DNA from: Candidatus Aenigmatarchaeota archaeon
GTDB taxonomy: Archaea; Aenigmatarchaeota; Aenigmatarchaeia; CG10238-14; SCSR01
Length of the DNA stretch: 64,000 nt
NCBI GenBank assembly: GCA_018920185.1
Contig: JAHLMT010000002.1
Coordinates: 91,051-155,050, forward strand
Direction of reading: 5' to 3'
The translations under genes and the position numbers were made by a program. Each line of letters starts with the position of its first letter. The stretch's first letter is position 1. This document shows, in pieces, positions 1 through 64,000 of this stretch. The notes below the pieces were generated by a model. It ran no database searches, was not told where the DNA came from, and was given only the letters and a program-made list of their open reading frames with translations.

Positions 1-266
1 GCTATAGATAAACAAAATACTCTATGATCACAATAAATTGCTGATCCAACTGTTTGCCTCCTCGTTAAGTGTATTCCATGCGCTCTGATAAAACTTTCAT
101 TTATATCTGACAAATCTTCATTAATTGCAACTGTAACTGCTGGAGGTGAAATTTCGAACATACGAATAAAGTTATCACCATCTATCGCATGTTCAGTTAA
201 AACTTCATCTAAGGCTAAACTTGTGTACTGATCTATTTTTTGAAAACCCAAATAGTAATTTTCCAT
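1..266 (-). CDS. Lipoate-protein ligase A-like protein, N-terminal part (runs off window; not in ORF track)
   Basis: Manual translation from ATG 266: MENYYLGFQKIDQYTSLALDEVLTEH...FIRMFEISPPAVTVAINEDLSDINESFIRAHGIHLTRRQTVGSAIYCD, which follows the LplA pattern LALDE...PPAV...INxxF...GI..RRxTGGGAxYHD with a degenerate Gly motif. Confidence 0.6.
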   Translation of the reverse strand, partial: MENYYLGFQKIDQYTSLALDEVLTEHAIDGDNFIRMFEISPPAVTVAINEDLSDINESFIRAHGIHLTRRQTVGSAIYCDHRVFCLSI

Positions 267-333
267 ATCTTTTTATTCTGTATTAGTTTTTTTATTCCTA
301 TTATTTTATTTTATTTTATTCCGAATTTTAATT

Positions 334-1323
334 ATGACACAAATTTCAGTAGCTTTTACAGGAGACGTAATGCTCGGTAGAGTTGTTAATGAATATATTA
401 ATCGCTATGGACCAAAATATCCTTGGGGTGATGTCCTACCAATAATTAAAAAAGCTGACTTATCTTTCATCAACTTAGAATGTGTTATAACATCCCACAA
501 ACAAAAATCAAAAATGATAAAACCATTTTACTTTAGAGCAGACCTAAAAGCAATAGAAGTATTAAAAGTTGCTGGTATAGATTATGTTTCCCTTGCTAAC
601 AATCATTCTTTAGATTTTCAAGAAAAAGGTTTACTAGATTGTATTGAGTTATTAGACAAATCTGGAATTAAACATGCGGGTGCCGGAAATAATTTGAAAG
701 AAGCATCTAAACCAGCTATTTTAGAATCAAAAGGAGTCAAATTCGCAGTTTTATCTTACGCAGATTACCCCGAAGAATGGAAAGCACTAGAAACCAAAGG
801 AGGAATTAACCACACGCCTATAACACTAGATGAAAAATATTTTTCACAAGTAAGAAATTCTATTAAACAAGCAAGACAACAAGCAGATTTTGTTATCTTC
901 TCAATCCACTGGGGACCTAACATGCGTCAGTATCCTACAGAAGAATTCATAGAATTTGCCCATGCTGTAATGGATGCTAGTGTAGATATTTTTCATGGCC
1001 ATTCTGCTCACGTATTTCAACCAATAGAAATCTATAAAGGAAAACCAATTTTTTACGATTGCGGTGATTTTATTGACGATTATGCTGTAGATCCCGAGTT
1101 AAGAAATGACTACGCTTTACTTTATTTTGTTGTTATTGATGAAGGGAAAAAGAAAATAGAAAGAATTGAATTGTTGCCTTGTTTCATACATTCTTACAAA
1201 TGTCAAGTTAATTTAGCTAAAGAAGAAATTTTCCAAGAAATTGTAAATAAAGTAAAAGAATTATCCAAATTTTTCCAAACAAAAGTTAAATTAGTTAAAA
1301 ATAAACTTGTGATAAATTTATAA
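334..1323 (+). CDS. CapA/PgsA family metallophosphatase
   Basis: GDVMLGR, INLEC, SLANNHSLD, IHWG, GHSAH, YDCGDF motifs. Confidence 0.9.
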   Translation: MTQISVAFTGDVMLGRVVNEYINRYGPKYPWGDVLPIIKKADLSFINLECVITSHKQKSKMIKPFYFRADLKAIEVLKVAGIDYVSLANNHSLDFQEKGLLDCIELLDKSGIKHAGAGNNLKEASKPAILESKGVKFAVLSYADYPEEWKALETKGGINHTPITLDEKYFSQVRNSIKQARQQADFVIFSIHWGPNMRQYPTEEFIEFAHAVMDASVDIFHGHSAHVFQPIEIYKGKPIFYDCGDFIDDYAVDPELRNDYALLYFVVIDEGKKKIERIELLPCFIHSYKCQVNLAKEEIFQEIVNKVKELSKFFQTKVKLVKNKLVINL

Positions 1324-1353
1324 ATATATTCTAGTTTAATTTACTCGATTAAG

Positions 1354-1998
1354 ATGTCTGAAAAAATCTGTCCAAATTGCGGTGAAAGTATTAAAAAAGA
1401 TTGGGAATTTTGTCCACATTGCGGAGAAAAAATTGAATCTGAGACGAGAAAAAAAGAAATATTTCCTTTCGGAAGTATTTTTGACGATATTGAAAAAGAG
1501 TTTGAAAGAATAGACAAGATGTTCGGGTTTGATTTTTTAAAGTTCCCTAGTTTCAAAATGAAACCTGGTATGAGAAGCGGTGGTATTAGCATAACCATTC
1601 AGAGTGGAACTGGTATGAAACCAAAGGTAGAAATAAAAACATCAGGTGAATACAAAAAATTAGAACCAGAATTAAAAAGAAAGCTCGGAATTAAACCTGC
1701 TATAGAAGAAGTTGAAGAAGAAAAAACAGAAAAGAAAAAACATGAAATCAAATCACCAAAGATTACCGAAGAACCTGAATCTGAAGTTCAAACTGTAGGA
1801 AACAAACAAATAATTTCTATCAAATTACCTGATGTAAAAAGCGAGGATGATATAGATGTTAAAAGATTAGAACAAAGCATAGAAGTGAAGGCCTTCGCTG
1901 GTGACAAAGCATATTTTAAACTTATCCCTATTCCTACAGACTCAAATGTCAGTAAAAAATTTAAAGATGGTATTCTAAAAATAGAAATCGAACGGTGA
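1354..1998 (+). CDS. Zinc-ribbon protein with C-terminal HSP20/CS-like domain
   Basis: N-terminal CPNCG...FCPHCG; C-terminal IKLPDVKSEDDIDV...IEVKA...YFKLIPIP...FKDGILKIEI (alpha-crystallin-like). Confidence 0.75.
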   Translation: MSEKICPNCGESIKKDWEFCPHCGEKIESETRKKEIFPFGSIFDDIEKEFERIDKMFGFDFLKFPSFKMKPGMRSGGISITIQSGTGMKPKVEIKTSGEYKKLEPELKRKLGIKPAIEEVEEEKTEKKKHEIKSPKITEEPESEVQTVGNKQIISIKLPDVKSEDDIDVKRLEQSIEVKAFAGDKAYFKLIPIPTDSNVSKKFKDGILKIEIER

Positions 1999-2001
1999 AG
2001 A

Positions 2002-3366
2002 ATGCCAGAGATTAAAGAAATCTCTGAGTCTATGCGTGAATGGGAAAGAGTTGCCGCCCATTCGCATATTTCTGGTCTGGGTTTAGATGGTTTGAAAGCA
2101 AAACCTATGGCAGCAGGTATGGTTGGACAGATAGAAGCCAGAGAGGCTGCAGGTCTAGTAGTCAGGTTAGTTAAAGAAGGAAAATTTGCCGGTAGGGCAG
2201 TTTTACTTGCAGGTCCTCCAGGAACAGGGAAGACAGCTATTGCAATGGGAATAGCAAAAGAATTGGGTAGAGATGTACCTTTTGTTCCATTAGCAGCCAG
2301 TGAAATATTCTCAACTGACATAAGGAAAACAGAATTTCTAACTCAGACTTTAAGAAAAGCTATTGGCGCAAGAATTCATGAAATGAGGAAAATATATGAA
2401 GGTGAGGTAAAGGAAATAAACATAGAAACAGCACAGCATCCTTACAATCCTTATCAAAAAATTCCTGTAGGTGCTATAATAAAAATTGCAACAAAAGATG
2501 AAAGCAAAAAATTAACAATGGACCAAAGCTTTGCTATGCAATTGATTCAACAAAATATAGAAACAGGAGATGTTGTTAACATCGATGTTGATGGTGGGAG
2601 AATTGTTAAAATAGGGAAAAGTAAAGAATCTGCAGAAGAAAAAAAGCTAGATTTAAGTGCAACCCAGCTTATAGATGTACCTAAAGGAAAAGTTCTGAAA
2701 GAGAAAGAATTTATTTATCCAGTTACTTTGCACGCTCTTGATGTGGCAAGTGCCAGGCAAGGCGAGGACATTTTCAGCATATTTTTCGGTGGAAGAGAAT
2801 CTAAAGAAATCGAACCTGAGGTTAGAAAACAAGTGGATGAGTATGTGAAATCATTAGTTCAAGAAGGAAGATGTGAACTATTACCTGGTGTTGTTTTTAT
2901 CGACGAGTGCAGCATGCTTGATATTGAAACATTTGCATTTCTTAATAGAGCTCTGGAGCAAGAGTTATCACCCATTATTATTTTTGCAACAAATCGAGGA
3001 TTTTCAACAATTAGAGGGACTGATATCAAAGCAGCACATGGTATGCCACTTGATCTAGTCGATAGGTTGTTGATAATAAATACCAAACCGTATGGAAAAG
3101 AAGACATTAGAAAAATCGTAGAGACAAGAGCGAAAGCTGAAAAGATTAAACTAACAGACGAAGCTTTAGAATATCTGACCGAAGTTGGTGCTAGAACTAG
3201 CTTAAGATATTCGATTCAGTTGCTTGCTCCTGCCTTTGAATTTGCAAAAGAGAATAATTCAGAAAAAATAGAGAAAGAACATATTATTTATGTTGAGAAA
3301 TTGTTTGTTGATGTCAAAAAGTCTGTTGAATATCTTAAGGAATATGAAAGTCATTTTTTGGCATGA
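2002..3366 (+). CDS. tip49: TIP49/RuvB-like AAA+ ATPase
   Basis: RVAAHSHISGLGL, GMVGQIEAREAAG, Walker A GPPGTGKT, Walker B FIDEC, ATNRG, HGMPLDLVDRL. Confidence 0.95.
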   Translation: MPEIKEISESMREWERVAAHSHISGLGLDGLKAKPMAAGMVGQIEAREAAGLVVRLVKEGKFAGRAVLLAGPPGTGKTAIAMGIAKELGRDVPFVPLAASEIFSTDIRKTEFLTQTLRKAIGARIHEMRKIYEGEVKEINIETAQHPYNPYQKIPVGAIIKIATKDESKKLTMDQSFAMQLIQQNIETGDVVNIDVDGGRIVKIGKSKESAEEKKLDLSATQLIDVPKGKVLKEKEFIYPVTLHALDVASARQGEDIFSIFFGGRESKEIEPEVRKQVDEYVKSLVQEGRCELLPGVVFIDECSMLDIETFAFLNRALEQELSPIIIFATNRGFSTIRGTDIKAAHGMPLDLVDRLLIINTKPYGKEDIRKIVETRAKAEKIKLTDEALEYLTEVGARTSLRYSIQLLAPAFEFAKENNSEKIEKEHIIYVEKLFVDVKKSVEYLKEYESHFLA

Positions 3367-3375
3367 TAAAGTTTT

Positions 3376-3648
3376 TTATTTTCCTAAAGCCCATTTCTTC
3401 AAAGTCTCGTAATCAACAGCTCCACAAATCCATTGCCCAGTCTTAGTGTTAAAGAAGAAAGGCACTCCACCACAAAATCCTCTGTCATACTTTTCCATTA
3501 GCTTTGCATTTTCAGCATTATGCCAAACTTCTAGTTCTTTAATTTTTACTTTTTCTTCTTTCTCTAGTTTTTGGACTAATGGTTTCATCTCATTGCAGTG
3601 AGGACATTCCCTTCCAGTAAAGAACAGCAATTCTTCCATATATCTCAA
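3376..3648 (-). CDS. Thioredoxin/glutaredoxin-like protein
   Basis: CPHC motif, EVWHN, GVPFF cis-Pro loop. Confidence 0.85.
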   Translation of the reverse strand: MRYMEELLFFTGRECPHCNEMKPLVQKLEKEEKVKIKELEVWHNAENAKLMEKYDRGFCGGVPFFFNTKTGQWICGAVDYETLKKWALGK

Positions 3649-3739
3649 ACTAAATTTAGAGTTTGATTTATATAAAAATTTCTCTTCAATGTTAAATAAA
3701 TATGAGAAAATCCAAGGGTGTTAGCTAATTTAAAAATTA

Positions 3740-5122
3740 TTACTTAGTCACGGATACAACACGAGATTTTTTATAATACTTCACCAACTGTTGTATAGCT
3801 CTTACAGCATCCTCAGGATAAGTGTAAGTTGGAATACCATTTTCTTCTAAATTTCTTCTCATTACTTCTGTATACTCGCCCCCCGCCGACACAACAACAA
3901 TAGGTTTTTTCTTCAAATCATTCGCTTCAATCAAAATATCCACTATATCCGTTGCTATTAATGGAGTTTGTACTAGAACTATTATTAACAAAATATCAAT
4001 ATTCTCATCCTTCATGCATGCATCTATGCAAAGCTTGTACCTTGCAGAAGTAGCATCACCAACTAAATCCAAAGGGTTTTCTATGTTAATTATCTTCGGT
4101 AGATTTTTCCTTAATTCTTTCTTAGTTTCATTTGAAAGTTTGGCAAGTTCAACACCATTTTTTGCCATGGCATCTACAGCAAGAATCCCATATCCCCCAC
4201 CGTTAGTCATTACTTGTACCCTTCCACCTTTTGGTGGAATGCATTTCTCAAGAATTTTTGCAAAGTTAAACATATCTTCCAAATTTTCCGCACGAATAAT
4301 TCCAGATTGTTTGAAGACACCAAAGTAAATTTCAGCACTTCCGGCTAATGAGCCTGTATGTGATAACGTAGCTTTAGCTCCAGCTTCTGTTACACCACCT
4401 TTAATTGCAATAATCGGTTTTTTCTTTGAGACTTTTTTACAAACTTCCAAGAATTTTCTACCATCTTTTACAGCTTCTATATACAGGCAGATAACTTTTG
4501 TATTCTCATCATCACCAAGATAATCTATCAGATCACTTTCATCAACGTCAACAGCATTACCGTAACTGATAAATTTTGCAAAACCATACCCTTCTGCAGT
4601 AGCCAAATCAACAATAGAAGAACCAACGGCTCCCGACTGACAAACAAAAGATATAACACCTTCCTTTGGTCTACTCATTCTAAATCTGGGTAAAAATAGC
4701 GAGTCAATTCTAGAATAAGCATCAAACACACCTAAAGCATTCGGTCCAATAACTCTTAATTTATATCTTTTTATAACATTTTCCAATTTCTTTTCGAGCT
4801 TGTAATTACCAACTTCTTTGAAACCAGCACTGATAATAATTATATTTTGTATTTTCTTTCTTCCACATTCTTCTAAAACCTTAGGAACAATTTCGGCAGG
4901 AACAGCAACAATAGCTAATTCAATCTTTTCAGGTATATCCAAAACAGAAGCATAAGAACGGTAATTCAAGATGTTCTCTGCATTTGGATTAACTACAAAT
5001 ATTTTTCCTCTGTAACCACCATCAATAAAATTTCTGAAAATTACATGACCTACCTTATTTGGGTCTCTTGACACTCCAATTATAGCTACACTCTGAGCGT
5101 TGAAAAAATTATCTAAACTCAT
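3740..5122 (-). CDS. acdA: ADP-forming acyl-CoA synthetase alpha subunit
   Basis: CoA-binding fold IIGVS, GPNALG, CQSG, SHTGSLAG phospho-His motif, TNGGG, NPLDLVGDA. Confidence 0.92.
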   Translation of the reverse strand: MSLDNFFNAQSVAIIGVSRDPNKVGHVIFRNFIDGGYRGKIFVVNPNAENILNYRSYASVLDIPEKIELAIVAVPAEIVPKVLEECGRKKIQNIIIISAGFKEVGNYKLEKKLENVIKRYKLRVIGPNALGVFDAYSRIDSLFLPRFRMSRPKEGVISFVCQSGAVGSSIVDLATAEGYGFAKFISYGNAVDVDESDLIDYLGDDENTKVICLYIEAVKDGRKFLEVCKKVSKKKPIIAIKGGVTEAGAKATLSHTGSLAGSAEIYFGVFKQSGIIRAENLEDMFNFAKILEKCIPPKGGRVQVMTNGGGYGILAVDAMAKNGVELAKLSNETKKELRKNLPKIINIENPLDLVGDATSARYKLCIDACMKDENIDILLIIVLVQTPLIATDIVDILIEANDLKKKPIVVVSAGGEYTEVMRRNLEENGIPTYTYPEDAVRAIQQLVKYYKKSRVVSVTK

Positions 5123-5155
5123 GATAATTTATTATTAGAAACTATATTTTTATCT

Positions 5156-5779
5156 ATGCGAGTTTTGTTAGGCAAGGATGCTGAAAAGTTCCTTAAAGGA
5201 TTGCCTCTTGCCAAGAGTTTTCTAATAAAAAATCTAAGAGAATTGATAAAAATCAAGAAATACCCTGTAGTAATGAAATTAATCTCACCCCGAGCTATAC
5301 ACAAAACCGAAGTAGGTGGAGTGAAGATAGTCGACAATTTACAAGAAGCACAAGAAACTTTCAATCAATTTGTTAAATTAGCCAAAACGAAAAGAATGAA
5401 GTTGATAGGAATTTTAATCCAAGAATACGTCAAAGGAAGAGAGTTTATCATAGGAATTAAAAAAGATCCTACTTTTGGCCATGTGATAATGTTTGGTGCT
5501 GGCGGAATTTTTGTAGAAGCTTTGAAAGATGTGACATTTAGAGTCTGTCCTATATCAAAAGAGGATGCAGAAAGCATGCTATATGATTTAAAGAATCAAT
5601 GGCTGCTCTCAGGTACACGAGGAGAAAAACCGGTTAATACTAAACTATTGAAGCAAATTCTTGTAAAAGTTTCTAGATTACCACAGAAATATAAAAACAT
5701 AGAAGAACTTGATATTAATCCTTTAATGGTTAGTGAAAAGTCTGTAAAAATAGTTGATGTAAGAATTCTGATGAAATAG
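5156..5779 (+). CDS. acdB: ADP-forming acyl-CoA synthetase beta subunit (ATP-grasp)
   Basis: YPVVMK, HKTEVGGV, GREFIIG, DPTFGHVIMFGAGG, ELDINPL. Confidence 0.9.
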   Translation: MRVLLGKDAEKFLKGLPLAKSFLIKNLRELIKIKKYPVVMKLISPRAIHKTEVGGVKIVDNLQEAQETFNQFVKLAKTKRMKLIGILIQEYVKGREFIIGIKKDPTFGHVIMFGAGGIFVEALKDVTFRVCPISKEDAESMLYDLKNQWLLSGTRGEKPVNTKLLKQILVKVSRLPQKYKNIEELDINPLMVSEKSVKIVDVRILMK

Positions 5780-6287
5780 TCCATCTATCTGCCTTTCTCA
5801 ATTCTTTAAATTCTCGTGTGTAATCTCTCAAGGAACTACCATCCCTAAATGGCAAAGCTAAAAACTCTTGTTTAGCACCATCTAAACAGTAACATTCCCA
5901 TGTATAAGTTCTTTGTTTCTTGACAGACATCTGAATATCCCCGAGTATTTCGATATTATCTGATACCCGAAATCGTTCCAACTCTCTTAACATTTCTTCA
6001 TCTATGCGATCTTTAGGTTTGTGATTAAAAGTTTCTACCAATCTTATTTCATTTTTACGTAACCTAAAAATACAAAGAGCTGTAGGTTCTTTTCTATTAA
6101 GAAACTTTTTAAGAGTTATGTTACGATCAAATGCGTACCATACAGCAATGAGAAAATCTGATGTCAAATAAAGTCGATTTGCTGGAGAAGCTCTTAAAGT
6201 TCCGTTAAATGGTTCTAATAAATAATTAAAAACTTTATCAGGTGTATACAAAACTGCACTTCCGTGATATAGATATGGTGAACTCAT
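5730..6287 (-). CDS. Hypothetical protein, possible ADP-ribosyltransferase fold
   Basis: YLYHGS near N-terminus, LYLTSDFLIAVWYA, late WECYC strand; resembles H-Y-E ART layout. Confidence 0.5.
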   Translation of the reverse strand: MSSPYLYHGSAVLYTPDKVFNYLLEPFNGTLRASPANRLYLTSDFLIAVWYAFDRNITLKKFLNRKEPTALCIFRLRKNEIRLVETFNHKPKDRIDEEMLRELERFRVSDNIEILGDIQMSVKKQRTYTWECYCLDGAKQEFLALPFRDGSSLRDYTREFKELRKADRWTISSEFLHQLFLQTFH

Positions 6288-6305
6288 AAAAATGATAAAA
6301 AGAAT

Positions 6306-7457
6306 TTATTCCCTTTCCTTATTCTGCTTTACTCTCTCTTGTGCAATCTTTAATGCAGCATCTCTCGGTTTTACATTTTCTTTTCTAGCTCTATCCAAAA
6401 CAATCTTCACATTCCTTTTTATCTTCTTCTCAACTAGCTCAAACATTTTCTTAGGATTATATCCGCGATATTCAGCATAAGAAGAAATCACACCCCCAGC
6501 ATTAGCAACAAAATCTGGAACAACCAAAATTCCACGCTTATGCAAAATTTCTTCCATTTCAGGTGTTGTAGGAATATTCGCAGCCTCAACAACAATCTTA
6601 GCCTTCACATCATTCACATTATCTTTATTAATCACATCCGGTAATGCAGCAGGTATCAGTATATCAACAGGTAATTCAAAAATTTCTTTATTTGCTAAAA
6701 CTTTCCCGGGCTTGTAATTAATCACGCTTCCAGTTTTCTCTTTCACATCTAACAGCTTTTTAACATCCAAACCATTCTCATTATAAATCACACCTTTGCT
6801 ATCACTAACAGCAATAATCTTTGCCCCAAATTCTGACAAATGTTTTGAAGCAAAAGTACCAACATTACCAAAACCTTCTATTGCAACTGTAGCATTTTTG
6901 ATGTTCAATCCAACATAATCAGCTGCTACAGCTGTAGCATGAGCTACACCGAAACCTGTAGAACCATATTCATGTGGTATTCCACATTTCTCTCCAGGTT
7001 TTCCAAATAACTTCATACAAACATTAGCTGGTTTACCGGTGCACGCTTTCCAGTTACCATTAGCTTCAAAGAACCATTTCATCTCTTCCTCCCCTGTGTT
7101 AACATCTGGCCCTGCTATGTAAAGCTTAGGCACAATAGGTTTCAATGCTTTAGAAAACGCCTGTATCAATGCTTTTTTGCGTTCTTTATTTTTAATATCT
7201 TCGGGTGAAGCTTTAATTCCTGCCTTTGCTCCGCCAAATGGTAGTTCAGCAAGAGCATTCTTCCAAGTCATAGTTCTTGCAAGTCGAAAAATCTCTACAA
7301 CATCAACAGTAGGAGTCATCCTAATTCCTCCCTTACCCACACCTCGATTTGTATTATCTATGCATAAAAAACCATGCATCTTTGTTTTAGGATCGTACAC
7401 CTCTATTATCAGTTCAGGTCCCCACTCGTCTGGTTTAATTTCCTTATTTATAATCAT
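6306..7457 (-). CDS. gdhA: Glu/Leu/Phe/Val dehydrogenase (glutamate dehydrogenase-like)
   Basis: GKGGIR, MTWKNA, GGAKAG, GPDVNT, TGKP, GFGNVG, EAAN, PDFVANAGGV. Confidence 0.9.
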   Translation of the reverse strand: MIINKEIKPDEWGPELIIEVYDPKTKMHGFLCIDNTNRGVGKGGIRMTPTVDVVEIFRLARTMTWKNALAELPFGGAKAGIKASPEDIKNKERKKALIQAFSKALKPIVPKLYIAGPDVNTGEEEMKWFFEANGNWKACTGKPANVCMKLFGKPGEKCGIPHEYGSTGFGVAHATAVAADYVGLNIKNATVAIEGFGNVGTFASKHLSEFGAKIIAVSDSKGVIYNENGLDVKKLLDVKEKTGSVINYKPGKVLANKEIFELPVDILIPAALPDVINKDNVNDVKAKIVVEAANIPTTPEMEEILHKRGILVVPDFVANAGGVISSYAEYRGYNPKKMFELVEKKIKRNVKIVLDRARKENVKPRDAALKIAQERVKQNKERE

Positions 7458-7550
7458 AAATACTCTTTTGTCTTGCCAACCCTTATATTTTCATTAAGTT
7501 AAAACATGCCATGAACACTGTCTATCACATATAAAATTCTATTGATTTCG

Positions 7551-7587
7551 GTAAGTTTATATATCATGAAAGACTGCATAAACTTAC
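7551..7587. promoter_or_regulatory. Perfect 10-bp inverted repeat GTAAGTTTAT-N17-ATAAACTTAC in divergent intergenic region
   Basis: Read directly between gdh and ORF 7664. Confidence 0.3.
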
Positions 7588-7663
7588 TATATTTCACGAC
7601 ATAATAGTTGTAATGTATATAATGTAAAACCAAAAAATATTTATATTCATATACTACTTATTA

Positions 7664-8071
7664 GTGATGAAAATAAATGAGGTGAAACACATGGTAAAAA
7701 AACCAATAAACACCATCGCAGCTTTACTGCTTTTATTTGGTTTAGGATATGGTATAGGACGTGGTGTTGATATTTTCAGACAATATGAAAGATCCAATGT
7801 GTCTGCTCGTATAGAAAGAGCATACAACTCAGATCAAGATTCCGATATTAAAGTTGTGAACAAGAATGATATCAAAAACTCATGTTCCGTTTATATTCTT
7901 GACGCAGGAATACATCTTGTTGATGATACCTGTGACGGTCGAGTTGACAGGGTAAGAAAAGATGGCAAAATAGGAAAAATCCTCCTTACCTATAATAAAG
8001 ACGAATTTCCGCTCGAAGTTATTAAGATGGCGAATGAAATGTATCAGAAATATCAGAGAGGAAATAAATGA
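7664..8071 (+). CDS. Hypothetical membrane-anchored protein
   Basis: N-terminal hydrophobic helix; DDTCDGRVD acidic loop. Confidence 0.6.
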   Translation: MMKINEVKHMVKKPINTIAALLLLFGLGYGIGRGVDIFRQYERSNVSARIERAYNSDQDSDIKVVNKNDIKNSCSVYILDAGIHLVDDTCDGRVDRVRKDGKIGKILLTYNKDEFPLEVIKMANEMYQKYQRGNK

Positions 8072-8294
8072 ATATTCGGTAAAGACGAATAGAATGAACT
8101 GCTAAAGATCAGCTAGACACAATATTTTACCTAGTTCCTTCTCTTATCTTCACTCCCAGTATCGACTGTATCTAATGTTAGTTTTGGTGAATAGACAAAA
8201 TTTTCATAAACTTTATTTTAATGTGTTTATCTGTTATTACTACTATTATGTAGTGAAGTACAGAAATGCTTAAATATGTTGAACGCATATATTA

Positions 8295-8777
8295 TTGCTG
8301 ATTAAAATGGTATCTAATGGTTATAACCCCGAGAATGAAATAAATCAAATACCCCTAGTAAAATCAGAAGGAGAATTGTTGAGAGTACCGAGAGGTAGCA
8401 GAGTTAGAGTAGAATGTTTTATACCGTATTTTGAAATTGAGGGAGAAGTTATTTTAGGAGTTCCATACGAAGATCGTTATAACCGCGTTTTAGGCAAACC
8501 AAGTGGAATTGATTGGAGAATGCCCCACGATACATTAACTCATCCACCTTGTTGTTATCTTCCAGTAAGAATGCTTGATGATGCGTACATACAAATCTCC
8601 GGTTATTCTCCTACAGAAAACTTTTACAAACTGTTAGTAAATGCTGCCAGGAATAAAAAACGTGTACGGATTACGGGTAGATTTGATGGGTCAGGCTTGT
8701 CAGATGTAGAAACTATCGAAATAGATGGTCAAACTATAAAATGGGAGGCTGAGAAGTATGAGATTCAATTTTATTAA
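8295..8777 (+). CDS. Hypothetical protein (possible OB-fold-like C-terminus)
   Basis: Open 160 codons; KRVRITGRF...VETIEIDG. Confidence 0.55.
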   Translation: MLIKMVSNGYNPENEINQIPLVKSEGELLRVPRGSRVRVECFIPYFEIEGEVILGVPYEDRYNRVLGKPSGIDWRMPHDTLTHPPCCYLPVRMLDDAYIQISGYSPTENFYKLLVNAARNKKRVRITGRFDGSGLSDVETIEIDGQTIKWEAEKYEIQFY

Positions 8778-9366
8778 AAGAAGAAGTCATGATATCATAT
8801 CAGAATATCGTAAAACTGCTAGAGCCCAACTAAATACAGTTTACCAAGCATCTGTCAGAATAATAAGCCAACTAGAAAACATGAGAATAAGAAATGAACC
8901 TAATCCAGAAAACTATTTACAAGCTCTTATAGATCTGTATAATGCATATCGAGCTGTGAACAATCTGAGAGAAACTTGCAGACTGGCTAATGATTCTAAA
9001 AAAGATCATAAACTATCAAACGTAATGTGGAATTTGTATGTTGCGTTCTTAACCTTACAGATGCCTATAAAAACAGATGCAGAGGCTATAGTCGATTATG
9101 TTAGAACAAAAATAAATAGACCGCACAATGCTTTTGAAAAAGTTTTTCCGCAATATTTTGAATCTGGACTTTCATATGATGATTTAGAAAGAGCTATTGA
9201 AGAAAATCGCAGAAGAGGATTCTTTCCAGACTTTGAAAAGCTTTATAACACCGATAGACAAACTGCTGTTTGGGAAGCAAGAAAAAGGATAACAGGAGCC
9301 GAAAGAGCTATGCTAGAAGCTCTCAAAGGGTTAGAGAAATTAGGAGCTAAATTGCCTAAACAATAA
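8758..9366 (+). CDS. Hypothetical helical protein
   Basis: Open 202 codons overlapping the upstream ORF; its 5' part is duplicated at 57906. Confidence 0.6.
   Translation: MRFNFIKRRSHDIISEYRKTARAQLNTVYQASVRIISQLENMRIRNEPNPENYLQALIDLYNAYRAVNNLRETCRLANDSKKDHKLSNVMWNLYVAFLTLQMPIKTDAEAIVDYVRTKINRPHNAFEKVFPQYFESGLSYDDLERAIEENRRRGFFPDFEKLYNTDRQTAVWEARKRITGAERAMLEALKGLEKLGAKLPKQ
8799..8925 (+). repeat. Dispersed direct repeat, copy A (127 bp; copy B at 57906-58032)
   Basis: Manual alignment gives 7 mismatches and no gaps. Confidence 0.9.
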
Positions 9367-9408
9367 AATAAAATTTTTAAAAGAATAAAACTGAATGATT
9401 GTTTATAA

Positions 9409-10160
9409 CTATCTCTGATAAGTTAATATCTCCTCTAGCCATCTCATATGTCGGATATGTCTACTTTCTAAATTTTTTTCCATCAGATTGTAAATTTCAG
9501 ATCGTTTATTCAAATCTTCCATAAGTCTCGAGACATAGTCATCTGAATTTATTGCAGCCCGGTATAATCTTGCTACTTCCTTATCACCTACTTTACTTTT
9601 AAGTTCTTCCCAGAGATCTTTGTCCTTGGATATTTTGGCGAGTATTACCTCAACGTCCGTCACTGCTTTGTGAGCTAATTTCATAGCTTCACTGGGTGTT
9701 AGCGGTCGCCTGTATTGATAATCTGCTTTGTGCTTATAAGTTTTATACGTACCTATACGTATGGCCGCCTCAGCATCTTCTAGATAATGTTTTCCTGTTG
9801 AAATTATACCACCTACCCCCTTCTTCATGGATTCAGGCAACAGGTGATAAAATCGATCAAGGGCAGTTTCCAAGTCCTCTAAAGATGAAATCAAATTATA
9901 GACTGGATCTGGAGGTTCTGGAGGAGGTTTTTCTGGATTTCCTATAAATGCTCTTTTCACTAGTCTTCTGTCGTCTGCAACAGCAACGTCTGCAGTAGGC
10001 CACTCTTCACGTCTACTAATTTGAGCAACTCTTTTACCAAATAAGACAAACTTAAAAAATTTCAAAATTATCGGAAAAGAAAAACAGTGAATATAACACC
10101 TCCGAGGAAGGTAGCACCTGAAGTTAATAAAAACATCCCTGTTGAAATCTCAAGTGTCAT
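9409..10160 (-). pseudogene. Hypothetical membrane-anchored protein, apparently frameshifted near 10070
   Basis: ATG 10160 gives MTLEISTGMFLLTSGATFLGGVIFTVFLFR*; one extra base in GTTTTTCTTTTCC would join it to the 218-aa ORF (…VFLFPIILKFFKF…). Confidence 0.5.
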
Positions 10161-10291
10161 AATTAAAATTATATTTCTTTGTTTATAAATTTATTAAACT
10201 AAAAGAAACTTCACTAAGTCCAAACTCAGTTTTATAAATATTTTATGTAAAACCCTCAATTATAATTTTCTAAAAAGAAAGACTTGATGAT

Positions 10292-11428
10292 ATGTCACGA
10301 ATTAAATATCCCTATAAATTTGACCCAAAGAAAAGAAGATTAGCATCAGCCTATCGTAGAGGCAAATTACTATTCTTTTCTCTAAGCTTATTGATTTCGC
10401 TCGCAACAGCTTTATTTATTTTATTTAGTGGTTTGCATATAACAATTAGAAATTTTGTTTTACAGTTTCCATTCTCAACTCTATTTAATGGCTTCTTAGT
10501 TATGTTAATATTTACCATAACAGGATTTCCACTTTCATTTTATTCTAACTACATATTCGACCGAAGATACAAATTAGCAAACTATAATTTATTAAGCTGG
10601 TTCAGAGACTTTTTAAAAATTAATCTCATTAATTATGTGTTTACATTACTTCTTGTACTTGCTCTTTACTTCACGATTAACACATTTTCACCTTGGTGGG
10701 TATATGCTGGAATATTTTACATAATATTTTCAATCATAGTTAACTACATTTATCCTACAATTATAGTTCCGTTCATGTGGAAAACCGAACCTTATAGAGA
10801 CAGATCAATGAAAAATAAAATTCTCATCCTTTGCAAAAAGCTAGGAGTTACACACATTAAAAATATAGTTGTTATTAAAGAAAGTGAAAAATCTATAAGA
10901 CCAAATGCAGTTTTTATGGGGTTTGGTAATTCTAAAAGAATAGGTTTATTCGATAATTTACTCAATAATTTCACAAGAGACGAAATAGAATGTGTTATTG
11001 GTCATGAATTAGGCCATTATGTCAACAAAGATATTTTACGCGGGTTGATATTAGAATCGATTATGATTTTTCCAACATTGTTTGTTATCGATTATTTAGT
11101 CAGAACATTATCGCCGATATTCGGAATACAAGGAATAAGTGATTTAGCCTCACTAACTTTAATTGGATTAATTAACGGTACACTAGCTTTTCTATTTATG
11201 CCTTTAGTAAATACACATTCTCGCTGGAGAGAGTCAGAAGCCGATAAGTTCGCATTGCAGCATGTAAATAAACCGATAGCACAAATTTCACTAGAGAAAA
11301 GACTTGCAGATATGCATTTAGCTGAAGTGAATGTGCATCCTTTAATTGAATTTTGGTTGTTTACACATCCTTCAACAATCAAAAGAATAAAAATGGCTGA
11401 AAATTGGAATAAAAAAGTTAGAAGTTAA
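10292..11428 (+). CDS. M48 family (Ste24-like) membrane zinc metalloprotease
   Basis: Multiple TM helices, PNAVFMG, HELGH, ESEADKFA, THPS. Confidence 0.9.
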   Translation: MSRIKYPYKFDPKKRRLASAYRRGKLLFFSLSLLISLATALFILFSGLHITIRNFVLQFPFSTLFNGFLVMLIFTITGFPLSFYSNYIFDRRYKLANYNLLSWFRDFLKINLINYVFTLLLVLALYFTINTFSPWWVYAGIFYIIFSIIVNYIYPTIIVPFMWKTEPYRDRSMKNKILILCKKLGVTHIKNIVVIKESEKSIRPNAVFMGFGNSKRIGLFDNLLNNFTRDEIECVIGHELGHYVNKDILRGLILESIMIFPTLFVIDYLVRTLSPIFGIQGISDLASLTLIGLINGTLAFLFMPLVNTHSRWRESEADKFALQHVNKPIAQISLEKRLADMHLAEVNVHPLIEFWLFTHPSTIKRIKMAENWNKKVRS

Positions 11429-11462
11429 ACAAGTTAAATGCTTTTCTATTAAATAATTAGTT

Positions 11463-11991
11463 ATGGTAATTATACTGGAAAGGTTATTGAGAAATTATGA
11501 AGAAAGAACTTTCTGGAGATCGCTTCTAGGTATGAATAGACTACATCTAGCAACACAAGATGAACTCCAAACTTTAGCTCACCAACTAAACTTAAGATAA
11601 AGTGCATTCTACACGAAACGGTGTTCATACTATTTTAATAGGATTTAATTCACCATACTTTCATACAGGATTCACACCAGCACCAATTGAAACAACATGT
11701 GAAAGATTTAGAGGTTGGGGATATTTTACCGAACTACTTGCAATGCATGAAGGATACAAATCAATTACAACTTATATACTCAGTCAATTGTGGAATAGAA
11801 CACCAGATCCTGGTACAAAAGATAGAGATAGTATAAGAGTTTCAGCTGTATATGATGGTAGTTGTGATATTAGTTTAACAGATATATTTCATGATTTAGT
11901 GCCTCATTTAAGAGACACACGTGTACAAGCTGTGATGAATTTCATTGCAAGTTTATATCACTGGCGACCATTGTCTAATGTTTTTTCTTAG
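11463..11991 (+). CDS. Hypothetical protein(s): 45-aa ORF 11463-11600 followed by 129-aa ORF 11602-11991, possibly one frameshifted gene
   Basis: Manual translation; ORFs separated by one base. Confidence 0.4.
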
Positions 11992-13048
11992 CTACCCAAT
12001 CGGCAACAAATGTTGGTTGTTGCCCAGCAAGATAATTATAAGCTTGCAACGCAGCTTTACATCCTTCACCAGCAGATACAACAATCTGTTTGAACGGTGT
12101 TTGTGTGATATCCCCAGCAGCAAAAATTCCAGGCCTAATTTTGTCACTATCTGGATAATAAGTTTCACAATTGTTATTAATCACAACTTGTCCCATACCA
12201 TTAATCTTAACCAAATGCTTTATAAAATCAGTTTTAGTTACAGAACCTATTTCAATAAACACTCCCGATACAGGTATTTCCTTAGTTTCATTTGTCACAA
12301 CATTTTGCACGACAACAGAATGGACAGTATTAACGCCTTTAATTTCCTTTACAACAGAATTCAAAACTAGTTCAACATTTTTCCTTTTTTTGACCTCTTC
12401 AACTAAATATTCGAATCCTCTGAATTGATCTCTGCGATGAATTAAATAAACTTTTTTACAAATCTTGCTCAGATATTCGGCGCCTTCTAGTGCAGAATTA
12501 CCTCCACCAACTACCGCAACAACCTTTTCTCTAAACAACGGTCCGTCACAGACGGTACAATAAGATACACCTTTACCACCGAATTCACCTTCACCTGGTA
12601 CGTCCAAAGTTCTTGGTGTTTTCCCATACGCAAGTATGACAGTTTTTGTTTTGTAACTATTACCAGAAGTTGTTTTTACATTAAATACCGGCTTATCAAC
12701 ATTAGGAATTTCTTCTAACTCATTCACTTCCTCATAAATAACTTCTGCACCAGATTTTAGAGCTTGTTTTAACATTTTGTTCATCAAAGAAATTCCACTT
12801 ATAGAAAGAAATCCAGGATAATTCTCAATCACATCCGTCATGATAGCTTGCCCGCCAATACTTTTAGCTATAACTAAAGTTTTCAATGCTCTTCTCGCGG
12901 CATAAATTGCAGCCGTCAAAGCTGCGGCACCACCACCAACAATTATACAATCATAAATTTTTCCCTCGGTTTTAGTTCCTGAAACTTGCTCTTGTTCAAT
13001 TTCTTCGGTTCGGTTTTGTAAAAGCAAAGTCTCTTGAATGTTAACCAC
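11975..13048 (-). CDS. trxB: Thioredoxin reductase
   Basis: GGGAAA FAD motif, IENYPG, GVSYCTVCDG, GGGNSA, HRR, FAAGD. Confidence 0.92.
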   Translation of the reverse strand: MVNIQETLLLQNRTEEIEQEQVSGTKTEGKIYDCIIVGGGAAALTAAIYAARRALKTLVIAKSIGGQAIMTDVIENYPGFLSISGISLMNKMLKQALKSGAEVIYEEVNELEEIPNVDKPVFNVKTTSGNSYKTKTVILAYGKTPRTLDVPGEGEFGGKGVSYCTVCDGPLFREKVVAVVGGGNSALEGAEYLSKICKKVYLIHRRDQFRGFEYLVEEVKKRKNVELVLNSVVKEIKGVNTVHSVVVQNVVTNETKEIPVSGVFIEIGSVTKTDFIKHLVKINGMGQVVINNNCETYYPDSDKIRPGIFAAGDITQTPFKQIVVSAGEGCKAALQAYNYLAGQQPTFVADWVAKKKH

Positions 13049-13178
13049 CTTTTAATTTGAGAACTATATCGCATTGTTGGCACATACCAGGTTTTTTGTA
13101 AACTTTTTTACAAACGCTACATTCAAAAAGAAGTTGAGTATATTTTCCTATAATTTCTTCCATTTCTTCTTCTGGCAT
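13041..13178 (-). CDS. Small four-Cys metal-binding protein, 45 aa (not in ORF track)
   Basis: MPEEEMEEIIGKYTQLLFECSVCKKVYKKPGMCQQCDIVLKLKGG; fills the gap between trx and trxB with coupled ends. Confidence 0.7.
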   Translation of the reverse strand: MPEEEMEEIIGKYTQLLFECSVCKKVYKKPGMCQQCDIVLKLKGG

Positions 13179-13179
13179 C

Positions 13180-13425
13180 TTATTTACCTAAAACAGCTAT
13201 AACTTTATCTTTTTGAGGAACTCCAACCCATTTAACGACATTATCAACAATTATAGTAGGAACAGCCATTATAGAATATTTCGCTACAAGTTTTTGTCCT
13301 TCTGGTGACGTGGCATCAATTTCCTCGTAATCAAACTTGTATTGTTTTTTTAGATCTCTAAACATCGCTTTTGCTATAGGGCAATAAACACAGCTCTTAG
13401 TGTAAACTAATTGGACTTTAACCAT
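13180..13425 (-). CDS. Thioredoxin-family protein
   Basis: CVYC, IMAVPTIIVD. Confidence 0.85.
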   Translation of the reverse strand: MVKVQLVYTKSCVYCPIAKAMFRDLKKQYKFDYEEIDATSPEGQKLVAKYSIMAVPTIIVDNVVKWVGVPQKDKVIAVLGK

Positions 13426-13447
13426 TTTATTGACACCATTATTTTAT

Positions 13448-13466
13448 CAAGTTAAAATATAACTTG
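13448..13466. promoter_or_regulatory. Inverted repeat CAAGTTA-N5-TAACTTG upstream of trx operon (candidate HxlR-family operator)
   Basis: Perfect 7-bp arms about 22 bp upstream of the trx start. Confidence 0.45.
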
Positions 13467-13491
13467 TTTGCATTTATTAAAAAGGTTTTTA

Positions 13492-13788
13492 TTATTTGTA
13501 AATCTTCCATTTACTCCCCCATTTACCAATTTCAGCTATAATTGGATAGAGGTTTTTGCCTTTTCTAGTCAAGCTATAATTACTTTTATTTCCATTAACA
13601 TTTTTTTCTATGATACCATGTTGTAACAGAAATTTCAAATTTAGAGACAAAGTTCTGGAGCTTAATCCAGATTCTCTTTTTAGCTGATTAAATCCCATGC
13701 TCTTTCCATCAAGGTATCTAAGAATTAACAATCGTGGTTTGGAGCCGATGATTTTGATAGATTCGACGATAGGACAAATATTTGACAT
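13492..13788 (-). CDS. HxlR/DUF24 family redox-sensing transcriptional regulator
   Basis: N-terminal CPI...IIGSK, wHTH GLSSRTLS..LK, YSLTRKG..L.P. Confidence 0.85.
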   Translation of the reverse strand: MSNICPIVESIKIIGSKPRLLILRYLDGKSMGFNQLKRESGLSSRTLSLNLKFLLQHGIIEKNVNGNKSNYSLTRKGKNLYPIIAEIGKWGSKWKIYK

Positions 13789-13816
13789 AGTATAAAAAAG
13801 TATAGTTATCTTTAAA

Positions 13817-13835
13817 TAGTTTACTTTGTAAACTA
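13817..13835. promoter_or_regulatory. Inverted repeat TAGTTTAC-N3-GTAAACTA just after TATA (TTTAAATA 13811-13818)
   Basis: Perfect 8-bp arms in the 60-bp divergent promoter between hxlR and the CDGSH gene. Confidence 0.55.
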
Positions 13836-13848
13836 ATAACGGGATAAA

Positions 13849-14025
13849 ATGGCGAAAAATATTGTCATAGAAGCTAATGAAAATGGTCCTTATTTGGTTA
13901 AAGTAGATAATGAAGTTAGAACAGCGCTCTGCAGATGCGGAGGATCAAAAAACAAACCTTACTGTGACGGAACTCATGCAAAAATAGGTTTTAAAGCCAA
14001 TAAAACTGAAGTTAAAGTAATTTAA
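13849..14025 (+). CDS. CDGSH iron-sulfur domain protein, 58 aa (not in ORF track)
   Basis: MAKNIVIEANENGPYLV...ALCRCGGSKNKPYCDGTHAKIGF. Confidence 0.9.
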   Translation: MAKNIVIEANENGPYLVKVDNEVRTALCRCGGSKNKPYCDGTHAKIGFKANKTEVKVI

Positions 14026-14029
14026 ATAG

Positions 14030-14194
14030 CTATTTAGGAAAATAAATTGCATTCTTTGTTATCTGTAGATTACAGCTTTTGTGGGTCGAACACCAATTCT
14101 GACATTTTTCAGCTAAATCTTTATTTTTATATCCAAAACCACAAATCACGCACTTGTAAATTTCTTTATCACCGATTAAAATCTTTTGTGGCAT
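14030..14194 (-). CDS. Small Cys-rich zinc-binding protein, 54 aa (not in ORF track)
   Basis: MPQKILIGDKEIYKCVICGFGYKNKDLAEKCQNWCSTHKSCNLQITKNAIYFPK. Confidence 0.75.
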   Translation of the reverse strand: MPQKILIGDKEIYKCVICGFGYKNKDLAEKCQNWCSTHKSCNLQITKNAIYFPK

Positions 14195-14258
14195 TTCTAT
14201 TATCCTCAGTTTAATCTTTATTTAACTAATTTATAAAATAAACTTCATATAAAAACTA

Positions 14259-14675
14259 ATGATAGTTGAAACCGATGTTATAATTAAACTTTTATTATCT
14301 GTTGGATTAGGTTTGTTGATTGGCTTAGAAAGGGAAATTAGTAGAAAACCCGCGGGTTTGAGAACTCATTCTCTTGTTTCTCTTGGTGCATGTTTGTTTA
14401 CTTTAGCATCATTAAGTTTAGGTAATGTCGAATCTGTAGGAAGAATGCTACCTGGGATAGTTACCGGAATAGGTTTTCTTGGCGCTGGAATTATTTTTCA
14501 ATCTGAAGATAGAGTAAAAGGACTGACAACAGCTGCAGAAATTTGGGCGTTAGCAGCAATAGGCATTTTAATTGGTATTGGTTCTTATTCTGTTGCAATA
14601 ATATCAGCAATTCTAATTTTAATAATTCTTGTACCATTTAAGTGGTTTGAGAAAAGGATGGAAAAAGTGAAATAA
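14259..14675 (+). CDS. MgtC/SapB family membrane protein
   Basis: IGLERE, AGLRTH, GIGFLGAGII, GLTTAA. Confidence 0.92.
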   Translation: MIVETDVIIKLLLSVGLGLLIGLEREISRKPAGLRTHSLVSLGACLFTLASLSLGNVESVGRMLPGIVTGIGFLGAGIIFQSEDRVKGLTTAAEIWALAAIGILIGIGSYSVAIISAILILIILVPFKWFEKRMEKVK

Positions 14676-14721
14676 CATTCGAATTCCCTCTTCAAATTCT
14701 TTATGTTATACGTATAACATT

Positions 14722-16032
14722 TTAACAAATCTCCTTAACAGAGTCTTCAAAAATATCTAATCCCAAATCAGCCTGTTCTTTTGTCAAAATTAATGGAGGA
14801 CAAATTCTTATCGAGCTTGTGCCAGCAGGTAACATTAACAATCCTTTCTCACTAGCCTTACACAAAATATCTGACCTTTCCTTTATTCCATAATCTTTTG
14901 ATTTCTTATCTTTCACAATTTCAATTCCAATCATTAATCCCATCCCTCTCACATCACCGATAATTTCGTATTCCTCTTTCATTTTCTCCAATCTTTTCAT
15001 CATATAATTTCCAATTTTTATTGCATTCCTTCCAAGCTTTTTCTCACGCATAAATTTCAAAGTCGCAATTCCAGCAGCACAAGCTAATAGATTACCGCCA
15101 AAAGTGTTTGCATGAGAACCAGGTATCCAATCCATTATTTTTTCATTCGCTACAGTAGCACCTAAAGGAATTCCACCACCAATAGCTTTGCTTAAAGAAA
15201 CGATATCTGGTTTGACACCAAAATTCTCTATTGCAAGAAATTTTCCTGTTCTGTAACAACCAGCCTGAACTTCATCGTCACATAATAAGATATCATGTTT
15301 ATCACACAACTCTCTTACACCTTGAACAAAATCTTTCGGCGGAACAATATATCCAGGTTCACCTGCAATAGGCTCCATAAAAATACCGGCCAAATTTTTA
15401 TTACATTCTAATATCTTCTGCTCTAAAACGTCGAGATACAAATTCGTACATGCATCGTGCTCTTTGTTACCGAATGGACACCTGTAACAATAAGGATACA
15501 GAGCATGCTTCACAGGAAGAAAAGGTCCGAATCTTTCTTTCTGCACTGGTTTAGCATTTGTCAAGGACAAACTTCCCATTGTTCGTCCGTGAAATGAAGG
15601 TTTAAATGCGATGACCCATTTTTTGTTTGTATGCCATCTCGCAAGTTTATACGCTGCTTCCACAGCTTCTGTTCCTGAATTAGACAAAAAAGCTTTGTTC
15701 AAATGTCTTGGTAGAAATGTTAACAGATACTCAACAAATTTCACAGGTAACTCAGCATAAAAATCAGAAAATGCGGCATGAGATGCTAATTTAATCTGCT
15801 GCTGTAAAGCCTGTTGAATCACAGGGTTCGAATGTCCTATATTCATCACAGAAACTCCAGCGGTGAAATCTAGATATTTTCGGTTATCAGCATCCCAGAT
15901 GTAACACCCCTTAGCTTTCTTAAAAACAAGTGAATATTCGCGAGTCAAAGAAGGGGAAATAACCTTTCTATCCCTTTCGATAATTTTCACAGATTTTGGT
16001 CCTGGCTTTCTACAGATGAAACGGGTTTTCAT
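14722..16032 (-). CDS. Class III PLP aminotransferase (ornithine/4-aminobutyrate type)
   Basis: YLDFTAG, NSGTEAVEAA, FHGRT, DEVQAG, SKAIGGG, HANTFGGN. Confidence 0.9.
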   Translation of the reverse strand: MKTRFICRKPGPKSVKIIERDRKVISPSLTREYSLVFKKAKGCYIWDADNRKYLDFTAGVSVMNIGHSNPVIQQALQQQIKLASHAAFSDFYAELPVKFVEYLLTFLPRHLNKAFLSNSGTEAVEAAYKLARWHTNKKWVIAFKPSFHGRTMGSLSLTNAKPVQKERFGPFLPVKHALYPYCYRCPFGNKEHDACTNLYLDVLEQKILECNKNLAGIFMEPIAGEPGYIVPPKDFVQGVRELCDKHDILLCDDEVQAGCYRTGKFLAIENFGVKPDIVSLSKAIGGGIPLGATVANEKIMDWIPGSHANTFGGNLLACAAGIATLKFMREKKLGRNAIKIGNYMMKRLEKMKEEYEIIGDVRGMGLMIGIEIVKDKKSKDYGIKERSDILCKASEKGLLMLPAGTSSIRICPPLILTKEQADLGLDIFEDSVKEIC

Positions 16033-16079
16033 TCTAATATTATTTTTATTATGGAAAACAAAATATATTTAGTGAACAT

Positions 16080-17096
16080 ATGGAACTACTTGAAAAATTG
16101 ATTAATGCTTATGGCGTCAGCGGTAATGAAAGTGAGGTTAGAGAACTAATCAAAAACGAAATTTCAAAATACGTAGATAAGACATATGTTGATAAGTTTG
16201 GTAACTTGATTGCCTACAAAAAAGGCAAAGCACCCCGAGTAATGCTTGCTGCACATATGGATGAAATAGGATTGATGGTCAAGAGAATAAATGAAAAGGG
16301 TAAGATAGTTTTTTCAACTATCGGCGGTATAGAAGTACCCTCACTTATAGGTCAAAAAGTTGCTATACAAGGCAAGACTCAAGTAATAGGTGTAATAACT
16401 TCTGACCAATTGGCATCTGGAGATGAAATCAAAGAATTGCCTAAAGTAACAGATTTATACATAGATACAGGACTAAATAGAAGTCAACTAACAAAACTAG
16501 GAGTTGAAATTGGTAATTATGTGCATTTTTATGATTGCAATTATCGTTTAATTGGTAATAATGAATTCATCTGTGGTAAGGCACTTGATAATAGGATAGG
16601 ATGTTACATTCAAATAGAGTTGGCTAGGTTGTTGAAAGAAAATAAAAATGAGATATTTTATGTCTTTACTGTACAAGAAGAAGTTGGTTTGTATGGTGCA
16701 AGAACCTCTGCTTATACAATTGATCCTGCATGGGCTATTGCTATTGATACCACAGCTGCAGATGATGTATATAGTACACCAACCCGTTCTCTTGGTGGTG
16801 GACCAGTGATAACTATGAAAGATGCAAGTATGCTGGGCAACCTGTGTATAAATAATTGGTTAATGGAAGTAGCAAAGAAAAATAATATACCAATTCAATA
16901 TGGTGTTAGTGAATATGGTGTTACAGATGCTTTGACAATTTCTCTTTCTCGCGGTGGCATACCGGCAACTTCGGTAGGAGTGCCTGTAAGAAATATCCAC
17001 ACTGTTGTTGGCGTGGCGAGTGTCAGAGACGTTCAAAATACCATAAAACTTCTGGAAATTTTATTAAGGAAAGCTCCTTCGACTTGTCTTGTGTAA
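16080..17096 (+). CDS. M42 (TET) aminopeptidase
   Basis: GVSGNE, AAHMDEIG, KALDNR, VQEEVG, RNIHT. Confidence 0.9.
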   Translation: MELLEKLINAYGVSGNESEVRELIKNEISKYVDKTYVDKFGNLIAYKKGKAPRVMLAAHMDEIGLMVKRINEKGKIVFSTIGGIEVPSLIGQKVAIQGKTQVIGVITSDQLASGDEIKELPKVTDLYIDTGLNRSQLTKLGVEIGNYVHFYDCNYRLIGNNEFICGKALDNRIGCYIQIELARLLKENKNEIFYVFTVQEEVGLYGARTSAYTIDPAWAIAIDTTAADDVYSTPTRSLGGGPVITMKDASMLGNLCINNWLMEVAKKNNIPIQYGVSEYGVTDALTISLSRGGIPATSVGVPVRNIHTVVGVASVRDVQNTIKLLEILLRKAPSTCLV

Positions 17097-17205
17097 TTTC
17101 GAAAATGCCAAAATTACTATCTATTAATTACAGGATTGACATACATTTATAAGCCCGATTTGTATAAATCACGTATCATTTAAATAATCAGCAGGAGGTG
17201 CCTAA

Positions 17206-17265
17206 ATGGCAAAGAAGAAAAAAGAAGAAGCTAAAAGTCAATCTTCTCAATCAAGTTCTCAATAG
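17206..17265 (+). CDS. Putative 19-aa micropeptide MAKKKKEEAKSQSSQSSSQ
   Basis: Shine-Dalgarno AGGAGGTG 5 nt before ATG, upstream AT-rich TATA-like boxes, downstream long T-tract. Confidence 0.5.
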   Translation: MAKKKKEEAKSQSSQSSSQ

Positions 17266-17318
17266 TTTAAAGCTAAATTTTTAAAATATCGGTTTCTAGA
17301 TTCTTTTTTTTCCTTTTT

Positions 17319-17897
17319 TTATAAAACAACTAGTCCATTTAAAATAAATTGAACAGCAATTACAGTTAAAAGTATTCCCATTATTCTTGTTAGCGTCTCT
17401 GAACTCTTGGTACCAATTATTTTCATTATATTCGTACAGAAAGCTAGAGTCAATTCCATTAAAATCATAGCTACTACAATCGAAATAATAGCAGTTTTTA
17501 ACCCATAAGTTTGTGATAGAATTATAGTCATTGTAATAGCTCCTGGTCCCGCAATTAAAGGTATTCCTAAAGGAACAACACCAAAATTTCTGTCATATTT
17601 GTATTGTTTTATCCGTCCTCTAACCATATCTAAACCAATCAAAAACAACAAAATTCCACCTGCAATTTGAAAACTTTCGAATGACAAGTTGAAATAGTCA
17701 AAAACACCCTTTCCTAAAACTGCAAATGCAATTAAAATGAGAGATGCTGTTAAGATAGCTTGTTGTATTATTTTTTTCCTTCTGTCTTCTTTGAAAGCTT
17801 TAGTCACACTGAAGTACACAGGAACATTGCCCAAAGGATCCATTATTATGAAAAGAAGAACTATTGACTGAATTATGAAGGATATATCTGGGACCAT
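17319..17897 (-). CDS. marC: MarC family membrane protein
   Basis: IMDPLGNVP, FQIAGGILL, VPLGIPLIAGPGAI, TRIMGILL. Confidence 0.92.
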   Translation of the reverse strand: MVPDISFIIQSIVLLFIIMDPLGNVPVYFSVTKAFKEDRRKKIIQQAILTASLILIAFAVLGKGVFDYFNLSFESFQIAGGILLFLIGLDMVRGRIKQYKYDRNFGVVPLGIPLIAGPGAITMTIILSQTYGLKTAIISIVVAMILMELTLAFCTNIMKIIGTKSSETLTRIMGILLTVIAVQFILNGLVVL

Positions 17898-17932
17898 GTA
17901 TAATTTTTATACGAAGAACTAATTAAATGTAG

Positions 17933-19237
17933 ATGAAACGAATTAAAACAATTATTCTCGGCGCTGCAGGAAGAGATTTCCATAATTTTAACATGGTATA
18001 TCGCGATAACCCCAATTACGAAGTTGTAGCTTTTACTGCAACGCAAATACCAGGAATAGCTGGAAGGTTATATCCAAAAGAATTAGCTGGAAAGCTATAT
18101 CCAAAGGGCATCCCGATATATCCAGAAGAAAAATTACCAGAACTAATAAAAAAATTTAAAGTTGATCAAGTTGTTTTTGCTTATTCGGATGTTTCTCATG
18201 AGTATGTGATGCACAGAGCTTCGATTGCTTTATCCAATGGTGCTGATTTTGTTTTGCTTGGTCCAAATTCGACAATGTTAAAATCTTCTAAACCTGTGAT
18301 ATCCGTCACCGCTGTTAGAACAGGTTCAGGAAAAAGTCAGACAACAAGAAAAATTGCTAAAATTCTAAAAAATAGAGGAAAAAGAGTAGCTGTTATTCGA
18401 CATCCTATGCCATACGGCCATTTAAAAAAACAAATTGTTGAACGATTTGCTACTTATCATGACTTGGATAAATACAATACTACAATAGAGGAGCGGGAAG
18501 AATACGAACCACATATTGATAATGGAATAATTGTTTATGCCGGTGTAGATTATGAAAAAATCTTAAGGCAAGCAGAAAAGGAAGCAGATGTTATAATTTG
18601 GGATGGCGGTAATAATGATTTCTCTTTTATTAAATCTGATTTATACATAGTTGTAGTTGATCCTCATCGTGCTGGACATGAGCTGAAATACCATCCCGGA
18701 GAAACAAATTTGCGAATGGCCGATGTCATAGTTGTTAATAAAATTGATTCTGCTAAAAAATCGGATATACGCCAAGTAATTAAAAATACTAAATCTCTTA
18801 ATCCAAAGGCAAAAATAATTCTTGCTAAATCTGTTGTAACAGTAGATAAACCAGAATTAATCGAGGGAAAGAAAGTACTGGTGGTTGAAGATGGTCCCAC
18901 CTTAACACATGGTGGTATGCCTTATGGTGCAGGAACTGTAGCTGCACAAAAATATAATTGTGAGATAATTGATGCACGAAAATACTCTGTAGGTTCTATT
19001 AAAGATGTTTACAAAGATTATCCTCATCTAAAGAAAGAACTACCCGCTATGGGTTATAGCAAAAAACAGATCAAAGAATTGGAAAAAACTATCAACTCAG
19101 CAAAATGTCAAGCCGTAATTGATGCAACTCCAATAAAATTACCTCGAATTATGAAAATAAACAAACCTGTAGTACAAGTTGATTATGAATTACAAGAAGT
19201 TGGGAAATTGAATTTGGAGAAGGTTATCAAGTTATGA
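17933..19237 (+). CDS. arcE: COG2403 P-loop ligase, probable arginine synthetase ArcE (often annotated as cyclic 2,3-diphosphoglycerate synthetase or GTPase)
   Basis: GAAGRDFHNFN, RTGSGKSQT, RHPMPYG, EEREEYEPH, WDGGNND, EDGPTLTHGGM; ATGA-coupled to carbamate kinase and OTC. Confidence 0.8.
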   Translation: MKRIKTIILGAAGRDFHNFNMVYRDNPNYEVVAFTATQIPGIAGRLYPKELAGKLYPKGIPIYPEEKLPELIKKFKVDQVVFAYSDVSHEYVMHRASIALSNGADFVLLGPNSTMLKSSKPVISVTAVRTGSGKSQTTRKIAKILKNRGKRVAVIRHPMPYGHLKKQIVERFATYHDLDKYNTTIEEREEYEPHIDNGIIVYAGVDYEKILRQAEKEADVIIWDGGNNDFSFIKSDLYIVVVDPHRAGHELKYHPGETNLRMADVIVVNKIDSAKKSDIRQVIKNTKSLNPKAKIILAKSVVTVDKPELIEGKKVLVVEDGPTLTHGGMPYGAGTVAAQKYNCEIIDARKYSVGSIKDVYKDYPHLKKELPAMGYSKKQIKELEKTINSAKCQAVIDATPIKLPRIMKINKPVVQVDYELQEVGKLNLEKVIKL

Positions 19238-20121
19238 AATTAGCTGTAGTTGCTTTAGGTGGTAATGCTCTAATTCATCCGAAAGAAAGAGGAACTGCTG
19301 AAAGACAAATTAAGCATGTAAATGAAACTATTTTGCGTCTAAAATCTCTAGTAAAAAAATTTTCTTTAGTTTTAACAAATGGAAATGGTCCTCAAATAGG
19401 AAACTTATTACTCCAACAAGAACATTATAAACAAACTATACCAGTAATGCCTCTAGATACTTTAGATGCAATGACTCAAGGTCAATTAGGATATTGGATC
19501 CAACAATCTGTAGAAAACATTTTAAAGAAGAATGCCGTTACAATTATCACACGTGTATTAGTTGATAAAAAAGATCCAGCATTCAAAACTCCAACTAAAC
19601 CTATAGGTCCATATTATAAAAAGAAAATTTTTCCAAAGATGATTAAAGAACCAGAAGGATGGAGAAGGGTTGTACCTTCGCCTAAACCAGTAAAAATTAT
19701 TGACATCGAGGAAATTAGAAGTTTAGTTAAAAGAAATTTTGTTGTAATCGCATGCGGTGGCGGAGGAATACCGGTAATAAAGGAAAAAAACAAGTTTGTA
19801 GGTGTAGAAGCTGTAATTGATAAAGATTATTCAACTGCAAAGCTGGCTACCCAATTAAAAGCTAAAGTTCTTATTTTCTTAACCGATGTTCCACATGTCT
19901 ATTTAAATTATGGACAAAAAGATCAGAAACCAATTTTAAAACTAAAGAAAAAAGATGCAAGAATTCTTTTAGACTCAGGAGAATTCAAAGAAGGTTCTAT
20001 GAAACCAAAAATTGAAGCTAGCATAAACTTTTTAGAAAAAGGTGGTAAGAGAGTGATAATTACATCTCCACAAGAAATAAATTATGCATTAGCTGGAAGA
20101 GGAGGAACTGTGATTGAATGA
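19234..20121 (+). CDS. arcC: Carbamate kinase
   Basis: VALGGNAL, GNGPQIG, PTKPIGP, RRVVPSP, GGGGIPV, EAVIDKD, GSMKPK. Confidence 0.95.
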   Translation: MKLAVVALGGNALIHPKERGTAERQIKHVNETILRLKSLVKKFSLVLTNGNGPQIGNLLLQQEHYKQTIPVMPLDTLDAMTQGQLGYWIQQSVENILKKNAVTIITRVLVDKKDPAFKTPTKPIGPYYKKKIFPKMIKEPEGWRRVVPSPKPVKIIDIEEIRSLVKRNFVVIACGGGGIPVIKEKNKFVGVEAVIDKDYSTAKLATQLKAKVLIFLTDVPHVYLNYGQKDQKPILKLKKKDARILLDSGEFKEGSMKPKIEASINFLEKGGKRVIITSPQEINYALAGRGGTVIE

Positions 20122-20984
20122 AGCATTTGCTATCGATGAATGATTTGTCTAAAGTAGATATAGAAAAAATATTTCGATTAACTGATAAGTTGAAAAATAA
20201 ACAAACAAACGATTTAAAAGGAAAGAATATTGCACTAATTTTCCAAAAACCATCTACTAGAACAAGAGTTTCTTTTACAGTTGCTATTAATCAATTAGGC
20301 GGAAATGCGATAACATTAAATTGGAATGAACTACAGTTAGGAAGAGGAGAAACTGTAGAAGATACTACACGAGTATTAGAAAGATATGTTGATGCAATTG
20401 TTGCTCGTGTATTTTCGCATGAAGATTTAGTGAAAATGGCTAAGATATCTAAAGTACCAGTTATTAATGCGCTATCAGATTTAGAGCACCCATGCCAAGC
20501 TTTAGCTGATTTGTACACAATAAAGCAGAAAAAGAAAAATTTGAGAAGGTTGAAAATAGTTTTTCTTGGCGATGGTGCTAATAACACGTTTCATTCTTTG
20601 ATATTAGCTTGTGAAAAATTTGGTTTAGATATAGTTGTCTCTTGTCCAAATAATTATCGACCGAAAGTTAGAGCTAAATACAAAATCATAGAAGATCCAA
20701 AAGAAGCAGTTAAAGATGCGGATATACTCTATACAGATGTTTTCGTTAGCATGGGCCAAGAAACTGAACAAGAAAAAAGATTGAAAGAATTACAAAAATA
20801 TCAACTGAATTCTAAATTGGTTGAATTAGCTAAGAAAGATGTTATCGTACTTCATCCATTACCCGCTCATAGAGGACAAGAAATAACTTCCGATGTTATA
20901 GATGGGGAAAATTCTGTTGTTTTCGATCAAGCTGAGAACAGATTGCATACCGAGAAAGCTATTCTCTATCTTTTAATGAAATAA
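20118..20984 (+). CDS. arcB: Ornithine carbamoyltransferase
   Basis: STRTR, HPCQALAD, DVFVSMG, HPLP, QAENRLH. Confidence 0.93.
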   Translation: MKHLLSMNDLSKVDIEKIFRLTDKLKNKQTNDLKGKNIALIFQKPSTRTRVSFTVAINQLGGNAITLNWNELQLGRGETVEDTTRVLERYVDAIVARVFSHEDLVKMAKISKVPVINALSDLEHPCQALADLYTIKQKKKNLRRLKIVFLGDGANNTFHSLILACEKFGLDIVVSCPNNYRPKVRAKYKIIEDPKEAVKDADILYTDVFVSMGQETEQEKRLKELQKYQLNSKLVELAKKDVIVLHPLPAHRGQEITSDVIDGENSVVFDQAENRLHTEKAILYLLMK

Positions 20985-21006
20985 ATACCAGAACTAAAAA
21001 TTAAGT

Positions 21007-22008
21007 ATGGAAATTAAGGGTATTTCAACTGTTATCGCTTCTGTTCTAATGCTTATGATTGTCATAGCTTTAGCTGGCACTGCTTATCTATATATCTCAG
21101 GAACATTTACCAGCAAGACAGCGACAACATTTGAGATAATAGAATCTGTTAACGATACTGTTACAATAAGAAATTCTGGAACTGAGTCGATAACAAACAT
21201 AAAAGCTACATTGGACGGTGGTGATGTTAACATTGCTGTGGTTCCGAATATACAAGGATTAGTTGGATACTGGAGCTTTAATGAAGGGAGTGGAAGTACA
21301 ACAGCTGATAACAGTGGAAACGGGAATGTAGGCACTTTATTTAATAATCCTACTTGGGTTGATGGAAAGTTTGGAAAAGCTTTATGGTTTGACGGTGTGG
21401 ATGATTATGTACTCACAGGTTCTACTGGTTTGAACAATCAAGAAATTACTATAAATGTGTGGATTAAACCTGATACATCTAATAATCCAATATATTCTGG
21501 ACAAAATAGGATAGCAAGTGTTTTAGCTAATGGTGGGTTTTATCTGTATAATGACATAGGGGATGGAAAATCAGCGGCACATATAGTACATTATTGGGGG
21601 AGATGGAGCTATACATCAACTCCGGATAATATTATAGAAAATGGTAAATGGTATCCTATTGCATTTGTTATAAGCACTGTTAATGGAGGTACGCAAAGAA
21701 TTTATGTAAATGGTGAATTACGGGGTGAAAACACAAACATAGGATTCAGTTCTATTAACTTACTTGAACCCAATATCGGACGTGCCTCTTGGGGTGGAAC
21801 AACCCACTATTTTCATGGTCTAATTGACGAAGTTGCAATATACAACAGAGCTTTAAGCGAAAGCGAAATTAAACAATTGCATTCAGGTTTAGTATCCCCC
21901 GGACAAACAGCAACAATCAAACCTTTAATCTCCTTATCCAAAGGTACCCACACTCTACGCCTGTGCACATCAAGCATGTGCAGTACCGCAATTTTAACAA
22001 TCATTTAA
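21007..22008 (+). CDS. Archaeal type IV pilin-like protein with inserted LamG domain
   Basis: Class III signal KG-ISTVIASVLML; GLVGYWSFNEG...GKFGKALWFDG...GLIDEVAIYNRALS. Confidence 0.85.
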   Translation: MEIKGISTVIASVLMLMIVIALAGTAYLYISGTFTSKTATTFEIIESVNDTVTIRNSGTESITNIKATLDGGDVNIAVVPNIQGLVGYWSFNEGSGSTTADNSGNGNVGTLFNNPTWVDGKFGKALWFDGVDDYVLTGSTGLNNQEITINVWIKPDTSNNPIYSGQNRIASVLANGGFYLYNDIGDGKSAAHIVHYWGRWSYTSTPDNIIENGKWYPIAFVISTVNGGTQRIYVNGELRGENTNIGFSSINLLEPNIGRASWGGTTHYFHGLIDEVAIYNRALSESEIKQLHSGLVSPGQTATIKPLISLSKGTHTLRLCTSSMCSTAILTII

Positions 22009-22052
22009 CTGATTATTTCTTATTTTTTAACTTAAAAAACAATTATTAACTA

Positions 22053-23528
22053 ATGACAATTCCAACTTACAAAATGTATATAGATGGTAAATGGGTATCA
22101 AGCGAATCTGGAGAAACTTATACTCGTGTCAATCCTGCTAATTACAATGAAGTTCTCGGCAAATTCCAACAAGGAAATGAAAAAGATGTTGATAAAGCTA
22201 TTGATGCTGCAGAAGAAGCTTTTGAAAAATGGAGAGAAATACCTCCACCAAAAAGAGGAGAAATTCTTTTAAAAGCCGCGCAATTATTACGACAAAATAA
22301 AGAAGAATTGGCAAGAATAATGACTAGAGAAATGGGAAAAGTTTTGATGGAAGCTCGTGGAGATGTGCAAGAAGCTATTGACGTATGTGAACTAATGGCA
22401 GGCGAAGGTAGAAGATTATTCGGAAGAACTACAACAAGTGAATTGCGCGATAAATTTGCAATGACCGTTCGTTTGCCCTTAGGTGTTGTCGCATGCATAA
22501 CTCCCTGGAACTTTCCTGTTGCTATACCAGCATGGAAAATTGCAGCAGCACTGATTTGTGGTAATACAGTTGTATTCAAACCATCCAGCGATACTCCGAT
22601 ATGTGCGATTAAATTTGTTGAAATTTTAGAAAAAGCTGGTGTACCAAAAGGTGTTGTTAATCTTGTTACGGGTCCTGGTGGTACTGTTGGCACACATTTA
22701 GTTAAAAGTAAAAAAGTCAGAGCTGTTTCTTTTACCGGTCACCGCGATACGGGTGCACAAATTCTAAAGGATGCAGGTGTTGGAAAGAAAATAGGGTTGG
22801 AAATGGGGAGTAAGAATCCGATAATTATCATGGATGATGCAGATTTGAAACTTGCATTAGACGGCGTTATATGGGGAGCATTCGGCACTAGTGGTCAGAG
22901 ATGTACAGCTGCAAGTCGAATAATTGTTCACAAAAAAGTTAAACAGAAATTTGAAAGGATGCTAATAGAAAAAACAAAGAGATTAAGAATCGGCAATGGA
23001 TTGGACCCGAAAACAGATGTCGGTCCTCTGGTGAATAAAGCAGCACAAGATAAAGTTATCGGCTATATCGAAATTGGGAAAAACGAAGGTGCAATGCTAT
23101 GTTGTGGAGGTAAAGTTCCTAAATTAAACGGCTGGTTTGTTGAACCCACTATATTCACCAACACATCGTCAGATATGAGAATTTTCCAGGATGAGATATT
23201 CGGTCCTGTAACAGCTCTAACAGAAGCGAGGAATTTGGATGATGCCATAGATTTAGCCAATGCTGTTGAATACGGACTAAGTTCTTCTATCTATACCAAA
23301 GATATCAACAATGCCTTCCACGCAATAAAACATCTTGAGTATGGTATAACATATGTTAACGCACCGACAATAGGAGCAGAAGTTCATTTACCATTTGGTG
23401 GAGCTAAAGCATCAGGTTCTGGATGGAAAGAAGTCGGTTGGACTGGGACTGAATTCTTTAGTGAAGAAAAAACTGTTTTCATTGATCATTCAGGTAAATT
23501 ACAAAGAGCACAGATTGATATAGGATAA
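22053..23528 (+). CDS. NAD(P)-dependent aldehyde dehydrogenase
   Basis: ITPWNFP, FKPS, LEMGSKNP, SGQRCTA, EIFGPV, LPFGG. Confidence 0.93.
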   Translation: MTIPTYKMYIDGKWVSSESGETYTRVNPANYNEVLGKFQQGNEKDVDKAIDAAEEAFEKWREIPPPKRGEILLKAAQLLRQNKEELARIMTREMGKVLMEARGDVQEAIDVCELMAGEGRRLFGRTTTSELRDKFAMTVRLPLGVVACITPWNFPVAIPAWKIAAALICGNTVVFKPSSDTPICAIKFVEILEKAGVPKGVVNLVTGPGGTVGTHLVKSKKVRAVSFTGHRDTGAQILKDAGVGKKIGLEMGSKNPIIIMDDADLKLALDGVIWGAFGTSGQRCTAASRIIVHKKVKQKFERMLIEKTKRLRIGNGLDPKTDVGPLVNKAAQDKVIGYIEIGKNEGAMLCCGGKVPKLNGWFVEPTIFTNTSSDMRIFQDEIFGPVTALTEARNLDDAIDLANAVEYGLSSSIYTKDINNAFHAIKHLEYGITYVNAPTIGAEVHLPFGGAKASGSGWKEVGWTGTEFFSEEKTVFIDHSGKLQRAQIDIG

Positions 23529-23530
23529 AC

Positions 23531-24103
23531 TCATAGTTTAACACTAATCTCCATAGCATCCTTAACATTTTTTGAAAATTCTAAAGGAACATTAATGGTT
23601 TTACTATTATATTTTCCAGAATTTCTTACATAACTAAGATAATCTTTCATATACTGTTCAAAAATACCAACATTATCTGCGATAACAACACTACCTTTCT
23701 TCAAGTTCTTTTCAGCTAGCTTAAGATAGTTAAAATATTCTTCTTTAGTTGCATCTATAAACATTAAATCGAACTTTTCTTTTAGTTTCGGGATTACATC
23801 TAAAGCGTCCCCGACAATAATTTCTATTTTGTTAGAGAGGTTAGTTTGCTCTATGTTTTTTCTTGCCATATCAGCATACTGAGGGTTTATTTCGATAGTT
23901 ATTACTTTTCCACCTTTAGGTAACAATCTTGCCATGAATATAGCAGAATATCCAAATAAAGTTCCAATCTCTAAGATTTTCTTTGGTTTATGTTTTTTAA
24001 TTTCGTCTTCGATAATTTTTCCTTTTATCGGACCTATTGATGGAATAAATTGCTTCTCTCCTAATTTTTCTAGTGCTCTAAGAACTTGTATCGATCTATC
24101 CAC
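23531..24103 (-). CDS. SAM-dependent O-methyltransferase
   Basis: ILEIGTLFGYS, GDAL, FDLMFIDA, ADN. Confidence 0.88.
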   Translation of the reverse strand: MDRSIQVLRALEKLGEKQFIPSIGPIKGKIIEDEIKKHKPKKILEIGTLFGYSAIFMARLLPKGGKVITIEINPQYADMARKNIEQTNLSNKIEIIVGDALDVIPKLKEKFDLMFIDATKEEYFNYLKLAEKNLKKGSVVIADNVGIFEQYMKDYLSYVRNSGKYNSKTINVPLEFSKNVKDAMEISVKL

Positions 24104-24434
24104 GAATTATATATGTATTCTATTTAAAATTATGATGTGTAAATGCGATAAACAAAATTTGCTACAATTAAAAATAAGACAAGTTTTTCATCAAGAGACA
24201 ACTTCTAGGTTGTTGAAAAATTGGAAAAGGCAATTGGAAAGAAGATTTATATGAGAATTTTTATCTAGATTTCTTAGAAAGATCGTTTGGTTAATTTATA
24301 TTTTAGATAATTCTATAAGATTTAAATGATAGCCAAAGGTCAGAGAGACCAAAGAGAAAGGATAAAGATTAAATTAACTGAACTAGGAATATTGGTAAAG
24401 GAATATTGGTAAAGGGATATGTAGGCTGATAACT

Positions 24435-24707
24435 GTGAAAAGAGTAAATGCAAAGATATACGGCATCGTGCAGAATGTTGGTTTTAGAAATTTTATTAAG
24501 AAGAACGCTGAAAAGTTGGGAATTACTGGTTGGGTGAGGAATAATTTTGATGGCACAGTGGAAGCTGTGTTTGAAGGCGATGATAATGCTGTATCAGAAA
24601 TTATAGAAAAATGTAAGAAAGGTCCTCTTCTAGCTTTGGTTGAGAAGGTTGAAGTCAGGGAAGAAGAACCGAAGAAAGAGTTCGACGAGTTTCATATTTT
24701 TAGATAG
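24435..24707 (+). CDS. acyP: Acylphosphatase
   Basis: GIVQNVGFR, GWVRN..DGTVE, GP. Confidence 0.92.
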   Translation: MKRVNAKIYGIVQNVGFRNFIKKNAEKLGITGWVRNNFDGTVEAVFEGDDNAVSEIIEKCKKGPLLALVEKVEVREEEPKKEFDEFHIFR

Positions 24708-24773
24708 AGATATTAAATTATATAATTCTTGGTAGTCAAAATCTTTAATCCTGTCTACATGTGCCTTACAAAG

Positions 24774-26075
24774 CTAACTGCAATCCCCTGGACAACCACC
24801 AGTAGTCCTTTCAATATCTTGACATATACCATCTCCACACCGACCACTTGCACCCCCAAGTGTGGGTTGTTGTTGAGATTGTGTCTGAGTTAGAGTAGAA
24901 CGTTCTTTCGGAGACCCAGAAGGATTACCGCCATACTGTCTTGAAAAATCTTGGAGTACTTTCACTACTTTAGGCATATCTGAAAATGAATGTTCTGCCC
25001 GACACCAAAATATTTTTGTGACACCATTGCCGAATGTTGATTCTATATGCTGTTTCACCCATTCTGCTTCCACATCTGCGTCAGAAGAAATTGTGAACCT
25101 ATCTCCGACATCACGGCTGCCAGTCTCGGAAAGCCAAATCTCTTTATCCGCCGGGACATACCGCTTCCAATAACTTATATACTTTGCTATGTCTGGCTCT
25201 TTTTTCCCTACCAAATAATGAAAATTAAAGAAATCCATATAATTTGTTCCACCGTTTTTAAAGAAGTAGCCAAAATTCGCTTCACCCATCGGATCAATTC
25301 GGCTATTCATGTCATATATCGGTGCCGGTCCGCCAGGAGAAATCATAAGTGATTTGTCCACCTCTTTTGCTGCTTCATAAGCAGTTTTCACTAAATCAAA
25401 AAAGTTTTTATAACAAGTTTCGCCAGTAGTTTCGCAAAATGGTTCAATTCCAACTTCCCAATAAGTAATTTTGGTCGTAAGTCCAGGCATGTCATTTTTG
25501 CCATCACCATTATAACGATCAACAACTGCTTTTACATAATTCCTGAAACTCGAAAGATCAACAGACTGCTTTATTTTCGGCATACCTGTAGGAAATACTG
25601 TACCAAAAATTTGAATGCCAGATGCTTGCATTTGCTTAACAACCTCGTCAGGTATGGAAAAATCATAACTCCCCTTTTGTTTTTCAATTGTTTCCTGAGA
25701 AAAGACGTCTCCCAGTGGTCTCCCCCAACCGAACCCAAGAGCTTTTGTATCTTGGATATCATCTGCTATACCTGTTTTACTGAACCCGTCACATAATCCA
25801 AATTTCTCACTACCGCGATAACCCTCAATTGGTTGAGTTGTTGTGGTCTGCTGAATTTGTCTAGTAGCACAGTCTTGAGGACATCCACCGGTTTGTTTTT
25901 CTATATCATCGCAAACATTATCACCACATTTCCCCACTGAAGGCTGACCGGTAGAAGTTTTCTCGGATATAGGAAGAGTTGATTTAGTGGGTTTCTGAGT
26001 AATAAGGTAAATTGAAGCAACTGCAGCTGCCGAAATAATTAATACAATTAAAACTGCAATTGTTACAACATTCAT
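24774..26075 (-). CDS. Membrane-anchored clan GH-A-like glycoside hydrolase flanked by two Cys-rich modules
   Basis: N-terminal TM; YWEVGIEP and IWLSETG catalytic-Glu-like motifs, NFHY; CGDNVC..E..GGCPQDC and CGDGIC..E..GGCPGDC. Confidence 0.7.
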   Translation of the reverse strand: MNVVTIAVLIVLIISAAAVASIYLITQKPTKSTLPISEKTSTGQPSVGKCGDNVCDDIEKQTGGCPQDCATRQIQQTTTTQPIEGYRGSEKFGLCDGFSKTGIADDIQDTKALGFGWGRPLGDVFSQETIEKQKGSYDFSIPDEVVKQMQASGIQIFGTVFPTGMPKIKQSVDLSSFRNYVKAVVDRYNGDGKNDMPGLTTKITYWEVGIEPFCETTGETCYKNFFDLVKTAYEAAKEVDKSLMISPGGPAPIYDMNSRIDPMGEANFGYFFKNGGTNYMDFFNFHYLVGKKEPDIAKYISYWKRYVPADKEIWLSETGSRDVGDRFTISSDADVEAEWVKQHIESTFGNGVTKIFWCRAEHSFSDMPKVVKVLQDFSRQYGGNPSGSPKERSTLTQTQSQQQPTLGGASGRCGDGICQDIERTTGGCPGDCS

Positions 26076-26137
26076 TAAAATATTTTGATTTTAGCTTATA
26101 AATAGTTTCTGATAACATCTTTTATCGCAATGGACGA

Positions 26138-26251
26138 GTGAAAGGCACATTCGGCGAGACATTAAGAATTGTTATAGCTTTGGTGTTTGCTATCACTGCT
26201 TTGATTCTTATCTGGTATTTCCATGATAAGATAGCTGATTTGCTCTTATGA
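26138..26251 (+). CDS. Putative 37-aa pilin-like membrane micro-protein
   Basis: GTG start: MKGTFGETLRIVIALVFAITALILIWYFHDKIADLLL; KG followed by a hydrophobic helix. Confidence 0.45.
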   Translation: MKGTFGETLRIVIALVFAITALILIWYFHDKIADLLL

Positions 26252-26504
26252 AGTATTCCACAAAACTCTCTAAATTTAAAAATTAGGTATGACCACAGAA
26301 AAATTTGTCAAAAAAAATTCGAAGAGGTAAAATCGGAGACGATCAAGATTATTTCGAATGGTTCTCGTTGTTTAAAGCTAAGAAACATTGGGAAGACGAA
26401 CTTAAGCAACTACAGGCTGAATAATGATCTCCGATTACTTTCAATTGGTCGAAAAACTTCTATTTCCATGTCCATTAACAGTTTCGACAGTTAATGAAAT
26501 TTAA
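26248..26504 (+). pseudogene. Degraded toxin-antitoxin pair (DUF6516/TumE-associated type, tentative)
   Basis: Broken frames give KLSKF..GMTTEKFVKK..GKIGDDQDYFEW..., coupled by TAATG to a truncated MISDYFQLVEKLL.PCP ORF. Confidence 0.45.
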
Positions 26505-26562
26505 ATAAATTATCTCCAATCGAATAGATACCTTTAAAAGCTATCCTCCCAAATATCTTTAT

Positions 26563-26925
26563 ATGGCAGCAAGACGTAAAGCACCAGCTTCTACCTTAAA
26601 GGTAGGAGAATGGGCTTTTCTCGTTGGAGTTTTGCTAGCGATTGTCCTTGGGTTATTCCCACAGGCACTAGCAGCAACTACGGTGACTGCTGTATTAGTT
26701 GTACTTGGTATTATCGTAGGCCTAGTTAACATAGTTGCCAAAGAATCGCACAACTTCCTGTTAGCAGCTGTAGCCTTGCTTGTAGCAGGTACAGCTGGTT
26801 ACGGTGTATTACCAGGATTAGGAAACTACTTCGCTGCTATTTTAACAAACATCTCAACATTCGTATCACCAGCAGCTGTAATCGTGGCACTCAAGGCAGT
26901 TTATGAGCTAGCAAGAAAACCTTAA
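26563..26925 (+). CDS. Small multi-pass membrane protein
   Basis: Four hydrophobic segments; GEWAF, LVNI..KE..NFLLAAVAL, FVSPAA. Confidence 0.75.
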   Translation: MAARRKAPASTLKVGEWAFLVGVLLAIVLGLFPQALAATTVTAVLVVLGIIVGLVNIVAKESHNFLLAAVALLVAGTAGYGVLPGLGNYFAAILTNISTFVSPAAVIVALKAVYELARKP

Positions 26926-26928
26926 ACT

Positions 26929-27501
26929 TTACTTTTTCTTTTGTCTTTTTTTACTTACATATAGCTTTTTATACCCCACCCAAAGAACAAGCAACAATTC
27001 TACGAAAATTACTATTACTCTCAGAACTTTATCAGCTTCACCAAAAAATCTGACAGTAGCATAGAACAAAAGAATTATCCCACCAAACATTATTCCAGTT
27101 GCAAGAAATTCTATCCTCCATAATGTACCCGAAAATATAGCACCAACTCCAACTAGCCCAATAATGATGAAAATATTTCTTGCATACACTTTCCTCGCGT
27201 CATCATATACTCTATTACAAAAATCACATTTATCGAATATAAGACAACCAGTTTCATTAGTTTTAAATCTTGGTATACCACCATCTTTTAAACACCGACT
27301 GTATTCTTCGCCATATTCATAATCGCACTTAGGTTCCCCAACTGGTATTGGCTTAGTACGAAGTTCGAATTCATCTTTGCAATAATTAGAATATTTAGGT
27401 TCGGGATATACAGCATCTACGAGCAATATTACAAATAAAGCAGAAAGAATAGCTACAGCAGCTGCAATTGCTATTTGTCTTAAATCGACCATTAAAAACA
27501 A
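26929..27501 (-). CDS. Membrane protein with Cys-rich extracellular loop
   Basis: TM, loop YPEPKYSNYC with six Cys, three further TMs. Confidence 0.75.
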   Translation of the reverse strand: MFLMVDLRQIAIAAAVAILSALFVILLVDAVYPEPKYSNYCKDEFELRTKPIPVGEPKCDYEYGEEYSRCLKDGGIPRFKTNETGCLIFDKCDFCNRVYDDARKVYARNIFIIIGLVGVGAIFSGTLWRIEFLATGIMFGGIILLFYATVRFFGEADKVLRVIVIFVELLLVLWVGYKKLYVSKKRQKKK

Positions 27502-27511
27502 ATGTGAATCT

Positions 27512-27796
27512 TTATTTATTAACTTCTTTGTTCAATTCTTCAGCAAGATAATGCCCACTCATGTTCAGTTTCACATGTGTGACACCAGGTATATGAGAGA
27601 CAACTTCTTTTATATCATAAGCCATCTTTAGAGCAAGCATGGGCGGGCAATAAGGAGCTGTTAAATGAAAATCTATAATAACTTCACCGTCTTTAATTTC
27701 TATCTTGTCTACTAGCTCCATTTCTGTTATCGGCACGTTTAATTCTGGGTCCATTACCTTTTCTAACTCTTTTAAAATAGTTTTCTTATCTATCAT
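27512..27796 (-). CDS. DUF59/MIP18 Fe-S assembly protein (probable start ATG 27796)
   Basis: VMDPELNVPITEMELV, LTAPYCP. Confidence 0.85.
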   Translation of the reverse strand: MIDKKTILKELEKVMDPELNVPITEMELVDKIEIKDGEVIIDFHLTAPYCPPMLALKMAYDIKEVVSHIPGVTHVKLNMSGHYLAEELNKEVNK

Positions 27797-27852
27797 TAGA
27801 AATTCCCCAGCGCATAATAAATTGTTTATCTTTAAAAATCCATATTCAAATT

Positions 27853-28131
27853 GTGCAGCAAATCGTTGTCGTAAAACGAAGGGGACGAAAAGTGAATTTC
27901 GACGAAAGGAAAGTTTATGCATCAATTTACTTTGCTTGCATGAGCGCATATTATAGTGAAATAAAGTGTGAAAAAATAGCTGAAAAAGTTACAAAGAATT
28001 TAAAAAAATGGTTAAAAAATAAAAGAATCGTAAGTTCTTCTGAAATAAGACGAAAAGTTATGAAAGAATTGAAAGATGCGAAAATCGCATTCCATTATGA
28101 TAAGCACTTGCCCAATTTGTCTAAATTGTGA
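27853..28131 (+). CDS. Stand-alone ATP-cone domain protein
   Basis: VVKRRGRKVNFDERKV..SI..A, VSSSEIR. Confidence 0.8.
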   Translation: MQQIVVVKRRGRKVNFDERKVYASIYFACMSAYYSEIKCEKIAEKVTKNLKKWLKNKRIVSSSEIRRKVMKELKDAKIAFHYDKHLPNLSKL

Positions 28132-29162
28132 TGATGATGAAAGAATCTACCAGAAGATTAATAACAATGTGGGTAATGTTATTATTATCAATAGCTGGTT
28201 TAGTTGTAGCTGGCTATCAAACATACGAACACTACTTTTTAACAACAAGTATATGCGACATTTCAGCTACACTTTCTTGCTCTGTAGTAACAGAATCACG
28301 ATATGGTGAGTTTCCTCCAGATTCAGGAATAGCCGTAGCAGCTTATGGTGTATTATGGTGGGGGGTGTTAATTGTGCTAATTTATCAAAATCTCAGAAAA
28401 ATATCCAAAAATGAATTTTACATTTCCCTGTGGATAATCTTAGGCTTGTTATTTGTTTTCTACCTTCTTACAGTAGAGCTTTACATTCTTCCGAGAGAAA
28501 TTGGAATGATTGTAATATGTCCTTTATGTACAGTTCAACACATTTTCATAGGAATTTTATTAGTCCTAAGCTTCCTGTTGCTTCGAAAATCAATTAAATC
28601 ATACTTGAAAAATTTGTTTTTTATCGAGAAAGAAGGAAAAGGAAAGCAGATAAATCCAAAACCACTTTTTGTTCTTGGTACGGCTTTCATAATAACGATC
28701 GGCGGTTATTTCATCCTAGGCAGTGGATTAAGAGAAATTAATTATTATGATTTCGCCAAATGTCTAGCTGACAAGAATGCGACCATGTATGGGTTCAAAG
28801 CGTGTCCTAACTGCAACAAACAAGAGCATATTATTGGAAGAGAAGCATTTGAAATGTACATAGAAGGAACAGGAAGATATGTTTTGTGCAGACCTGAATC
28901 AGAAGGTAGCAAACCGATAGGTGTGAGACTGCAAAATATAAGCATACTCACAGAGTACAAGGATAAAATATCTCCTCTCACAACCCAGGCAGAATTGTGC
29001 TCATTAATGGTGGGTAAAGGTACACCAACTTGGATAATTAATGAAAAACAAGTTGTCGGCTGGAAAACTATACCAGAACTTTCTGAATTATCCGGATGTC
29101 CTGTACCCGAAAATTTCAAAGGAGAGATTGTAGGTAAGGGTAAAAGAATAACTCCCGTCTAA
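28128..29162 (+). CDS. VKOR family disulfide-formation protein fused to thioredoxin-like domain
   Basis: CDISATLSCSVVTES loop, ICPLC, then FAKCL...CPNC...GTPTW. Confidence 0.85.
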   Translation: MMMMKESTRRLITMWVMLLLSIAGLVVAGYQTYEHYFLTTSICDISATLSCSVVTESRYGEFPPDSGIAVAAYGVLWWGVLIVLIYQNLRKISKNEFYISLWIILGLLFVFYLLTVELYILPREIGMIVICPLCTVQHIFIGILLVLSFLLLRKSIKSYLKNLFFIEKEGKGKQINPKPLFVLGTAFIITIGGYFILGSGLREINYYDFAKCLADKNATMYGFKACPNCNKQEHIIGREAFEMYIEGTGRYVLCRPESEGSKPIGVRLQNISILTEYKDKISPLTTQAELCSLMVGKGTPTWIINEKQVVGWKTIPELSELSGCPVPENFKGEIVGKGKRITPV

Positions 29163-29164
29163 AG

Positions 29165-30016
29165 GTGAGTAAAATCGCGGCTGAGTTATTAGGATTGGTA
29201 AATATAGAAAGATTAACAATACCAACCATAGTAGTCGGTGCATTCATCGATTCTATAAATCCATGTGCTATTGGTGTGCTCATTTTCCTGATTGCTTACT
29301 TAATGAAAGTTTTCAAAAGTAGAAAAATGTTGCTGTTGGGAGGTGGATTGTACATAACTGCTGTTTATGTTACATATTTTCTTGCTGGTATCGGACTATT
29401 AACAGCGATACAAAATGTTACCATAGCTTATTACTTTTATTGGTTGGCGACTTTCATTGCATTTAGTGCAGCTGCATTTGAAATAAAAGATTTCTTTTGG
29501 TATGGGCGAGGATTTTCCTTACAGTTATTTCCTGGGGGTGCACAACGTTTAACGATATTAGCAAATAAACTGGAGAATATTTCTAAAAAAACACCACAGT
29601 TGGCTTTGTTAATGACTTTACCAATAGGGTTTGCCGCATCGGCATTTGAATTGCCATGTACAGGTCAGGTTTATCTGACGATATTGGCTTTAGTAAGAAG
29701 TGCAGCCGTGTCACAATGGCTTCCCTTGCTTCTGTTTTACAATTTCATCTTTGTGCTTCCATTGATTGTGATAACAGGGTTGATGTTTATAGGTATATCC
29801 AGCCACATTCTCGAAAAATGGAGAAAGAAAAACAGACGTTATATGAGACTTTTAGTAGGATTGTTTTTATATAGCTTAGGAGGATTACTCTTATGGTATA
29901 TATACAACGAATTTACATACGGAGCTTTCATACGACCGTTGACTTTCCTCTTGTATGCATCTCAAGTATCAATCATAGCTTATGTGATTTACAAAGGATT
30001 TTTCGAAAAAGATTAG
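29165..30016 (+). CDS. CcdA/DsbD-like transmembrane electron transporter
   Basis: DSINPCA and ELPCTG paired Cys motifs, LLFYN, 7-8 TMs. Confidence 0.85.
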   Translation: MSKIAAELLGLVNIERLTIPTIVVGAFIDSINPCAIGVLIFLIAYLMKVFKSRKMLLLGGGLYITAVYVTYFLAGIGLLTAIQNVTIAYYFYWLATFIAFSAAAFEIKDFFWYGRGFSLQLFPGGAQRLTILANKLENISKKTPQLALLMTLPIGFAASAFELPCTGQVYLTILALVRSAAVSQWLPLLLFYNFIFVLPLIVITGLMFIGISSHILEKWRKKNRRYMRLLVGLFLYSLGGLLLWYIYNEFTYGAFIRPLTFLLYASQVSIIAYVIYKGFFEKD

Positions 30017-30111
30017 CAGAATTTGCAGATTTTAGGCTCACCTTTCTGATGTTTCTTCAAATCTTTTTTCTCAACCATTTTCCCACATGAACCGCATTTG
30101 ATTTTAGGCAT
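30013..30111 (-). CDS. Putative 32-aa zinc-finger micro-protein
   Basis: MPKIKCGSCGKMVEKKDLKKHQKGEPKICKFC; TATA-like TTTATAAG about 21 nt upstream. Confidence 0.55.
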   Translation of the reverse strand: MPKIKCGSCGKMVEKKDLKKHQKGEPKICKFC

Positions 30112-30240
30112 AAAATAAATATACTTTTCTTAACTTATAAAATTAAAATTCGTCAATCTTAACTAGAAGATAAATCAAAAATTATTTTTTTAATTTTGTA
30201 CCATTAAAAATATTAATAAGAAAAACGATAAACTTTATAT

Positions 30241-30729
30241 ATGATTCTGAGAAAAGAACAAGTCTGGGTTCTTTTAAGATTGGGAATGGGATGGATTTTC
30301 CTGTGGGCGTTTTTTGACAAGTTATTTGGATTAAGTTTTGCTACCACACCAGATAAATCATGGCTTGCTGGAGGTTCACCAACTTATGGATTTCTGAAGT
30401 TTGCTACTTATGGACCACTCGCTTCATTCTACCATAGTTTGGCGGGAAGTGTTGTAGTCGACTGGTTGTTTATGCTCGGATTACTTGGCATAGGAACAGC
30501 ATTAATATTAGGAATTGTAACTCGGATTGCAAGTTATGCCGGTATAATAATGATGATTTTAATGTGGAGTGCTCTTTTACCGCCTAAAAATAATCCATTC
30601 CTGGATGAACATATCATCTACGCATTAGTTCTGTTGAGTTTATCAACAGTAAGAGCAGGTCAATGGTTTGGTCTCGGAAAATGGTGGAGTAAGACGAGAT
30701 TAGTTAAAAAATACCCAATCCTAGAGTAA
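30241..30729 (+). CDS. DoxX family membrane protein
   Basis: LRLGMGWIFLWAFFDKLFGL, GGSPT.GFL, NNPFLDEH, GLGKWW. Confidence 0.85.
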   Translation: MILRKEQVWVLLRLGMGWIFLWAFFDKLFGLSFATTPDKSWLAGGSPTYGFLKFATYGPLASFYHSLAGSVVVDWLFMLGLLGIGTALILGIVTRIASYAGIIMMILMWSALLPPKNNPFLDEHIIYALVLLSLSTVRAGQWFGLGKWWSKTRLVKKYPILE

Positions 30730-31245
30730 TTATTTCTTCTCAAGGGGACAATTTGTTAATTTACTTAACTTTTCTAAGCTCTGTACACCTGAATAACTTT
30801 TACCATCGATTATCCAGGTGGGATACCCACGAATATTGTTTTCCACACAAAGTTCAGGTTGTGCGTTCTTTCCTTTAGGATCACATTCAACATACTTCAC
30901 AAATTTTATAGATGGTCCAAACATTTTCTTTTGCTCTGCACAATGTGGACACCAATAAGCCCCATAAAATACAGCTCCTTTTTCTGTCAAGCATTGAGCA
31001 AATTCATCGTATAAGCCAGGTTCAACAAATCTACCAGTAATAGAAGTGAAAGCAAAGTAACCTATAACACCAATAACTAATAACGCAGAAACTACTCCAA
31101 TTATCGGCACTTTGGCTAATGTTCTTTTTCTTTCGACTGTTGTAATAATAACTTCTTTATGTATAACATTCTTGTGTTGCTTCAGCGCTTCATTAGTTTT
31201 GAATTTCCTGTTGCATATGTCACAAGAAACCTTTTCCATCATCAT
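30730..31245 (-). CDS. C2H2 zinc finger + TM + extracellular thioredoxin-like domain
   Basis: CDICNRKF...LKQHKNVIH; TM; FAQCL...YGAYWCPHC...YVEC...GYPTW. Confidence 0.85.
   Translation of the reverse strand: MMMEKVSCDICNRKFKTNEALKQHKNVIHKEVIITTVERKRTLAKVPIIGVVSALLVIGVIGYFAFTSITGRFVEPGLYDEFAQCLTEKGAVFYGAYWCPHCAEQKKMFGPSIKFVKYVECDPKGKNAQPELCVENNIRGYPTWIIDGKSYSGVQSLEKLSKLTNCPLEKK
31156..31239 (-). repeat. Direct repeat copy 1 (C2H2 finger coding segment; copy 2 at 42466-42549)
   Basis: 73-bp core 31167-31239 vs 42477-42549 differs at only 3 positions, all synonymous. Confidence 0.9.
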
Positions 31246-31289
31246 ATTTCTAGTGAGAAATATTTAAGAACTTTACGAAATTTGTCCAA

Positions 31290-31820
31290 TTATTGAAATA
31301 TCCTCGCATATATGTATCTTCTACCGATAATATTTGCTAAACTTGTTCTTCCATGACCGTCTATTAAAAATCCAGTTCTCTCACCTTGGTAGTTAAGAAG
31401 AAAAATCCATATGGATGGTATCTCAAACCCTCTTTCGACATAAGACTTTAATTCACTTTGAACATCTCCAAGATTTACTGGTGTAAAATCTTCATAATAA
31501 TAACAGCTTTCACCTTGATAACAAGTTCCTTTAATCAATCCCAAAGGCACTTTTTTGGGTGGTGGCAATCGTGTAAATCCACTATTGACCCCTTTGACAA
31601 TTGATTCGGCATGGTCTGCTAAGTCCATAGAAAGTATGTTATTCAATTTTCTCTCTCTGGCTCTTCCCTGTTTTAATAATACAATCTCCTCCAGTAATGA
31701 GAACAAAATCATATATTTATCCAGATCTTTAAGGGGGTTGTAAGTCTTTCTTAATTCGGCATTTAGTTGTTGAAATTCTTTTTGAAGTCTTCTGATCCTT
31801 TTTTCTATTTCTTCTACCAT
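31290..31820 (-). CDS. Hypothetical protein with coiled coil and C-terminal ParB/sulfiredoxin-like motif
   Basis: IPSIWI...FLIDGHGRTSLANIIGRRYIYARI. Confidence 0.55.
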   Translation of the reverse strand: MVEEIEKRIRRLQKEFQQLNAELRKTYNPLKDLDKYMILFSLLEEIVLLKQGRARERKLNNILSMDLADHAESIVKGVNSGFTRLPPPKKVPLGLIKGTCYQGESCYYYEDFTPVNLGDVQSELKSYVERGFEIPSIWIFLLNYQGERTGFLIDGHGRTSLANIIGRRYIYARIFQ

Positions 31821-31921
31821 TAGAAAATATTGTTAATTAACTTTTATGAAATTATCTTTTCTTGCCTTTCATTTATGTTTTGAAAACATAGTTCAATCTA
31901 CTCCTTTTCTGAATCTTGATT

Positions 31922-33007
31922 CTACACAGTTTTTATAATTTCCTTCTTTTTGCTTTTTAACTTCGTTAAATACTCAGAAGCCGCAATAAATGCTTTTGCA
32001 CCTTCACCAGCTGCAACTATCACTTGCTTTTCACTTATATCTGTACAATCGCCAGCAGCAAATATTCCAGAGACACTCGTGTGATTGTTTTTATCAATAA
32101 CTATTTCATCTCTGTCATTTAATTTCAACAAACCTTTGACAAAATCTGTGCTAGGTTTATACCCAACGTTAATAAAAACACCGTCTACACTTATCTTTCG
32201 CTCTTTGCCATCTTGAGAAATTCTAATACCTTTAACAATTTGATCACCAAAAATTTCTAATGTTTTAGTTTTGGTCAGAATCTCAACTTTCGGATGATTT
32301 CTAACAAAATCTGTTGAAGGTCCCAACTGTTTTATCTCATCTGCAATTTCAATTAGATACACCTTTGATGCTATGTTGACTAACTGAGAGGCAGCATCTA
32401 ACCCAGATCTACCACCGCCGATAACAGCAACAACTTTATCTTTGAATAATGGTGCATCACAATGTGCACAAAATGATACTCCTCTTCCTATGTAATCAAG
32501 TTCTCCTGGGATGTTCAAAGTTTTGTTAACTCTTCCAGTTGCAATTATCAAAGCTTTTGAGAAATATGTAGAAGAATCTGTCAGCACATTAAAGCCTTCT
32601 TTTCCAGCTTCAATTTTATTAACGGTTTCATATTTAACTTCTATGTCAAAACTTCTAAAATGTTCTTCAAATTTTTGTTCTAATTCAACACCTGTAATGT
32701 AGTGATAACCTAAGTAATTTTCTATTGGATATGTGTTGATTTTAGTCTGACCACCGATGTCTTTACTTATAACACAAAAATCTAACCTCTGCCTTGCAGC
32801 ATATATCCCAGCAGCTAATCCTGCAGGACCACAACCTATAATAATCAAATCATATTTATCTTTCACAGGCTTACTCGTTATTTCCTTCTTTTGTAATTTT
32901 GTCTGTTCTAAACTTCCTAATGTTTTCCAGTATCTAAAAGCGAATTTCATAAACTGGAAAAATAATTTAATTTTATACCCAAAAGTCTTTAACACCATAT
33001 AAAACAT
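31922..33007 (-). CDS. Thioredoxin reductase / AhpF-like flavoprotein with N-terminal extension
   Basis: GCGPAG, IENYLG, GVSFCAHCDA, GIFAAGD, KQVIVAAGEG. Confidence 0.88.
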   Translation of the reverse strand: MFYMVLKTFGYKIKLFFQFMKFAFRYWKTLGSLEQTKLQKKEITSKPVKDKYDLIIIGCGPAGLAAGIYAARQRLDFCVISKDIGGQTKINTYPIENYLGYHYITGVELEQKFEEHFRSFDIEVKYETVNKIEAGKEGFNVLTDSSTYFSKALIIATGRVNKTLNIPGELDYIGRGVSFCAHCDAPLFKDKVVAVIGGGRSGLDAASQLVNIASKVYLIEIADEIKQLGPSTDFVRNHPKVEILTKTKTLEIFGDQIVKGIRISQDGKERKISVDGVFINVGYKPSTDFVKGLLKLNDRDEIVIDKNNHTSVSGIFAAGDCTDISEKQVIVAAGEGAKAFIAASEYLTKLKSKKKEIIKTV

Positions 33008-33023
33008 CGTTATTTTTGCTCAA

Positions 33024-33393
33024 TTAATTAAACCAATCCTTTAATTTCTTTAGTACTCCTCGTAAATAAAGCCAACGGCATTTCTCAATTTGTCCATCTT
33101 CAACAAAATCTCAAAGAGGTTCACAACTATAGAACGCAATAAACTGTCTAAAATCCCCAAATAGCCCTCAAGCTAAAACTACACAGATTAAGTAAAACAA
33201 TCAAAGCTATAAATAAATCTATATCCCAACAATCGAGAGTAACTGAGTAGCAACTTGTATAGCACTAGTTAGTTATCTACTCTATCCAAGTGTTTTTACC
33301 TTGTAAAGCAAAAATGTCATGACCAGGAAATTCTCTGAAGATGGCTATCCTTAAAATCCATTCGATATTTTGGCATTATCTTTGTTTTACCAT
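33024..33393 (-). pseudogene. Heavily degraded DoxX-like membrane protein gene
   Basis: Fragments EWILRIAIFREFPGHDIFALQGKNTWIE*, DLFIALIVLL, AIWGF*T, EPL*DFVE, RWTN*EMPLAL, KDWFN. Confidence 0.65.
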
Positions 33394-33397
33394 TACA

Positions 33398-33907
33398 CTA
33401 TCTTCTCTTTTTAATTACAACTTTTCCTGTGAAAAGTAAAATTAAAACCACAAATAGTACAATAGCTAAAATCCAACCAATTGCAGAAAAAATTAGAAGT
33501 GCGTTGTAACTTGTGTAACAAGCTGGATAATAGTTGCCCATCATCCTCGTCATCATAGGTATCATATACTTACCCATCATTCCCTGAAAGACGGTTTCAC
33601 ATCCCAACCAATTTTTTCCCATTGTAATGTGCATTTGTCTTAGACTCTCAGAGCCTTCACCACCCATCATAACATCCATCTGTTCATGTAATTCTTTATT
33701 ACCTACCATTCTGTCCATTACAGCATCTCCCAATTCTTCAAATTCGTGTTCAGAAATTTTATTGCAATCTAAATCGCTCGCCCGGCTAACATTTTGATTC
33801 GATATCATATGATTCATTATATTATCAACAGATTCAATTTCCATGTGAGCATATACAAAATTGACTAAGAATAGAATACTCGCAAATGTAATTAATATCT
33901 TTTTCAT
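33398..33907 (-). CDS. Met/His-rich exported protein with C-terminal TM (candidate copper-binding)
   Basis: Signal peptide ending AHM; EELGDAVMDRM...HEQMDVMMGGEGSESLRQMHITMG..WLGC; MMG repeats. Confidence 0.75.
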   Translation of the reverse strand: MKKILITFASILFLVNFVYAHMEIESVDNIMNHMISNQNVSRASDLDCNKISEHEFEELGDAVMDRMVGNKELHEQMDVMMGGEGSESLRQMHITMGKNWLGCETVFQGMMGKYMIPMMTRMMGNYYPACYTSYNALLIFSAIGWILAIVLFVVLILLFTGKVVIKKRR

Positions 33908-33935
33908 ACAATCAACTTTTGTTTTTTTTAACTAA

Positions 33936-33980
33936 TTATTGATGGTGTTTGCACTTTCTACTTCCGCAACATTTTGGCAT
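33936..33980 (-). CDS. Putative 14-aa Cys/His micropeptide MPKCCGSRKCKHHQ
   Basis: AGGAGGT 6 nt before ATG; starts 3 nt after upstream stop. Confidence 0.45.
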   Translation of the reverse strand: MPKCCGSRKCKHHQ

Positions 33981-33983
33981 ATA

Positions 33984-34655
33984 CTAACCTCCTAAACATT
34001 CCTTATATCTATCAGGATGATGACTCATGTGTTCTCTCCAAGCTCCATCTGTATATCCTGGTGGTGTTGTACATTTATCATTTAATTCAGTTGCAATAAA
34101 TTTTCTATAACCAACATATTTCTTGTACCATTGATACACTAGGAACGAAAAAACTACAATTAACACTATAAGAACTACGCCAAAAGTAATCTGCAACAAT
34201 ACTTTTCTATCTATATTGAATTTTACTCTATTTTTCTTCGCAAGATTTATCATACTAATTATACCTACTATGTTTGAAACTATACCAACTGCAAGTAAAA
34301 CTGGTTGATACTGTAATAGAAATACACCAACAGCTGACACACCAAGAATAGGCATTACATCAGTTACATGATGAACACAGCATGCTACCATTGATGTCAT
34401 GGATATACCTCCACATGCACCAGTTGTGCCTGTAGACATTTTCATAAAATTTCTGATATAAATAAAAAGACCAACCTGAACTCCAAATCCAATTACAAGT
34501 GGAGTCATCAAGTACCAGAACTCTACGAATCTACCAATAGCATAATTCAATCCTTGAAACAAACTAACAATTATCAAGTACAGAAAAATAAGCGATAAGC
34601 TTGATAAAATACCGTAAATAATAGACTTTCTCCAAATCTTAGTTTTTCTAACCAT
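33984..34655 (-). CDS. Membrane protein with CCxHH motif and C-terminal Cys/His/Met module
   Basis: SMVACCVHH; KCTTPPGYTDGAWREHMSHHPDRYKECL. Confidence 0.75.
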   Translation of the reverse strand: MVRKTKIWRKSIIYGILSSLSLIFLYLIIVSLFQGLNYAIGRFVEFWYLMTPLVIGFGVQVGLFIYIRNFMKMSTGTTGACGGISMTSMVACCVHHVTDVMPILGVSAVGVFLLQYQPVLLAVGIVSNIVGIISMINLAKKNRVKFNIDRKVLLQITFGVVLIVLIVVFSFLVYQWYKKYVGYRKFIATELNDKCTTPPGYTDGAWREHMSHHPDRYKECLGG

Positions 34656-34719
34656 TCTTACAACACTCTATCATAGCTTTTGCTATCTTTTTAAGTATCT
34701 GTTTAAATCTGAATCTCAT
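34648..34719 (-). CDS. Putative 23-aa micropeptide MRFRFKQILKKIAKAMIECCKNG
   Basis: ATGA overlap with upstream stop and 8-nt overlap with downstream start. Confidence 0.45.
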   Translation of the reverse strand: MRFRFKQILKKIAKAMIECCKNG

Positions 34720-35060
34720 CTATAAACACCTGACAATATCAAATAAACAATCAAAACTCCAAAAAGAATTACCAACGGCTTTATTAAAAGTAAGTTCTTG
34801 TTTTCAGTAGTTTTAACTCTTCTTTCTAGAAAATACATAAATCCTACCACCGAACCTCCCATAAGAATCGCAACAATACTCTGGGGAATGGCATATCCGA
34901 TTAATTTCATCACCAACAAACCTGACCATGTTGAAACAATAGTTGCGCAAATTGCACAAATCTCGAATTTAAAAATTCTCTTTATCAAATTTCTTAGAAC
35001 TAGCCATGTGAAATAAATTCCTACCATTGTTAGCAACACATAATAAATTACATCAACCAT
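34716..35060 (-). CDS. Small membrane protein with CxxC
   Basis: ICAICA, LMGGSVVG, four hydrophobic segments. Confidence 0.7.
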   Translation of the reverse strand: MVDVIYYVLLTMVGIYFTWLVLRNLIKRIFKFEICAICATIVSTWSGLLVMKLIGYAIPQSIVAILMGGSVVGFMYFLERRVKTTENKNLLLIKPLVILFGVLIVYLILSGVYR

Positions 35061-35570
35061 TTACATCACCAAATATAAAACTAACGAACTCGTAATGAGC
35101 GATAGAATAAAAATAAAAATAGACTGATAAGGCAGAAAATTTCTGTTTCTATTAAATTTTCTAAGAATCTCATGAAGTTTGAATGACGCGAAAGATACTC
35201 CAATTCCAATTAATGTGCCAAATAGAATCCTATCAATACCAAATATCTTGAAAGGATTTGGAGGACCAATTAATTTAGCAAAATAAAATGTTACAATTGT
35301 GAGGATAAAGAATATAATCAATACTATGACAGGTTGAAATGGGATATACTCCTTTCCCTTATTGTGTCTTTTAACCATATTGTTTATCCACAATCCAGTT
35401 GCTACTACCATCCCTCCGACAAATACACCAACAATAGAATCGTCAACACCGTACCATCTAGTAAATGCTACTGCTGCACCAGTTGCCGCTGTACACAAAG
35501 GACAATGTGCTAATACAGTTGAAATTAAAAAAATAAAGGAAAAAAGAAACGAAATAAAATAAAATTTCAT
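35061..35570 (-). CDS. Membrane protein with N-terminal HCPLC motif
   Basis: Signal peptide ending VLA-HCPLCT; GVDD, PFQ/PYQ motifs; GAGGTGA RBS. Confidence 0.75.
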   Translation of the reverse strand: MKFYFISFLFSFIFLISTVLAHCPLCTAATGAAVAFTRWYGVDDSIVGVFVGGMVVATGLWINNMVKRHNKGKEYIPFQPVIVLIIFFILTIVTFYFAKLIGPPNPFKIFGIDRILFGTLIGIGVSFASFKLHEILRKFNRNRNFLPYQSIFIFILSLITSSLVLYLVM

Positions 35571-35590
35571 ACATCACCTCTTGCATAATT

Positions 35591-35677
35591 TCAGTAGCAA
35601 CCTTTTCCTCCCCTATTTTTCATCCTACAAAAGTTTTTGTGATCTAGCTTCATTCCACATTGTTCACATCTCGACAT
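35591..35677 (-). CDS. Putative 28-aa four-Cys micropeptide MSRCEQCGMKLDHKNFCRMKNRGGKGCY
   Basis: Fills the 35571-35690 gap; CxxCGM motif. Confidence 0.5.
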   Translation of the reverse strand: MSRCEQCGMKLDHKNFCRMKNRGGKGCY

Positions 35678-35690
35678 TCCTAATCCAAAT

Positions 35691-36128
35691 TTAACCATGG
35701 TGGCTCCTCATATTGCTAAAATCTTGTGTTCTTATCACCCTTGCAGTTCCGTCAGAATCAAGAATTTCTATTATCATTTTTTCTGGACCATACATATGTA
35801 TGCAAGGCTGTACAGCCATATTGTGACGATAACGAAAATTTAACACACCATATTCAGCTGTCTTTATACCACCATCACATTCGGTAATTGGTGAGCCCAC
35901 GCAATTTCTATCATACACACTTATGCCTTCTATTCTTCCTGGTTTGACTTTTACATTTGTTATCTTACCTTCGAACACATTAAGATCTGATGGAATATCG
36001 TAACTTGTATACCCAGTTTTAGGTGCATATAGTTTGTAACCAAAGACTGTCATTAACCCTAGTAATAGAGTTATGATTGCTATACTTAATACCCAACCGC
36101 TAACTTTTATTTTAATCAATTTTATCAA
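35691..36128 (-). CDS. Membrane-anchored exported protein with Cys/His/Met motifs
   Basis: TM; DRNCVG...TECDGG...YRHNMAVQPCIHM; C-terminal MRSHHG. Confidence 0.7.
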   Translation of the reverse strand: MIKLIKIKVSGWVLSIAIITLLLGLMTVFGYKLYAPKTGYTSYDIPSDLNVFEGKITNVKVKPGRIEGISVYDRNCVGSPITECDGGIKTAEYGVLNFRYRHNMAVQPCIHMYGPEKMIIEILDSDGTARVIRTQDFSNMRSHHG

Positions 36129-36164
36129 AAATTAACTCAAGGAAATATCTTATAAACATTAAAG

Positions 36165-36178
36165 TGAAACTAGTTTCA
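36165..36178. promoter_or_regulatory. Perfect palindrome TGAAACTAGTTTCA (site 1), 8 bp upstream of minus-strand TATA TTTATAAG (36149-36156)
   Basis: Read directly; identical copy at 36641. Confidence 0.7.
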
Positions 36179-36664
36179 TTCAGTTTTTAGCAGCACCAGA
36201 TTACTCATTCCGCGTCTTCTTCGCTCAACTAATCCTTTAGTTTCTAACCTGTCTAATATCCTGCTTACTTTTACTTTTGAGAATCCGCTTACATTAATCA
36301 AATCATTCTGAAATGCAGAACCGTCATTTTTAGTCAACTCGTTGAATATCTTCTTTTCATCCTCGGACAAATCTTTAATAATTTTATTTAACTTTGCTTT
36401 AGAAATTGTTTGTGTTCTCTCTCCTTTAGGTTGGTTAAGAGCCAGATAACTTCCTATACCAGCAGATACTATTAGAATACCAAATCCCGCATAAGCTTGC
36501 ACAGGTATATGATTGACTAAAGTACAAGATGGTGACCCACATAACGCATGTTCCATACGTGCATACCCAAGGGAAATGGTTAACAAAATGACAAACATTA
36601 TAATGGATATACCAATTATTGACATACCAAGATAGTTTGTTGAAACTAGTTTCATATACGACAA
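36176..36664 (-). CDS. Two-TM membrane-anchored winged-HTH regulator (probable start ATG 36655)
   Basis: Two TMs around loop MEHALCGSPSCTLVNH; C-terminal LSEDEKKI..L...G...QNDL...GFSKVKVSRILDRLE.KGLVERRRRGMSN. Confidence 0.85.
   Translation of the reverse strand: MSYMKLVSTNYLGMSIIGISIIMFVILLTISLGYARMEHALCGSPSCTLVNHIPVQAYAGFGILIVSAGIGSYLALNQPKGERTQTISKAKLNKIIKDLSEDEKKIFNELTKNDGSAFQNDLINVSGFSKVKVSRILDRLETKGLVERRRRGMSNLVLLKTE
36641..36654. promoter_or_regulatory. Perfect palindrome TGAAACTAGTTTCA (site 2) overlapping the regulator's probable start
   Basis: Identical to site 1; minus-strand TTAAATA box at about 36677-36683. Confidence 0.7.
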
Positions 36665-36680
36665 TTCAAATTTTGAGTAT

Positions 36681-38834
36681 TTAAGTGTTAGCTATTGGCG
36701 GTTTGTATCTATTTAGAAGCATAGCATTTCCTACTACAGAAATTGAGCTAGTAGCCATAGCCATAGCGGCATAAATAGGATTCAACAAAATACCAAAGAA
36801 GGGATATAGTAATCCTGCAGCTACTGGAATCAATGCCACATTGTAAAAGAATGCCCAGAAAAGATTCTGTTTCATCTTGTTCACAGTTGCTTTGCTCAAA
36901 TCAATCGCAGTTACAACATCACGCAAATCATTCTTAATCAGCACTATCCCGCCAGTTTCTTTTGCAATATCTGTTCCTGCACCTATAGCGATACCAACAT
37001 CGGCTTGTGCCAACATAGGTGCGTCATTAATACCGTCACCACATGCTGCAACAATTTCTCCTCTTTCCTGTAATTCTTTCACTTTCTTTGCTTTGTCCTG
37101 AGGTAGTACCTGTGCCATTATCTTATCTTCATCAATTCCAATTTGCGATGCAATTGCTTTAGCAGTTCTCTCGTTATCACCAGTAATCATCCAGACTTCT
37201 TTGCCCATTCTCTTTAATTCTTTAACAGCTTCTTTTGAAAATTCTTTTAATGTGTCAGCAATTGCAATCAATCCAACAACTTTTTTATTGTAAACAACTA
37301 TCACAACAGTTTTACCCTCGCTTTCTAGTTTTTGAATTTGTTCTTCAAGATTTTCTGTTTGTATGTTGTTGTCTTTCATGAGTATTCTGTTCCCAACTAA
37401 GACAGTTCTATTCTGATAAGTTGCTTTAATTCCTTTTCCGGCAACAGTTTCGTACGATTTCCCTTCACGCAATGTTAGTTTCATTTCCCTAGCTTTTTTA
37501 ATTATAGCCTGTCCTAACGGGTGTTCCGACCCTTTTTCAGCTAGTGCAGCCAACTCAAGTACATCCTTTTCTGTAGAACCTATTGGAATAACATCAGTAA
37601 CAGAAGGTTCCCCTTTTGTCAATGTTCCGGTCTTGTCAAAAATAATCGATGTTATCTTATGTGTTTTCTCTAAATACTCACCGCTTTTAATTAAAATTCC
37701 ATTCTGCGCACCTTTACCTGCGCCAATCATTATTGCAGACGGTGTAGCGATTCCTAAAGCACATGGACACGCAATTATTAGAACAGAAATCAAGATTGTC
37801 AATGCCAACGGGAATGATAATCCACCCACAAAATACCATAGGATAAATGAACCTATAGCAATCAATATAACAACAGGAACAAAATAAGCTGATACCAAAT
37901 CAGCCATCCTTTGCATGGGTGCTCTACTAGCTATCGCTTCCTGTACCATTTTAACTATTTGTGATAATGTCATCTCAGCTCCAACTCTCGTCGCTTTTAC
38001 TTTCAACAAACCACTTTTGTTAATCGTCGCGCCGATAACCTCGTCACCAACCTTCTTACCAACAGGTATTGACTCACCTGTAATCATTGATTCATCAATC
38101 GAAGAATGACCTTCTACAATAACTCCATCAACAGCTATCTTTTCACCTGGTTTCACAATGAAAATATCACCAACTTTAACTTGTTCAATAGGAATTTGCT
38201 GTTCTTTTCCGTCTCTGATAACAGTTGCTAACTTTGGTTGTAAGTCAATCAGTTTTCTGATAGCTTGCGATGCCCTTCCCTTTACCAAATGTTCAAAATA
38301 TTTTCCAAGTAGAATGAAACCAATAATCAAACCAGATTCTGTAAAATATACTTCTGGTCCGCCAGTTGTAACTTTTGGAAATATCTGTGGCCATAGAATT
38401 CCTTGGAATGTGTAAATAGTACTGTAAATCCATGCGGCTGATGTACCGATGGCGATTAAACTATCCATGTTAGCTTGCTTAGCTTTTATTGCATCAAGAG
38501 TTCCTCTGTAAAACCTCCACCCGCCAATAAACTGCACAGGAGTTGCTAAGAAAAATAGCCAAATGTAGTTAGGTATGTCAAACCATGAAATTTTGTAGAT
38601 ATATTCAAATATTGCTGTAAGTGCTCCCAAACTCAGGCTGAATATTGTGATGTATTTAAGTTTTTTAATTTCTTTTTGTGGTTTTAGGAAAGTATCCAGA
38701 CAATTGTTGCTACAGAAATAATATTTCATTCCATCTTGTTCAGCTTTAAATGGAGTCTTATTTTCATCAACATACATCCCACAGACAATATCTTTTGCCA
38801 CAGACTCTCTCCTCTTACAATTTAACATTCGCAA
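36681..38834 (-). CDS. copA: Cu(I)-translocating P1B ATPase with N-terminal YHS/TRASH domain (probable start GTG 38801)
   Basis: KDIVCGM...[44 protein letters not shown]. Confidence 0.95.
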
Positions 38835-38857
38835 CGGTAAATAAAAATAGGTAATTA

Positions 38858-39364
38858 CTATCTCAAGCTAGCAAACTTGATTATTATTTCATCACCATCT
38901 TTTATAGTATACTTTTCAAATTCCTCGTTCTCTTTACCATTAACAAACATTCTCAAACTACCGTTACAATAATCAAAAATACATTCACTATCAAATCTCT
39001 TACCCCAGACATCATTAATAAAATATCCGATTGTTAATGTCTCTGGTTTTGCAGAAGGATTTAGATTTTCGATATGCAATTTACCTGTTGAATCATGCGT
39101 GTGGATAGGTGACATGTGCATACCACTTATATGATTGTCAATATTATTACCTGTAGTTATCCCCACACCAGCAGGTATCGGAATTTGTTTGCCATCAATT
39201 AGAATTGTCAATTTTGCATGCCAATGTATATTCTTTGTAAGTAAACTTACATTACCAGTTCTAGAAACAGCAAACAAAGAGTATAAACCGAGTATCAAGC
39301 CAATAGCACCAATTATTGTTACAAAAGTCAGTATCAAAGTTTCATTTCTTTTAGACCCGATCAT
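38858..39364 (-). CDS. Membrane-anchored His-rich exported protein
   Basis: TM; [38 protein letters not shown]. Confidence 0.75.
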
Positions 39365-40155
39365 GTTACATTGACTACCTTATTCTGGGTTAAATCCTTA
39401 TAGGTTCCCATTTGTTCTGTTGCTCTAAACACGTACCAGCCGTCGCTTTCAACTGTGCCCACTTGATTCCATATCCGAGTTAAAGCTGGATATACCGAAA
39501 TATCTGGTGAAAGAATTATAGTAGGAACTTTTGTTATATTATACTTCTTCAATAAATCCTTTCCATTAGAGGAGGATATATCGTAAGTTAACGATTTGTC
39601 TATATAGACCCCAAATCTCGGAAGTATTTGCATATGATTTTCGACGTTATAACATTCTGTGCAGGAATTGTCTGTTATCTTGATTACTTGAACTAGCCCA
39701 ACAACATTTTTTGTCTCCAGACTATAATATGGTGGATACCCACTCACAATTACAACATTTCCAACAAATTCAGCGCCTATATTGTTCCATAAAGGTATCA
39801 CATCATCCTGAAGTGTTTCACCTGTAATTACTAAAGCTGGCAGAACTTTGATATTATTCTTTGATATAAGCTGTTGTGCTTCCTTATTTCCGTATGTGAG
39901 ATTCTTTTCTGTGAGTACTTTCACATTTGTTTGTCTTTTAATAAACGATACAATATTGTTCATATCAAAGCAATTATCACAATCAGTAGTAATTAGAGTC
40001 AGATGTAAGTTTGCTGGTCTTTCCTTTTCAGATTTCAGAGGAGAAATAATTTTACTGGTAATAAATATATTCACACCATACAAAACAATCAGAGCTACTA
40101 TTAGCCCTAAAAATACATTCCTGTATAATCTGTTTTCATCTCTAAGTCTTCTCAA
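39361..40155 (-). CDS. Membrane-anchored protein with two thioredoxin-like CxxC domains
   Basis: CDNCFD...IKVLPAL and CTECYN...ITKVPTI. Confidence 0.75.
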   Translation of the reverse strand: MRRLRDENRLYRNVFLGLIVALIVLYGVNIFITSKIISPLKSEKERPANLHLTLITTDCDNCFDMNNIVSFIKRQTNVKVLTEKNLTYGNKEAQQLISKNNIKVLPALVITGETLQDDVIPLWNNIGAEFVGNVVIVSGYPPYYSLETKNVVGLVQVIKITDNSCTECYNVENHMQILPRFGVYIDKSLTYDISSSNGKDLLKKYNITKVPTIILSPDISVYPALTRIWNQVGTVESDGWYVFRATEQMGTYKDLTQNKVVNVT

Positions 40156-40183
40156 CTAATCTTCCTCATTAAAATTAAAGAAA

Positions 40184-40375
40184 TTATCCGCATCCACCAA
40201 CTTGTGATGCCTGTGATAGTTGAGATAATACACTTGACCCAGTACTTTTCACAGTTGTTGTCGTCGTGACACCGCTGGATATAGCATGTGAGATTGTGAC
40301 TAGTTGAAATGCTTGTATTCCAGCCATCAGTACTAACACACCCATTAGCGCAAGCAACACAACATTTGTATTCAT
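40184..40375 (-). CDS. Small membrane-tethered protein ending in VGGCG
   Basis: AAGGAGGT RBS; TM, Thr/Ser linker, C-terminal GGCG. Confidence 0.7.
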   Translation of the reverse strand: MNTNVVLLALMGVLVLMAGIQAFQLVTISHAISSGVTTTTTVKSTGSSVLSQLSQASQVGGCG

Positions 40376-40436
40376 TTTTAACCTCCTTTTAATTTATTTA
40401 TACTTACTTTAATAAATGTCCTTTACCCCCATATTC

Positions 40437-41840
40437 TCACAATCCTAAATTCTGCAAGTACTGCTTAACTGCATATGAACCCGATATGGATGAATATTGC
40501 TTTCCTGCAATAAGCTCTCTGTCAACATCATTCCAATCTTTGTTTTCTACCAATTTAAAGTATAATGCATCTTGGATGTATGTGGCAGGGAACCAGTACG
40601 AGTTGAATTTAACAAATGCGTCAAATATTTGTTTCTTGTTATATCCTTGTGATGCCATCAACTCAATTAATCCTAGAGCAGCAAATCCGTGAGAACAATC
40701 AGGATGACCTGTAGGATTTCCACAACATGGTCTGTAAGAATTTAATGCAACATACTTTGCAATTTCCTGTTGTTCTGGTGTCAGTTCAATCAACTTAACA
40801 TCTCCATAGCCAGCTCTACCAACTCCAATATCATAATTTTGAAAATACTGAGCGAACGGACTATCATGCAGAATTGGATTATCATTATGTTTCGCCAACG
40901 TCCATAAAATATACATCATGAATACCGCATTCTTAGAGTTGATTGTTAATTTTTCATTCGAGTACTCAGATGTGAGCAATTTCTTTTGCTCTTCAGTTAG
41001 TGGTTGTCCGTATCTTTTCGTCATTATATTGTTTAATTTATCAATATCCAGCACACCGGCTTTAACCATCTTGCTTATAGAATCTTTCCATGTCACATCG
41101 ATAGTAAATCCTTCTTCCGGTAGAACTTGAGAAATTATTTTTTCTAAGTCTAAATTATTTTTATGTTCATCTGTAGCAACTGTAGCTCCTGTAATTCCTG
41201 TGGCAGCAAATACAAATGGCAAAATTTGATAACCAAGAGCAAGAATTGCTAAAATCAGAAAACCAAAGAAAACAAAATTTTGTATTGGAGTTAATGTTCC
41301 ACCGAATATGCTAGTTTCAACTTTTCTTTCTTTCGCAGGTTCAGTTGTACATGCTAGACAAATATTTTCATAAGAATATTTAACAGTTACTACTAAGCCT
41401 AACGTCAATAAAATTAATCCAGCAATCTGTATCCAAAATAAATAAGGAATCAAGGAAACCAAAGGAACTGTTATAAAATTACCGAATACAAGAAAGTTCA
41501 CACCTAAGCATACAGGACAAATTGCACCAAACAATCCAGTAGATACACCAAAGAAAGCTAGACCTCTTGTAAGAGCTTTCTTTTGGATAGAATATTTCGT
41601 CAATGTCACGATTAACGCAGATAAAATTGAAGAAGAGAATATGTAGAAATAATCAAATGCATCAGGCTTAACATCCTTAAAAAATCCTATCTCTAGAATC
41701 GGGACTGTGAAAACACCATAAAAGAACAGATACAAAAGACTGAATGTTATTAACGAAGTTATAAAGAATATCAAATTTCTTCGAGCCACAACGGTAAAGG
41801 TATTTGAAATCACCTTTTTGATATTAGATTCCATTTTCAT
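40437..41840 (-). CDS. Multi-TM protein (CPVC) fused to extracellular domain with RPCCGNP..PDCSHG
   Basis: Five TMs, CPVC, CLAC, then a soluble Cys-cluster domain. Confidence 0.75.
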   Translation of the reverse strand: MKMESNIKKVISNTFTVVARRNLIFFITSLITFSLLYLFFYGVFTVPILEIGFFKDVKPDAFDYFYIFSSSILSALIVTLTKYSIQKKALTRGLAFFGVSTGLFGAICPVCLGVNFLVFGNFITVPLVSLIPYLFWIQIAGLILLTLGLVVTVKYSYENICLACTTEPAKERKVETSIFGGTLTPIQNFVFFGFLILAILALGYQILPFVFAATGITGATVATDEHKNNLDLEKIISQVLPEEGFTIDVTWKDSISKMVKAGVLDIDKLNNIMTKRYGQPLTEEQKKLLTSEYSNEKLTINSKNAVFMMYILWTLAKHNDNPILHDSPFAQYFQNYDIGVGRAGYGDVKLIELTPEQQEIAKYVALNSYRPCCGNPTGHPDCSHGFAALGLIELMASQGYNKKQIFDAFVKFNSYWFPATYIQDALYFKLVENKDWNDVDRELIAGKQYSSISGSYAVKQYLQNLGL

Positions 41841-41877
41841 GATATCCTAAATCTATTTGTTATTTATTAATTATTTT

Positions 41878-42549
41878 CTATCTTCTTAAAACCATACTTC
41901 TACCAGAGTTATCCTTTGCGAAATCTGTGACATTATTCTGTTGTAGTTGGATTTCTTCATCAGTTTCATTACCATAGGTGATCAATATTTTGTCCAAATC
42001 TTTAAAAACGTATTTCTCATATTCAAAATTCTGCTCCCAAGTACCATTCACATGTTTAACAAACATTTTCAAAGTATTAACACCATCGTTACAGTATTTG
42101 TTGTCCTTATTAATTTCAAAACATTTTGAAGTAAGTTTCATCCCTAAGCTGTTGAAGAACATCTTTAACGGAACATTTGTTGCATGCATATGAATCACAC
42201 TTCCGGCTCCAGGTCCTGCCTCAACATGTATATAAGGACTCGCTACATAGTATTGTTCTGGTAATGGTGTGATCTTTTTACCATTCAAGAATATTGCAAA
42301 GTCCGCGTGTATATGTGTTGAACCCAAGGTTCCTATGCTTTCTGTTGTCAGAGCCCAGTAAATTGCATACCCTATTAAACCAAAGATTACGATTGGAATA
42401 ACTATTGCAAAAAGTTTACCTTTTGATATTTTCTTCTTTTCAACTTGACTAACAGCAGAGGCTTGTTTATGTGCATCATTCTTGTGTTGCTTCAACGCTT
42501 CATTAGTTTTGAACTTCCTGTTGCAGATGTCACAAGAAACCTTTTCCAT
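41878..42549 (-). CDS. C2H2 zinc finger + TM + His-rich extracellular domain
   Basis: CDICNRKF...QHKNDAH; HIHADF, IHVE, IHMHA, KDLDKILITYG; paralogous to 38858. Confidence 0.78.
   Translation of the reverse strand: MEKVSCDICNRKFKTNEALKQHKNDAHKQASAVSQVEKKKISKGKLFAIVIPIVIFGLIGYAIYWALTTESIGTLGSTHIHADFAIFLNGKKITPLPEQYYVASPYIHVEAGPGAGSVIHMHATNVPLKMFFNSLGMKLTSKCFEINKDNKYCNDGVNTLKMFVKHVNGTWEQNFEYEKYVFKDLDKILITYGNETDEEIQLQQNNVTDFAKDNSGRSMVLRR
42466..42549 (-). repeat. Direct repeat copy 2 (see 31156-31239)
   Basis: Manual alignment. Confidence 0.9.
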
Positions 42550-42710
42550 AACAATTCTATTAACAATTAATATTTAAATTATAAGCTAGTTCTTTAATTT
42601 GATCTGGTAGATTAGGGGGAAATCCCGAGCTTGAGAACGATTTTATTACTAATCTGCAAAGCAAACAATTATTTTTTCTTCATATAAATCTTGAAAGTAT
42701 TTACCGTCTC

Positions 42711-42817
42711 AGATGAATATTCACGAGAACGCAGAGTGCTATAGAAGACAACAACCTCCTGTCAGGTTCGATTCATCTAATGGAAGCTGTGGTTATCTAG
42801 CCCCACAGAGAAGTCAC
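42711..42817 (+). mobile_element. Orphan IS200/IS605-type end or omegaRNA-like structured element (no transposase or TnpB nearby)
   Basis: Stem AGATGAAT/ATTCATCT, then GGAAG-CTGTGG..TAG..CCACAG-AGAAGTCAC, resembling the subterminal hairpin plus TCAC end; TATA-like ATATAAAT at 42682-42689. Confidence 0.5.
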
Positions 42818-43560
42818 CGAATTTCGGTTAAATAAGAATCTATTACTTGTTTAAATACAGAATATGGTTGTGCACCTACAATTGAGGTATATCCGTCTTT
42901 TGAATTTCCTATAAAAAAGGTAGGCGTACCACTCACACCAACCGCTACCCCATCTTGAAAGTCTTTCTGAACCTCTTGTGCATATTTACCAGAGTCAAGA
43001 CACTGGTTAAACTTCTGCATGTTTAATCCTAATTCAGAAGCCCATTTCTTCAAATCATCGTTAGAGAATTGGACAGTTCCTTGCCCTTGTTTATTCTGTT
43101 CGTCAAATATCTTATTATGCATTTCCCAGAACTTTCCTTGTTCATCGGCGCATTCGGCTGCTTGTGCTGCAGGCGTAGCTCCAGGATGTATAGAATCTAA
43201 AGGAAAGTCACGATAAACAAAATAGACCTTACCTGTTTTAATATATTCCTCTTCCAATTGCGGTAACGTCTGCGTGTAAAATCTTCTACAAAACGGACAT
43301 TGAAAATCAGAAAATTCAATTACAATCACATTAGCATTTTTATCTCCTTTACCAGGATCATCATCAACTGATACCTGAACTTTGGGGGGTTGTTGTTGCT
43401 GTGTAGGTTGAGGCTGGGTTTGTGTAGTTTCCACAGTTTGTCCTGTGAATGACGAAACTCCAAAAACATTACCTAACAAATATCCAATTCCCAAAGCTAG
43501 TACAAGTAGAACTATCATCGATTTTGACAATTCGAAACTTACTTTAATCTTGTCACCCAT
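42814..43560 (-). CDS. dsbA: Membrane-anchored DsbA family oxidoreductase
   Basis: EFSDFQCPFC, RDFPL, AAECADEQGKFW, GVSGTPTF, GAQP. Confidence 0.92.
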   Translation of the reverse strand: MGDKIKVSFELSKSMIVLLVLALGIGYLLGNVFGVSSFTGQTVETTQTQPQPTQQQQPPKVQVSVDDDPGKGDKNANVIVIEFSDFQCPFCRRFYTQTLPQLEEEYIKTGKVYFVYRDFPLDSIHPGATPAAQAAECADEQGKFWEMHNKIFDEQNKQGQGTVQFSNDDLKKWASELGLNMQKFNQCLDSGKYAQEVQKDFQDGVAVGVSGTPTFFIGNSKDGYTSIVGAQPYSVFKQVIDSYLTEIR

Positions 43561-43594
43561 AACTAATTAATAAAATTTGATTTAAATAATTAAC

Positions 43595-44050
43595 ATGAAA
43601 ATAAAAGGTTGGAAAGAACCAAAGAAAACTCCTAAAACAACTATCGATGTGATAATTGAAAAAGGAAATAAAATCGTTTTAGTAAAAAGAGAGATAGAGC
43701 CATTCAAAGGTAAATTAGAACTTCCCGGTGGACATGTTGAATACGGTGAGACTGTTGAAACAGCTGCGATTAGGGAAGCAAAAGAAGAAACAGGACTAAA
43801 AGTTAGACTAAAAGAAATTCTTGGTGTTTATTCTGATGTAAATAGAGATCCAAGGTTCCATACTATTACTACAACATTTATAGCTGAACCAATTTCAGGA
43901 AAATTAAAAGCTAGTTACGAAGGTAAGCCAAAATGGTTTAGTTTGAACGAAATAGATTTTAAAAATTTAGGGTTCGACCATGCAAAAATTTTGAAGGATT
44001 ATCTGAAATGGAAAAAGAAGAGAGGAACCTATTGGTCAACTAAAAGATGA
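43595..44050 (+). CDS. Nudix hydrolase
   Basis: PGGHVEYGETVETAAIREAKEETGL, RDPR, FDH. Confidence 0.92.
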   Translation: MKIKGWKEPKKTPKTTIDVIIEKGNKIVLVKREIEPFKGKLELPGGHVEYGETVETAAIREAKEETGLKVRLKEILGVYSDVNRDPRFHTITTTFIAEPISGKLKASYEGKPKWFSLNEIDFKNLGFDHAKILKDYLKWKKKRGTYWSTKR

Positions 44051-44116
44051 TATCCCATATGGGACATCATAGTTATAGTGTCATACGTATGATAGAGTAT
44101 TCCAGGAATAATCCAT
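44047..44116. repeat. Three consecutive palindromes between convergent genes
   Basis: ATGATATCCCATATGGGACATCAT; TCATACGTATGA; TATTCCAGGAATA. Confidence 0.7.
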
Positions 44117-44125
44117 CTTACCGCT

Positions 44126-44767
44126 TCATTTAAATTTTTCATCAATCTCTTTCTGAATTCTTTTAGCACATCTTTCAGCTACATCTTCTGGGTCGTCTCC
44201 ACCATCTATATACTCTACATGGAACTCATTTACAAGTTCTTGCGGTAGATCGTAATAAACTCTAAGTTCTTCTTCCAAATGCTCAAGAGTTTCAAATTTA
44301 TCGTGATTTCTTTTCTCTAACTGGCTTCGTTTTATAATCTCATTTGCCATAACTTTCAATATCAAAGTCAAATCAGGAATATTTTTATCAAATTTATTAA
44401 TTGTTTTTAACCAACTCAAATCTGTTTTGCCAATCAGGCTCTGATATATGTAGGTTGATAAAAGTGATCTTTCCTGGATAACAACAAAATTTTCTTTCGA
44501 CTCCTTTAAAGGTTTGATGACAGTTTCATAATGATGCAAATGATCTGTTGCATAAGCTAAAGCAAAAACATTTGATGAAACATTATCAGAAGAATTTCTT
44601 AAAATTTTTGTAAAGAAACCTGTAGTTAAAGTGCTGGGAACTTCTGTTCGTTTGAAAATTATATTCCTCTCTTTATTGTTTCTTCTGAGAATTTCGACTA
44701 AAAGATTTGCTATTGTTGATTTACCAGAAAAATCTGGTCCGTCTATGCTAACTACTAAAGCTGGCAT
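44126..44767 (-). CDS. tmk: Thymidylate kinase-like protein
   Basis: DGPDFSGKST, LAYATD, ERSLLSTYIYQ, PDLTLIL. Confidence 0.75.
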   Translation of the reverse strand: MPALVVSIDGPDFSGKSTIANLLVEILRRNNKERNIIFKRTEVPSTLTTGFFTKILRNSSDNVSSNVFALAYATDHLHHYETVIKPLKESKENFVVIQERSLLSTYIYQSLIGKTDLSWLKTINKFDKNIPDLTLILKVMANEIIKRSQLEKRNHDKFETLEHLEEELRVYYDLPQELVNEFHVEYIDGGDDPEDVAERCAKRIQKEIDEKFK

Positions 44768-44801
44768 AATTGTCTATTATTTTGGCTAATAAATAATTTC
44801 T

Positions 44802-45767
44802 TTATTTCTTAACAGTAATTGTCATCTCTGAAGTAGATGGGAGATAACCGTCTCTAATACATGAATGTTGACTCGTTGCAGTAATTTTATAAGTTCCAGG
44901 AGTTTCAGGTAGCCAGTTTATTGAAAAATCTCTAAATTGTTGTATATATTCTCCTCCTTGCACTTCCTTTCGGATTTCAAAATATTTCACAAAATTTCCT
45001 TCTTTCGTAACTACTATCCCTACCTTAAATACAGGAGGGTTAGCGTATCCAGAAATTAAAATCGAAGTATATGGAGTTACCTCTTTTGTATCCGATTTGA
45101 GGACTATCTCTGAAGGTCGACCAAAGCAAATATTTGCAATAACCCCTCTATTTTCGCTATACCGCCGTCTTGATGTGTCGGCTCTAGGCCACCTAATTTC
45201 TGGTTCTAGGAAAGTCACGCCCGGAATAAAGAAATTATAAGAACCAGACTCGCTTGGTTTGAATTTTAATATAACTTCTTTATCTGTTGGTATTTCAGCT
45301 AATGTGAGCATTTCTGTATTTTCTGTGTCAGAGCATCGTCCAAGACCTACACCTGGAACATCTATACAACGTTGTTTACTGTAATTAATTTGTACACGAT
45401 TACCTGGGTATACTTTGCTAGAAACAAATGTGCGAATATTAACTGTTTCACCTATAGGTGCTAATTCAGGCGCTTCAAAAATTAGAACCTTTTCATCATC
45501 TATAAAACAGCGAACTGGATTTTGGTAGTTCCAACTTATTTTAGTAGGTTCACCATCTTGATAGCATTTAAGTTTAGTTATAATAGGGTGAGGTGTAGGT
45601 GTAGGTACAGGAGTCGGGGTTATAGACGGACCACATGCAGTTAAAAATCCTAAAGTACCAGCTAAAGCAATAGGAACAATAAATTTTCCTGCAGTTCTTA
45701 TGCTATCATGATACAATTCTTTTACATATTCCCTGCAAAAATCGAATAAACTCATTAATATTAACAT
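44802..45767 (-). CDS. Hypothetical lipoprotein-like protein with Ig-like domains
   Basis: Lipobox-like FLTAC, PT-repeat linker, PGTYKITA. Confidence 0.6.
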   Translation of the reverse strand: MLILMSLFDFCREYVKELYHDSIRTAGKFIVPIALAGTLGFLTACGPSITPTPVPTPTPHPIITKLKCYQDGEPTKISWNYQNPVRCFIDDEKVLIFEAPELAPIGETVNIRTFVSSKVYPGNRVQINYSKQRCIDVPGVGLGRCSDTENTEMLTLAEIPTDKEVILKFKPSESGSYNFFIPGVTFLEPEIRWPRADTSRRRYSENRGVIANICFGRPSEIVLKSDTKEVTPYTSILISGYANPPVFKVGIVVTKEGNFVKYFEIRKEVQGGEYIQQFRDFSINWLPETPGTYKITATSQHSCIRDGYLPSTSEMTITVKK

Positions 45768-45787
45768 TCAAGAAAAACTATTTAAGT

Positions 45788-46083
45788 TTATCTAAGTATC
45801 TTCTTCATCTTGCTCAAAAATTCTTGAGGTATATCAACATAAATAGCCATATCAGGCGAATAGATATATCTATAATCAGCATCTTCTCTAGATGCCAGGG
45901 CAGCACGGAAATCATTTACATTGATTCTAATTTACCATCTTCATTTAATTGTTCCAAAACTATCCCAACAGCAAGATGTCTCCGTTCTTTCAATCCCAAA
46001 GAAAACAATTCTTTTGAAATGAGTTTTTCATCAACCGAGATTCTTGCCAAATAGCCACTTTCGATAAGTTCGTCAACATTCAT
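45788..46083 (-). pseudogene. HEPN-domain gene with internal deletion and frameshift
   Basis: MNVDELIESGYL...ISKE/LFSLGLKERRHLAV...; second frame VNDFRAALASREDADYRY...EFLSKMKKIL. Confidence 0.65.
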
Positions 46084-46600
46084 TAAATCAGTTTTATTTT
46101 ATCTTTTTCTACATTCGTAGAATGCAGGGTCTTTTCTTGCTAGACTCCATTCAAGTTCGGTGTAACAGCTTGGTTTGACACGTTTCTTCAGTCTCGCTTC
46201 TAATCTTCTATAATTTCTTTTGATTGCTTACCTATAATCAACAAATCTATATCACTCTCTTCCACATCTTCACCTCTTGCTGTACTCCCGTATAAAAATA
46301 CACGTACATTTTCCAACTTAGAAATAGTTTGGAATAACTTTGATAGATTAATCAGAATCTTAAACTGTTTAGCAACAGGAGAATCTAAATTTAATTTGTA
46401 CAGATCCATTCTTCCTCTTGTTATCTTGTTCAATAACTTGAGATTAAACAAAATTCTTAACCGCATGTTTGTGTTCGCTCTTGCTAATTTCAGTTTTATT
46501 CTGACGTCTGTTTCACTATAGTGACTAGTAGGATTTTCTAAGAAAAACACCAATATACCCACAGCTACTCTTCTACCCAATATTTCATTTAATTATACAC
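46083..46600 (-). pseudogene. wHTH + minimal nucleotidyltransferase (MNT) antitoxin, frameshifted
   Basis: FLYGSTARGEDVEESDIDLL; C-terminus continues out of frame (EARLKKRVKP...EWSLARKDPAFYE); no clean start codon. Confidence 0.7.
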
Positions 46601-46635
46601 AATTTCAAGTATTTTTTACATTATGTTTTTGTTAA

Positions 46636-49446
46636 CTATACAGACCAATATCTCTTTGTTCGAGCAAACATCTTTTCCGATTCAAGTACATCCTTAAATA
46701 AATCATCATCATCCTTATGATATTTTCCAAGAATTCTTTTAGCTGTAGTTGGTCCAACTCCTTTACCTGCCAATACTTTCACTGCTTTAGCTCGATAATA
46801 AAGGAACAATTCTGCTCTTTTCTTCATGTTCTCATATCTTTTCCTTTCAAGTTCATTCATTCCAACTTTTCTCAAAGCTTTCTTAACAATCTTTCCACCA
46901 CCAACCCATTCTTTCTTCAAAGTTGCTAACAATCGTGAATCACACTTTCCACATTTCAAAGAATCTTTCACTTCTTTTACAACATACAACTGATCCCAAT
47001 TACCACAATTGACACATACCAATCTCACCTGAGTATTTAGCAACCTCTGTTTGAACAATTCAAAAATTTCTACTTCAGGTTTCTCAGGACCAACAACTTC
47101 TGCATACTTGTGTCTAATACCAATTTTTCCTAAATAAGATAAACCATTCTTAAAAACAACTTTAATCTCCCCATTCTGTATCTTTTTCAATATCTCAGTA
47201 GCAGTTGGTATATCGAACTTCTCCGTCTCTAACTCTTTCAAGGTTTCCTTATAAATTGGAGTTCCAACATAATCGTCAATGATTTTTTTCATTAAAACCT
47301 TTCCGTATTCTGCATCTTTTGTAATTGCACCGAATCTTTTAGCTACATGTACAAACTTCCATTGGAATAACTCACTGTTGGCTAACGACATTTCCAAATA
47401 ACTTTGTAAATGCTCTGGTTTAATGTTGAATAAAATTTCTTTTATCAAGTCAACATTTTTTTTCTGGAATTGAATCATTATTCTGTAAGGATCTGTTTTC
47501 AATCCAACAGAACCAACTCTACTTGTCAATAATGCTGTAAGAAATCTTCCCAAAGTCTCATTAACAGTATTACCAAAACAACTATGAATCACAACAAGAT
47601 TTTCAAAATCTTCAACAAGAATAGTTTTGTCATCGGGTACAACACCAAATTTCAACTGTTTTTTAATTGTTCTGATCATTTCTTTTGCACAATTCTCATC
47701 AATTGGATATAGCTGTTGCAATTCACTCACGAGTTCATTTTGAGATATGTGCCTTATTTTATTGGCAATCAAAGCTCGTAATTTTCCAACTTCTTGTGTA
47801 ACGTCAGGTAAAACAGGAATTAATTCACCTTCCCAACCTGGAATAGCAGCTTCTATATCTTCCACAGGTTCGACTGTTACCCTGTCATCTTCAACAGTTA
47901 CTATCCTCCAAGGTTGACCTTTGACTATGAAAGTTGTATTTGGTTGACCATGTACAGCAACAAATTCCTCATCTAACATGCCGACAAAAGTTCTATCAAA
48001 TATGTTAAATATTCGATATTGCTTTATTGTAGGAATTGTTGAGAGATTATCAAAATAATATTGAAAGCTTCGTGTTCTCTTTTTGATGTGACTGTTCAGA
48101 AATATTAATCCTAATCTTTCCATCTGTCTGCAGACATCAAGAAATTCTTGATAGCTTAAGTTACGATAAGGGTATGCACGCTTTATAATATTGTAAGCTT
48201 TTTCCAATTCAATCTTACCAAAATCAAATGTCAAACCAATTAACTGATGAGCCAAAACATCGTAAGAATTTTGATGATATACCAATGGCTCCAATTCACC
48301 AGCTAAAGCTTTTCTGGCAATTACTGCAGATTCGAAAATATCATCTTCATCAGTTGCAATAATTATACCTTTGCTTACTTTTGTCAATTCATGGCCCGAA
48401 CGTCCTGTTCTCTGTATTAATTGTGTTACTTGTCTTGGGCTCATATATTGTAGCGTTTGTTCTACAGAGCCTATATCAATTCCAAGTTGTAAGCTGCTAG
48501 TTGCAATTAATGATTTCAATTTTCCTTGTTTGAACTCATTTTCGGCTTTTATTCTTACTTCCTTACTTAACGATCCATGATGTATGGCAATTGGAAATTT
48601 TTTATCAATAGCTCTTATTCTCGATGCCAATATTTCTGCAAAATCTCTTGTATTTGTAAATGTCAAAGTTGCACGAGAATTTTTAATCAAATCCATTATA
48701 GTTCTCAATCTTGCTGCTGTATCTCTCGATGAAAATATTTTACTTGCTATCTTATCATCTTGTGACTCTGGTTTTGGGTAGATTACATTTATTTCAAATT
48801 GTTTCGCGACATCAGCTTTGATTATTTTGACTGTTCTACCACCAGAGAAAAAGTTCGCTACTTGTTCGGGATTAGAAACAGTAGCCGATAACATTATCAG
48901 TTGAAAATCGCCGCATAATTCTCTTAATCTTTCTAATGCTAATGTAAGTTGTACACCACGTTTAGAATCGACTATCTCATGCACTTCATCCAAAATTACA
49001 TATTTAACATTTCTTAATAATTCACGGATATTCCTTCCAGATAACATTGGCTGTAACTGTTCTAATGTGGTTATCATTATATCCGGGGGGAATTCAACTT
49101 GAGCTTGTCTCTCGCTGGGAGAGGTATCACCATGTCTTACAGAAACTTCTAATTCTAATTCTTTTGACCACCACATTATTCGATCTAACAAGTCTCGGTT
49201 CAAACTTTTCATGGGAGTAATATAAAGAGTGCTAATAGGCCTTGGTTTCTCTTGGATAACTCTGTCAAAAATTTTTAAAAGTGCAGCTTCCGTTTTTCCT
49301 GATCCAGTAGGCGCTATTATTAGAGTATTTATTCCAGATGCTATGTATGGTATAGCCAATTGTTGTGGTAATGTTGGTTGTTCAAACCTTTTCTTAATTA
49401 CTTGTTGCATTTTGGGAGAGAGTTGTCCGAAAACCACAAAAATCAC
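46636..49446 (-). CDS. lhr: Lhr-like SF2 helicase with C-terminal zinc finger
   Basis: APTGSGKT, VRHGDT, DEVH, LSAT, HHGSLS, QRTGRSGH, WEGE, CVNC...CGKC. Confidence 0.92.
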   Translation of the reverse strand: MIFVVFGQLSPKMQQVIKKRFEQPTLPQQLAIPYIASGINTLIIAPTGSGKTEAALLKIFDRVIQEKPRPISTLYITPMKSLNRDLLDRIMWWSKELELEVSVRHGDTSPSERQAQVEFPPDIMITTLEQLQPMLSGRNIRELLRNVKYVILDEVHEIVDSKRGVQLTLALERLRELCGDFQLIMLSATVSNPEQVANFFSGGRTVKIIKADVAKQFEINVIYPKPESQDDKIASKIFSSRDTAARLRTIMDLIKNSRATLTFTNTRDFAEILASRIRAIDKKFPIAIHHGSLSKEVRIKAENEFKQGKLKSLIATSSLQLGIDIGSVEQTLQYMSPRQVTQLIQRTGRSGHELTKVSKGIIIATDEDDIFESAVIARKALAGELEPLVYHQNSYDVLAHQLIGLTFDFGKIELEKAYNIIKRAYPYRNLSYQEFLDVCRQMERLGLIFLNSHIKKRTRSFQYYFDNLSTIPTIKQYRIFNIFDRTFVGMLDEEFVAVHGQPNTTFIVKGQPWRIVTVEDDRVTVEPVEDIEAAIPGWEGELIPVLPDVTQEVGKLRALIANKIRHISQNELVSELQQLYPIDENCAKEMIRTIKKQLKFGVVPDDKTILVEDFENLVVIHSCFGNTVNETLGRFLTALLTSRVGSVGLKTDPYRIMIQFQKKNVDLIKEILFNIKPEHLQSYLEMSLANSELFQWKFVHVAKRFGAITKDAEYGKVLMKKIIDDYVGTPIYKETLKELETEKFDIPTATEILKKIQNGEIKVVFKNGLSYLGKIGIRHKYAEVVGPEKPEVEIFELFKQRLLNTQVRLVCVNCGNWDQLYVVKEVKDSLKCGKCDSRLLATLKKEWVGGGKIVKKALRKVGMNELERKRYENMKKRAELFLYYRAKAVKVLAGKGVGPTTAKRILGKYHKDDDDLFKDVLESEKMFARTKRYWSV

Positions 49447-50075
49447 AGATAATTTTTCAATTTTTTTTCTAATTGTGCTGCACTGTTGAATAGAATAGCT
49501 TTCATTCCAGCTTTTCGTGCACCAATTACATTGTCCATTTTATCGTCAATAAAAATACATTCTTCGGGTCTAACTCCCAATTTTCCCGCAACATATTGAT
49601 AAATCTTAACATCGGGTTTTTTCATTCTGAGTTTGGTTGATAGGAAAACTCTATTAAAGAATTTATAATGCCCCAATTTTCTGTGAAGTCTCTCATGAGG
49701 TGTTGGTACATTTGAGAGTGCGGCTACTATATACCCATTTTTCTTGACATTTTTTATAATCTTTACAACATCATGATTTAATGTACCATGTTTTTTCAGA
49801 GAGTTCATCCAGACTTTTTTAAAAGTATTCACATCTTTTATTTCTAAATATTTTGCTAAATTTAACCAGAATTCCTTTTCAGAAATTTTATCGGTTGATA
49901 TCAAAGGTTCAAGTTTCTCGTAGATTTTTTTGATCGTCTTCTTGCTTATTTTAAATTCTTTCTCTATATCATGGTAAATCCCGTCCATAGGATATTTTAT
50001 AGTTACCCCACCAATGTCGAAGATGACAGCTTTAATCAAGATAATCACCACTAACCATGACAGGAGTATATACAT
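49443..50075 (-). CDS. HAD family phosphatase (probable start TTG 50039)
   Basis: FDIGGV, LSN, KKPD, FIDD...N. Confidence 0.88.
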   Translation of the reverse strand: MYILLSWLVVIILIKAVIFDIGGVTIKYPMDGIYHDIEKEFKISKKTIKKIYEKLEPLISTDKISEKEFWLNLAKYLEIKDVNTFKKVWMNSLKKHGTLNHDVVKIIKNVKKNGYIVAALSNVPTPHERLHRKLGHYKFFNRVFLSTKLRMKKPDVKIYQYVAGKLGVRPEECIFIDDKMDNVIGARKAGMKAILFNSAAQLEKKLKNYL

Positions 50076-50170
50076 CCAAGCACATAATACAACATAACTA
50101 CAAGATTTCTATCAGTAATAGATATATTTCTTTTATAAAGCTTTAATTAGAGTCGTCTAATTTAAAACTA

Positions 50171-52363
50171 ATGACAAATAGCATGAAAATAATCCTGACT
50201 ATTTTGATTTTTTATAGCTCTATCAATTTTTTCTTGAGTATAGGATATAGTGCTATTGTAATTAATGAGATTATGTACGATCCAGACCAGTGTAGTGATT
50301 CTTTTTGTGAATGGATTGAATTATATAATACCGAAGATACTCCAGTGAGTTTAACAGGATATACACTATGTGGTAATGAGCTTCTTGCAGGATACGTCAA
50401 CAGTTCAGATGGGAAAATATATGCAAACACTGGAATGAATATAAGTGGTAAAGGATTTGCAATTATTACAGATGGTGGAACTGGTACAAATGTATATGAA
50501 AAATTTAATGTCAATTCATCTTCACTAGCACTCCATACCAATACAAGCTCTATTTGTGGAGGATTAAGTAACACAGGTGACACAGTCTACCTGGCTGATT
50601 CTTCTGGAACACTAGTCGACCAAGTTACTTACAGTAACTCATGGGGTGCTAACGGAAATAATAAGACATTAGAAAGAATAGATCCAACTGGAAATTCCAA
50701 CAGCTCGATTAATTGGAAAGAAGGTGATGTAAACGGAACGCCGGGATTTAAGAATAGTGTTACACCAAATGAACATGATTTAGCTGTTTATAGCAGTAAT
50801 ATAACTTTTTCACCTCCTGATCCATCACCGAGAACAGGTGTTAACATTTCTGTCTCAATTCAAAACAAGGGTATATCAAACGAGACTAATGTTAATATAA
50901 GCATTTACAACATTTCCGATTCTGCATTAACTTTAATTCATAGTCAGTTATTAAATATAACAAAACGAGATTCTTCATCAATCACGATAAAATGGAACAA
51001 TACCGTAAAAGGAAATTCAACAATTTTAGTAAGATTTGAAAATTTCACCGACGACAATATAACGGATAATAATGCAACAAAAAATATTACATTCGATTTT
51101 CATTTGGTTATCAATGAAATCATGTACAATCCACCAGAAGAAATAGGTTCTGATGCAGATTTCGAATGGTTAGAGATATACAACAATGCAACTTATACGG
51201 AAAATCTTACAGGTTGGATATTGCAATGTGATAGTAGTTCAAAATTATTAAGCGGTAACCTGAGTTCTAATAGCTACCTTGTTTTTGTAAAAGATAGAAC
51301 ACAATTCTACACATATTACAGTTCAAGCATAATTACTGACAGTGAAAGTTGTTCTTTGAATAATGATGGTGATACTATAAAATTAATTTTCAATGATTCT
51401 GGAATTTATCACGAAGAAACTGTCAGCTATTCTCCAAACTGGGGCGCAGATGGTACTGGTTATTCCTTAGAAAAGAAAATTCCTACAACTGATAACAATT
51501 CAACTAATTGGGCTGAAAGTAAGGCTTATGCAGGCACACCAGGTGCTAGAAACAATCCTGACAATCGAATAAAAGGTTCTTTGAGAAATCAAACCACTTC
51601 GGTTATCTACAGAACTAACACTGAAATAGTTTACATACCTAAAGAAGATCCAGATTACAAGATAGTCTCCTTTCCAGAGTTTGTATACGTCAATGAACCA
51701 TTCAAGACAACAGTAAGCTTACGTTCCTCACGAGAAGAAATTGTAACAGTTTACTCTTATGTCTACGATGGGAAAAATATAGTCTCACAAGGATTTGACG
51801 GTAGTAATTGGAAAAGTACGTGGACAGCAAATAAAAAAGATATTAAAATAGGCCCGACAGCTGTATATGCTGAATTTGAAAATAAAATAGAGCCGGGAAC
51901 GCCACCGGGCAAATATCAATTCAAAGTCAGAATAAAAGATAAGACAGATCTCACACGTACAATCGATGTTTTGCCAGAAAGAAAAGAACTTCAACCTGTC
52001 AAAGCTAATTATAGCAAAATAATCGTCCACTGCGAACAATCGGATAATCAAGCCAAAATAACTGTAAATGGTTCAACGCAAGAATCGACTCTTTTGCTGC
52101 ATTTTTCCAAAGGGCCAATTAAAAACGAAACTCTTAATGTTAACGGAAGCTTGACTTACACCATTAATCTAGAAGAAGGTTACAACTCTGTAATTTTCAT
52201 TCAGAATAACAGAATACTTGATTTATGCATCTTTCTATATCAAAAACCATCTCTAGTAACAGGAAGAGTTACGCAACCTTTATCTACTACTAATAAGATT
52301 TTCATTTTTATCAAATCTTGGTTAGAAAAACTTAGTTTCTTAAACATTTTTAGAAATATTTAA
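50171..52363 (+). CDS. Surface protein with two lamin-tail domains and a CARDB domain
   Basis: Two INEIMY.P...EW.E.YN...GTPG units; many NxS/T sequons. Confidence 0.82.
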   Translation: MTNSMKIILTILIFYSSINFFLSIGYSAIVINEIMYDPDQCSDSFCEWIELYNTEDTPVSLTGYTLCGNELLAGYVNSSDGKIYANTGMNISGKGFAIITDGGTGTNVYEKFNVNSSSLALHTNTSSICGGLSNTGDTVYLADSSGTLVDQVTYSNSWGANGNNKTLERIDPTGNSNSSINWKEGDVNGTPGFKNSVTPNEHDLAVYSSNITFSPPDPSPRTGVNISVSIQNKGISNETNVNISIYNISDSALTLIHSQLLNITKRDSSSITIKWNNTVKGNSTILVRFENFTDDNITDNNATKNITFDFHLVINEIMYNPPEEIGSDADFEWLEIYNNATYTENLTGWILQCDSSSKLLSGNLSSNSYLVFVKDRTQFYTYYSSSIITDSESCSLNNDGDTIKLIFNDSGIYHEETVSYSPNWGADGTGYSLEKKIPTTDNNSTNWAESKAYAGTPGARNNPDNRIKGSLRNQTTSVIYRTNTEIVYIPKEDPDYKIVSFPEFVYVNEPFKTTVSLRSSREEIVTVYSYVYDGKNIVSQGFDGSNWKSTWTANKKDIKIGPTAVYAEFENKIEPGTPPGKYQFKVRIKDKTDLTRTIDVLPERKELQPVKANYSKIIVHCEQSDNQAKITVNGSTQESTLLLHFSKGPIKNETLNVNGSLTYTINLEEGYNSVIFIQNNRILDLCIFLYQKPSLVTGRVTQPLSTTNKIFIFIKSWLEKLSFLNIFRNI

Positions 52364-52402
52364 ATTTTTTCAATTTTCAATCTTATATCCTTTCATCCTA
52401 TA

Positions 52403-53950
52403 ATGTTAAGTATGCAATTACATTCGAGAGAAGCTTTACCGATTTCAACATTTTTAGTTTCGATGATTATTCTAGTACCGTCTGTATTTGCAGCAGTTGT
52501 GAAGGTAGATTTATCGCCTCCGCAGACATCACCCGACAAATCGGTTGAATTCTCCTTGTCTGTCAAAAATCTCGCGGGAGATAATGTAAACAAGGTTGAG
52601 CTAATTGTTCCTCAGAAAGACAATACACCATTATATTTAATTAAAGAAATCGGTAGTCCAGCCGGTTGGACTTACGAGTCACGGTACTCTGTTGGAGCAC
52701 CATCACCATTTAAAATAATCTGGTCTACTGCAGATGTGGGTATATCCGCTACCAAATCTCTGAGTTTTAATTTTGTTGCAACATCCCCAACTGCAGCTGG
52801 TGATTATAGATTTGAATGGCGAGTAGTTGACTTGAGAGGTGATGAAGATTTCGGTGAAGTTAAAGTAACAAACTTTGCTCCCGTGTTGGCAAGTTTCGAG
52901 GTGAAATCACCTAACTCAACAATCGCAGGAAAAGAATTTGAATTGTCCGTTGCAGCATTAGACCAAAATGGAAATAGAAAATCAGATTACACAGGTACTG
53001 TAAAGTTCTCATCGTCTGATCCGTTAGCAATATTACCCGCAGACTACACATTCCAACTTTCTGACAACGGTATAAAGACTTTCAAATTAAAATTGAAAAC
53101 AGCAGGTGAACAACAAGTAAAAGTTTCTGATGGTAGTGTGGAGAAATCTGTTAAAATGACCGTGCTCCAAAGTGACATTAGTTCGATTGAATTAAAGTTG
53201 AGCAACGACACCGTGACACCAAACACAGTCATTACATTAAGTGTACTATCCGCAGATGTATATGGGAATACAAAAGATGTGACAAAAGACTCTACTTTTG
53301 AAGTCGACAAGGAAGCTGGAGGAAAACTGGTGAACAATATGTACACAACTGAAGCAATAGGAAAATGGACTATAGTTGCCACATACAAGGTTAACGGTCA
53401 GAAATTCTTGGACGGAAAGCTGTTGACAGTTGTATCTAAAAAGCCGATTGCAGAAGAGAAACAAGTTAAACCAGAAAAAATGGCTATGGAAATTATAGCT
53501 GATGATGTGATTGAAATTCCATTCAATTCAACAAAACTTTTCTCACTGACGGTAAAAAATACAGGTGAAGTTGACATACCAAATGTGAGTGTTTACTTCA
53601 CGGGCTATCCTGAGAAATGGCTTAGCATATCACCTGCGATGGCAAATATAAACAAAGGTAAATCTCAAAGATTCACGGTAACAGTTTCTGCTCCTGAGCA
53701 CATAGAACTATTAGATGTGGAATTTCTTGCATTATCCTCATCATATCCCAGCCAGATGCTAAATGCAACAAAAAAGGTTAAATTTAACATAACAGAACCT
53801 GTTGTTGAGAGGGCACCCGGAGTAGGAAGAATTGTGCTTAGTAAGAATCTAACTTATCTTGGAATAGCAATTGTTGTATCTGTAGTATTAATCATAGTCT
53901 TCTGGGTTCTTTTCCTAAGGGAAGAACCGAAGAAGAAAAAAGCTGAGTAG
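52403..53950 (+). CDS. Cell-surface Ig-repeat protein with C-terminal TM anchor
   Basis: Signal peptide, beta-rich domains (YTGTVKFSSSDP, VKNTG), TM plus basic tail. Confidence 0.75.
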   Translation: MLSMQLHSREALPISTFLVSMIILVPSVFAAVVKVDLSPPQTSPDKSVEFSLSVKNLAGDNVNKVELIVPQKDNTPLYLIKEIGSPAGWTYESRYSVGAPSPFKIIWSTADVGISATKSLSFNFVATSPTAAGDYRFEWRVVDLRGDEDFGEVKVTNFAPVLASFEVKSPNSTIAGKEFELSVAALDQNGNRKSDYTGTVKFSSSDPLAILPADYTFQLSDNGIKTFKLKLKTAGEQQVKVSDGSVEKSVKMTVLQSDISSIELKLSNDTVTPNTVITLSVLSADVYGNTKDVTKDSTFEVDKEAGGKLVNNMYTTEAIGKWTIVATYKVNGQKFLDGKLLTVVSKKPIAEEKQVKPEKMAMEIIADDVIEIPFNSTKLFSLTVKNTGEVDIPNVSVYFTGYPEKWLSISPAMANINKGKSQRFTVTVSAPEHIELLDVEFLALSSSYPSQMLNATKKVKFNITEPVVERAPGVGRIVLSKNLTYLGIAIVVSVVLIIVFWVLFLREEPKKKKAE

Positions 53951-54213
53951 AGTTTTCCGCAACGAATCCTGGTTTAGAAAGCTTTATTTACGCCAAAGGG
54001 TAGAAATTATTGACGACAATAATTTTTATAGTCGTGATAGGTTTGTGGTGTTGTGTTTTATCTTGTGAAAAAGAATGTGATGAAGTTCGATAAAATATTC
54101 ACAAAAGAGATACAAGTCAGGAAGAACTAAAAAATATAATAGACAGCAGACAATAGTCCCAGATTCTTAAAGATTTAAAAGATTTATATAGTATCCTTTC
54201 CAATTATTTTTAA

Positions 54214-56634
54214 ATGTCTTTAGGACTCCGTCATAATTTATTTAATGAAAAAAAGTTTAAAATTCTTATATCGTCAATTTTACTAAGTTTTTTCATCGTT
54301 TTTTACCTATTTGTAGTAGATGCGAACGCATTTGTTATAGCTAACAACACAATAAACCAAACCCCAGCTATAGCGCCGTTAAATAACATACAATTAAATT
54401 TTTCGATTTATGGCAATGCTTCTAGTGTAACTACACATAATTTGACAAATGTTACTATTGTTTTCCAACCAATAACAGATAATGTGAGACTATTTAATGT
54501 TTCGGCTGGAACAGTCAATACATCGGCAAGTTATATTGTAACCCAACCCAACTCATCTACAATAGTATTTTCAAATGCGTCCACATCTCTAAATCTTTTT
54601 ACAGAAGCAAACCAACTTCTTAGTTTTTCAATAAATGTTTCTGCGCCCCAGAGCGGGACGTATAATATATTCATTAATACAACTATTAACAGTAGTATTT
54701 TGGATAATTCTACCACAGTTTCCCTTAATGTTATTAACGGTACACTAACTTTAACAAATGCAACATTCTCAAACTTCACTTATGATGGAAGTACAATAAG
54801 AATGAATTTCACCGGGACAGCTTCTTCACCAACTGGAGGAGGTTCTATAGGCGATAACATTACTTATACATTATACTTGAATAATAATTTGCAGGTTACT
54901 AACTATACATGCGGTACAACATGTACAGGTGGTGTAGGTACAGCTAATCTAACTATTAACGGCACAGCTGGTATTTATACTTTTGTTTGGAATACAACAG
55001 GAACTAATAACTACACGGCAGTTAGTTTAACGGCTGTGCTAAATATAAGCAAAGCTACACCAACAGTGAGAACATTTCTATCAGGAACACCTGGAAATAT
55101 TACTGTTACCTATCCAACTTCTGTAGAAATAAGAGGTAACGCCACATTTGGAAATGTGACTACCATAGCTGAACCTACGTTTAATATTTACATCTTTAAT
55201 GTCACCGAATCTTCACCTACAGTATCATTAACTGCTTCAGGTATGCCAGCTGTAAGAACAGAAACACTTGGTAATGGAACCTATAGAATAGTTTATAATA
55301 CTTCAGGTAGTGTAAACTACACAGCTGCAGAAAATAATACTTTATACTTACATGTTAACAAAGGAATTCACGATATAACAATCTATGTAAATGGTTCAAC
55401 AAATGGAACTTATATAGCTGAAAGAGGTGACATAATAAATATAACTATAGTCTCAAATGCAACAATAGATAACATCACTACATCAATGAGAATTTTCACA
55501 AACTTTACAGGATCTAATGCAACTATTGCCACCTTAACAGGACCAATCCTCAATAGTTTATATAACATAACAAACACATCTAGGTTAGTTTTAGGAAATC
55601 ATACCATTTCAGCAAATGCAACAGAAACAGCTAATTATACATCCACAGCTAATAACACAATATTGCTTTGGGTTAGAGATACTATTCCACCAAGGATAAC
55701 TTCATTCACTTTAGTCAAAGCCGAAAGTATTTATGTAAATTCTCCACTTACAACATCAGATTTCTCTTGTTCGGCTATAGATAATTCATCAATAACTATA
55801 AGCATAACAGGTTTAGACACTTCATCACCAGGAAGAAAGACCGCTACATGTCAAGTAACAGATGAAGCTAACAATATAGCAACTGCAACAGTTGAATATA
55901 CAGTTTTTAGTCTATCTACAGTTACTACATCAACACCTTCCATCTCCGCAAACAAAATAGACAAAGGAAAGGCTAGAGCAAACATTCAGAGCATAGCAGC
56001 TAATGGAATTGCTACTGTGAGTATAAACAAAACATTTGAAACGAATATAAATGAAATAAAAATTGGTGTGAAAAATCAAGCAGCAAATGTATGGATAAAT
56101 GTAGTTAAACTAACTGGAAAACCCACAGAAATAAAAGAAGTACCTAATGGTACAGTATTTGGTTATGTGAATATTAATGTTGATTTATCGCAAGATAACA
56201 TAAGAAATGCAACAATAAACTTCTATGTACCGAAATCATGGATACAGCAAAGCAACATAGATGAAAATAGAGTTTACTTGAACAGATACGCTGATAACAA
56301 ATGGAACAGATTGAACACAAGTAAGATAAGTGATGATACAGAATTTGTTTATTACAAAGCATTAACACCAGGATTTTCAGTATTTTCAATTACAGGAGAA
56401 CAAAAAGTTGCAGAAGTACAACCACCACCTGCAGAAAGAGAACAATCAGCACCACCAGAATCACCTTCTTCCCCACCAGAAGCACCACCATCAGCGCCAA
56501 AAGCTTTTCCGATAGGTTTGATATTGATAGCTATTGTAATAATTGCTGTAGTTGCAGGGGTATTCTATTTACTGAGAATAAAGAAACTTCGCTGGGAAGA
56601 ACTAAAAAGAAAATATAATAAAGTTTATTTCTAA
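54214..56634 (+). CDS. PGF-pre-PGF domain surface glycoprotein
   Basis: Very dense NxS/T sequons; FYVPKSWI...LNRY...YKALTPGFSVFSI; Pro linker; TM. Confidence 0.85.
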   Translation: MSLGLRHNLFNEKKFKILISSILLSFFIVFYLFVVDANAFVIANNTINQTPAIAPLNNIQLNFSIYGNASSVTTHNLTNVTIVFQPITDNVRLFNVSAGTVNTSASYIVTQPNSSTIVFSNASTSLNLFTEANQLLSFSINVSAPQSGTYNIFINTTINSSILDNSTTVSLNVINGTLTLTNATFSNFTYDGSTIRMNFTGTASSPTGGGSIGDNITYTLYLNNNLQVTNYTCGTTCTGGVGTANLTINGTAGIYTFVWNTTGTNNYTAVSLTAVLNISKATPTVRTFLSGTPGNITVTYPTSVEIRGNATFGNVTTIAEPTFNIYIFNVTESSPTVSLTASGMPAVRTETLGNGTYRIVYNTSGSVNYTAAENNTLYLHVNKGIHDITIYVNGSTNGTYIAERGDIINITIVSNATIDNITTSMRIFTNFTGSNATIATLTGPILNSLYNITNTSRLVLGNHTISANATETANYTSTANNTILLWVRDTIPPRITSFTLVKAESIYVNSPLTTSDFSCSAIDNSSITISITGLDTSSPGRKTATCQVTDEANNIATATVEYTVFSLSTVTTSTPSISANKIDKGKARANIQSIAANGIATVSINKTFETNINEIKIGVKNQAANVWINVVKLTGKPTEIKEVPNGTVFGYVNINVDLSQDNIRNATINFYVPKSWIQQSNIDENRVYLNRYADNKWNRLNTSKISDDTEFVYYKALTPGFSVFSITGEQKVAEVQPPPAEREQSAPPESPSSPPEAPPSAPKAFPIGLILIAIVIIAVVAGVFYLLRIKKLRWEELKRKYNKVYF

Positions 56635-56653
56635 GTCCAGCTAAGTTTTAATT

Positions 56654-57343
56654 ATGTTCATAGAAAGAGTGGAAACTGGTATTCCTGGATTCGACAAGCT
56701 TATAGAAGGTGGGCTAGTTAAAGGATCTACGAATTTGGTTGCAGGTAATTCAGGAACAGGTAAAACCATCTTTTGTATGCAATATCTTTGGAATGGATTA
56801 CAAAGAGGAGAGAATGGAGTTTACATAACATTAGAGCAGCGACCGGAAGATATACTTTCTGACGTAGCAAGATTCGGTTGGGATTTTTCTAAATATATAA
56901 CAACAGGCAGATTTCGGTTGGAGAGCCTGGTTGCTAGCGATATAGCTACAGTCACCAAAAGTATAGTAGAGAACATTAAAGCTGTAAATGCAAAAAGATT
57001 TGCACTTGATAGCTTAACAATAGCTACGATGGGATGGAAGGAACGACCGGAAGAAGCATTTCAATTACGTGGTAAAGCTTTCGACATGCTGAACACACTG
57101 AAATCTTTAGGCGTGACCAGCATGATAATTTCTGAAGTTCCTCGATCGGCGAAGGAGGAGATAAGTAGATTTGGATTTGAAGAGTTTGTTGTTGATAGTG
57201 TGATATTGTTGAACTACATGACCATTGGTGGTGCTTCTCGTAACTTACAGATATTAAAGATGAGAAGAACAGATCATGGGAAAAAGATATATCCTTTTGA
57301 AATAACTGAGAGAGGAATAGTAGTTAGAAGTTTGACGGTTTAG
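56654..57343 (+). CDS. Single-domain KaiC/RAD55-like ATPase
   Basis: TGIPGFDKLIEGG, GNSGTGKT, LDS, EFVVD, KMRRTDH. Confidence 0.88.
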   Translation: MFIERVETGIPGFDKLIEGGLVKGSTNLVAGNSGTGKTIFCMQYLWNGLQRGENGVYITLEQRPEDILSDVARFGWDFSKYITTGRFRLESLVASDIATVTKSIVENIKAVNAKRFALDSLTIATMGWKERPEEAFQLRGKAFDMLNTLKSLGVTSMIISEVPRSAKEEISRFGFEEFVVDSVILLNYMTIGGASRNLQILKMRRTDHGKKIYPFEITERGIVVRSLTV

Positions 57344-57356
57344 AATGTGTTACAAT

Positions 57357-57845
57357 TCAAACATTCCCTTCTAATATTTTTTTCAATTCTTCCACGCTTT
57401 TACCAAAATATTTTTCGAATTCATCTGTGAGTTTGACTATTTTTGTACGAGAAAATTTTTCTGTTTTTATCAGACCTTTCTTTTCAAGTTGTTCGATATA
57501 GCCATAAGCTTTGTTTCCTTGATATTTGACTATAGTAGATTGTTTGACAGGAGGTTTTATTGCCACAGCCAGTGCTAATGTTCTTAGCTGACCTTCTGTT
57601 AAATCAGACATTGGTGCGAGTTTAGCTATTTTCTCTCGATATTGCGGTTTTATTCTGAATTCATAACCTTCTGGAGTTTCCACAAGTTCCATTCCTTTTT
57701 CTTCTTGTGAATGTTCTCGACGTATTTTTTCTATTATTTGTTTCAATTCGTTTTGTGGTAAATTTGTGATTTCTGATAACTTCGTCAGAGTTAATGGTTT
57801 ATCCGAGACAAATAAGGCTGATTCAACTAGAGCTTTTTTATTCAT
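57357..57845 (-). CDS. scpB: SMC-associated kite protein ScpB
   Basis: VESALFVSDKPL, LRTLA, PPVKQS, tandem wHTH, FEKYFG. Confidence 0.88.
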   Translation of the reverse strand: MNKKALVESALFVSDKPLTLTKLSEITNLPQNELKQIIEKIRREHSQEEKGMELVETPEGYEFRIKPQYREKIAKLAPMSDLTEGQLRTLALAVAIKPPVKQSTIVKYQGNKAYGYIEQLEKKGLIKTEKFSRTKIVKLTDEFEKYFGKSVEELKKILEGNV

Positions 57846-57905
57846 ATAATATCATTTGTTTTCTCATTCTATTAATTTTCAAAATATCAATTAACATGCA
57901 TCCAC

Positions 57906-58032
57906 ATCAGAATATCTTAAAACTGCCAGAGCTCAACTAAACACAGTTTACCAAGCATCTGGCAGAATAATAAACCAACTAGAAAACATGAGAATAAGAA
58001 ATGAACCTAATCCAGAAAACTATTTACGAGCT
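57906..58032 (+). repeat. Dispersed repeat copy B, startless fragment of ORF 8758
   Basis: About 94% identical to 8799-8925; overlaps the stop of ORF 58020. Confidence 0.9.
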
Positions 58033-59282
58033 GGGTTGTAATCTCTCACTCTCTTATTGTAATTCTCAATGTAATTCCTAATAGCTTGGAGGGGTTCATC
58101 CACTAAATGAATAACTTCGTAATTATTAGATGTTATATCTCCGATTATTTTTAAGAGTTCTGAACCTCTTCTTAAGTGATCATTACCAACAATCATTATC
58201 GAGATTCCTCGCTCTGATCCTTGGAGTAATTGTTTATAAACATCGGAAATTTCTTCTTCACGTGCGTACATTCCCCAAGTTCTCTCCCTAGCATTTAGAG
58301 TAGTAAACTTAGCTAAATCTTTAACATATTTAGCAATATTTCTATAGGTCACACTCTCTATAGTCCCTTTTAAGCTGTTCAGAAGAGGAGAAAGTTCCTT
58401 AAATCTATTCCTAAATATTGTAGGATTCCTCGATTTCTTAAGTTCTTCTAATTCTTCTCTAACATGATTGAACGCATCATACATATCTTTAATTTCACTA
58501 AATACTTCACTACCATACCTATTCTTAACATGATCTGGCGCATTTAAGAGTATAGAGAGACTTCCTATCACTTCATCAAGAGGCTTTATCAGATAATTTT
58601 CTAGTTTTCTCCAAGGTTTACTGTAAAAGTCAGCAAATTCATCAGTAAATGGTAGCTTTTCGATCTTTTCGATACCTTTTCTTAATTCATGAAGATATTT
58701 ATCAATGCTCCCACTACCCACCTTTAATTTCATAAGCTCTTCTCTTTTTAAAGCCTGTTCAGACGTATGTGATGCATAAAGCAACGCCTTTTCATCCATT
58801 TCAATTATGTCAGCACCTACCTCTCTACAGGTTTGAATTATCTTTCTTAAAGCTTCTGTTTGATATGGGCTGACAACCTCTTTACCGCTCTCTATCTCCT
58901 TAACAGTCCCCAGAGGTAATTCAAGAAATACTCTCTTTGGTTTATATTTTCTGATCAGTTCTACCTCTTTGTCTACCTCTTCTTCTATTGCCTTTTTCAC
59001 TTCAGGCGTGTTATATATATCGGCAGCTTTTGCATGCACTTCCCCAATAACGACAAAACTTGGGTTTTGGGGTTCTTCAGATTTAAACAGGCGTGATACC
59101 AGTTCTCTAGGATTAAAGTTAACTAAAGAGGTCACCAAAAGTGAAATACCTATTATGCTACCGATAATATTTACAGAAATAGTGGTAACGGGAGAAATAA
59201 AACTTCCAGTAATTTTTGGTGAAAGTGAGAAGTATAAAATCAACAAGCCAAGAAGAAATACCCCAAGACGCCACCCACGCAT
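58020..59282 (-). CDS. Two-TM protein with EreA/ChaN/TraB-like domain
   Basis: VVIGEVH, RVFLEL, ARERTW, MIVGNDHL motif order. Confidence 0.6.
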   Translation of the reverse strand: MRGWRLGVFLLGLLILYFSLSPKITGSFISPVTTISVNIIGSIIGISLLVTSLVNFNPRELVSRLFKSEEPQNPSFVVIGEVHAKAADIYNTPEVKKAIEEEVDKEVELIRKYKPKRVFLELPLGTVKEIESGKEVVSPYQTEALRKIIQTCREVGADIIEMDEKALLYASHTSEQALKREELMKLKVGSGSIDKYLHELRKGIEKIEKLPFTDEFADFYSKPWRKLENYLIKPLDEVIGSLSILLNAPDHVKNRYGSEVFSEIKDMYDAFNHVREELEELKKSRNPTIFRNRFKELSPLLNSLKGTIESVTYRNIAKYVKDLAKFTTLNARERTWGMYAREEEISDVYKQLLQGSERGISIMIVGNDHLRRGSELLKIIGDITSNNYEVIHLVDEPLQAIRNYIENYNKRVRDYNPARK

Positions 59283-59440
59283 AATTAAATTTTATTTTAC
59301 GAATTTAAATATCTGTTAAAATTTACTTAAGAAATAGTTCTTCGAGTTTTAAATAAATAAATTAACTATGACTACTAATAAGAGCAGCTTTTACTATTTT
59401 TGATACCGTTCCCATACGGTGTAAGTGGACAATAAGAATT

Positions 59441-60166
59441 CTAATCCGAAGGAATTCTTTTTGATATAAAAATTTCCTTGAAAAAATCTTCTTGCTCACC
59501 AATAACTTTCCCATCATGCTCTAAATGCAACAAAGGAACAAACTTATTAACAATCTTATCCCTTTTCCATTCTTTCACAAGTTGAGAAAATTCTACCTTG
59601 TCAGTATGCAACTTTTCCATTAGTTCGTCTATTTCTTTCAGCATCTTTTGAGTTCTAATAGTTATATCCTCTTCAACTACATTAACTATGTCTAACTGTC
59701 TACGAACAACTTTTATTCTTTCTTCTTTTCTCTCTTTAACAGCAAGTGCTTTTCTCAGTGCCGCGATTAACTCTTCTAATGTTACTTGTCGCTTGGGTGC
59801 TCTTTTCATTGGATATCCAAGTTGAACAAGATTAGGATCAATCCCAAGTTCAGCAAATGGTTTATCTTCTTTTAACATTTCTTCTACAGATTCTTCCTCT
59901 TCTTCAAATATAGAAAGATAGTCAGCTTTTAACCTAAGCAAAATAGCAGCAACAAAAATGACTTTAGCTGGAATTCTGAAATCCAAGTCTTCTGCGTTCT
60001 TAATAAATTTAATGAAGCTATCCGTCAACTTTACTAGATTAACATCCCATGGATTCAGTTGTTCCAAGCTTACAATATAATAGATAACATCCTCCCAACT
60101 CTCCTTCTCAATAATCGTTTTTAAAATGTTTTCTTCTTGTGATTTTACTTCTTGTTTCACATTCAC
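59441..60166 (-). CDS. scpA: Kleisin ScpA
   Basis: LNPWDVNLVKLTD, AAILLRLKA, RQVTLEELIAAL, FVPLLHL, QEDFF. Confidence 0.9.
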   Translation of the reverse strand: MNVKQEVKSQEENILKTIIEKESWEDVIYYIVSLEQLNPWDVNLVKLTDSFIKFIKNAEDLDFRIPAKVIFVAAILLRLKADYLSIFEEEEESVEEMLKEDKPFAELGIDPNLVQLGYPMKRAPKRQVTLEELIAALRKALAVKERKEERIKVVRRQLDIVNVVEEDITIRTQKMLKEIDELMEKLHTDKVEFSQLVKEWKRDKIVNKFVPLLHLEHDGKVIGEQEDFFKEIFISKRIPSD

Positions 60167-62667
60167 ACCTTAGGCAATTCGAGTGCCATTATTTTGCTCT
60201 CACCATCTACCATCGAAACACCATAAACACGATCACCATATTTAATTGTAGTATCATTATGTGTTATGAGAATAAACTGTGCATTCTTAGAAAATTCTTT
60301 AATCATCTCAGCAACTATCTTACTATTTTCCTTGTCCAATGCAGCATCAACTTCGTCTAAAATGTAGAATGGTGCAGGTTTGTATTTTTGAATTGCAAAT
60401 ATGAATGCTAAAGCTGTTAATGATTTCTCACCACCAGACATAGCATCTATATTCAACAAAGTTTTGCCTTTAGGACTAGCTTTTATTATCAGTCCACTTT
60501 CGATATTGTTCGGATCTTCCAACTCCAAGCTTGCAGTGCCTTTTGTCATCTTTACAAAAATATTGTTGAATTCCTTACTGATTTCATTCAAAGTTTTGAA
60601 GAAAACTTCCTTTCTTTTCTCTTCTATTTCTTGTATCATCTGAAGAACAGCTTTCTTTTCCTCCAAAATTTTTTCATATTTTTCTTTATACCCTTCAAAT
60701 TCAACTTTGAATTTTTCAAATTCATCAATAGCTTTCAAGTTAACCAAACCAATTGATGCGAGTTCCCTTTCAATTTTTTTGATGAATTCTTCTAATGTAT
60801 GTAGTTTCTCGTCGACATAGGTCATCTCCCCATACTGTTCTAATTCAAATTTAGCATTTTGTAATTCGGTTTCTATTCTTGCCTTTTCTATATTGCGTGT
60901 GTTTATTTCTATCTCGAGATTAAGCTTTCTTTCATGCAATTTCCTTCTCCTCTCTCGTAATTTGTCAACTTCCTGTTCAGAAGCAATTCTCAATTTCTCT
61001 AAATCAATAAATTCTTTAGCTTCTTCAGATACACCAACTTTCTTTAGTTTCCTTTCCAACTCATTAACATCTTCTTTTAATGTCTCAACCTCATCACGCA
61101 ACCGATTTCTCAAATCAATGTATCTATCAATCTCTTGTTTCACAGATGCTTCAACAAATTTGGGATGAGATTTGACATAATAACCACCAACCATAGCTCC
61201 ACTTCGCTCGATTAAATCACCGTCCAATGTAACCATTCTTGCTTTGCCAATACCAACAGCACGTGCAGCATCTAAATTCTCAACAATCAAAGTATTACCA
61301 AAAACAAACTCTATAGCAGACATGAACTTTGTATCGTACTTTATCAGTTTGCTAGCAATTCCAATTACACCAGGCTTGTTTAACAAGGAAAGGTCACCAA
61401 AAAGTATAGGTCTAATCTTGTTCAAGGGCAGAAATGTAGCTCTACCGATTCTTTCTCTTCTCAGATATTCTATGCAATAACTAGCAACATCATCATTCTC
61501 AACAACAATATCATACAAATGTGGTCCAGCTGCAACTTCTACTGCAACTTGATATTTTTCTGGTACTGATATCAAGTTTGCGACAGTTCCAAATACACCA
61601 CGTAAATTCAACTTTATTATACTTTGTACAGCTCTAGGTATTTCTCCTGTTAATTCAGCTTTCTTAGATTCTAAAGCTTCAAGTCTTTCTATTAAATTAT
61701 TCAACCTTTCTATCTCACGAATGTTAGCATCAATTTTATCTTTCTTAATCAATAGTTGCGAACGCAATTCAGATATTTCTTTTTCAAGTTCGACCCTTTT
61801 TGACAATGCAATTAACTTATCGGCAACTTCTCTGATACTAGCCTCTTTTATATCTAGTTCGGTCTCAACTTCTTCTAATTCTTTACTTAACTTTTCATTC
61901 AATTCTTTCTTTTCAGCAAGAGCTTCTTCTATTTTTGTTAGTTGATCTTGTAAAATTTGCATTTTCTTATTTATAAAAGACGCTTTCAAAACTCTCAATT
62001 GTTGTTGAAGATTTTGATACTTGATTGCAGCATTTCTCTCTTCTTCCAATTTCTTGAAAATGTCATATCTCTGTGTGATGATTATCTCAGCTTCTTTTAG
62101 CTTCTGATCAACAGCATCCAAATCACCTTGAGCTTTCTCTTTCTTATCATTATACTCCGCTATTCCGGAGATCTCGTCGATTATTTGTCTACGTTCAACT
62201 GGGTTCATCTCAATTATTTCTGTTATATCACCTTGCAAGATTATGTTATGTCCGTCAGGATGTATCCTAGCGGCATTCAATGTCTGAAGAATCTTGTCGC
62301 GTGTAACAGTTCTGTCATTCATCTTATATACAGTCACCCCCTTCCGATTTACCTTTCTAACTATTGAGAGTTCATCACCTTCGACCGGAAAGACTTTTTT
62401 AGAATTATCAAAAGTTAATGTGACTGACGCAAAATCAGCAGGTTTCTTACCATTACCACCGTGGAAAATCAACTCGTGCAACCTATCGGCACGTAAAGAT
62501 TTAGCCGAAGTTCTACCTAACACAAATGCAATAGCATCTAATATGTTACTTTTACCAGAACCATTAGGACCAGCAATGCAATTGAATCCTGGAAGAAAAG
62601 GTATAGAGACGCGTCTGTTAAAACTCTTGAATCCTTGCATTGTTAACTTTGTTATAGCTGTATTCAT
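60163..62667 (-). CDS. smc: SMC protein with short coiled-coil arms (834 aa)
   Basis: GFKSF, GPNGSGKSN, hinge GVFGTV...RATFLPL...GAMVGG, MSGGEKS, LDEVDAALD. Confidence 0.95.
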   Translation of the reverse strand: MNTAITKLTMQGFKSFNRRVSIPFLPGFNCIAGPNGSGKSNILDAIAFVLGRTSAKSLRADRLHELIFHGGNGKKPADFASVTLTFDNSKKVFPVEGDELSIVRKVNRKGVTVYKMNDRTVTRDKILQTLNAARIHPDGHNIILQGDITEIIEMNPVERRQIIDEISGIAEYNDKKEKAQGDLDAVDQKLKEAEIIITQRYDIFKKLEEERNAAIKYQNLQQQLRVLKASFINKKMQILQDQLTKIEEALAEKKELNEKLSKELEEVETELDIKEASIREVADKLIALSKRVELEKEISELRSQLLIKKDKIDANIREIERLNNLIERLEALESKKAELTGEIPRAVQSIIKLNLRGVFGTVANLISVPEKYQVAVEVAAGPHLYDIVVENDDVASYCIEYLRRERIGRATFLPLNKIRPILFGDLSLLNKPGVIGIASKLIKYDTKFMSAIEFVFGNTLIVENLDAARAVGIGKARMVTLDGDLIERSGAMVGGYYVKSHPKFVEASVKQEIDRYIDLRNRLRDEVETLKEDVNELERKLKKVGVSEEAKEFIDLEKLRIASEQEVDKLRERRRKLHERKLNLEIEINTRNIEKARIETELQNAKFELEQYGEMTYVDEKLHTLEEFIKKIERELASIGLVNLKAIDEFEKFKVEFEGYKEKYEKILEEKKAVLQMIQEIEEKRKEVFFKTLNEISKEFNNIFVKMTKGTASLELEDPNNIESGLIIKASPKGKTLLNIDAMSGGEKSLTALAFIFAIQKYKPAPFYILDEVDAALDKENSKIVAEMIKEFSKNAQFILITHNDTTIKYGDRVYGVSMVDGESKIMALELPKV

Positions 62668-62975
62668 ACTATCGAGAATTTCTTTAATTAATAAATAATA
62701 TTTAAACTTTCTCTTACTTGAGTTTTTCTTGACTTTCAGCTCTTGAACCTCTCCATACTGGCAATAAACATAAAGCAGACTCTTTTAAACCTCTTCTAAA
62801 ACCATAATTTTTTATAAAGTTAACATGTATGTCGCAGATCACAGTTCTAAAAAGTCTGGGAACCGTGACAAGGTAGTACCCAAAAATGTATAACCATTCT
62901 CAAAAATAGAGTTTCTAAATTTCTCAACGATTCATCTTGCATCAACCCAAATGAGATATGGAATAAAAGATTAAC

Positions 62976-63236
62976 TTAAACAGTAAACATTCTCTTTAAA
63001 CTATCTGGAACTTCAAAAACTTTCAAATGCAATCCGGCATCGACATAAGCCCATACAATAAAAGCTGTTTCCAGAGCTTGTAAATATTGCTTCTTTTCAA
63101 AGAATGATTTAGAATCTTGATAATAAGAATTGAGAACTTTCAGCAATCCATCAGCTTTTGAATCTACTACTTTAAGATTTTGTATTATCTTTTCAATTCT
63201 TTCTATTTCTTTTTGAGCTTCCTTTTCTAGTTCCAT
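62976..63236 (-). CDS. DUF357 protein
   Basis: YYQDSKSF.EK...ALE...WAYVDAG. Confidence 0.8.
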   Translation of the reverse strand: MELEKEAQKEIERIEKIIQNLKVVDSKADGLLKVLNSYYQDSKSFFEKKQYLQALETAFIVWAYVDAGLHLKVFEVPDSLKRMFTV

Positions 63237-63240
63237 AGAA

Positions 63241-64000
63241 TCAACTAAAAGTTAGAATCTTTTCAATTATCTTTGGACGATGGCGTGCAATTACAAGGAA
63301 GAGTGCACCTACACCAATGAACATTCCACCAACCAGCTGAAGACCTGTGGGAAAATTATCCAAAAATACCATCGAGTAAATGAAAATCACAAACGGGTCT
63401 AATGCTCTAATAATTGCAACCTTGGACAACTCGGCCACCTCCAAAGCTTTGAAGAAGAATACAAATCCTGCTACAGCTGAAAGATTAGCGCCGATAAAAA
63501 CTAAAAGCATGATACTCGGAGGTGGTATAACTAAATTCATCCTTGATATAACGTAAATAGATACTACCAAAAAGGTGAATACTAACCTCAACGCATTAAA
63601 TACAACAGGTTCTATATGTTTAACGTAATTCTTCATGAAAAGTTGTTCTAAAGATACTACAAATGAAATGAATAATGCAAGAAACACCCCGGTTATTATA
63701 TGTTCCCCACCTTTGAATGTAATCAAAAATGCACCTAAAATCATTATAACAGCTCCCAAAATTTCGCCTTTGTTAAACTTTTCTTTGAGATAAACTACTC
63801 CAAGTGCGACTGTGAATATAGTAGAAAATCTCATCAAAAATCCTAAAGTAGACGATCCCACTAGTTTCAATGCCAAAAGCCAAAAAATCGATAGGACACC
63901 ACCCACAAATCCGAGAACTGCAATTGGTTTCCAATGGTTTCTGAGCAAGAATCTTGTTCTTTCCAATTTTTTAGTTATCACAAGCAAGATAAAAGCACCT
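63241..64000 (-). CDS. EamA/DMT family transporter (5' end outside window)
   Basis: Repeated TM pattern, LKEKF, FFKAL. Confidence 0.82.
   Translation of the reverse strand, partial: GAFILLVITKKLERTRFLLRNHWKPIAVLGFVGGVLSIFWLLALKLVGSSTLGFLMRFSTIFTVALGVVYLKEKFNKGEILGAVIMILGAFLITFKGGEHIITGVFLALFISFVVSLEQLFMKNYVKHIEPVVFNALRLVFTFLVVSIYVISRMNLVIPPPSIMLLVFIGANLSAVAGFVFFFKALEVAELSKVAIIRALDPFVIFIYSMVFLDNFPTGLQLVGGMFIGVGALFLVIARHRPKIIEKILTFS

Follow-up and report, generated by a model that had tools for sequence, protein, structure and literature searches.

The DNA analysed here (the window) is a 64,000 nt stretch from an assembly of Candidatus Aenigmatarchaeota archaeon. It contains a translationally coupled arcE-arcC-arcB operon that encodes an arginine synthetase, a carbamate kinase and an ornithine carbamoyltransferase (OTC). 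The operon is probably run in the catabolic direction, with part of the ornithine going on to glutamate.

Operon structure and neighbouring genes

The genes and sites considered are listed below with window positions and strand.

17933..19237, +, arcE, arginine synthetase (ATP-forming arginine deiminase), predicted, 434 aa; 67% identity to TK2200, ArcE clade
19234..20121, +, arcC, carbamate kinase, 295 aa; PRK12352 above cut-off, start overlaps arcE stop
20118..20984, +, arcB, OTC, 288 aa; NF001986 and TIGR00658 above cut-off, start overlaps arcC stop
17898..17932, no strand, divergent intergenic region, 35 bp; TATA-like TTTTTATA, putative leaderless promoter
14722..16032, -, class III (PLP) aminotransferase, 436 aa; Pfam Aminotran_3
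16080..17096, +, M42 (TET-type) aminopeptidase, 338 aa; Pfam Peptidase_M42
17319..17897, -, MarC/NAAT-family membrane protein, 192 aa; TIGR00427
21007..22008, +, gene between those for OTC and ALDH; archaeal pilin N-terminus and LamG/ConA-like domain
22053..23528, +, non-acylating NAD(P)+ aldehyde dehydrogenase (ALDH), 491 aa; Pfam Aldedh
6306..7457, -, gdh, glutamate dehydrogenase-like ELFV dehydrogenase, 383 aa; Pfam ELFV_dehydrog
3740..5122, -, acdA, ADP-forming acyl-CoA synthetase; TIGR02717 and ATP-grasp_5 (acdA/acdB pair)
5156..5779, +, acdB, ADP-forming acyl-CoA synthetase; TIGR02717 and ATP-grasp_5 (acdA/acdB pair)

The open reading frames named in an earlier note on this DNA are all present where it placed them and belong to the families it gave. 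The note had also described the three arc genes as coupled by ATGA overlaps at 19234 and 20118. These are read directly in the sequence, with ATG 19234–19236 and TGA 19235–19237 at arcE/arcC, and ATG 20118–20120 and TGA 20119–20121 at arcC/arcB. Shine-Dalgarno-like GGAG and GGAGG motifs are found 13–15 nt 5' of both internal starts, and the TATA-like TTTTTATA is approximately 27 nt 5' of the arcE ATG, in a region that is probably a leaderless promoter. Visible co-transcription is limited to arcE-arcC-arcB; the neighbours are separate and partly divergent units. The note's account of the neighbourhood is correct in its named genes but missed the gene at positions 21007–22008 (+ strand), and the acdA and acdB genes that it reported as acdAB are both present but divergent. 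Among 80 named loci, 13 have arcC and/or arcB no more than 6 kb from arcE; at a distance of up to 9 kb, the same applies to 6 of 20 loci from Aenigmatarchaeota.

Identity of ArcE

The arcE product is identical to the characterised TK2200 of Thermococcus kodakarensis (P0271) at 290 of 433 positions (67%), with one gap over the full length and a score of 608 bits. In a 37-row tree, both proteins are in a 31-row ArcE clade that is separated from six rows of cyclic 2,3-diphosphoglycerate synthetase (cDPGS) by a long branch (SH-aLRT 100). The earlier note had considered phylogeny decisive for this protein, and judged by sequence and tree position the product of 17933–19237 is an ortholog of characterised ArcE. 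The gene is single-copy in the genome. The Walker A motif is TGSGKSQT (residues 130–137), and G131, G133, K134 and S135 are invariant across 13 aligned homologues.

The family has been named differently in databases, as the note had remarked of annotation pipelines; source names include "GTPase", "predicted GTPase" and "cyclic 2,3-diphosphoglycerate synthase". These names and weak Pfam cobW/MeaB/LpxK P-loop matches would suit a cDPGS or a metallochaperone-type GTPase that is beside arcC and arcB fortuitously, and a thermoprotectant would suit the hot-spring metagenome from which the sample originates. However, such an identity is extremely improbable. The match to the solved cDPGS 9sxb_A is 40.9 bits and is confined to residues 208–346 (139 residues), versus 608 bits to ArcE, whereas a genuine Thermococcus cDPGS paralog matches the solved cDPGS (9sxb, 8oru/8ork) over the full length with 684 bits (9sxb) and 411 bits. 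Thermococcus genomes carry ArcE and cDPGS as clearly distinct paralogs, and here the arcE stop overlaps the arcC start. The assignment as a cDPGS was rejected. What the window protein has in common with the cDPGS (PDB 9sxb, 8oru, 8ork) is distant homology within the P-loop family, a comparable size and a pipeline-assigned name.

Carbamate kinase and OTC

The carbamate kinase scores 296.4 bits against PRK12352 (cut-off 266) and 348.9 bits against TIGR00746 (arcC), slightly below the cut-off of 358.25. The OTC, which is the sole OTCace-family gene in the genome, is above the cut-offs of both NF001986 (400.8 bits; cut-off 306) and TIGR00658 (387.9 bits; cut-off 280.85). OTCs have STRTR and HPxQ as carbamoyl phosphate motifs and DxxxSMG as the ornithine loop; the window OTC has STRTR at 46, HPCQ at 124 and DVFVSMG at 207–213. 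HCLP, including its Cys, is the ornithine-site motif of OTC. At this site the window OTC carries HPLP instead, as do all three same-genus homologues, whereas the 11 other homologues examined have the canonical HCLP.

Proposed pathway and genome content

ArcE would convert arginine, ADP and Pi to citrulline, NH3 and ATP. OTC would then form ornithine and carbamoyl phosphate from citrulline and Pi, and carbamate kinase would use carbamoyl phosphate and ADP to yield ATP and carbamate (then CO2 and NH3). Each arginine would give 2 ATP with no arginine deiminase involved; the earlier note gave the same figure, which agrees with that stated in PMC11032458.

The assembly is 643 kb and 92.5% complete, so that every absence from it is provisional. 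No arginine deiminase (PF02274) is found in the window, as the note had reported, and the genome check for arcA that it suggested gives no match in the whole assembly. The genes argG, pyrB and CPSase were also not found in the assembly, which has one carbamoyltransferase gene only. There are only two AA_kinase genes, the carbamate kinase and one of 231 aa, with no sign of argB/proB-type kinases. Thus, the search of the assembly revealed neither biosynthesis of ornithine or arginine nor an alternative sink for carbamoyl phosphate. These absences fit a catabolic reading, arginine to ornithine with 2 ATP. An arginase-family gene on another contig (C1) could represent an alternative route from arginine.

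Arginine would probably be derived from peptides or a host, by way of the M42 aminopeptidase, the MarC/NAAT protein and an APC-family permease encoded elsewhere (contig C6). The aminopeptidase (Peptidase_M42, 293 bits) adjoins the aminotransferase in the three same-genus loci (L104–L106), is also present in the Woesearchaeota locus L003, and is a possible supplier of free amino acids. The MarC/NAAT protein scores 159.3 bits with the TIGR00427 NAAT family transporter model (cut-off 99.2) and is a candidate amino-acid transporter.

Fate of ornithine

The aminotransferase scores 396 bits with Aminotran_3. Its best PDB match is 7vno_A (418.7 bits; others 313, 308 and 291), which we take to be PH1423. 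In the genome that encodes TK2200, its best match is the TK2101 ornithine aminotransferase (P0288; 42% identity, 355 bits), and the paralogs, of the racemase or LysW type, give 292 and 184 bits. It scores 542 with NCBIfam PRK05769, below the cut-off of 552. It is the sole class III aminotransferase in the genome and is probably an ornithine omega-aminotransferase.

The ALDH scores 579 bits with Aldedh and has both the Glu motif (GLEMGSKNP) and the Cys motif (GQRCTAASR) of a hydrolytic Glu/Cys pair. It is the sole ALDH in the genome, its PDB matches are generic, and it is below every NCBIfam subfamily cut-off. The best model is alpha-ketoglutarate semialdehyde (alpha-KGSA) dehydrogenase, at 552.3 versus a cut-off of 770. 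The alpha-KGSA and betaine-aldehyde dehydrogenase models outscore those for glutamate-semialdehyde dehydrogenase, NF002852 (440.5; cut-off 648) and TIGR01237 (405.4; cut-off 659.65). From context only, it is proposed as a glutamate-5-semialdehyde (P5C) dehydrogenase.

The two genes flank the arc operon. They are co-located with arc genes in all three same-genus loci, in a locus of another Aenigmatarchaeota family (L123) and in L003; among 20 Aenigmatarchaeota ArcE loci, the aminotransferase is near ArcE in four and the ALDH in six. Part of the ornithine would probably be transaminated by the neighbouring enzyme to glutamate semialdehyde, which the ALDH would oxidise irreversibly to glutamate, and the GDH-like enzyme would regenerate 2-oxoglutarate. 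The earlier note had proposed this same route. It is consistent with the closest relatives of the aminotransferase, the single-copy genes and the conserved co-location, and conversion of ornithine to glutamate by the neighbouring enzymes is plausible; since the ALDH cannot be placed in a subfamily, the route downstream of ornithine is one that we infer. Oxidation of ornithine to 2-oxoglutarate yields reduced cofactors, and no sink for them was identified.

The GDH-like protein (ELFV_dehydrog, 218 bits) is approximately 25 residues short at the N-terminus. All 40 of its 40 PDB matches at E ≤ 1e-30 are glutamate dehydrogenases; the score with NCBIfam GdhA_Arch is 284 versus a cut-off of 750. The acdA/acdB pair scores 522.5 bits with TIGR02717 (cut-off 567) and 184 bits with ATP-grasp_5, and five of the 20 loci from Aenigmatarchaeota have AcdA next to ArcE. 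AcdAB is a second predicted substrate-level source of ATP, and any link to the arginine route would be hypothetical. No POR/KOR-type oxidoreductase was found in the assembly, and the 2-oxoacid dehydrogenase complex encoded immediately upstream has its E1 divided into alpha and beta, presumably as in complexes of the pyruvate/branched-chain type; there is thus no support for a connection between 2-oxoglutarate and acdAB.

Alternative explanations

Arg/Orn exchangers are a feature of classical arginine deiminase systems, and ornithine might likewise be exported here, so that only the step from arginine to ornithine with 2 ATP is real. The aminotransferase and ALDH would then serve another omega-amine/aldehyde pair, i.e., GABA/succinate semialdehyde, lysine or alpha-ketoglutarate semialdehyde. 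This is unlikely, yet a number of observations would fit it. The best ALDH models, with all cut-offs missed, are those for alpha-KGSA and betaine-aldehyde dehydrogenases; PH1423 and TK2101 also accept lysine, and PH1423 accepts GABA and 5-aminovalerate. The aminotransferase, the ALDH and the arc operon are separate transcription units, the two enzymes are near ArcE in the minority of Aenigmatarchaeota loci given above, and the APC-family permease is present on C6. On the other hand, three divergent lineages (the same genus, genome G103 and Woesearchaeota L003) have the two genes together with arc genes, neither family has a second member in this genome, and neither proC nor ornithine cyclodeaminase was found in the assembly as another fate for ornithine.

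The direction of the operon itself could also be reversed, as the ArcE reaction is near equilibrium (delta G0' of -6.8 kJ/mol) and proceeds both ways in vitro (PMC11032458). Carbamate kinase would then form carbamoyl phosphate, OTC would form citrulline from salvaged ornithine, and ArcE would form arginine from citrulline, NH3 and ATP, a cheap arginine salvage for an auxotrophic cell. ArcE makes arginine in vitro and supports growth of T. kodakarensis on citrulline, and a biosynthetic role has been raised for organisms with CPS and ornithine synthesis in which argG/argH are missing (PMC11032458); argG is missing from the present assembly. However, neither CPSase nor any trace of argB/proB-type kinases was found in the assembly, which leaves no pathway for making ornithine. 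In T. kodakarensis carbamate kinase could not replace ArcE/ArcB for carbamoyl phosphate supply (PMC13260591). The neighbouring aminopeptidase, hydrolytic ALDH and GDH are degradative, and the anabolic direction would consume 2 ATP where recognisable sources of ATP are scarce. An anabolic operon is quite improbable, and a catabolic operon is the preferred reading.

Comparison with known systems

The T. kodakarensis pathway consists of ArcE TK2200, ArcB TK0871 and ArcC TK2158 (Michimori, Yokooji & Atomi, PNAS 2024, PMC11032458; Michimori et al. 2026, PMC13260591). The same three enzymes are found here, with a full-length ArcE identity of 67%, no arcA or argG, an expected 2 ATP per arginine and a probable ornithine aminotransferase of the TK2101 type (42% identity). 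The arc genes of T. kodakarensis are scattered, as judged by locus numbers, but form one overlapping operon here. Carbamoyl phosphate supply for pyrimidine synthesis (PMC13260591) has no visible user in this genome, where pyrB was not found. As proC was not found either, ornithine would not be a proline precursor, and the ALDH is present instead. The HPLP of the window OTC is a further difference.

The classical arginine deiminase route, encoded by arcA-arcB-arcC and frequently arcD, is reported in reduced episymbionts, e.g., mammal-associated Saccharibacteria (PMC8764695), and in 28.6% of Micrarchaeota (PMC8407392). The OTC and carbamate kinase steps are the same, and so is the logic by which arginine supplies substrate-level ATP to a small cell that depends on a host. 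The classical pathway has the hydrolytic ArcA and a yield of 1 ATP, compared to the ATP-forming ArcE and 2 ATP here; this genome has no ArcA and the cluster no ArcD-type gene. Other DPANN clusters also combine ArcE with arcC/arcB in small genomes but in a gene order unlike that of the window. The Woesearchaeota MAG with locus L003 encodes, in a span of 7 kb, the ALDH (63% identity), an aminotransferase and the M42 peptidase, but its carbamoyltransferase is without the SMG motif.

Occurrence and significance

Of 81 Aenigmatarchaeota genomes sampled, 36 have ArcE, and one DPANN genome, Ca. Fermentimicrarchaeum limneticum, is already listed with one arcC and one arcE in SI Table S1 of PMC11032458. 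The earlier note's view of the pathway as notable for a DPANN-like cell was thus overstated. Literature searches yielded no paper with both "arginine synthetase" and DPANN, and none that treated the pathway in Aenigmatarchaeota. A run from an RNA library without control for DNA contains exact short contigs within arcE, arcB and the ALDH gene, a weak hint of expression.

Apart from ArcE, carbamate kinase and the ADP-forming acyl-CoA synthetase, no ATP-forming enzyme is recognisable in the assembly. Phosphoglycerate kinase, pyruvate kinase and PPDK/PEP synthase were not found in the assembly; nor was an A-type ATP synthase, whose expected locus falls at contig ends, so that a real absence is not implied. 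Almost all of the recognisable ATP-forming enzymes are encoded in a catabolic island of approximately 30 kb on one contig (C2), which comprises the 2-oxoacid dehydrogenase complex, AcdAB, GDH, the aminotransferase, the M42 peptidase, the NAAT transporter, ArcE-ArcC-ArcB and the ALDH. It is a doubtful but conceivable extension that arginine is the principal fuel of this cell, an episymbiont that would live on host arginine and peptides by substrate-level phosphorylation alone. The arginine synthetase pathway has been described previously (PNAS 2024, PMC11032458); the Aenigmatarchaeota archaeon is a new host for this known pathway and does not represent a new system.

Gene organization of the locus

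The assembly of the source genome (G000) is 643,152 bp in 8 contigs and is 92.5% complete. The window has a GC content of about 34%, and the DNA runs that contain the stretch are labelled as hot springs metagenome; two runs, X7 and X8, contribute small shares and are uninformative on habitat. ORF listing and family scans confirmed all of the genes named in the earlier note, coordinates included. Its gene list had omitted one gene, which lies between the ornithine carbamoyltransferase (OTC) and aldehyde dehydrogenase (ALDH) genes.

Genes of the arginine locus and its surroundings (window positions, except the first line)
G000:C2:85970-90529 (locus L125, 1970-6529), directly upstream of the window: 2-oxoacid dehydrogenase complex (E1 alpha, E1 beta, a 293-aa protein, E2)
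3740-5122, minus: acdA, ADP-forming acyl-CoA synthetase
5156-5779, plus: acdB, ADP-forming acyl-CoA synthetase
6306-7457, minus: glutamate dehydrogenase (GDH)-like gene
14722-16032, minus: class III aminotransferase
16080-17096, plus: M42 aminopeptidase
17319-17897, minus: MarC/NAAT transporter
17933-19237, plus: COG2403-type P-loop protein P0001 (arcE)
19234-20121, plus: carbamate kinase (arcC)
20118-20984, plus: OTC (arcB)
21007-22008, plus: protein with pilin N-terminus and LamG domain
22053-23528, plus: ALDH

The two ATGA start/stop overlaps claimed for arcE-arcC and arcC-arcB are both real when read in the sequence. GGAG/GGAGG motifs are found upstream of both internal starts (arcC and arcB), and there is a TATA-like box about 27 nt upstream of the arcE ATG. 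The tight overlap of arcE and arcC is not universal in the genus, because additional DNA separates the two genes in two same-genus genomes: 1 kb in L105 (10364-11415) and 3.5 kb in L106 (10278-13760).

The gene at positions 21007-22008 (plus strand) encodes a 333-aa protein that joins the N-terminus of an archaeal type IV pilin to a LamG/ConA-like lectin domain. The arcB-ALDH gap is 375 bp in L104 and 32 bp in L106, which leaves no room for this gene; it therefore resembles a modular pilin or adhesin inserted in this strain specifically. Three other genes were observed nearby. A 90-aa acylphosphatase is encoded 0.9 kb downstream of the ALDH gene (24435-24707, plus); acyl phosphates, carbamoyl phosphate among them, are substrates of this enzyme family. 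A 433-aa protein (24774-26075, minus) has a RET cysteine-rich domain as its sole Pfam match (40.5 bits) and no NCBIfam match. A 454-aa TIP49/RuvB-like AAA+ protein (2002-3366, plus; Pfam TIP49, 454 bits) adjoins acdA.

In the metatranscriptomic run X7, an RNA library, exact contigs fall within arcE (196 nt), arcB (249 nt), the ALDH gene (457 nt) and the pilin-like gene (169 nt), and a 185-nt contig in the M42 gene has one mismatch. These are contigs only, with no silent-stretch or DNA control; they cannot show transcripts, and uncovered parts are uninformative. They give no more than a hint of expression of arcE, arcB, ALDH and the pilin-like gene.

P0001 as an arginine synthetase

Arginine synthetase (ArcE) was defined as TK2200 of Thermococcus kodakarensis in a PNAS 2024 paper (PMC11032458). 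The alternative identity considered for P0001 is cyclic 2,3-diphosphoglycerate synthetase (cDPGS), a distant paralog family. A profile search of genome contigs with the ArcE alignment gave no Thermococcus among the best 80 loci. In a search of 81 genomes of the class holding a Methanofastidiosia locus, 78 match ArcE, with 66–69% identity in genomes of about 2 Mb. TK2200 was retrieved by exact-sequence look-up of ten proteins from these 81 genomes, and BAD86389.1/WP_011251150.1 is named 'Arginine synthetase ArcE' of T. kodakarensis in UniRef. P0001 and TK2200 are identical at 290 of 433 positions (67%) from end to end, with one gap. Among the matches listed, the closest named relatives of P0001 are proteins of 'Candidatus Aenigmarchaeota archaeon' with 83–85% identity.

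Many of the same Thermococci genomes have a second, very weak match to the ArcE search (E 1e-8 to 1e-4). Against PDB structures entitled 'cyclic 2,3-diphosphoglycerate synthetase', one such paralog reaches 684 bits (9sxb) and 411 bits (8oru/8ork), and its sources give it the same name. P0001 has just 40.9 bits to 9sxb, over residues 208-346. A quick IQ-TREE phylogeny of 37 rows was made with P0001, 11 named close matches, five Thermococcus ArcE sequences including TK2200, 14 hand-picked full-length representatives of 50% clusters and six cDPGS-like paralogs. The weak second Thermococci paralogs served as outgroup because no cDPGS-like protein is among the best 150 of the 3519 ArcE-family representatives (E<=0.001). 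The 31 ArcE-side rows are separated from the six cDPGS rows with an SH-aLRT of 100, the branch length being 2.02 on either side. P0001 is in a 10-row clade (SH-aLRT 100) with all six rows labelled Aenigmarchaeota or Woesearchaeota, and the clade also takes in three rows with Chloroflexota, Rokubacteria and Thaumarchaeota labels. Ten long-branched representatives were flagged as uncertainly placed; all are on the ArcE side. The phylogeny proposed in the earlier note thus groups P0001 with ArcE and not with true cDPGS proteins, the grouping that the note had named as a refutation. The reading of P0001 as an arginine synthetase is supported by these comparisons.

The ArcE-like family is highly conserved and large, with at least 8000 candidates, all at E<=1e-5, of which the best 120 are 66–86% identical to P0001. 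Source databases name its members 'GTPase', 'predicted GTPase' or 'cyclic 2,3-diphosphoglycerate synthase', which bears out the earlier remark that automated pipelines mislabel them as cDPG synthetase or GTPase. ArcE and a genuine cDPGS paralog coexist in many Thermococcus genomes (L095-L100 and L083-L094), where NCBI annotation is systematically swapped: the ArcE copies carry the name 'cyclic 2,3-diphosphoglycerate synthase'.

Carbamate kinase and OTC

The carbamate kinase scores 296.4 with model PRK12352, above the cut-off of 266, and falls just short of the cut-off of TIGR00746. The OTC is above the cut-off of both OTC models. Its STRTR, HPCQ and DVFVSMG motifs are present, with HPLP in place of HCLP. 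OTCs normally have HCLP, and HPLP is the reading of aspartate carbamoyltransferases. HPLP is found in the window OTC and in all three same-genus homologues (L104, L105, L106), with the SMG ornithine loop kept, and HCLP is found in the 11 other ArcE-linked OTC homologues examined.

Carbamoyltransferases of another form adjoin ArcE in one Woesearchaeota locus (L003 6487-7386) and two Aenigmatarchaeota loci (L109 7892-8806 and L123 7963-8883), all three in the order arcC-arcE-arcB. They are without SMG and have DxWMSY[RH]I. Judging by these motifs, they may be a distinct subtype, possibly with another substrate.

Direction of the pathway

Metabolic absences from G000 are results of single-family searches of a 92.5% complete assembly. 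The earlier note had seen no arginine deiminase in the window, and the check for arcA that it proposed found none in the G000 assembly. Argininosuccinate synthetase, the CPSase large-subunit domain, P5C reductase and ornithine cyclodeaminase were likewise not found in the assembly. The OTC is the one carbamoyltransferase found in G000, hence no pyrB was found. The amino-acid-kinase family has two genes, the carbamate kinase and one of 231 aa. No route of ornithine synthesis is visible in G000, as these biosynthetic genes were not found, and no users of carbamoyl phosphate were found there beyond OTC and carbamate kinase.

According to the 2024 paper, T. kodakarensis converts arginine to citrulline and then to ornithine and carbamoyl phosphate, for 2 ATP in all (PMC11032458). 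The same steps would yield a total of 2 ATP in the organism studied here. A 2026 paper gives the ArcE route of T. kodakarensis a role in carbamoyl phosphate supply (PMC13260591); in G000, in contrast, such a role would have no pyrimidine pathway to serve. A catabolic direction of arcE-arcC-arcB is favoured, because the biosynthetic genes were not found and the neighbouring genes are degradative. An arginase-family gene on contig C1 may encode an agmatinase or provide a different route from arginine.

Fate of ornithine

The class III aminotransferase and the ALDH are each the sole member of their family in G000. The best PDB match of the aminotransferase is 7vno (418.7 bits), which is probably PH1423; the next are 313, 308 and 291 bits, and the 308- and 291-bit matches are racemases. 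Among the proteins of the TK2200 genome it is closest to BAD86290.1 (355 bits, 42% identity), named ornithine aminotransferase and presumably TK2101, and the paralogs score 292 and 184 bits. TK2101 and PH1423 are tabulated as ornithine omega/delta-aminotransferases, with lysine as a further substrate (PMC9986279). The ALDH has the catalytic Glu and Cys. It is under every subfamily cut-off, with alpha-ketoglutarate-semialdehyde dehydrogenase as best model and lower scores for the glutamate-semialdehyde dehydrogenase models, and its PDB matches are generic. For the GDH-like protein, all 40 PDB matches at E<=1e-30 are glutamate dehydrogenases; it is far below the NCBIfam cut-off.

The aminotransferase-M42-ArcE-ArcC-ArcB-ALDH block is kept in all three same-genus loci. 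L123, from another family, has the order aminotransferase-ALDH-ArcB-ArcE-ArcC-ALDH, and in the Woesearchaeota locus L003 arcC, arcE, arcB, an ALDH (63% identity), an aminotransferase and M42 are all within 10 kb. However, an aminotransferase is within 9 kb of ArcE in just four of 20 Aenigmatarchaeota loci and an ALDH in six, and among the best 80 named loci the numbers near ArcE are three and one, which counts against the link. An extension from ornithine through glutamate semialdehyde and glutamate to 2-oxoglutarate is plausible but unproven, and is reasonable because of the aminotransferase and GDH-like matches, the single copies and the conserved context. No sink for the reducing equivalents of ornithine oxidation was found in G000.

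Energy metabolism

PGK, pyruvate kinase, PPDK/PEP synthase and the ATP-synthase A/B subunit (PF00006) were not found in the G000 assembly, and a POR-type oxidoreductase (POR_N) was not found in G000 or in five relatives. G000 does have AcdAB and a 2-oxoacid dehydrogenase complex. Besides the 293-aa protein, the latter comprises E1 alpha of 380 aa, E1 beta of 328 aa and an E2 with a lipoyl domain (411 aa), with no E3 seen nearby, and is a likely supplier of acyl-CoA for AcdAB. The idea that 2-oxoglutarate feeds AcdAB by way of KOR was rejected, as POR_N was not found and the complex upstream has a split E1. A search for the ATP/ADP translocase (TLC) had a control that matched none of 14 genomes.

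The ATP synthase result requires caution. The genes that flank the ATP synthase operon of two same-genus genomes are, in G000, near the C1 end and on C5, and C1 ends in a truncated gene. Because the expected site falls there, absence of ATP synthase from G000 cannot be claimed and may be an assembly gap. ATP synthase was not found in two of four same-genus genomes and, in a separate search, in four of five. Two large ORFs of 1006 and 1053 aa (G000:C5:41562-47718), which the syntenic regions of two same-genus genomes lack, occupy the place of the relatives' A-type ATP synthase operon; the other flank is the truncated gene at the C1 end (259286-259687). The proposal that ArcE is a stand-in for a lost ATP synthase was rejected, as ArcE is commoner in genomes with ATP synthase: by hand count of 81 genomes of the phylum, it is present in 11 of the 15 with ATP-synt_ab and in 25 of the 66 that lack a match, the 25 including a weak match in G105 (31% identity). 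The gene content suggests a cell living by substrate-level phosphorylation, a view tempered by the ATP synthase counts and the possible assembly gap.

Distribution and significance

The arginine synthetase pathway is already known and is not a new kind of system. Judged from sequence matches, this pathway of 2024 is common in Aenigmatarchaeota (36 of 81 sampled genomes, counting G000 and the weak G105 match). ArcE is found in 31 of 74 high-quality genomes of the phylum and in three of four in the genus of G000. At least one of arcC and arcB lies close to arcE in 13 of the best 80 named loci, which come from many phyla (within 6 kb), and in six of 20 Aenigmatarchaeota loci (within 9 kb). AcdA, the alpha subunit of the ADP-forming acyl-CoA synthetase, is beside or within 3 kb of ArcE in five of these 20 (L112, L113, L114, L120 and L122), so that two enzymes of substrate-level ATP formation are neighbours. 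Table S1 in the supporting information of the 2024 paper has one DPANN genome with arcC and arcE, Ca. Fermentimicrarchaeum limneticum (PMC11032458), and in passages of a DPANN comparison from 2021 arcA is the one gene of these mentioned, for Micrarchaeota (PMC8407392). Our literature searches found no paper joining 'arginine synthetase' with DPANN and no discussion of the pathway in Aenigmarchaeota.

These results correct a systematic mislabel of the ArcE family as 'GTPase' or 'cDPG synthase' in databases. For cells with very few routes to ATP, a 2-ATP arginine route would be a concrete, testable piece of a possible uptake from host or environment. Its weight would be greater with a conserved extension from ornithine to glutamate.

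Follow-up and report, generated by a model that had tools for sequence, protein, structure and literature searches.

Three cysteine-rich micro-ORFs between the larger genes of a copA operon in an Aenigmatarchaeota (DPANN) archaeon are confirmed as genuine, conserved genes, and they are of three different kinds. In our joint reading, to which we give a probability of about 0.6, m23 would be the split-off tail of the membrane protein p114 and part of a putative Cu(I) relay, m35 a shortened chaperone-like protein, and m14 a peptide restricted to one genus. The window analyzed is a 64,000-nt stretch of a 643-kb genome from hot springs. Its minus strand carries a tightly packed operon in which copA and the gene of a membrane-anchored regulator are joined by genes for five membrane or exported proteins, all Cys/His/Met-rich; positions 33398..36128 are the distal two-thirds of this co-directional copA operon. 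The features are as follows, with the evidence for each in brackets.

36681..38834, minus strand: copA, encoding a P1B-type ATPase that has a CPC motif and, at its N-terminus, a YHS domain (Pfam and translation)
36176..36664, minus strand: reg162, with a winged-helix regulator domain (Pfam and synteny)
35691..36128, minus strand: p145, with an N-terminal membrane helix and a small beta-barrel domain (alignment and AF2)
35591..35698, minus strand: m35, a 35-aa micro-ORF with four Cys (orthologues in the same slot)
35061..35570, minus strand: p169a, a multi-pass membrane protein with the motif AHCPLC (alignment)
34716..35060, minus strand: p114, a 4-TM membrane protein with a CxxC motif, ICAIC (profile search and hhalign)
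34648..34719, minus strand: m23, a 23-aa peptide ending ECCKNG (synteny, codon test, HMM, and hhalign)
33984..34655, minus strand: p223, with a 5-helix membrane domain and a C-terminal Cys/His domain (alignment and AF2)
33936..33980, minus strand: m14, a 14-aa peptide, MPKCCGSRKCKHHQ (four genomes and codon-position bias)
33398..33907, minus strand: p169b, with a signal-like N-terminus, a Met/His-rich domain, and a C-terminal membrane anchor (relatives hypothetical)

A sequence-only reading of this stretch had described five co-oriented ORFs with metal-ligand motifs, and all five exist, on the minus strand. It had also placed a same-strand micro-ORF in each of three gaps; these are present at 35591–35698, 34648–34719, and 33936–33980, and the ATGA coupling of m23 and the AGGAGGT ribosome-binding site (RBS) of m14 were both seen. 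The first of them exists but is longer than the 28 aa it had been given, as its true start at 35698, where the ATG overlaps the p145 stop (ATGGTTAA), yields 35 aa. Chance alone would not be expected to give this Cys-rich micro-ORF pattern. The six frames of the whole genome hold 4553 ATG ORFs of 12–40 aa, of which 107 contain CC and 43 at least four Cys; at least three Cys are found in 21 of the 1644 ORFs of up to 16 aa. An ORF end of E or D followed by CC and 0–3 further residues belongs to m23 alone.

The order copA–regulator–p145–(small gene)–p169a–p114–m23–p223–(m14)–p169b is shared by five further genomes of the genus, and in orthologous operons the reading frames of the micro-ORFs are preserved along with their Cys codons and the positions of their stops. 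Locus L022 has a rearranged operon with copA still inside. Across wider samples, copA lies within the fetched stretch of 7 of 11 p114-bearing loci, and of 80 metagenome loci with p223-like genes, 28 have copA next to them (23 of 43 among loci of at least 5 kb), supporting the proposed link of the micro-ORF operon to copA and copper. The same stretch was assembled identically, with 0 indels, in contigs of four public runs; these are perhaps the source of the window itself and therefore lend the assembly no independent support. Among public RNA runs, none was listed as containing the locus.

The copA product matches E1-E2_ATPase (1.5e-59), Hydrolase (4.5e-39), and YHS (1.4e-12) in Pfam, and its translation contains ACPCALG, with the CPC motif that we take to specify Cu(I) in P1B ATPases. 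With ATPase and HAD hydrolase domains, CPC, and an N-terminal metal-binding domain (YHS), it has the features of a P1B-1 Cu(I) ATPase. The regulator, reg162, is syntenic in seven related loci and has two hydrophobic segments with a C-x4-C pair between them, followed by a C-terminal winged-helix domain (Pfam: DUF7343 at 5.1e-13, MarR_2, and TrmB).

The five larger proteins p145, p169a, p114, p223, and p169b gave no Pfam or NCBIfam match, in keeping with the earlier proposal that the operon is undescribed. For p145, 44 representatives were found, with D73, C76, C84, H102, and C109 invariant (alignment A8). It had no sequence match in the PDB, and its AF2 model (pLDDT 89.8) had no Foldseek match at E ≤ 0.001; the wide VIA search gave a best Z of 6.3 (SlyB) and OB folds at Z 4–5.6, having in common only a small beta-barrel. 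CusF and CopC did not appear among the 50 matches listed, which speaks neither for nor against a kinship with them. The AHCPLC motif of p169a is invariant (alignment A10), and its atlas matches are all hypothetical clusters. We make no claim that p169a is a p114 paralogue: a tblastn match was weak (27% identity, E 6.6e-4), and the hhalign probability was 17%. The window's p223 carries ACCVHH and HMSHH motifs, and the membrane motif S..M.ACC.HH.TD is nearly invariant (alignment A3); its C-terminal Cys/His domain is predicted to face outward. Among 62 relatives of p223, 59 lack any Pfam match. A metagenome scan with alignment A3 returned 362 relatives, an earlier scan with alignment A2 none. The p223 model (pLDDT 80.9) found no PDB match by Foldseek at E ≤ 0.001, and its best wide VIA hits (Z 8.1), designed helical bundles, point only to a generic helix bundle. 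Finally, p169b has 108 relatives, all hypothetical and some with a SHOCT domain, and no PDB sequence match.

We then consider m23, whose start is fused to the p114 stop as ATGA and whose own stop overlaps the p223 start by 8 nt. It directly follows p114 in 10 of 11 p114-carrying genomes; no m23 was found behind p114 in the remaining one, G115, a genome 70% complete. Homologues are 21–30 aa long, the longest being the 30-aa form of L031, and their length differences are in frame. In a codon test of seven sequences over 20 codons, variable columns per codon position numbered 8/8/16. Mean dN in the m23 frame was 0.18 against a dS of ~1.5, with 10 of 21 pairs saturated, whereas the shifted frames gave dN 0.35/dS 0.08 and dN 0.26/dS 0.34 and contained stops in all but one case. 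These values show purifying selection on the m23 codons, a dN/dS below 1 having been named beforehand as the check. The peptide lacks a signal peptide, its helix is amphipathic in eight of nine homologues (moments as large as those observed arise in no more than 1% of shuffles), and net charge across homologues is +3 to +8.

The p114 family comprises 116 members or clusters by profile search, none with a Pfam match. A CC tail ends all 72 long forms (136–196 aa) and is missing from all 44 short forms (64–122 aa); five hydrophobic segments are seen in 42 of the former and four in 36 of the latter. Tail-less short forms also occur outside the phylum, for example in Woesearchaeota. In most relatives, among them proteins of CPR bacteria and DPANN archaea, a single fused chain of ~145–165 aa joins the 4-TM CxxC core to one more TM helix, the fifth, and then to a tail that is basic and amphipathic and has IECCKNW, EHCCD, or CC at its end. 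When an m23 HMM was run against 562 sequences including 232 decoys, 11 matched at E ≤ 0.01, all at fused C-termini, and the best decoy reached E = 1.0. With hhalign, m23 aligned to the last 17 positions of the fused family (94.1%, E 1.3e-7), and residues 1–111 of p114 aligned to positions 3–104 of the fused forms (99.7%, E 1.1e-26). The window's p114 and m23 are a split variant in two ORFs, with the counterpart of fused positions 105–129 absent. Because m23 is homologous to the fused C-termini, it can be identified, as far as sequence comparison goes, as the detached, presumably cytoplasmic CC tail of the p114 family, and it is most likely a subunit of p114. Upstream of p223-like genes, m23-type ORFs were found in 0 of 80 metagenome loci, which ties m23 to p114 and not to the wider system. 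Retention of ECCKNG merely through the overlap with the p223 start was considered and rejected: in the window, a stop codon 15 nt before the p223 ATG closes that frame, homologues ending in ECCE or DCC retain CC, and CCKNW is present in fused proteins. A literature search for the tail motifs ECCKNW, ECCKNG, and EHCCD returned nothing relevant.

For topology, complex formation, and the metal handled, we would propose the following. In this archaeal p114 family the fifth helix is missing; the core would then end on the outer face, and the tail is encoded as a separate, translationally coupled peptide of 21–30 aa. From the positive-inside rule and the absence of a signal peptide in m23, we infer that the p114 CxxC lies on the cytoplasmic side. 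The amphipathic helix of m23 could dock on that face of p114 and set its two adjacent cysteines beside the CxxC, creating a thiolate site. Such a site would accept a soft metal, for which Cu(I) is the likeliest candidate, and might hand it on to CopA and/or the membrane Cys2His2 site of p223.

The cysteine motifs could alternatively form a thiol-disulfide relay rather than a path for metal, with p114 plus m23, p169a, and p223 acting in the manner of DsbD/CcdA or VKOR/DsbB, the exported Cys proteins (p145 and the C-terminal domain of p223) being kept reduced or oxidized, and copA being a neighbor with a related stress function. Within ~6 kb of the operon lie thioredoxin-fold proteins (p264 and a 171-aa protein), DoxX, and a multi-pass Cys membrane protein, and a TrxR-like reductase sits 390 nt downstream; the latter also adjoins the operon in L012 and, in 6 of the 80 metagenome loci, lies close to p223-like genes. 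Given this neighborhood, the Cys motifs fit a redox role as well as they fit metal transfer. DsbB and VKOR, moreover, combine four TM helices and a CxxC with a second Cys pair, an arrangement that p114 may resemble. Nevertheless, we consider a relay of this kind unlikely. The most constant neighbors are copA and the small metal-binding proteins of the zf-FCS/YHS type, and both the CC of p223, accompanied by HH and D, and the Met-rich p169b are metal ligand sets and not redox motifs. Since prediction puts m23 and the CxxC of p114 together on the cytoplasmic side, no transmembrane path would run within p114. Neither p114, p169a, and p223 nor the fused forms matched DsbB, VKOR, or CcdA in Pfam or NCBIfam, and these folds were not among the listed matches of the fold searches, which covered p223 and p145.

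The second component of our joint reading is m35. Orthologues of 51–57 aa occupy its slot in L012–L015 and L022; position after p145, overlapping start, and the N-terminus MV.LFG.G are all the same. Relative to these, the window's m35 has a 51-nt in-frame internal deletion. Full-length relatives match zf-FCS (6.1e-6), zf-FLZ (3.5e-5), and YHS. Two of three orthologues tested scored above the family cutoff (L022 for zf-FCS, 26.4 bits against 22.4; L013 for zf-FLZ, 23.6 against 23.4), with that of L015 below it (zf-FCS 19.0 bits, YHS 19.5 bits); the window's m35 itself matched no Pfam or NCBIfam family. Its cysteines are spaced C-x2-C-x9-C-x9-C, compared with C-x2-C-x17-19-C-x3-C in the orthologues, the C-x3-C half being missing because of the deletion. 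The TRASH pattern is C-x2-C ... C-x3-C. By alignment, then, m35 is a copy of a zf-FCS/zf-FLZ/YHS-type small protein that has lost an internal segment. It may be decaying: besides the lost 51 nt and the lack of a family match, the gene is deleted in L010 and L011, and three of the four runs show a nonsynonymous polymorphism in m35.

The third, m14, has AGGAGGT 6 nt ahead of its ATG, three Cys and two His in 14 aa, and no signal peptide. It was found in 4 of 371 genomes of the phylum, all of one genus and always inside the copA operon. Over the four related genomes, codon-position variability is 3/3/9, and codon-pair differences are 24 synonymous versus 12 nonsynonymous; identity within the ORF is 64–91%, against 20–45% in the 20 nt past the stop. 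In L010 the gene has moved with its RBS to behind p145, and in L012 a 1-nt deletion breaks the frame between the ATG and the Cys codons. An origin as p223 readthrough was rejected: m14 is in frame with p223 in the window and L011, but not in L010, where it follows p145, and it has its own RBS. On these comparisons, m14 is apparently a young peptide of Cys3His2 composition, confined to one genus and maintained by selection within the operon, and its make-up would suit thiolate metal binding or hand-off.

The sequence-only reading had cast these products as tiny metallothionein-like peptides, a description that is not supported for a membrane-protein tail (m23) or a truncated zf-FCS/zf-FLZ/YHS-type protein (m35) and could still apply to m14 alone. 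A version in which m14 and m35 are free cytosolic mini-metallothioneins, sequestering Cu(I) independently of the membrane proteins, draws on their Cys density (three Cys and two His in 14 aa for m14, four Cys in 35 aa for m35), on the lack of a signal peptide in both, and on the strong RBS of m14, retained on its relocation in L010, where the zf-FCS-type gene is missing. One zf-FCS-like orthologue also matched prokaryotic metallothionein weakly (E 0.005, below the family cutoff), though neither m35 nor m23 matched PF02069. We find it quite unlikely, as m14 is confined to four genomes of one genus, a single 14-aa peptide has too few thiolates for a cluster unless it is oligomeric, and m35 derives from a zinc-knuckle-type fold.

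That the micro-ORFs have no peptide function, being ribosome-coupling spacers, leaders that sense Cys-tRNA or metal, or chance ORFs, is very improbable. In its favor, all operon junctions are overlapped or very short, as in translational coupling, and a collection of 15 billion proteins lacks six of seven m23 homologues and the window's m35, which gene callers thus pass over. Against it, the amino acid sequences are conserved, with dN far below dS in the m23 frame alone and a third-position bias in m14, m23 matches the conserved tail of full-length proteins in other lineages, such Cys-rich tails are rare among the genome's random small ORFs, and Rfam returned no element at family threshold across the 64-kb window. 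The earlier suggestion of peptides that tie translation to the availability of cysteine or metal is likewise disfavored, because whole peptides are under purifying selection, the ORFs lie between genes instead of preceding the operon, and a fused protein counterpart of m23 exists.

Returning to the reading of a split tail, a shortened chaperone-like protein, and a genus-restricted peptide, we compared its parts with known systems. KdpF, AcrZ, and CydX are small accessory subunits of transporters and are single transmembrane helices. Like them, m23 is under 30 aa, shares an operon with its presumed membrane partner, and is coupled to it in translation; unlike them, it is a charged amphipathic helix with a two-Cys end and a piece of its partner's own family. 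In the mer system, vicinal cysteines hand off metal through the CC pairs of MerT/MerF and the C-terminal CC tail of MerA. Adjacent cysteines likewise occur here on a flexible terminal tail (m23) and in a membrane helix (p223 ACC.HH), but no sequence relation was found, the ATPase is of Cu(I) type (CPC), and MerA and MerR are absent. CupA of Streptococcus pneumoniae is a membrane-anchored copper chaperone with a cupredoxin-like soluble domain and one anchor helix; it shares with our proposal a membrane-tethered, cytoplasm-facing Cu(I) site beside copA, whereas p114 plus m23 is a 4-TM core and a separate tail. SmtA-type metallothioneins (PF02069) are also very small, Cys-rich cytosolic proteins. 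The C(P)XCG zinc-finger micro-proteins of Haloferax, likewise very small and Cys-rich, share CxxCG with m35 (PMC11241148). We are aware of no SmtA-type or C(P)XCG protein nearly as short as m14 or m23.

The closest comparison is the archaeal cop cluster, which the accessible part of PMC7830388 presents as CopA, a regulator, and an optional TRASH chaperone. As in the clusters of Saccharolobus and Thermococcales described there (CopR/CopT and CopM/CopT), our operon combines a P1B ATPase with a regulator of the winged-helix kind and a small Cys-knuckle protein, and m35 occupies the slot of the TRASH chaperone (CopM/CopT). Compared with that account, the regulator here is membrane-anchored and without a TRASH domain, the window has a shortened form of the chaperone-like gene, which two relatives have lost by deletion, and five membrane or exported proteins without family models and two further micro-genes are added. 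Literature on copper or CopA in Aenigmarchaeota contained nothing on the present operon among the matches listed, as far as the accessible parts of those sources go, and that on small proteins gave general background only. A broader proposal, which we hold as rather doubtful, is that p114 plus m23 and the fused CPR/DPANN proteins might form a new class of membrane-integral, thiolate-based soft-metal relay partnering both P1B ATPases and the Cys2His2 membrane protein p223, with m14 among the smallest dedicated metal-handling products known.

DPANN symbionts with small genomes are annotated almost wholly by homology, which leaves a blind spot; here, a copper-linked operon went unseen by Pfam and NCBIfam, and three of its genes went unseen by gene callers. 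As a split tail of the p114 family, m23 is a clean example of a microprotein born from a membrane protein, and its partner p114 can therefore be named from sequence alone. A widespread, unnamed CxxC/CC-tail family (116 clusters) is now defined, with conserved cysteines as direct targets. Copper handling in archaea and CPR bacteria has so far been described in terms of an ATPase, a soluble chaperone, and a regulator; if the metal relay is true, it would add a membrane-embedded step.

The copA operon is laid out in the window as follows. From p264 to p169b, all genes are on the minus strand, head to tail, with junctions that are overlaps or gaps of 0–47 nt.

39361–40155, minus: p264, a thioredoxin-fold protein
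38858–39364, minus: p168
36681–38834, minus: copA, bearing a CPC motif as well as E1-E2 ATPase, HAD, and YHS domains
36176–36664, minus: reg162, a regulator with a winged-helix domain
35691–36128, minus: p145, a larger membrane or exported ORF
35591–35698, minus: m35, a Cys-rich micro-ORF
35061–35570, minus: p169a, a larger membrane or exported ORF
34716–35060, minus: p114, a CxxC membrane protein
34648–34719, minus: m23, a Cys-rich micro-ORF
33984–34655, minus: p223, a larger membrane or exported ORF
33936–33980, minus: m14, a Cys-rich micro-ORF
33398–33907, minus: p169b, a larger membrane or exported ORF

The Cys, His, and Met motifs that a sequence-only reading had quoted for the five larger ORFs were all found in the translations. 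Pfam gave zero matches for these ORFs, and their sole NCBIfam match, of p114 to SpoIIGA, was meaningless (15.5 bits, where the cutoff is 209). The genome comprises 643 kb in 8 contigs with a GC content of 34.2%, and the operon, at 32%–38%, is the same as the genome. Runs holding the window are labelled as hot-springs metagenomes. Contigs of four public runs, possibly the window's source and so not counted as independent support, covered 33398–36200 without an indel and with three single-base differences; a difference at 34613 changes p223 Gly15 to Ser (codon read by us). In reg162, a C-x4-C pair lies between two hydrophobic segments ahead of the winged-helix domain, and the pair is also present in the regulator of a related locus, L022. 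In place of a TRASH-containing CopR, this protein may sense metal or redox state at the membrane.

We examined the operon across related genomes. A p223 query against 41 of these gave 9 matches, and seven surrounding loci were then examined. The order regulator, p145, gap, p169a, p114, m23, and p223-like gene was common to five other genomes of the genus (L010–L014). Further along came p169b in four of the five, with L013 the only absence, and copA lay upstream in L010, L011, L012, and L014; the L013 contig stops within the regulator gene. In L014, an unrelated 135-aa membrane protein replaces the p223 membrane domain, and the p223 C-terminal domain is free-standing. L015 and L016 hold partial versions of the operon. 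A scan of genome contigs with the p114 alignment added L022, with copA downstream and two additional YHS genes. By profile search, p114 was present in 11 of 371 phylum genomes at E ≤ 1e-33, all one family, a count that leaves out 9 weak matches (E 3.6e-4 to 0.0097). We also observed a gene for an 88–91-aa protein with two transmembrane segments (Pfam DUF5676, 2.6e-6) between the small gene and p169a in L010 (2697–2972), L011, L013, and L014; it is absent from the window operon and from L012.

In 10 of the 11 p114 genomes, p114 was followed by a micro-ORF whose product has two neighboring Cys at its end. Seven of these encode 21–23 aa with the end ECC(K/R)NG; two have an ECCE end (27 aa in G114 and 26 aa in G014); and G144 has a 30-aa form with a DCC end and no p223 after it, so the m23 peptide travels with p114. 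The remaining genome, G115 (70% complete), has no m23 after p114. There, a 73-aa DUF2933 membrane protein starting MVLCC stands in this place. Both L032 and L033 (the latter being the G115 locus) have small Cys-knuckle proteins with a GGGCC end, so more than one kind of small protein in these operons finishes in two cysteines. Over 7 sequences and 20 ungapped codons, m23 showed 8, 8, and 16 variable columns at the three codon positions and 80, 70, and 178 pairwise differences. The dN/dS below 1 proposed as a check on the micro-ORFs was obtained for m23 in its own frame, with a mean dN of 0.18 against a dS of ~1.5, although saturation affected 10 of the 21 pairs. Shifting the frame gave dN 0.35 with dS 0.08 and dN 0.26 with dS 0.34, and both shifted frames hold stops in all sequences, apart from L029 in the second. 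Homologues differed in length by multiples of three. In eight of nine homologues, the 14 residues ahead of the CC make a strongly amphipathic helix, with a moment of 0.64–0.90 that was reached by ≤1% of shuffles; net charge was +3 to +8. Six of seven m23 homologues were not found among 15 billion predicted proteins; the 30-aa form was the sole one in that collection, where it carries no name.

The wider p114 family bears on the identity of m23. A profile search returned 116 proteins of 64–196 aa, with no Pfam domain and no name besides "hypothetical." A CC tail closes all 72 members of 136–196 aa (CC[KRS][NDK]W in 39, most often as …K(K/R)(L/I)IECCKNW; HCC[DY] in 23; CC in 8; and other forms in 2) and is absent from all 44 members of 64–122 aa. 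An m23 HMM searched against 562 sequences (330 proteins, 116 reversed decoys, and 116 tail-shuffled decoys) matched p114-family C-termini only, 11 of them at E ≤ 0.01, and the best other sequence had E = 1.0. In profile–profile comparison, m23 columns 11–27 aligned onto the C-terminal 17 positions in the fused family (94.1%, E 1.3e-7) and p114 residues 1–111 onto fused positions 3–104 (99.7%, E 1.1e-26). The core and tail matches, together with the tail distribution, argue that p114 and m23 are a split version of one protein. Relative to the fused forms, the segment absent between p114 and m23 is hydrophobic; five hydrophobic segments were counted in 42 of 72 long forms and four in 36 of 44 short forms. 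A fused query in the 371 phylum genomes returned the same 11 loci only, aligned over the core only. The fused proteins had no Pfam or NCBIfam match, and their Atlas clusters were unnamed. The tail is basic, as are the loops before CxxC and after TM3, which would place all three on the cytoplasmic side. A core without the fifth helix would terminate outside the cell, so that the tail could meet the CxxC side only if it were translated separately and had no signal peptide. As a separate ORF lacking a signal peptide, m23 fits this inferred topology.

For m35, the micro-ORF proposed from sequence at 35591–35677 does exist, but its start was misplaced: the true start is 35698, overlapping the p145 stop and shared with 51–57-aa genes in the same slot of L012, L013, L014, L015, and L022. 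The three orthologues tested (L013, L015, and L022) matched zf-FCS (6.1e-6), zf-FLZ (3.5e-5), and YHS (~1e-3), which we take to be in the same Pfam clan as TRASH. Against these, the window m35 lacks the second Cys pair, which falls in a single in-frame gap of 51 nt, and a Tyr-to-Cys change in the tail restores a fourth Cys. In L010 and L011, the gene is deleted. The window m35 had no Pfam or NCBIfam match. We therefore read it as one of the small Cys-knuckle proteins found alongside archaeal CopA, here shortened and possibly decaying; these are described as the TRASH chaperone CopM/CopT (PMC7830388). In three of the four runs (possibly the window's source), a C>T difference at 35608 changes m35 Gly31 to Arg (codon read by us).

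A degenerate codon pattern for m14 was found in 4 of 371 phylum genomes, all in one genus and all within this operon. The L011 copy follows p223, as in the window; the L010 copy follows p145, with the same leader (GTTTAGGAGGTTA…ATATGCC), and the zf-FCS-type gene is absent there. In L012, the m14 ATG and the Cys codons are in different frames owing to a 1-nt deletion, and the Cys codons instead continue an ATG inside the p223 end. Across 11 codons in the four genomes, variable columns fell 3, 3, and 9 by codon position, with 24 synonymous versus 12 nonsynonymous codon-pair differences. All four keep the stop, and identity was 64%–91% in the ORF versus 20%–45% in the next 20 nt. No fused counterpart was found in the p223 (62 members), p169b (108), p145 (44), or p114 (116) families. 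On these four related genomes, m14 looks like a real, young gene under selection.

We compared the micro-ORFs with 4,553 ATG ORFs of 12–40 aa from six frames of the whole 643-kb genome, in whose long ORFs Cys makes up 1.09% of residues. CC was present in 107 of the 4,553 and at least four Cys in 43; at least three Cys occurred in 21 of the 1,644 ORFs of ≤16 aa. As an ORF end, [ED]CC plus 0–3 residues was unique to m23. The proposal that the gaps hold three same-strand Cys-rich micro-ORFs is upheld; we put the joint claim that the micro-ORFs are genes and m23 a split tail at about 0.85.

The larger proteins belong to mostly unnamed families. Of 62 p223 relatives, 59 had no Pfam match, and the membrane-domain motif S..M.ACC.HH.TD is nearly invariant; this domain is free-standing in Chloroflexota and other records. 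Metagenome contigs held 362 p223 relatives. Among 80 loci kept, a copA-like gene was present in 28 (23 of the 43 that were ≥5 kb), an m23-type ORF preceded the p223-like gene in none, and three p223-like genes followed YHS/zf-FCS-like small proteins ending CCK or CCH. Relatives P0054, P0058, and P0060 match only the C-terminal Cys/His domain (C..PPGYTD..W.EHM.HHPD..EC) and carry a rhodanese domain (PF00581). The p223 C-terminal domain is suggested to be a mobile module, possibly linked to sulfur/thiol chemistry. None of 108 p169b relatives was named, though some have a SHOCT domain; p169a matched unnamed clusters only; and p145 combines a membrane helix with a six-stranded beta domain bearing an invariant Asp, three Cys, and one His. 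Fold searches with p223 and p145 models returned generic folds only.

Several further genes lie outside the operon. A flavoprotein resembling thioredoxin reductase, extended by 50 aa at its N terminus (31922–33007, minus), stands 390 nt downstream; a homologue adjoins the operon again in L012, and 6 of the 80 metagenome loci have one close to the p223-like gene. A 171-aa protein (30730–31245, minus) has an unusual predicted architecture: a C2H2-type zinc finger at the N terminus is combined with a membrane helix and with a CPHC domain that is thioredoxin-like. A 32-aa zinc-ribbon-like micro-ORF (30013–30111, minus; MPK…, C-x2-C … C-x2-C; weak Pfam Zn_ribbon_ACC match, 9.9e-5) is flanked by a multi-pass, Cys-bearing membrane protein of 283 aa that has no Pfam match (29165–30016, plus) and a DoxX gene (30241–30729, plus).

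The cop cluster itself is already known. None of the papers found in our literature searches describes the accessory families, the microprotein split from a tail, or the 14-aa peptide. The operon joins copA with cytoplasmic small Cys proteins, with membrane proteins that have conserved Cys or Cys/His motifs, and with membrane-anchored Cys/His/Met domains predicted to face outward. The main rival to a metal function, and a plausible one, is a thiol–disulfide redox relay, suggested by the thioredoxin-reductase-like, thioredoxin-fold, and DoxX neighbors. We tentatively prefer, at somewhat under even odds, a relay for a soft metal, Cu(I) being the likeliest. In it, the zf-FCS-type protein, a p114–m23 thiolate site, and perhaps m14 would lie on the cytoplasmic side and the p223 Cys2His2 site within the membrane, with the C-terminal domain of p223 and the domains of p145 and p169b outside.

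Follow-up and report, generated by a model that had tools for sequence, protein, structure and literature searches.

To our knowledge, almost no gene regulation has been characterised in the DPANN archaea, which are uncultivated and have tiny genomes. Several described groups of regulators can be set beside the one reported here. In TTRs, which are thought to regulate from the membrane, a DNA-binding domain and membrane helices lie in one polypeptide; the characterised archaeal examples are ArnR and ArnR1 of Sulfolobus acidocaldarius, of which ArnR controls motility genes and carries the HTH first and the membrane helices last. Bacterial membrane regulators of the ToxR/CadC type have their OmpR-type winged helix at the N-terminus, a single membrane helix and a folded sensor domain in the periplasm. 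ArsR/SmtB and MarR proteins are soluble and bind palindromes as dimers, with cysteine-based sensing of metals or redox state in some members and frequent negative autoregulation; they dimerise through helices that flank the wHTH, which in MarR are N- and C-terminal. The TrmB family has an N-terminal wHTH, a coiled coil and a C-terminal sugar-binding domain. According to the accessible part of a TTR census, such proteins occur in 367 of 404 archaeal species, and that part of the text contains 0 mentions of MarR/TrmB-type members, DPANN lineages or copper; the supplementary tables may list the family (PMC10269533). As for copper, CopR of Pyrococcus furiosus (PF0739) is described, in the available part of the source, as repressing its own gene and activating copA from a site upstream of TBP/TFB (PMC7830388).

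In the window analysed here (the whole stretch of 64,000 nucleotides), a gene at 36176-36655 of the minus strand encodes what would be a one-component membrane-tethered transcription factor of a DPANN archaeon whose relatives are labelled Aenigmatarchaeota. The main reading, to which we give a probability of roughly 0.6, is that this winged-helix protein acts on a palindromic operator found at both ends of its gene and that its regulon serves envelope metal and thiol homeostasis, whichever the sign of control at the target promoter.

The gene is an ORF of 159 aa, and an alternative TTG start is found at 36664. DUF7343, an archaeal winged-helix domain of Pfam, covers residues 100-159 with 49.1 bits (cut-off 27.6) and is precomputed for nearly all homologues listed; relatives have been named 'uncharacterized membrane protein' by JGI. 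MarR_2, with 32.1 bits against a cut-off of 27, places the protein within the MarR profile, and the HTH part of TrmB (PF01978) is also above its cut-off (27.6 against 25.6 bits), whereas MarR itself (PF01047) stays under it (22.9 against 24.6 bits) and the NCBIfam ArsR/SmtB model HTH_metalloreg, at 21.7 bits against 55, does not take the protein in. No YHS/TRASH domain was matched in the regulator by Pfam at E<=0.01; the neighbouring CopA does match YHS. The AlphaFold model (pLDDT 85.5) comprises a first membrane helix at about residues 6-38, an outward loop, a second membrane helix at 52-73, a flexible linker and the wHTH at 86-156, so that the disordered linker and the membrane hairpin precede the wHTH and the wing (strands 143-148 and 151-156) forms the end of the protein. 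The loop between the helices reads ...MEHALCGSPSCTLVNH... and holds the invariant C39-x4-C44. Judged from the model and the charge distribution, the loop is predicted to face outward and the winged helix to be cytoplasmic. By the presence of a wHTH (Pfam) and two long hydrophobic helices (model) in one polypeptide, the protein falls within the definition of TTRs. The sequence-only reading, which had described two membrane helices around a loop, a C-terminal wHTH and a position directly downstream of copA, is thus borne out by the ORF, Pfam and the model, and it is strongly supported that the gene product is a membrane-anchored wHTH protein.

In the alignment of orthologues the invariant residues are C39, C44, P51, the recognition helix and the wing RRRRGMxN; recognition helix (SKVKVSRILDxLE) and wing (ERRRRGMxN) are invariant or nearly so, and the rest of the protein falls to approximately 35% identity. 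Against solved structures the best sequence match was the CodY wHTH at an E-value of 0.026, and Foldseek with the model returned generic MarR, ArsR, CadC and CodY winged helices, all of them weak (E>0.001). A homodimer model scored 0.69, the best control 0.00, with at least 76% of the contacts common to three runs and a partner pLDDT of at least 86; in the calibration of the tool this mark was reached by 20 of 30 solved homodimers and by 1 of 23 solved single chains. The predicted interface consists of residues 16-35 and 51-64, i.e. of the membrane helices, through which the regulator probably dimerises; this would bring the two CX4C loops together.

The palindrome TGAAACTAGTTTCA occurs exactly at 36165-36178 and 36641-36654 of the window. 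The sequence-only reading had pointed out these two identical 14-bp palindromes at the ends of the gene and had named a genome-wide motif scan as a check. Run over the whole genome of 643,152 bases, the scan found these two copies as the only exact ones, no site with one mismatch and 6 with two mismatches. For comparison, 40 palindromes built from permuted half-sites were scanned; their mean counts were 0 exact, 0.3 one-mismatch and 4.1 two-mismatch sites. Among the 71 perfect 14-bp palindromes of the genome only 3 sequences occur more than once. A shuffle test in which two mismatches were allowed yielded two or more matches in 22 of 100 shuffles and is uninformative at that tolerance; the stricter genome-wide and control-palindrome tests decisively counter a chance origin of the exact copies. 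No wider regulon was found in the organism's own genome, the six two-mismatch sites being at the background of the control palindromes and one-mismatch sites being absent.

The copy at 36641-36654 (putative operator and proposed autorepression site) occupies bases 2-15 of the ORF (A|TGAAACTAGTTTCA, which encodes MKLVS), or +2 to +15 when counted from the A of the ATG. A TATA-like box of the regulator promoter, TTAAATAC (36677-36684, minus strand), is found at -29 to -22 from the ATG; it ends 21 nt 5' of the start codon and overlaps the copA stop codon at 36681-36683. TATA-like hexamers peak at -29 from the ATG among 474 long ORFs of the same genome, and the regulator TATA begins exactly at this peak position. 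The genome thus appears to be largely leaderless and the regulator start is probably leaderless as well, which agrees with the earlier placing of the palindrome over a leaderless start just past a TATA box. An autoregulated repressor would have its site across the transcription start, downstream of the TATA box; the predicted site, the TATA box and the genome-wide leaderless signal may reflect such a layout, with a start predicted from sequence. This copy is confined to close relatives, namely 6 of the 30 loci of the order (L003-L008; 5 exact, 1 with one mismatch), in which TTAAATACTC and the spacer are also conserved. Over the copy, 55 of 60 codon pairs agree at the synonymous third position, compared with 287 of 622 in codons 6-70, and this conservation indicates that the copy is under selection as DNA.

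The copy at 36165-36178, the putative operator in the promoter of the next operon, shares its first three bases on the minus strand with the TGA stop of the regulator. The TATA box of the operon, TTTATAAG (36149-36156, minus strand), follows 8 nt past the palindrome, just as the sequence-only reading had it, and an equivalent TATA stands at equal spacing in related loci, where the start codon is often found 38 nt past the palindrome. A third half-site position, which that reading overlooked, lies at +19 to +23 past the palindrome (36142-36146, minus strand); it is ATTTC here and GTTTC in most relatives. Of 100 distinct sites, 56 have a GTTTC that begins precisely at +19, and within 65 nt the motif is almost absent from other positions. 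The exact combination palindrome-N18-GTTTC is present in 75 of 371 genomes of the phylum, and the control pattern has 0 hits in each of the 371. No G/C preference is seen at this position in generic promoters of the organism's own genome. The distances from the palindrome to the TATA box and, 18 nt on, to GTTTC are fixed, whereas the distance to the stop codon varies from 0 to approximately 500 nt. Beside the orthologous regulators, which were the test proposed earlier, the downstream copy is indeed present in 22 of the 30 loci of the order, and across DPANN archaea 68 of 80 loci have a site no more than 3 kb from the regulator, almost always on its downstream side (records named Aenigmat-, Woese-, Pace-, Nano-, Alti-, Micr- and Parvarchaeota, and Theionarchaea). 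Related genomes are non-independent, and a horizontally moving cassette would inflate the conservation apparent in these locus counts and in the genome counts given below. The palindrome is absent from the flank in 8 of the 30 and 12 of the 80 loci, some of the flanks being short and some of these genomes having the site elsewhere. Where the palindrome varies, the change mostly falls on the centre or on the outermost base, and other parts of the arms show scattered single changes.

Two identical 14-bp direct copies exactly at the ends of a 476-bp unit are also what a target-site duplication, or a pair of recombination sites left by insertion of the regulator as a mobile cassette, would look like, and such an insertion had been named at the outset as an outcome that would overturn the regulatory interpretation. 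It does not agree with the comparative data, and its likelihood is close to negligible. The identity stops at 14 bp, the neighbouring ORFs, as scanned with Pfam and NCBIfam, showed neither a recombinase nor a transposase, and the copA-regulator-target gene order is syntenic across families. Most orthologues have the downstream copy alone (16 of the 22 element-carrying loci of the order, L009 onward; in two of the 16 the regulator start is at the locus edge, so that the comparison at the start covers the other 14). Moreover, in L006-L008 three unrelated insertions part the downstream copy from the regulator stop by 292-484 nt, and it is still found 8-9 nt from the target TATA; since it stays with the TATA box in spite of the insertions, the element belongs to the target gene and not to the end of the regulator. 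Insertion as a cassette was rejected on the grounds of these three loci and of the single-copy orthologues. The earlier description of the gene as bracketed thus holds in that both copies are real, but the arrangement itself is incidental, with two separate operators lying close together in a very compact genome. Their distribution suggests that the two putative operators differ in age, the downstream one being ancient and the one at the start codon genus-level.

A role of the palindromes in RNA, either as a hairpin terminator after the regulator or as a 14-bp panhandle between the 5' and 3' ends of the mRNA that would hide the leaderless start, was considered as well. The two copies do pair in the minimum-free-energy fold of a 541-nt transcript model, and in many loci the downstream copy abuts or overlaps the stop codon. 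The fold is, however, no more stable than those of shuffled sequences (z = +0.93; 81 of 100 shuffles at least as good), and it is the sequence that is kept rather than the pairing, with no compensatory changes seen. Spacing is fixed to the TATA box of the next gene and is variable to the stop codon, most orthologues have one copy only, which makes a panhandle impossible there, and in some loci genes of both strands have the palindrome upstream of them. Both forms of this explanation were rejected because the fold matches the shuffles and sequence and spacing are conserved; we regard a role in RNA as very improbable. Conservation and spacing together strongly support, at the level of sequence comparison, that the palindrome is conserved across the phylogeny, is linked to promoters and accompanies the regulator family.

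As judged from co-location and co-conservation, the palindrome at the two gene ends is very probably the predicted binding site of the regulator. These same grounds leave some room for another, unlinked factor as the owner of the operator, the membrane wHTH protein then having other targets or being no transcription factor. One genome (G024, 82% complete) has a perfect composite promoter and only a weak match to the protein (E 3e-8), as such an arrangement would allow. Nevertheless, the linkage is physically tight across phyla, as the 68 loci attest, and the site, with at most one mismatch, is held by 40 of 41 genomes of the order that have an orthologue (E<=1e-15), compared with 30 of 77 other genomes; the reversed control pattern is present in 24 of 118 genomes of the order. 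In addition, the DNA-reading residues are as invariant as the site, and a second copy has been placed at genus level over the start of this very gene. An unlinked factor is accordingly given little credence.

The gene preceding the regulator is copA (36681-38834, minus strand), a copper-type P1B ATPase with an N-terminal YHS domain (Pfam E1-E2_ATPase, Hydrolase, YHS), which belongs to the copper P-type ATPase subfamily by NCBIfam TIGR01511 (612 bits against a cut-off of 397), and its translation contains a CPC motif. It lies directly upstream of the regulator in 15 of the 30 loci of the order. The scan of the organism's own genome found no palindrome at copA, and because of this the adjoining pump is not obviously under the control of the regulator. 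A metatranscriptome run containing 5% of the sampled words gave a single contig of 183 nt, inside copA (37098-37277); there was no contig for the regulator or target transcripts in that run, whose contigs cannot show transcript starts.

Behind the downstream palindrome, the first target gene (35691-36119, minus strand) encodes a membrane-anchored small beta-barrel protein of 142 aa with three invariant Cys, an invariant His and Met and an HHG tail. The TTG with which it starts (36119) corresponds to an ATG in the alignment with L005, and a further TTG is found at 36128. No Pfam or NCBIfam family and no usable protein-atlas match was found for this protein. With its model (pLDDT 82), Foldseek gave nothing in the PDB at E<=0.001, the top rows being GFP-like barrels with a TM-score of about 0.15, and VIA-align reached at best a Z of 6.2 (rmsd 3.6 A over 75 residues) with generic small beta-barrels, which is not informative. 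The further genes of the same strand at 33398-35570, as read from their translations, encode a CPLC membrane protein (35061-35570), a CAIC membrane protein (34716-35060), a membrane protein with a CC/HH motif (33984-34655) and a Met/His-rich exported protein (33398-33907), all on the minus strand. None of them matched a Pfam or NCBIfam family, and they probably form one operon with the first target gene; those at 35061 and 34716 are syntenic behind it in related loci.

In related loci, 11 of 49 first ORFs behind the palindrome contain an HMA domain, and others are DsbA-like (3), FtrD-like (2), DUF411, PCYCGC and AhpC/TSA proteins; among the second ORFs are HMA-DsbD_2-cupredoxin fusions and an HMA P-type ATPase. 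That the genes behind palindrome promoters point to copper and thiol homeostasis across lineages is strongly supported, although proteins of the HMA, DsbD-like and DsbA-like kinds would suit Hg, Ag, Cd or purely disulfide stress as well. The sequence-only interpretation is supported in part: its membrane-anchored wHTH, its promoter-linked palindrome and its copper or redox context have stood, it lacked the third half-site, and the self-repression and downstream activation that it put forward are still proposals. A one-component envelope sensor of copper or thiols with a readable operator is well supported as a reading, its ligand and sign of control being proposed.

In the mechanism that we propose, the two winged helices of the dimer would bind the half-sites of TGAAACTAGTTTCA. 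One operator would lie at a fixed place just upstream of the BRE/TATA of the next operon, with a third half-site between TATA and start; the products of this operon and of its counterparts in other lineages would be envelope proteins that deal with metals and with thiols and disulfides. For this genus we propose a second operator at +2 to +15 of the regulator's own leaderless transcript, and as a protein bound there must block RNA polymerase, autoregulation would be negative. The signal would be a thiophilic metal, with Cu(I) the likeliest, or disulfide stress brought on by copper at the outer face of the membrane; the cysteines would sense it and a change in the packing of the dimer helices would pass it on.

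At the target promoter the sign of control is a separate matter. We lean towards activation by signal-dependent binding at the upstream site, by analogy with Pyrococcus CopR, at somewhat short of even odds, with classical derepression only slightly behind. The position of the downstream site at -52 to -39 from the start codon (leaderless mRNA) fits an archaeal activator; the conserved third half-site between TATA and start fits repression equally well. Classical derepression, tentatively entertained with the same protein and operator, would have the unliganded dimer block TBP/TFB as a metal-released repressor: a dimer on the strong palindrome would cooperatively hold a weak second site made of the TATA box, as degenerate left half TATAAG, and GTTTC(A/T), and metal or oxidation would free the protein so that the operon and the regulator's own gene were derepressed. 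In line with this, the third half-site lies at a fixed 18-nt gap between TATA and start, where archaeal repressors act, and generic promoters of the same genome have nothing at that position. Parsimony argues in the same direction, since autoregulation would then be negative everywhere, as must hold at +2 to +15 here: in L131 the regulator gene itself stands behind a composite promoter, and in L131, G129, G184 and G248 a single palindrome serves two divergent promoters. Among known structures, those nearest to the wHTH (such as MarR, ArsR, CadC and CodY) are mostly ligand-released repressors, although all of them are weak matches at E>0.001. On the other hand, a perfect site outside the core promoter with a half-site inside it is the reverse of what a pure repressor needs, and the 24 bp between the centres of the two putative sites are not whole helical turns. 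Furthermore, the target promoters have fewer A in the BRE region than generic promoters of the same genome, and a weak BRE is more typical of activator-dependent promoters. That the third half-site of this window is ATTTC and not GTTTC counts against the main reading as a whole. Some other mode of control seems unlikely.

Beyond the main reading, a more elaborate picture can be drawn, which we put forward as doubtful. In it the membrane helices would form a four-helix bundle whose two outer CX4C loops make a four-cysteine site reading Cu(I) or disulfide stress and directly repositioning the winged helices on an operator kept letter-perfect in several archaeal phyla. The system would be ancient and DPANN-wide. 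As the products of the controlled genes are membrane or exported proteins made from leaderless mRNAs, a tethered factor would also hold these promoters at the membrane; in cells that have very few other regulators, this would couple sensing to transcription and to membrane insertion.

No mention of DUF7343 or of the palindrome motif was found in the literature searched, which also held nothing relevant on Aenigmarchaeota copper regulators or DPANN palindromic operators. From sequence alone, and across many lineages, a candidate transcription factor, its exact DNA site, a promoter grammar and a regulon are proposed together. If true, this would be the first described membrane-hairpin-type metal/thiol sensor in archaea and a rare case of a membrane-bound regulator with its operator known, here by prediction. 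It would also offer a handle on unannotated envelope proteins, including the 142-aa Cys/His/Met beta-barrel, as candidate copper-handling factors, and all parts of the proposal are open to tests with a synthetic protein and short DNA.

Compared with the known systems, the proposed regulator shares features with each of them and coincides with none. With ToxR and CadC it would have in common one-component signalling across the membrane and a winged helix that binds the promoter directly, but the order is reversed and the putative sensor is a loop of 18 residues. The architecture of TrmB is not found, as the wHTH is C-terminal and nothing follows it. The winged-helix fold is shared with ArsR/SmtB and MarR, which are weak structural neighbours; the flanking helices of MarR dimerisation are missing, and the predicted interface is the membrane hairpin. 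The regulator resembles the TTRs in having both kinds of domain in one polypeptide and differs from ArnR in its N-terminal membrane hairpin with the CX4C loop and in an operator predicted from sequence. Like CopR, a presumed copper sensor that also has Sulfolobus and Halobacterium homologues, it has copA as its neighbouring gene (PMC7830388). However, CopR, as far as the available part of the source describes it, is a soluble Lrp-type protein with a TRASH metal domain that forms octamers, wraps DNA and recognises a weakly conserved semi-palindrome (PMC7830388), whereas the regulator is without a TRASH/YHS match in Pfam, is membrane-anchored and probably dimeric, and goes with a perfect and invariant 14-bp site.

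The 14-bp palindrome TGAAACTAGTTTCA occurs exactly at 36165-36178 and at 36641-36654 and thereby brackets the gene of the 159-aa membrane-anchored winged-helix regulator (36176-36655, minus strand), which adjoins copA (36681-38834, minus strand). Read on the minus strand, the upstream copy covers bases 2-15 of the regulator ORF (ATGAAACTAGTTTCA, encoding MKLVS), and the TGA stop codon of that ORF is the opening triplet of the downstream copy. The TATA-like sequence TTAAATAC (36677-36684, minus strand) ends 21 nt before the ATG, and TTTATAAG (36149-36156, minus strand) begins 8 nt past the downstream copy. The exact copies, TATA spacings and ORF overlap described in the sequence-only reading were all borne out. 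The locus is extremely compact, with the regulator TATA box sharing bases with the copA stop codon. In the whole genome (643 kb, completeness 92.5%) the palindrome has two exact matches, none with one mismatch and six with two mismatches, the corresponding means for 40 control palindromes with permuted half-sites being 0, 0.3 and 4.1. A shuffle test allowing two mismatches carried little information, as at least two matches were obtained in 22 of 100 shuffles. There are 71 perfect 14-bp palindromes in the genome and only three of these sequences recur. The only other non-trivial multi-copy palindrome is the 16-bp perfect palindrome TGTTATACGTATAACA, found five times in the genome (14704-14719 in the window, C1:44819, C1:77019, C1:160726 and C2:63710), which may be the site of another regulator.

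The sequence-only reading had proposed orthologous loci as a check, and the palindrome was indeed found beside the orthologous regulators. In the order's 30 best regulator loci, each taken with 1.5 kb of flank on either side, it lies downstream of the regulator in 22 (21 exact, one with a single mismatch) and upstream of the gene in none. Three of the eight loci lacking it in the flank examined have less than 600 nt of downstream DNA, and for at least four of the eight the site is found elsewhere in the genome (G050, G082, G021 and G023). The relatives are named Candidatus Aenigmatarchaeota and other DPANN archaea in the sources. In 80 loci from named public genomes, labelled as Aenigmat-, Woese-, Pace-, Nano-, Alti-, Micr- and Parvarchaeota, Iainarchaeum and Theionarchaea, and in two cases as Methanosarcinales, a site with at most one mismatch lies within 3 kb of the regulator in 68, nearly always past the stop codon and mostly within about 110 nt of it. 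Tallied by eye, such a site is present in 40/41 genomes of the order having an orthologue at E ≤ 1e-15 and in 30/77 others (24/118 genomes for a reversed control pattern); these counts are descriptive and carry no test, since related genomes are not independent.

The distance between the stop codon and the palindrome varies. In four of the 30 loci the two overlap and the TGA of the palindrome is the stop codon, as here (36176-36178) and in three loci from other genera (L017, L021 and L026). In L006-L008, three of the order loci, they are 292-484 nt apart with three different unrelated ORFs in between, one of them, judging by motifs, presumably cytidine-deaminase-like. The distance to the promoter of the next gene is fixed, with the TATA box 8-9 nt past the palindrome. 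A third half-site, GTTTC, missed in the sequence-only reading, begins exactly at +19 after the palindrome in 56 of 100 distinct sites and at +18 or +20 in 10 more; no other offset up to 65 nt has more than three occurrences. The exact palindrome-N18-GTTTC arrangement is present in 75 of the 371 genomes of the phylum (48/170 genera), and the control pattern had no match in all 371. Generic promoters of the source genome show no G/C preference at the place of GTTTC. The palindrome is as invariant as the cysteines and DNA-reading residues of the winged-helix family to which it is positionally tied, and the promoter grammar is rigid. Comparison of the loci identifies the downstream copy as a conserved element of the promoter.

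Upstream of 474 long ORFs of the genome, TATA-like hexamers cluster in a sharp peak between -31 and -27 relative to the ATG (mode -29), and therefore many genes would be leaderless, as seems to hold across much of the genome; the regulator TATA box begins at -29, the genome-wide mode. An A-rich stretch lies immediately upstream of this peak. In many loci the next gene has its start codon 38 nt past the palindrome; counted from the start of a leaderless transcript, the palindrome would then span -52 to -39, the TATA box would lie near -29 to -23 and GTTTC would take up -20 to -16. In the window the third element is ATTTC (36142-36146) and the conserved start, aligned with an ATG in the related locus L005, is the TTG at 36119, so the target transcript would carry a short leader. 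A single palindrome with TATA and GTTTC at the same spacing on both sides, and therefore probably one operator for two divergent promoters, was observed at L131 (about 2935 to 2948, plus strand) and in three further genomes (G129:C6:132373-132432, G184:C20:19273-19332 and G248:C1:779814-779873). In L131 the regulator gene itself stands behind one of the two divergent composite promoters.

Of the 30 loci, six (L003-L008, with proteins 62-100% identical) have the copy over the start codon, exact in five and with a single mismatch in the sixth; a conserved TTAAATACTC promoter accompanies it. When codon pairs for the same amino acid were compared among these six genes, third positions were identical in 55/60 pairs at codons 2-5, 287/622 at codons 6-70 and 228/474 at codons 100-155; the DNA itself is therefore constrained at codons 2-5. 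The site is absent from the more distant orthologues of the 30 loci, in which the N-termini differ. On this evidence the start-codon copy is a putative younger operator, separate from the downstream one.

The membrane-anchored winged-helix protein of the sequence-only reading was recovered both in Pfam searches and in the structural model. Residues 98-159 match DUF7343 (49.1 bits, cut-off 27.6), MarR_2 and the TrmB HTH domain. The AlphaFold model (mean pLDDT 85.5, 67 homologues aligned) has long helices at 6-38 and 52-73 joined by a short loop, a disordered linker whose residues 78-83 have a pLDDT below 50, and a canonical winged helix as the C-terminal end. The inter-helix loop should face outward because, unlike this loop, the stretch that follows helix 2 is strongly basic. 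C39 and C44 do not vary in the 113 homologues of 150-185 aa, P51 is kept in 98% of them and H36 in 74%; the recognition helix and wing (SKVKVSRILDxLE...ERRRRGMxN) show little or no variation at overall identities to the query down to about 35%. The family joins a membrane hairpin to a winged helix, and neither its cysteines nor its DNA-reading residues vary. A homodimer prediction stood up to its controls (score 0.69 vs 0.00 for the best control; at least 76% of contacts common to three runs; partner pLDDT at least 86), reaching a mark attained in calibration by 20/30 solved homodimers and 1/23 solved single chains. It supports self-binding of the regulator, with predicted contacts at residues 16-35 and 51-64, that is, in the membrane helices. 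No solved structure matched the regulator closely by sequence (best E-value 0.026), and the fold search returned just generic winged helices of the MarR, ArsR and CodY kinds, none reaching E ≤ 0.001. Longer proteins (about 290-330 aa) with the same winged-helix type (E 1e-7 to 1e-13), such as G000:C2:21553-21888 in the source genome, are found as ORFs of about 300 aa in most genomes of the order and may form a paralogous family of membrane regulators.

The first target gene (35691-36119, minus strand) encodes a 142-aa membrane-anchored protein with no annotated family, modelled as a small beta-barrel (pLDDT 82), with three invariant cysteines, an invariant histidine and methionine and a C-terminal HHG tail. 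Neither Pfam or NCBIfam families nor informative fold matches were found for it; it may be a new metal-binding protein of the envelope. The genes that come next encode membrane proteins bearing CPLC and CAIC motifs and are syntenic in related loci. Past the palindrome of the 80 named loci, ORFs were called by a crude rule (first ATG, GTG or TTG opening a frame of 45 aa or more). Pfam matches among the 49 first ORFs were to HMA (11), DsbA-like (3), FtrD-like (2) and, once each, DUF411, PCYCGC, AhpC/TSA, DUF7343 (the regulator itself), methyltransferase and DUF2116 (below its cut-off), and 27 had no family. Four of the 20 longest of 45 second ORFs encode HMA-DsbD_2 proteins, in three cases with a cupredoxin-like domain added; others among the 20 encode an HMA P-type ATPase, a DsbD_TM protein, an ArsR-type HTH protein, and DUF411, DsbA-like and Temptin_C proteins. 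Large fusion proteins stand behind the palindrome promoter in Woesearchaeota-type loci (L071, L099, L107, L109, L130, L131 and L137); most are HMA-DsbD_2, several with an added cupredoxin-like domain, and that of L137 is HMA and cupredoxin-like only. For a copper or electron-transfer protein of the envelope, such a fusion is unusual. The window copA passes the copper-ATPase subfamily model, and in 15 of the 30 order loci the regulator directly follows copA, with copA downstream of it in two more. From the HMA, Dsb-type and copA context, the predicted regulon behind the palindrome promoter thus comprises envelope metal handling and thiol-disulfide exchange. Copper stress calls for this combination. 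Three further genes of this island (38858-40155 and 31922-33007, both minus strand) lack the palindrome: one encodes a thioredoxin-like protein with a membrane anchor, one a His-rich protein of 168 aa that lies upstream of copA, and one an N-terminally extended flavoprotein resembling thioredoxin reductase.

A regulator dimer would bind the palindrome, its cysteines sensing Cu(I), another thiophilic metal or oxidation, and a dimer sitting at +2 to +15 would block the polymerase and repress the regulator's own gene. At the target promoter we tentatively favour activation, with a probability of about 0.45. The perfect site lies immediately upstream of the BRE, where archaeal activators act, and the BRE region is poorer in A than that of generic promoters. 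According to PMC7830388, CopR of P. furiosus is an activator of copA from the same kind of position and a repressor of its own gene; for the activators Ptr2 and BarR, that paper notes extra contacts past the TATA box. The conserved half-site between the TATA box and the start points instead to repression followed by derepression, which we consider possible at somewhat less than even odds: half-site and TATA box together resemble a weak second site, and autoregulation would then be negative in every arrangement. Any other outcome is unlikely.

Our literature search returned no mention of DUF7343 or of the palindrome motif, and nothing relevant on Aenigmarchaeota copper regulators or DPANN palindromic operators. 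Membrane-bound one-component regulators are a known class, common in archaeal genomes, and the archaeal members known so far control motility and pilin genes (PMC10269533). The available text of that paper mentions neither members of MarR or TrmB type nor DPANN or copper; its supplements could list DUF7343-type regulators. The positional link between palindrome and regulator is real and well supported by comparison of genomes, and the system is ready for bench tests. By domain, the regulator is a DUF7343 member among the MarR-like winged helices; in architecture it differs from the MarR, TrmB, ArsR/SmtB and CopR families.
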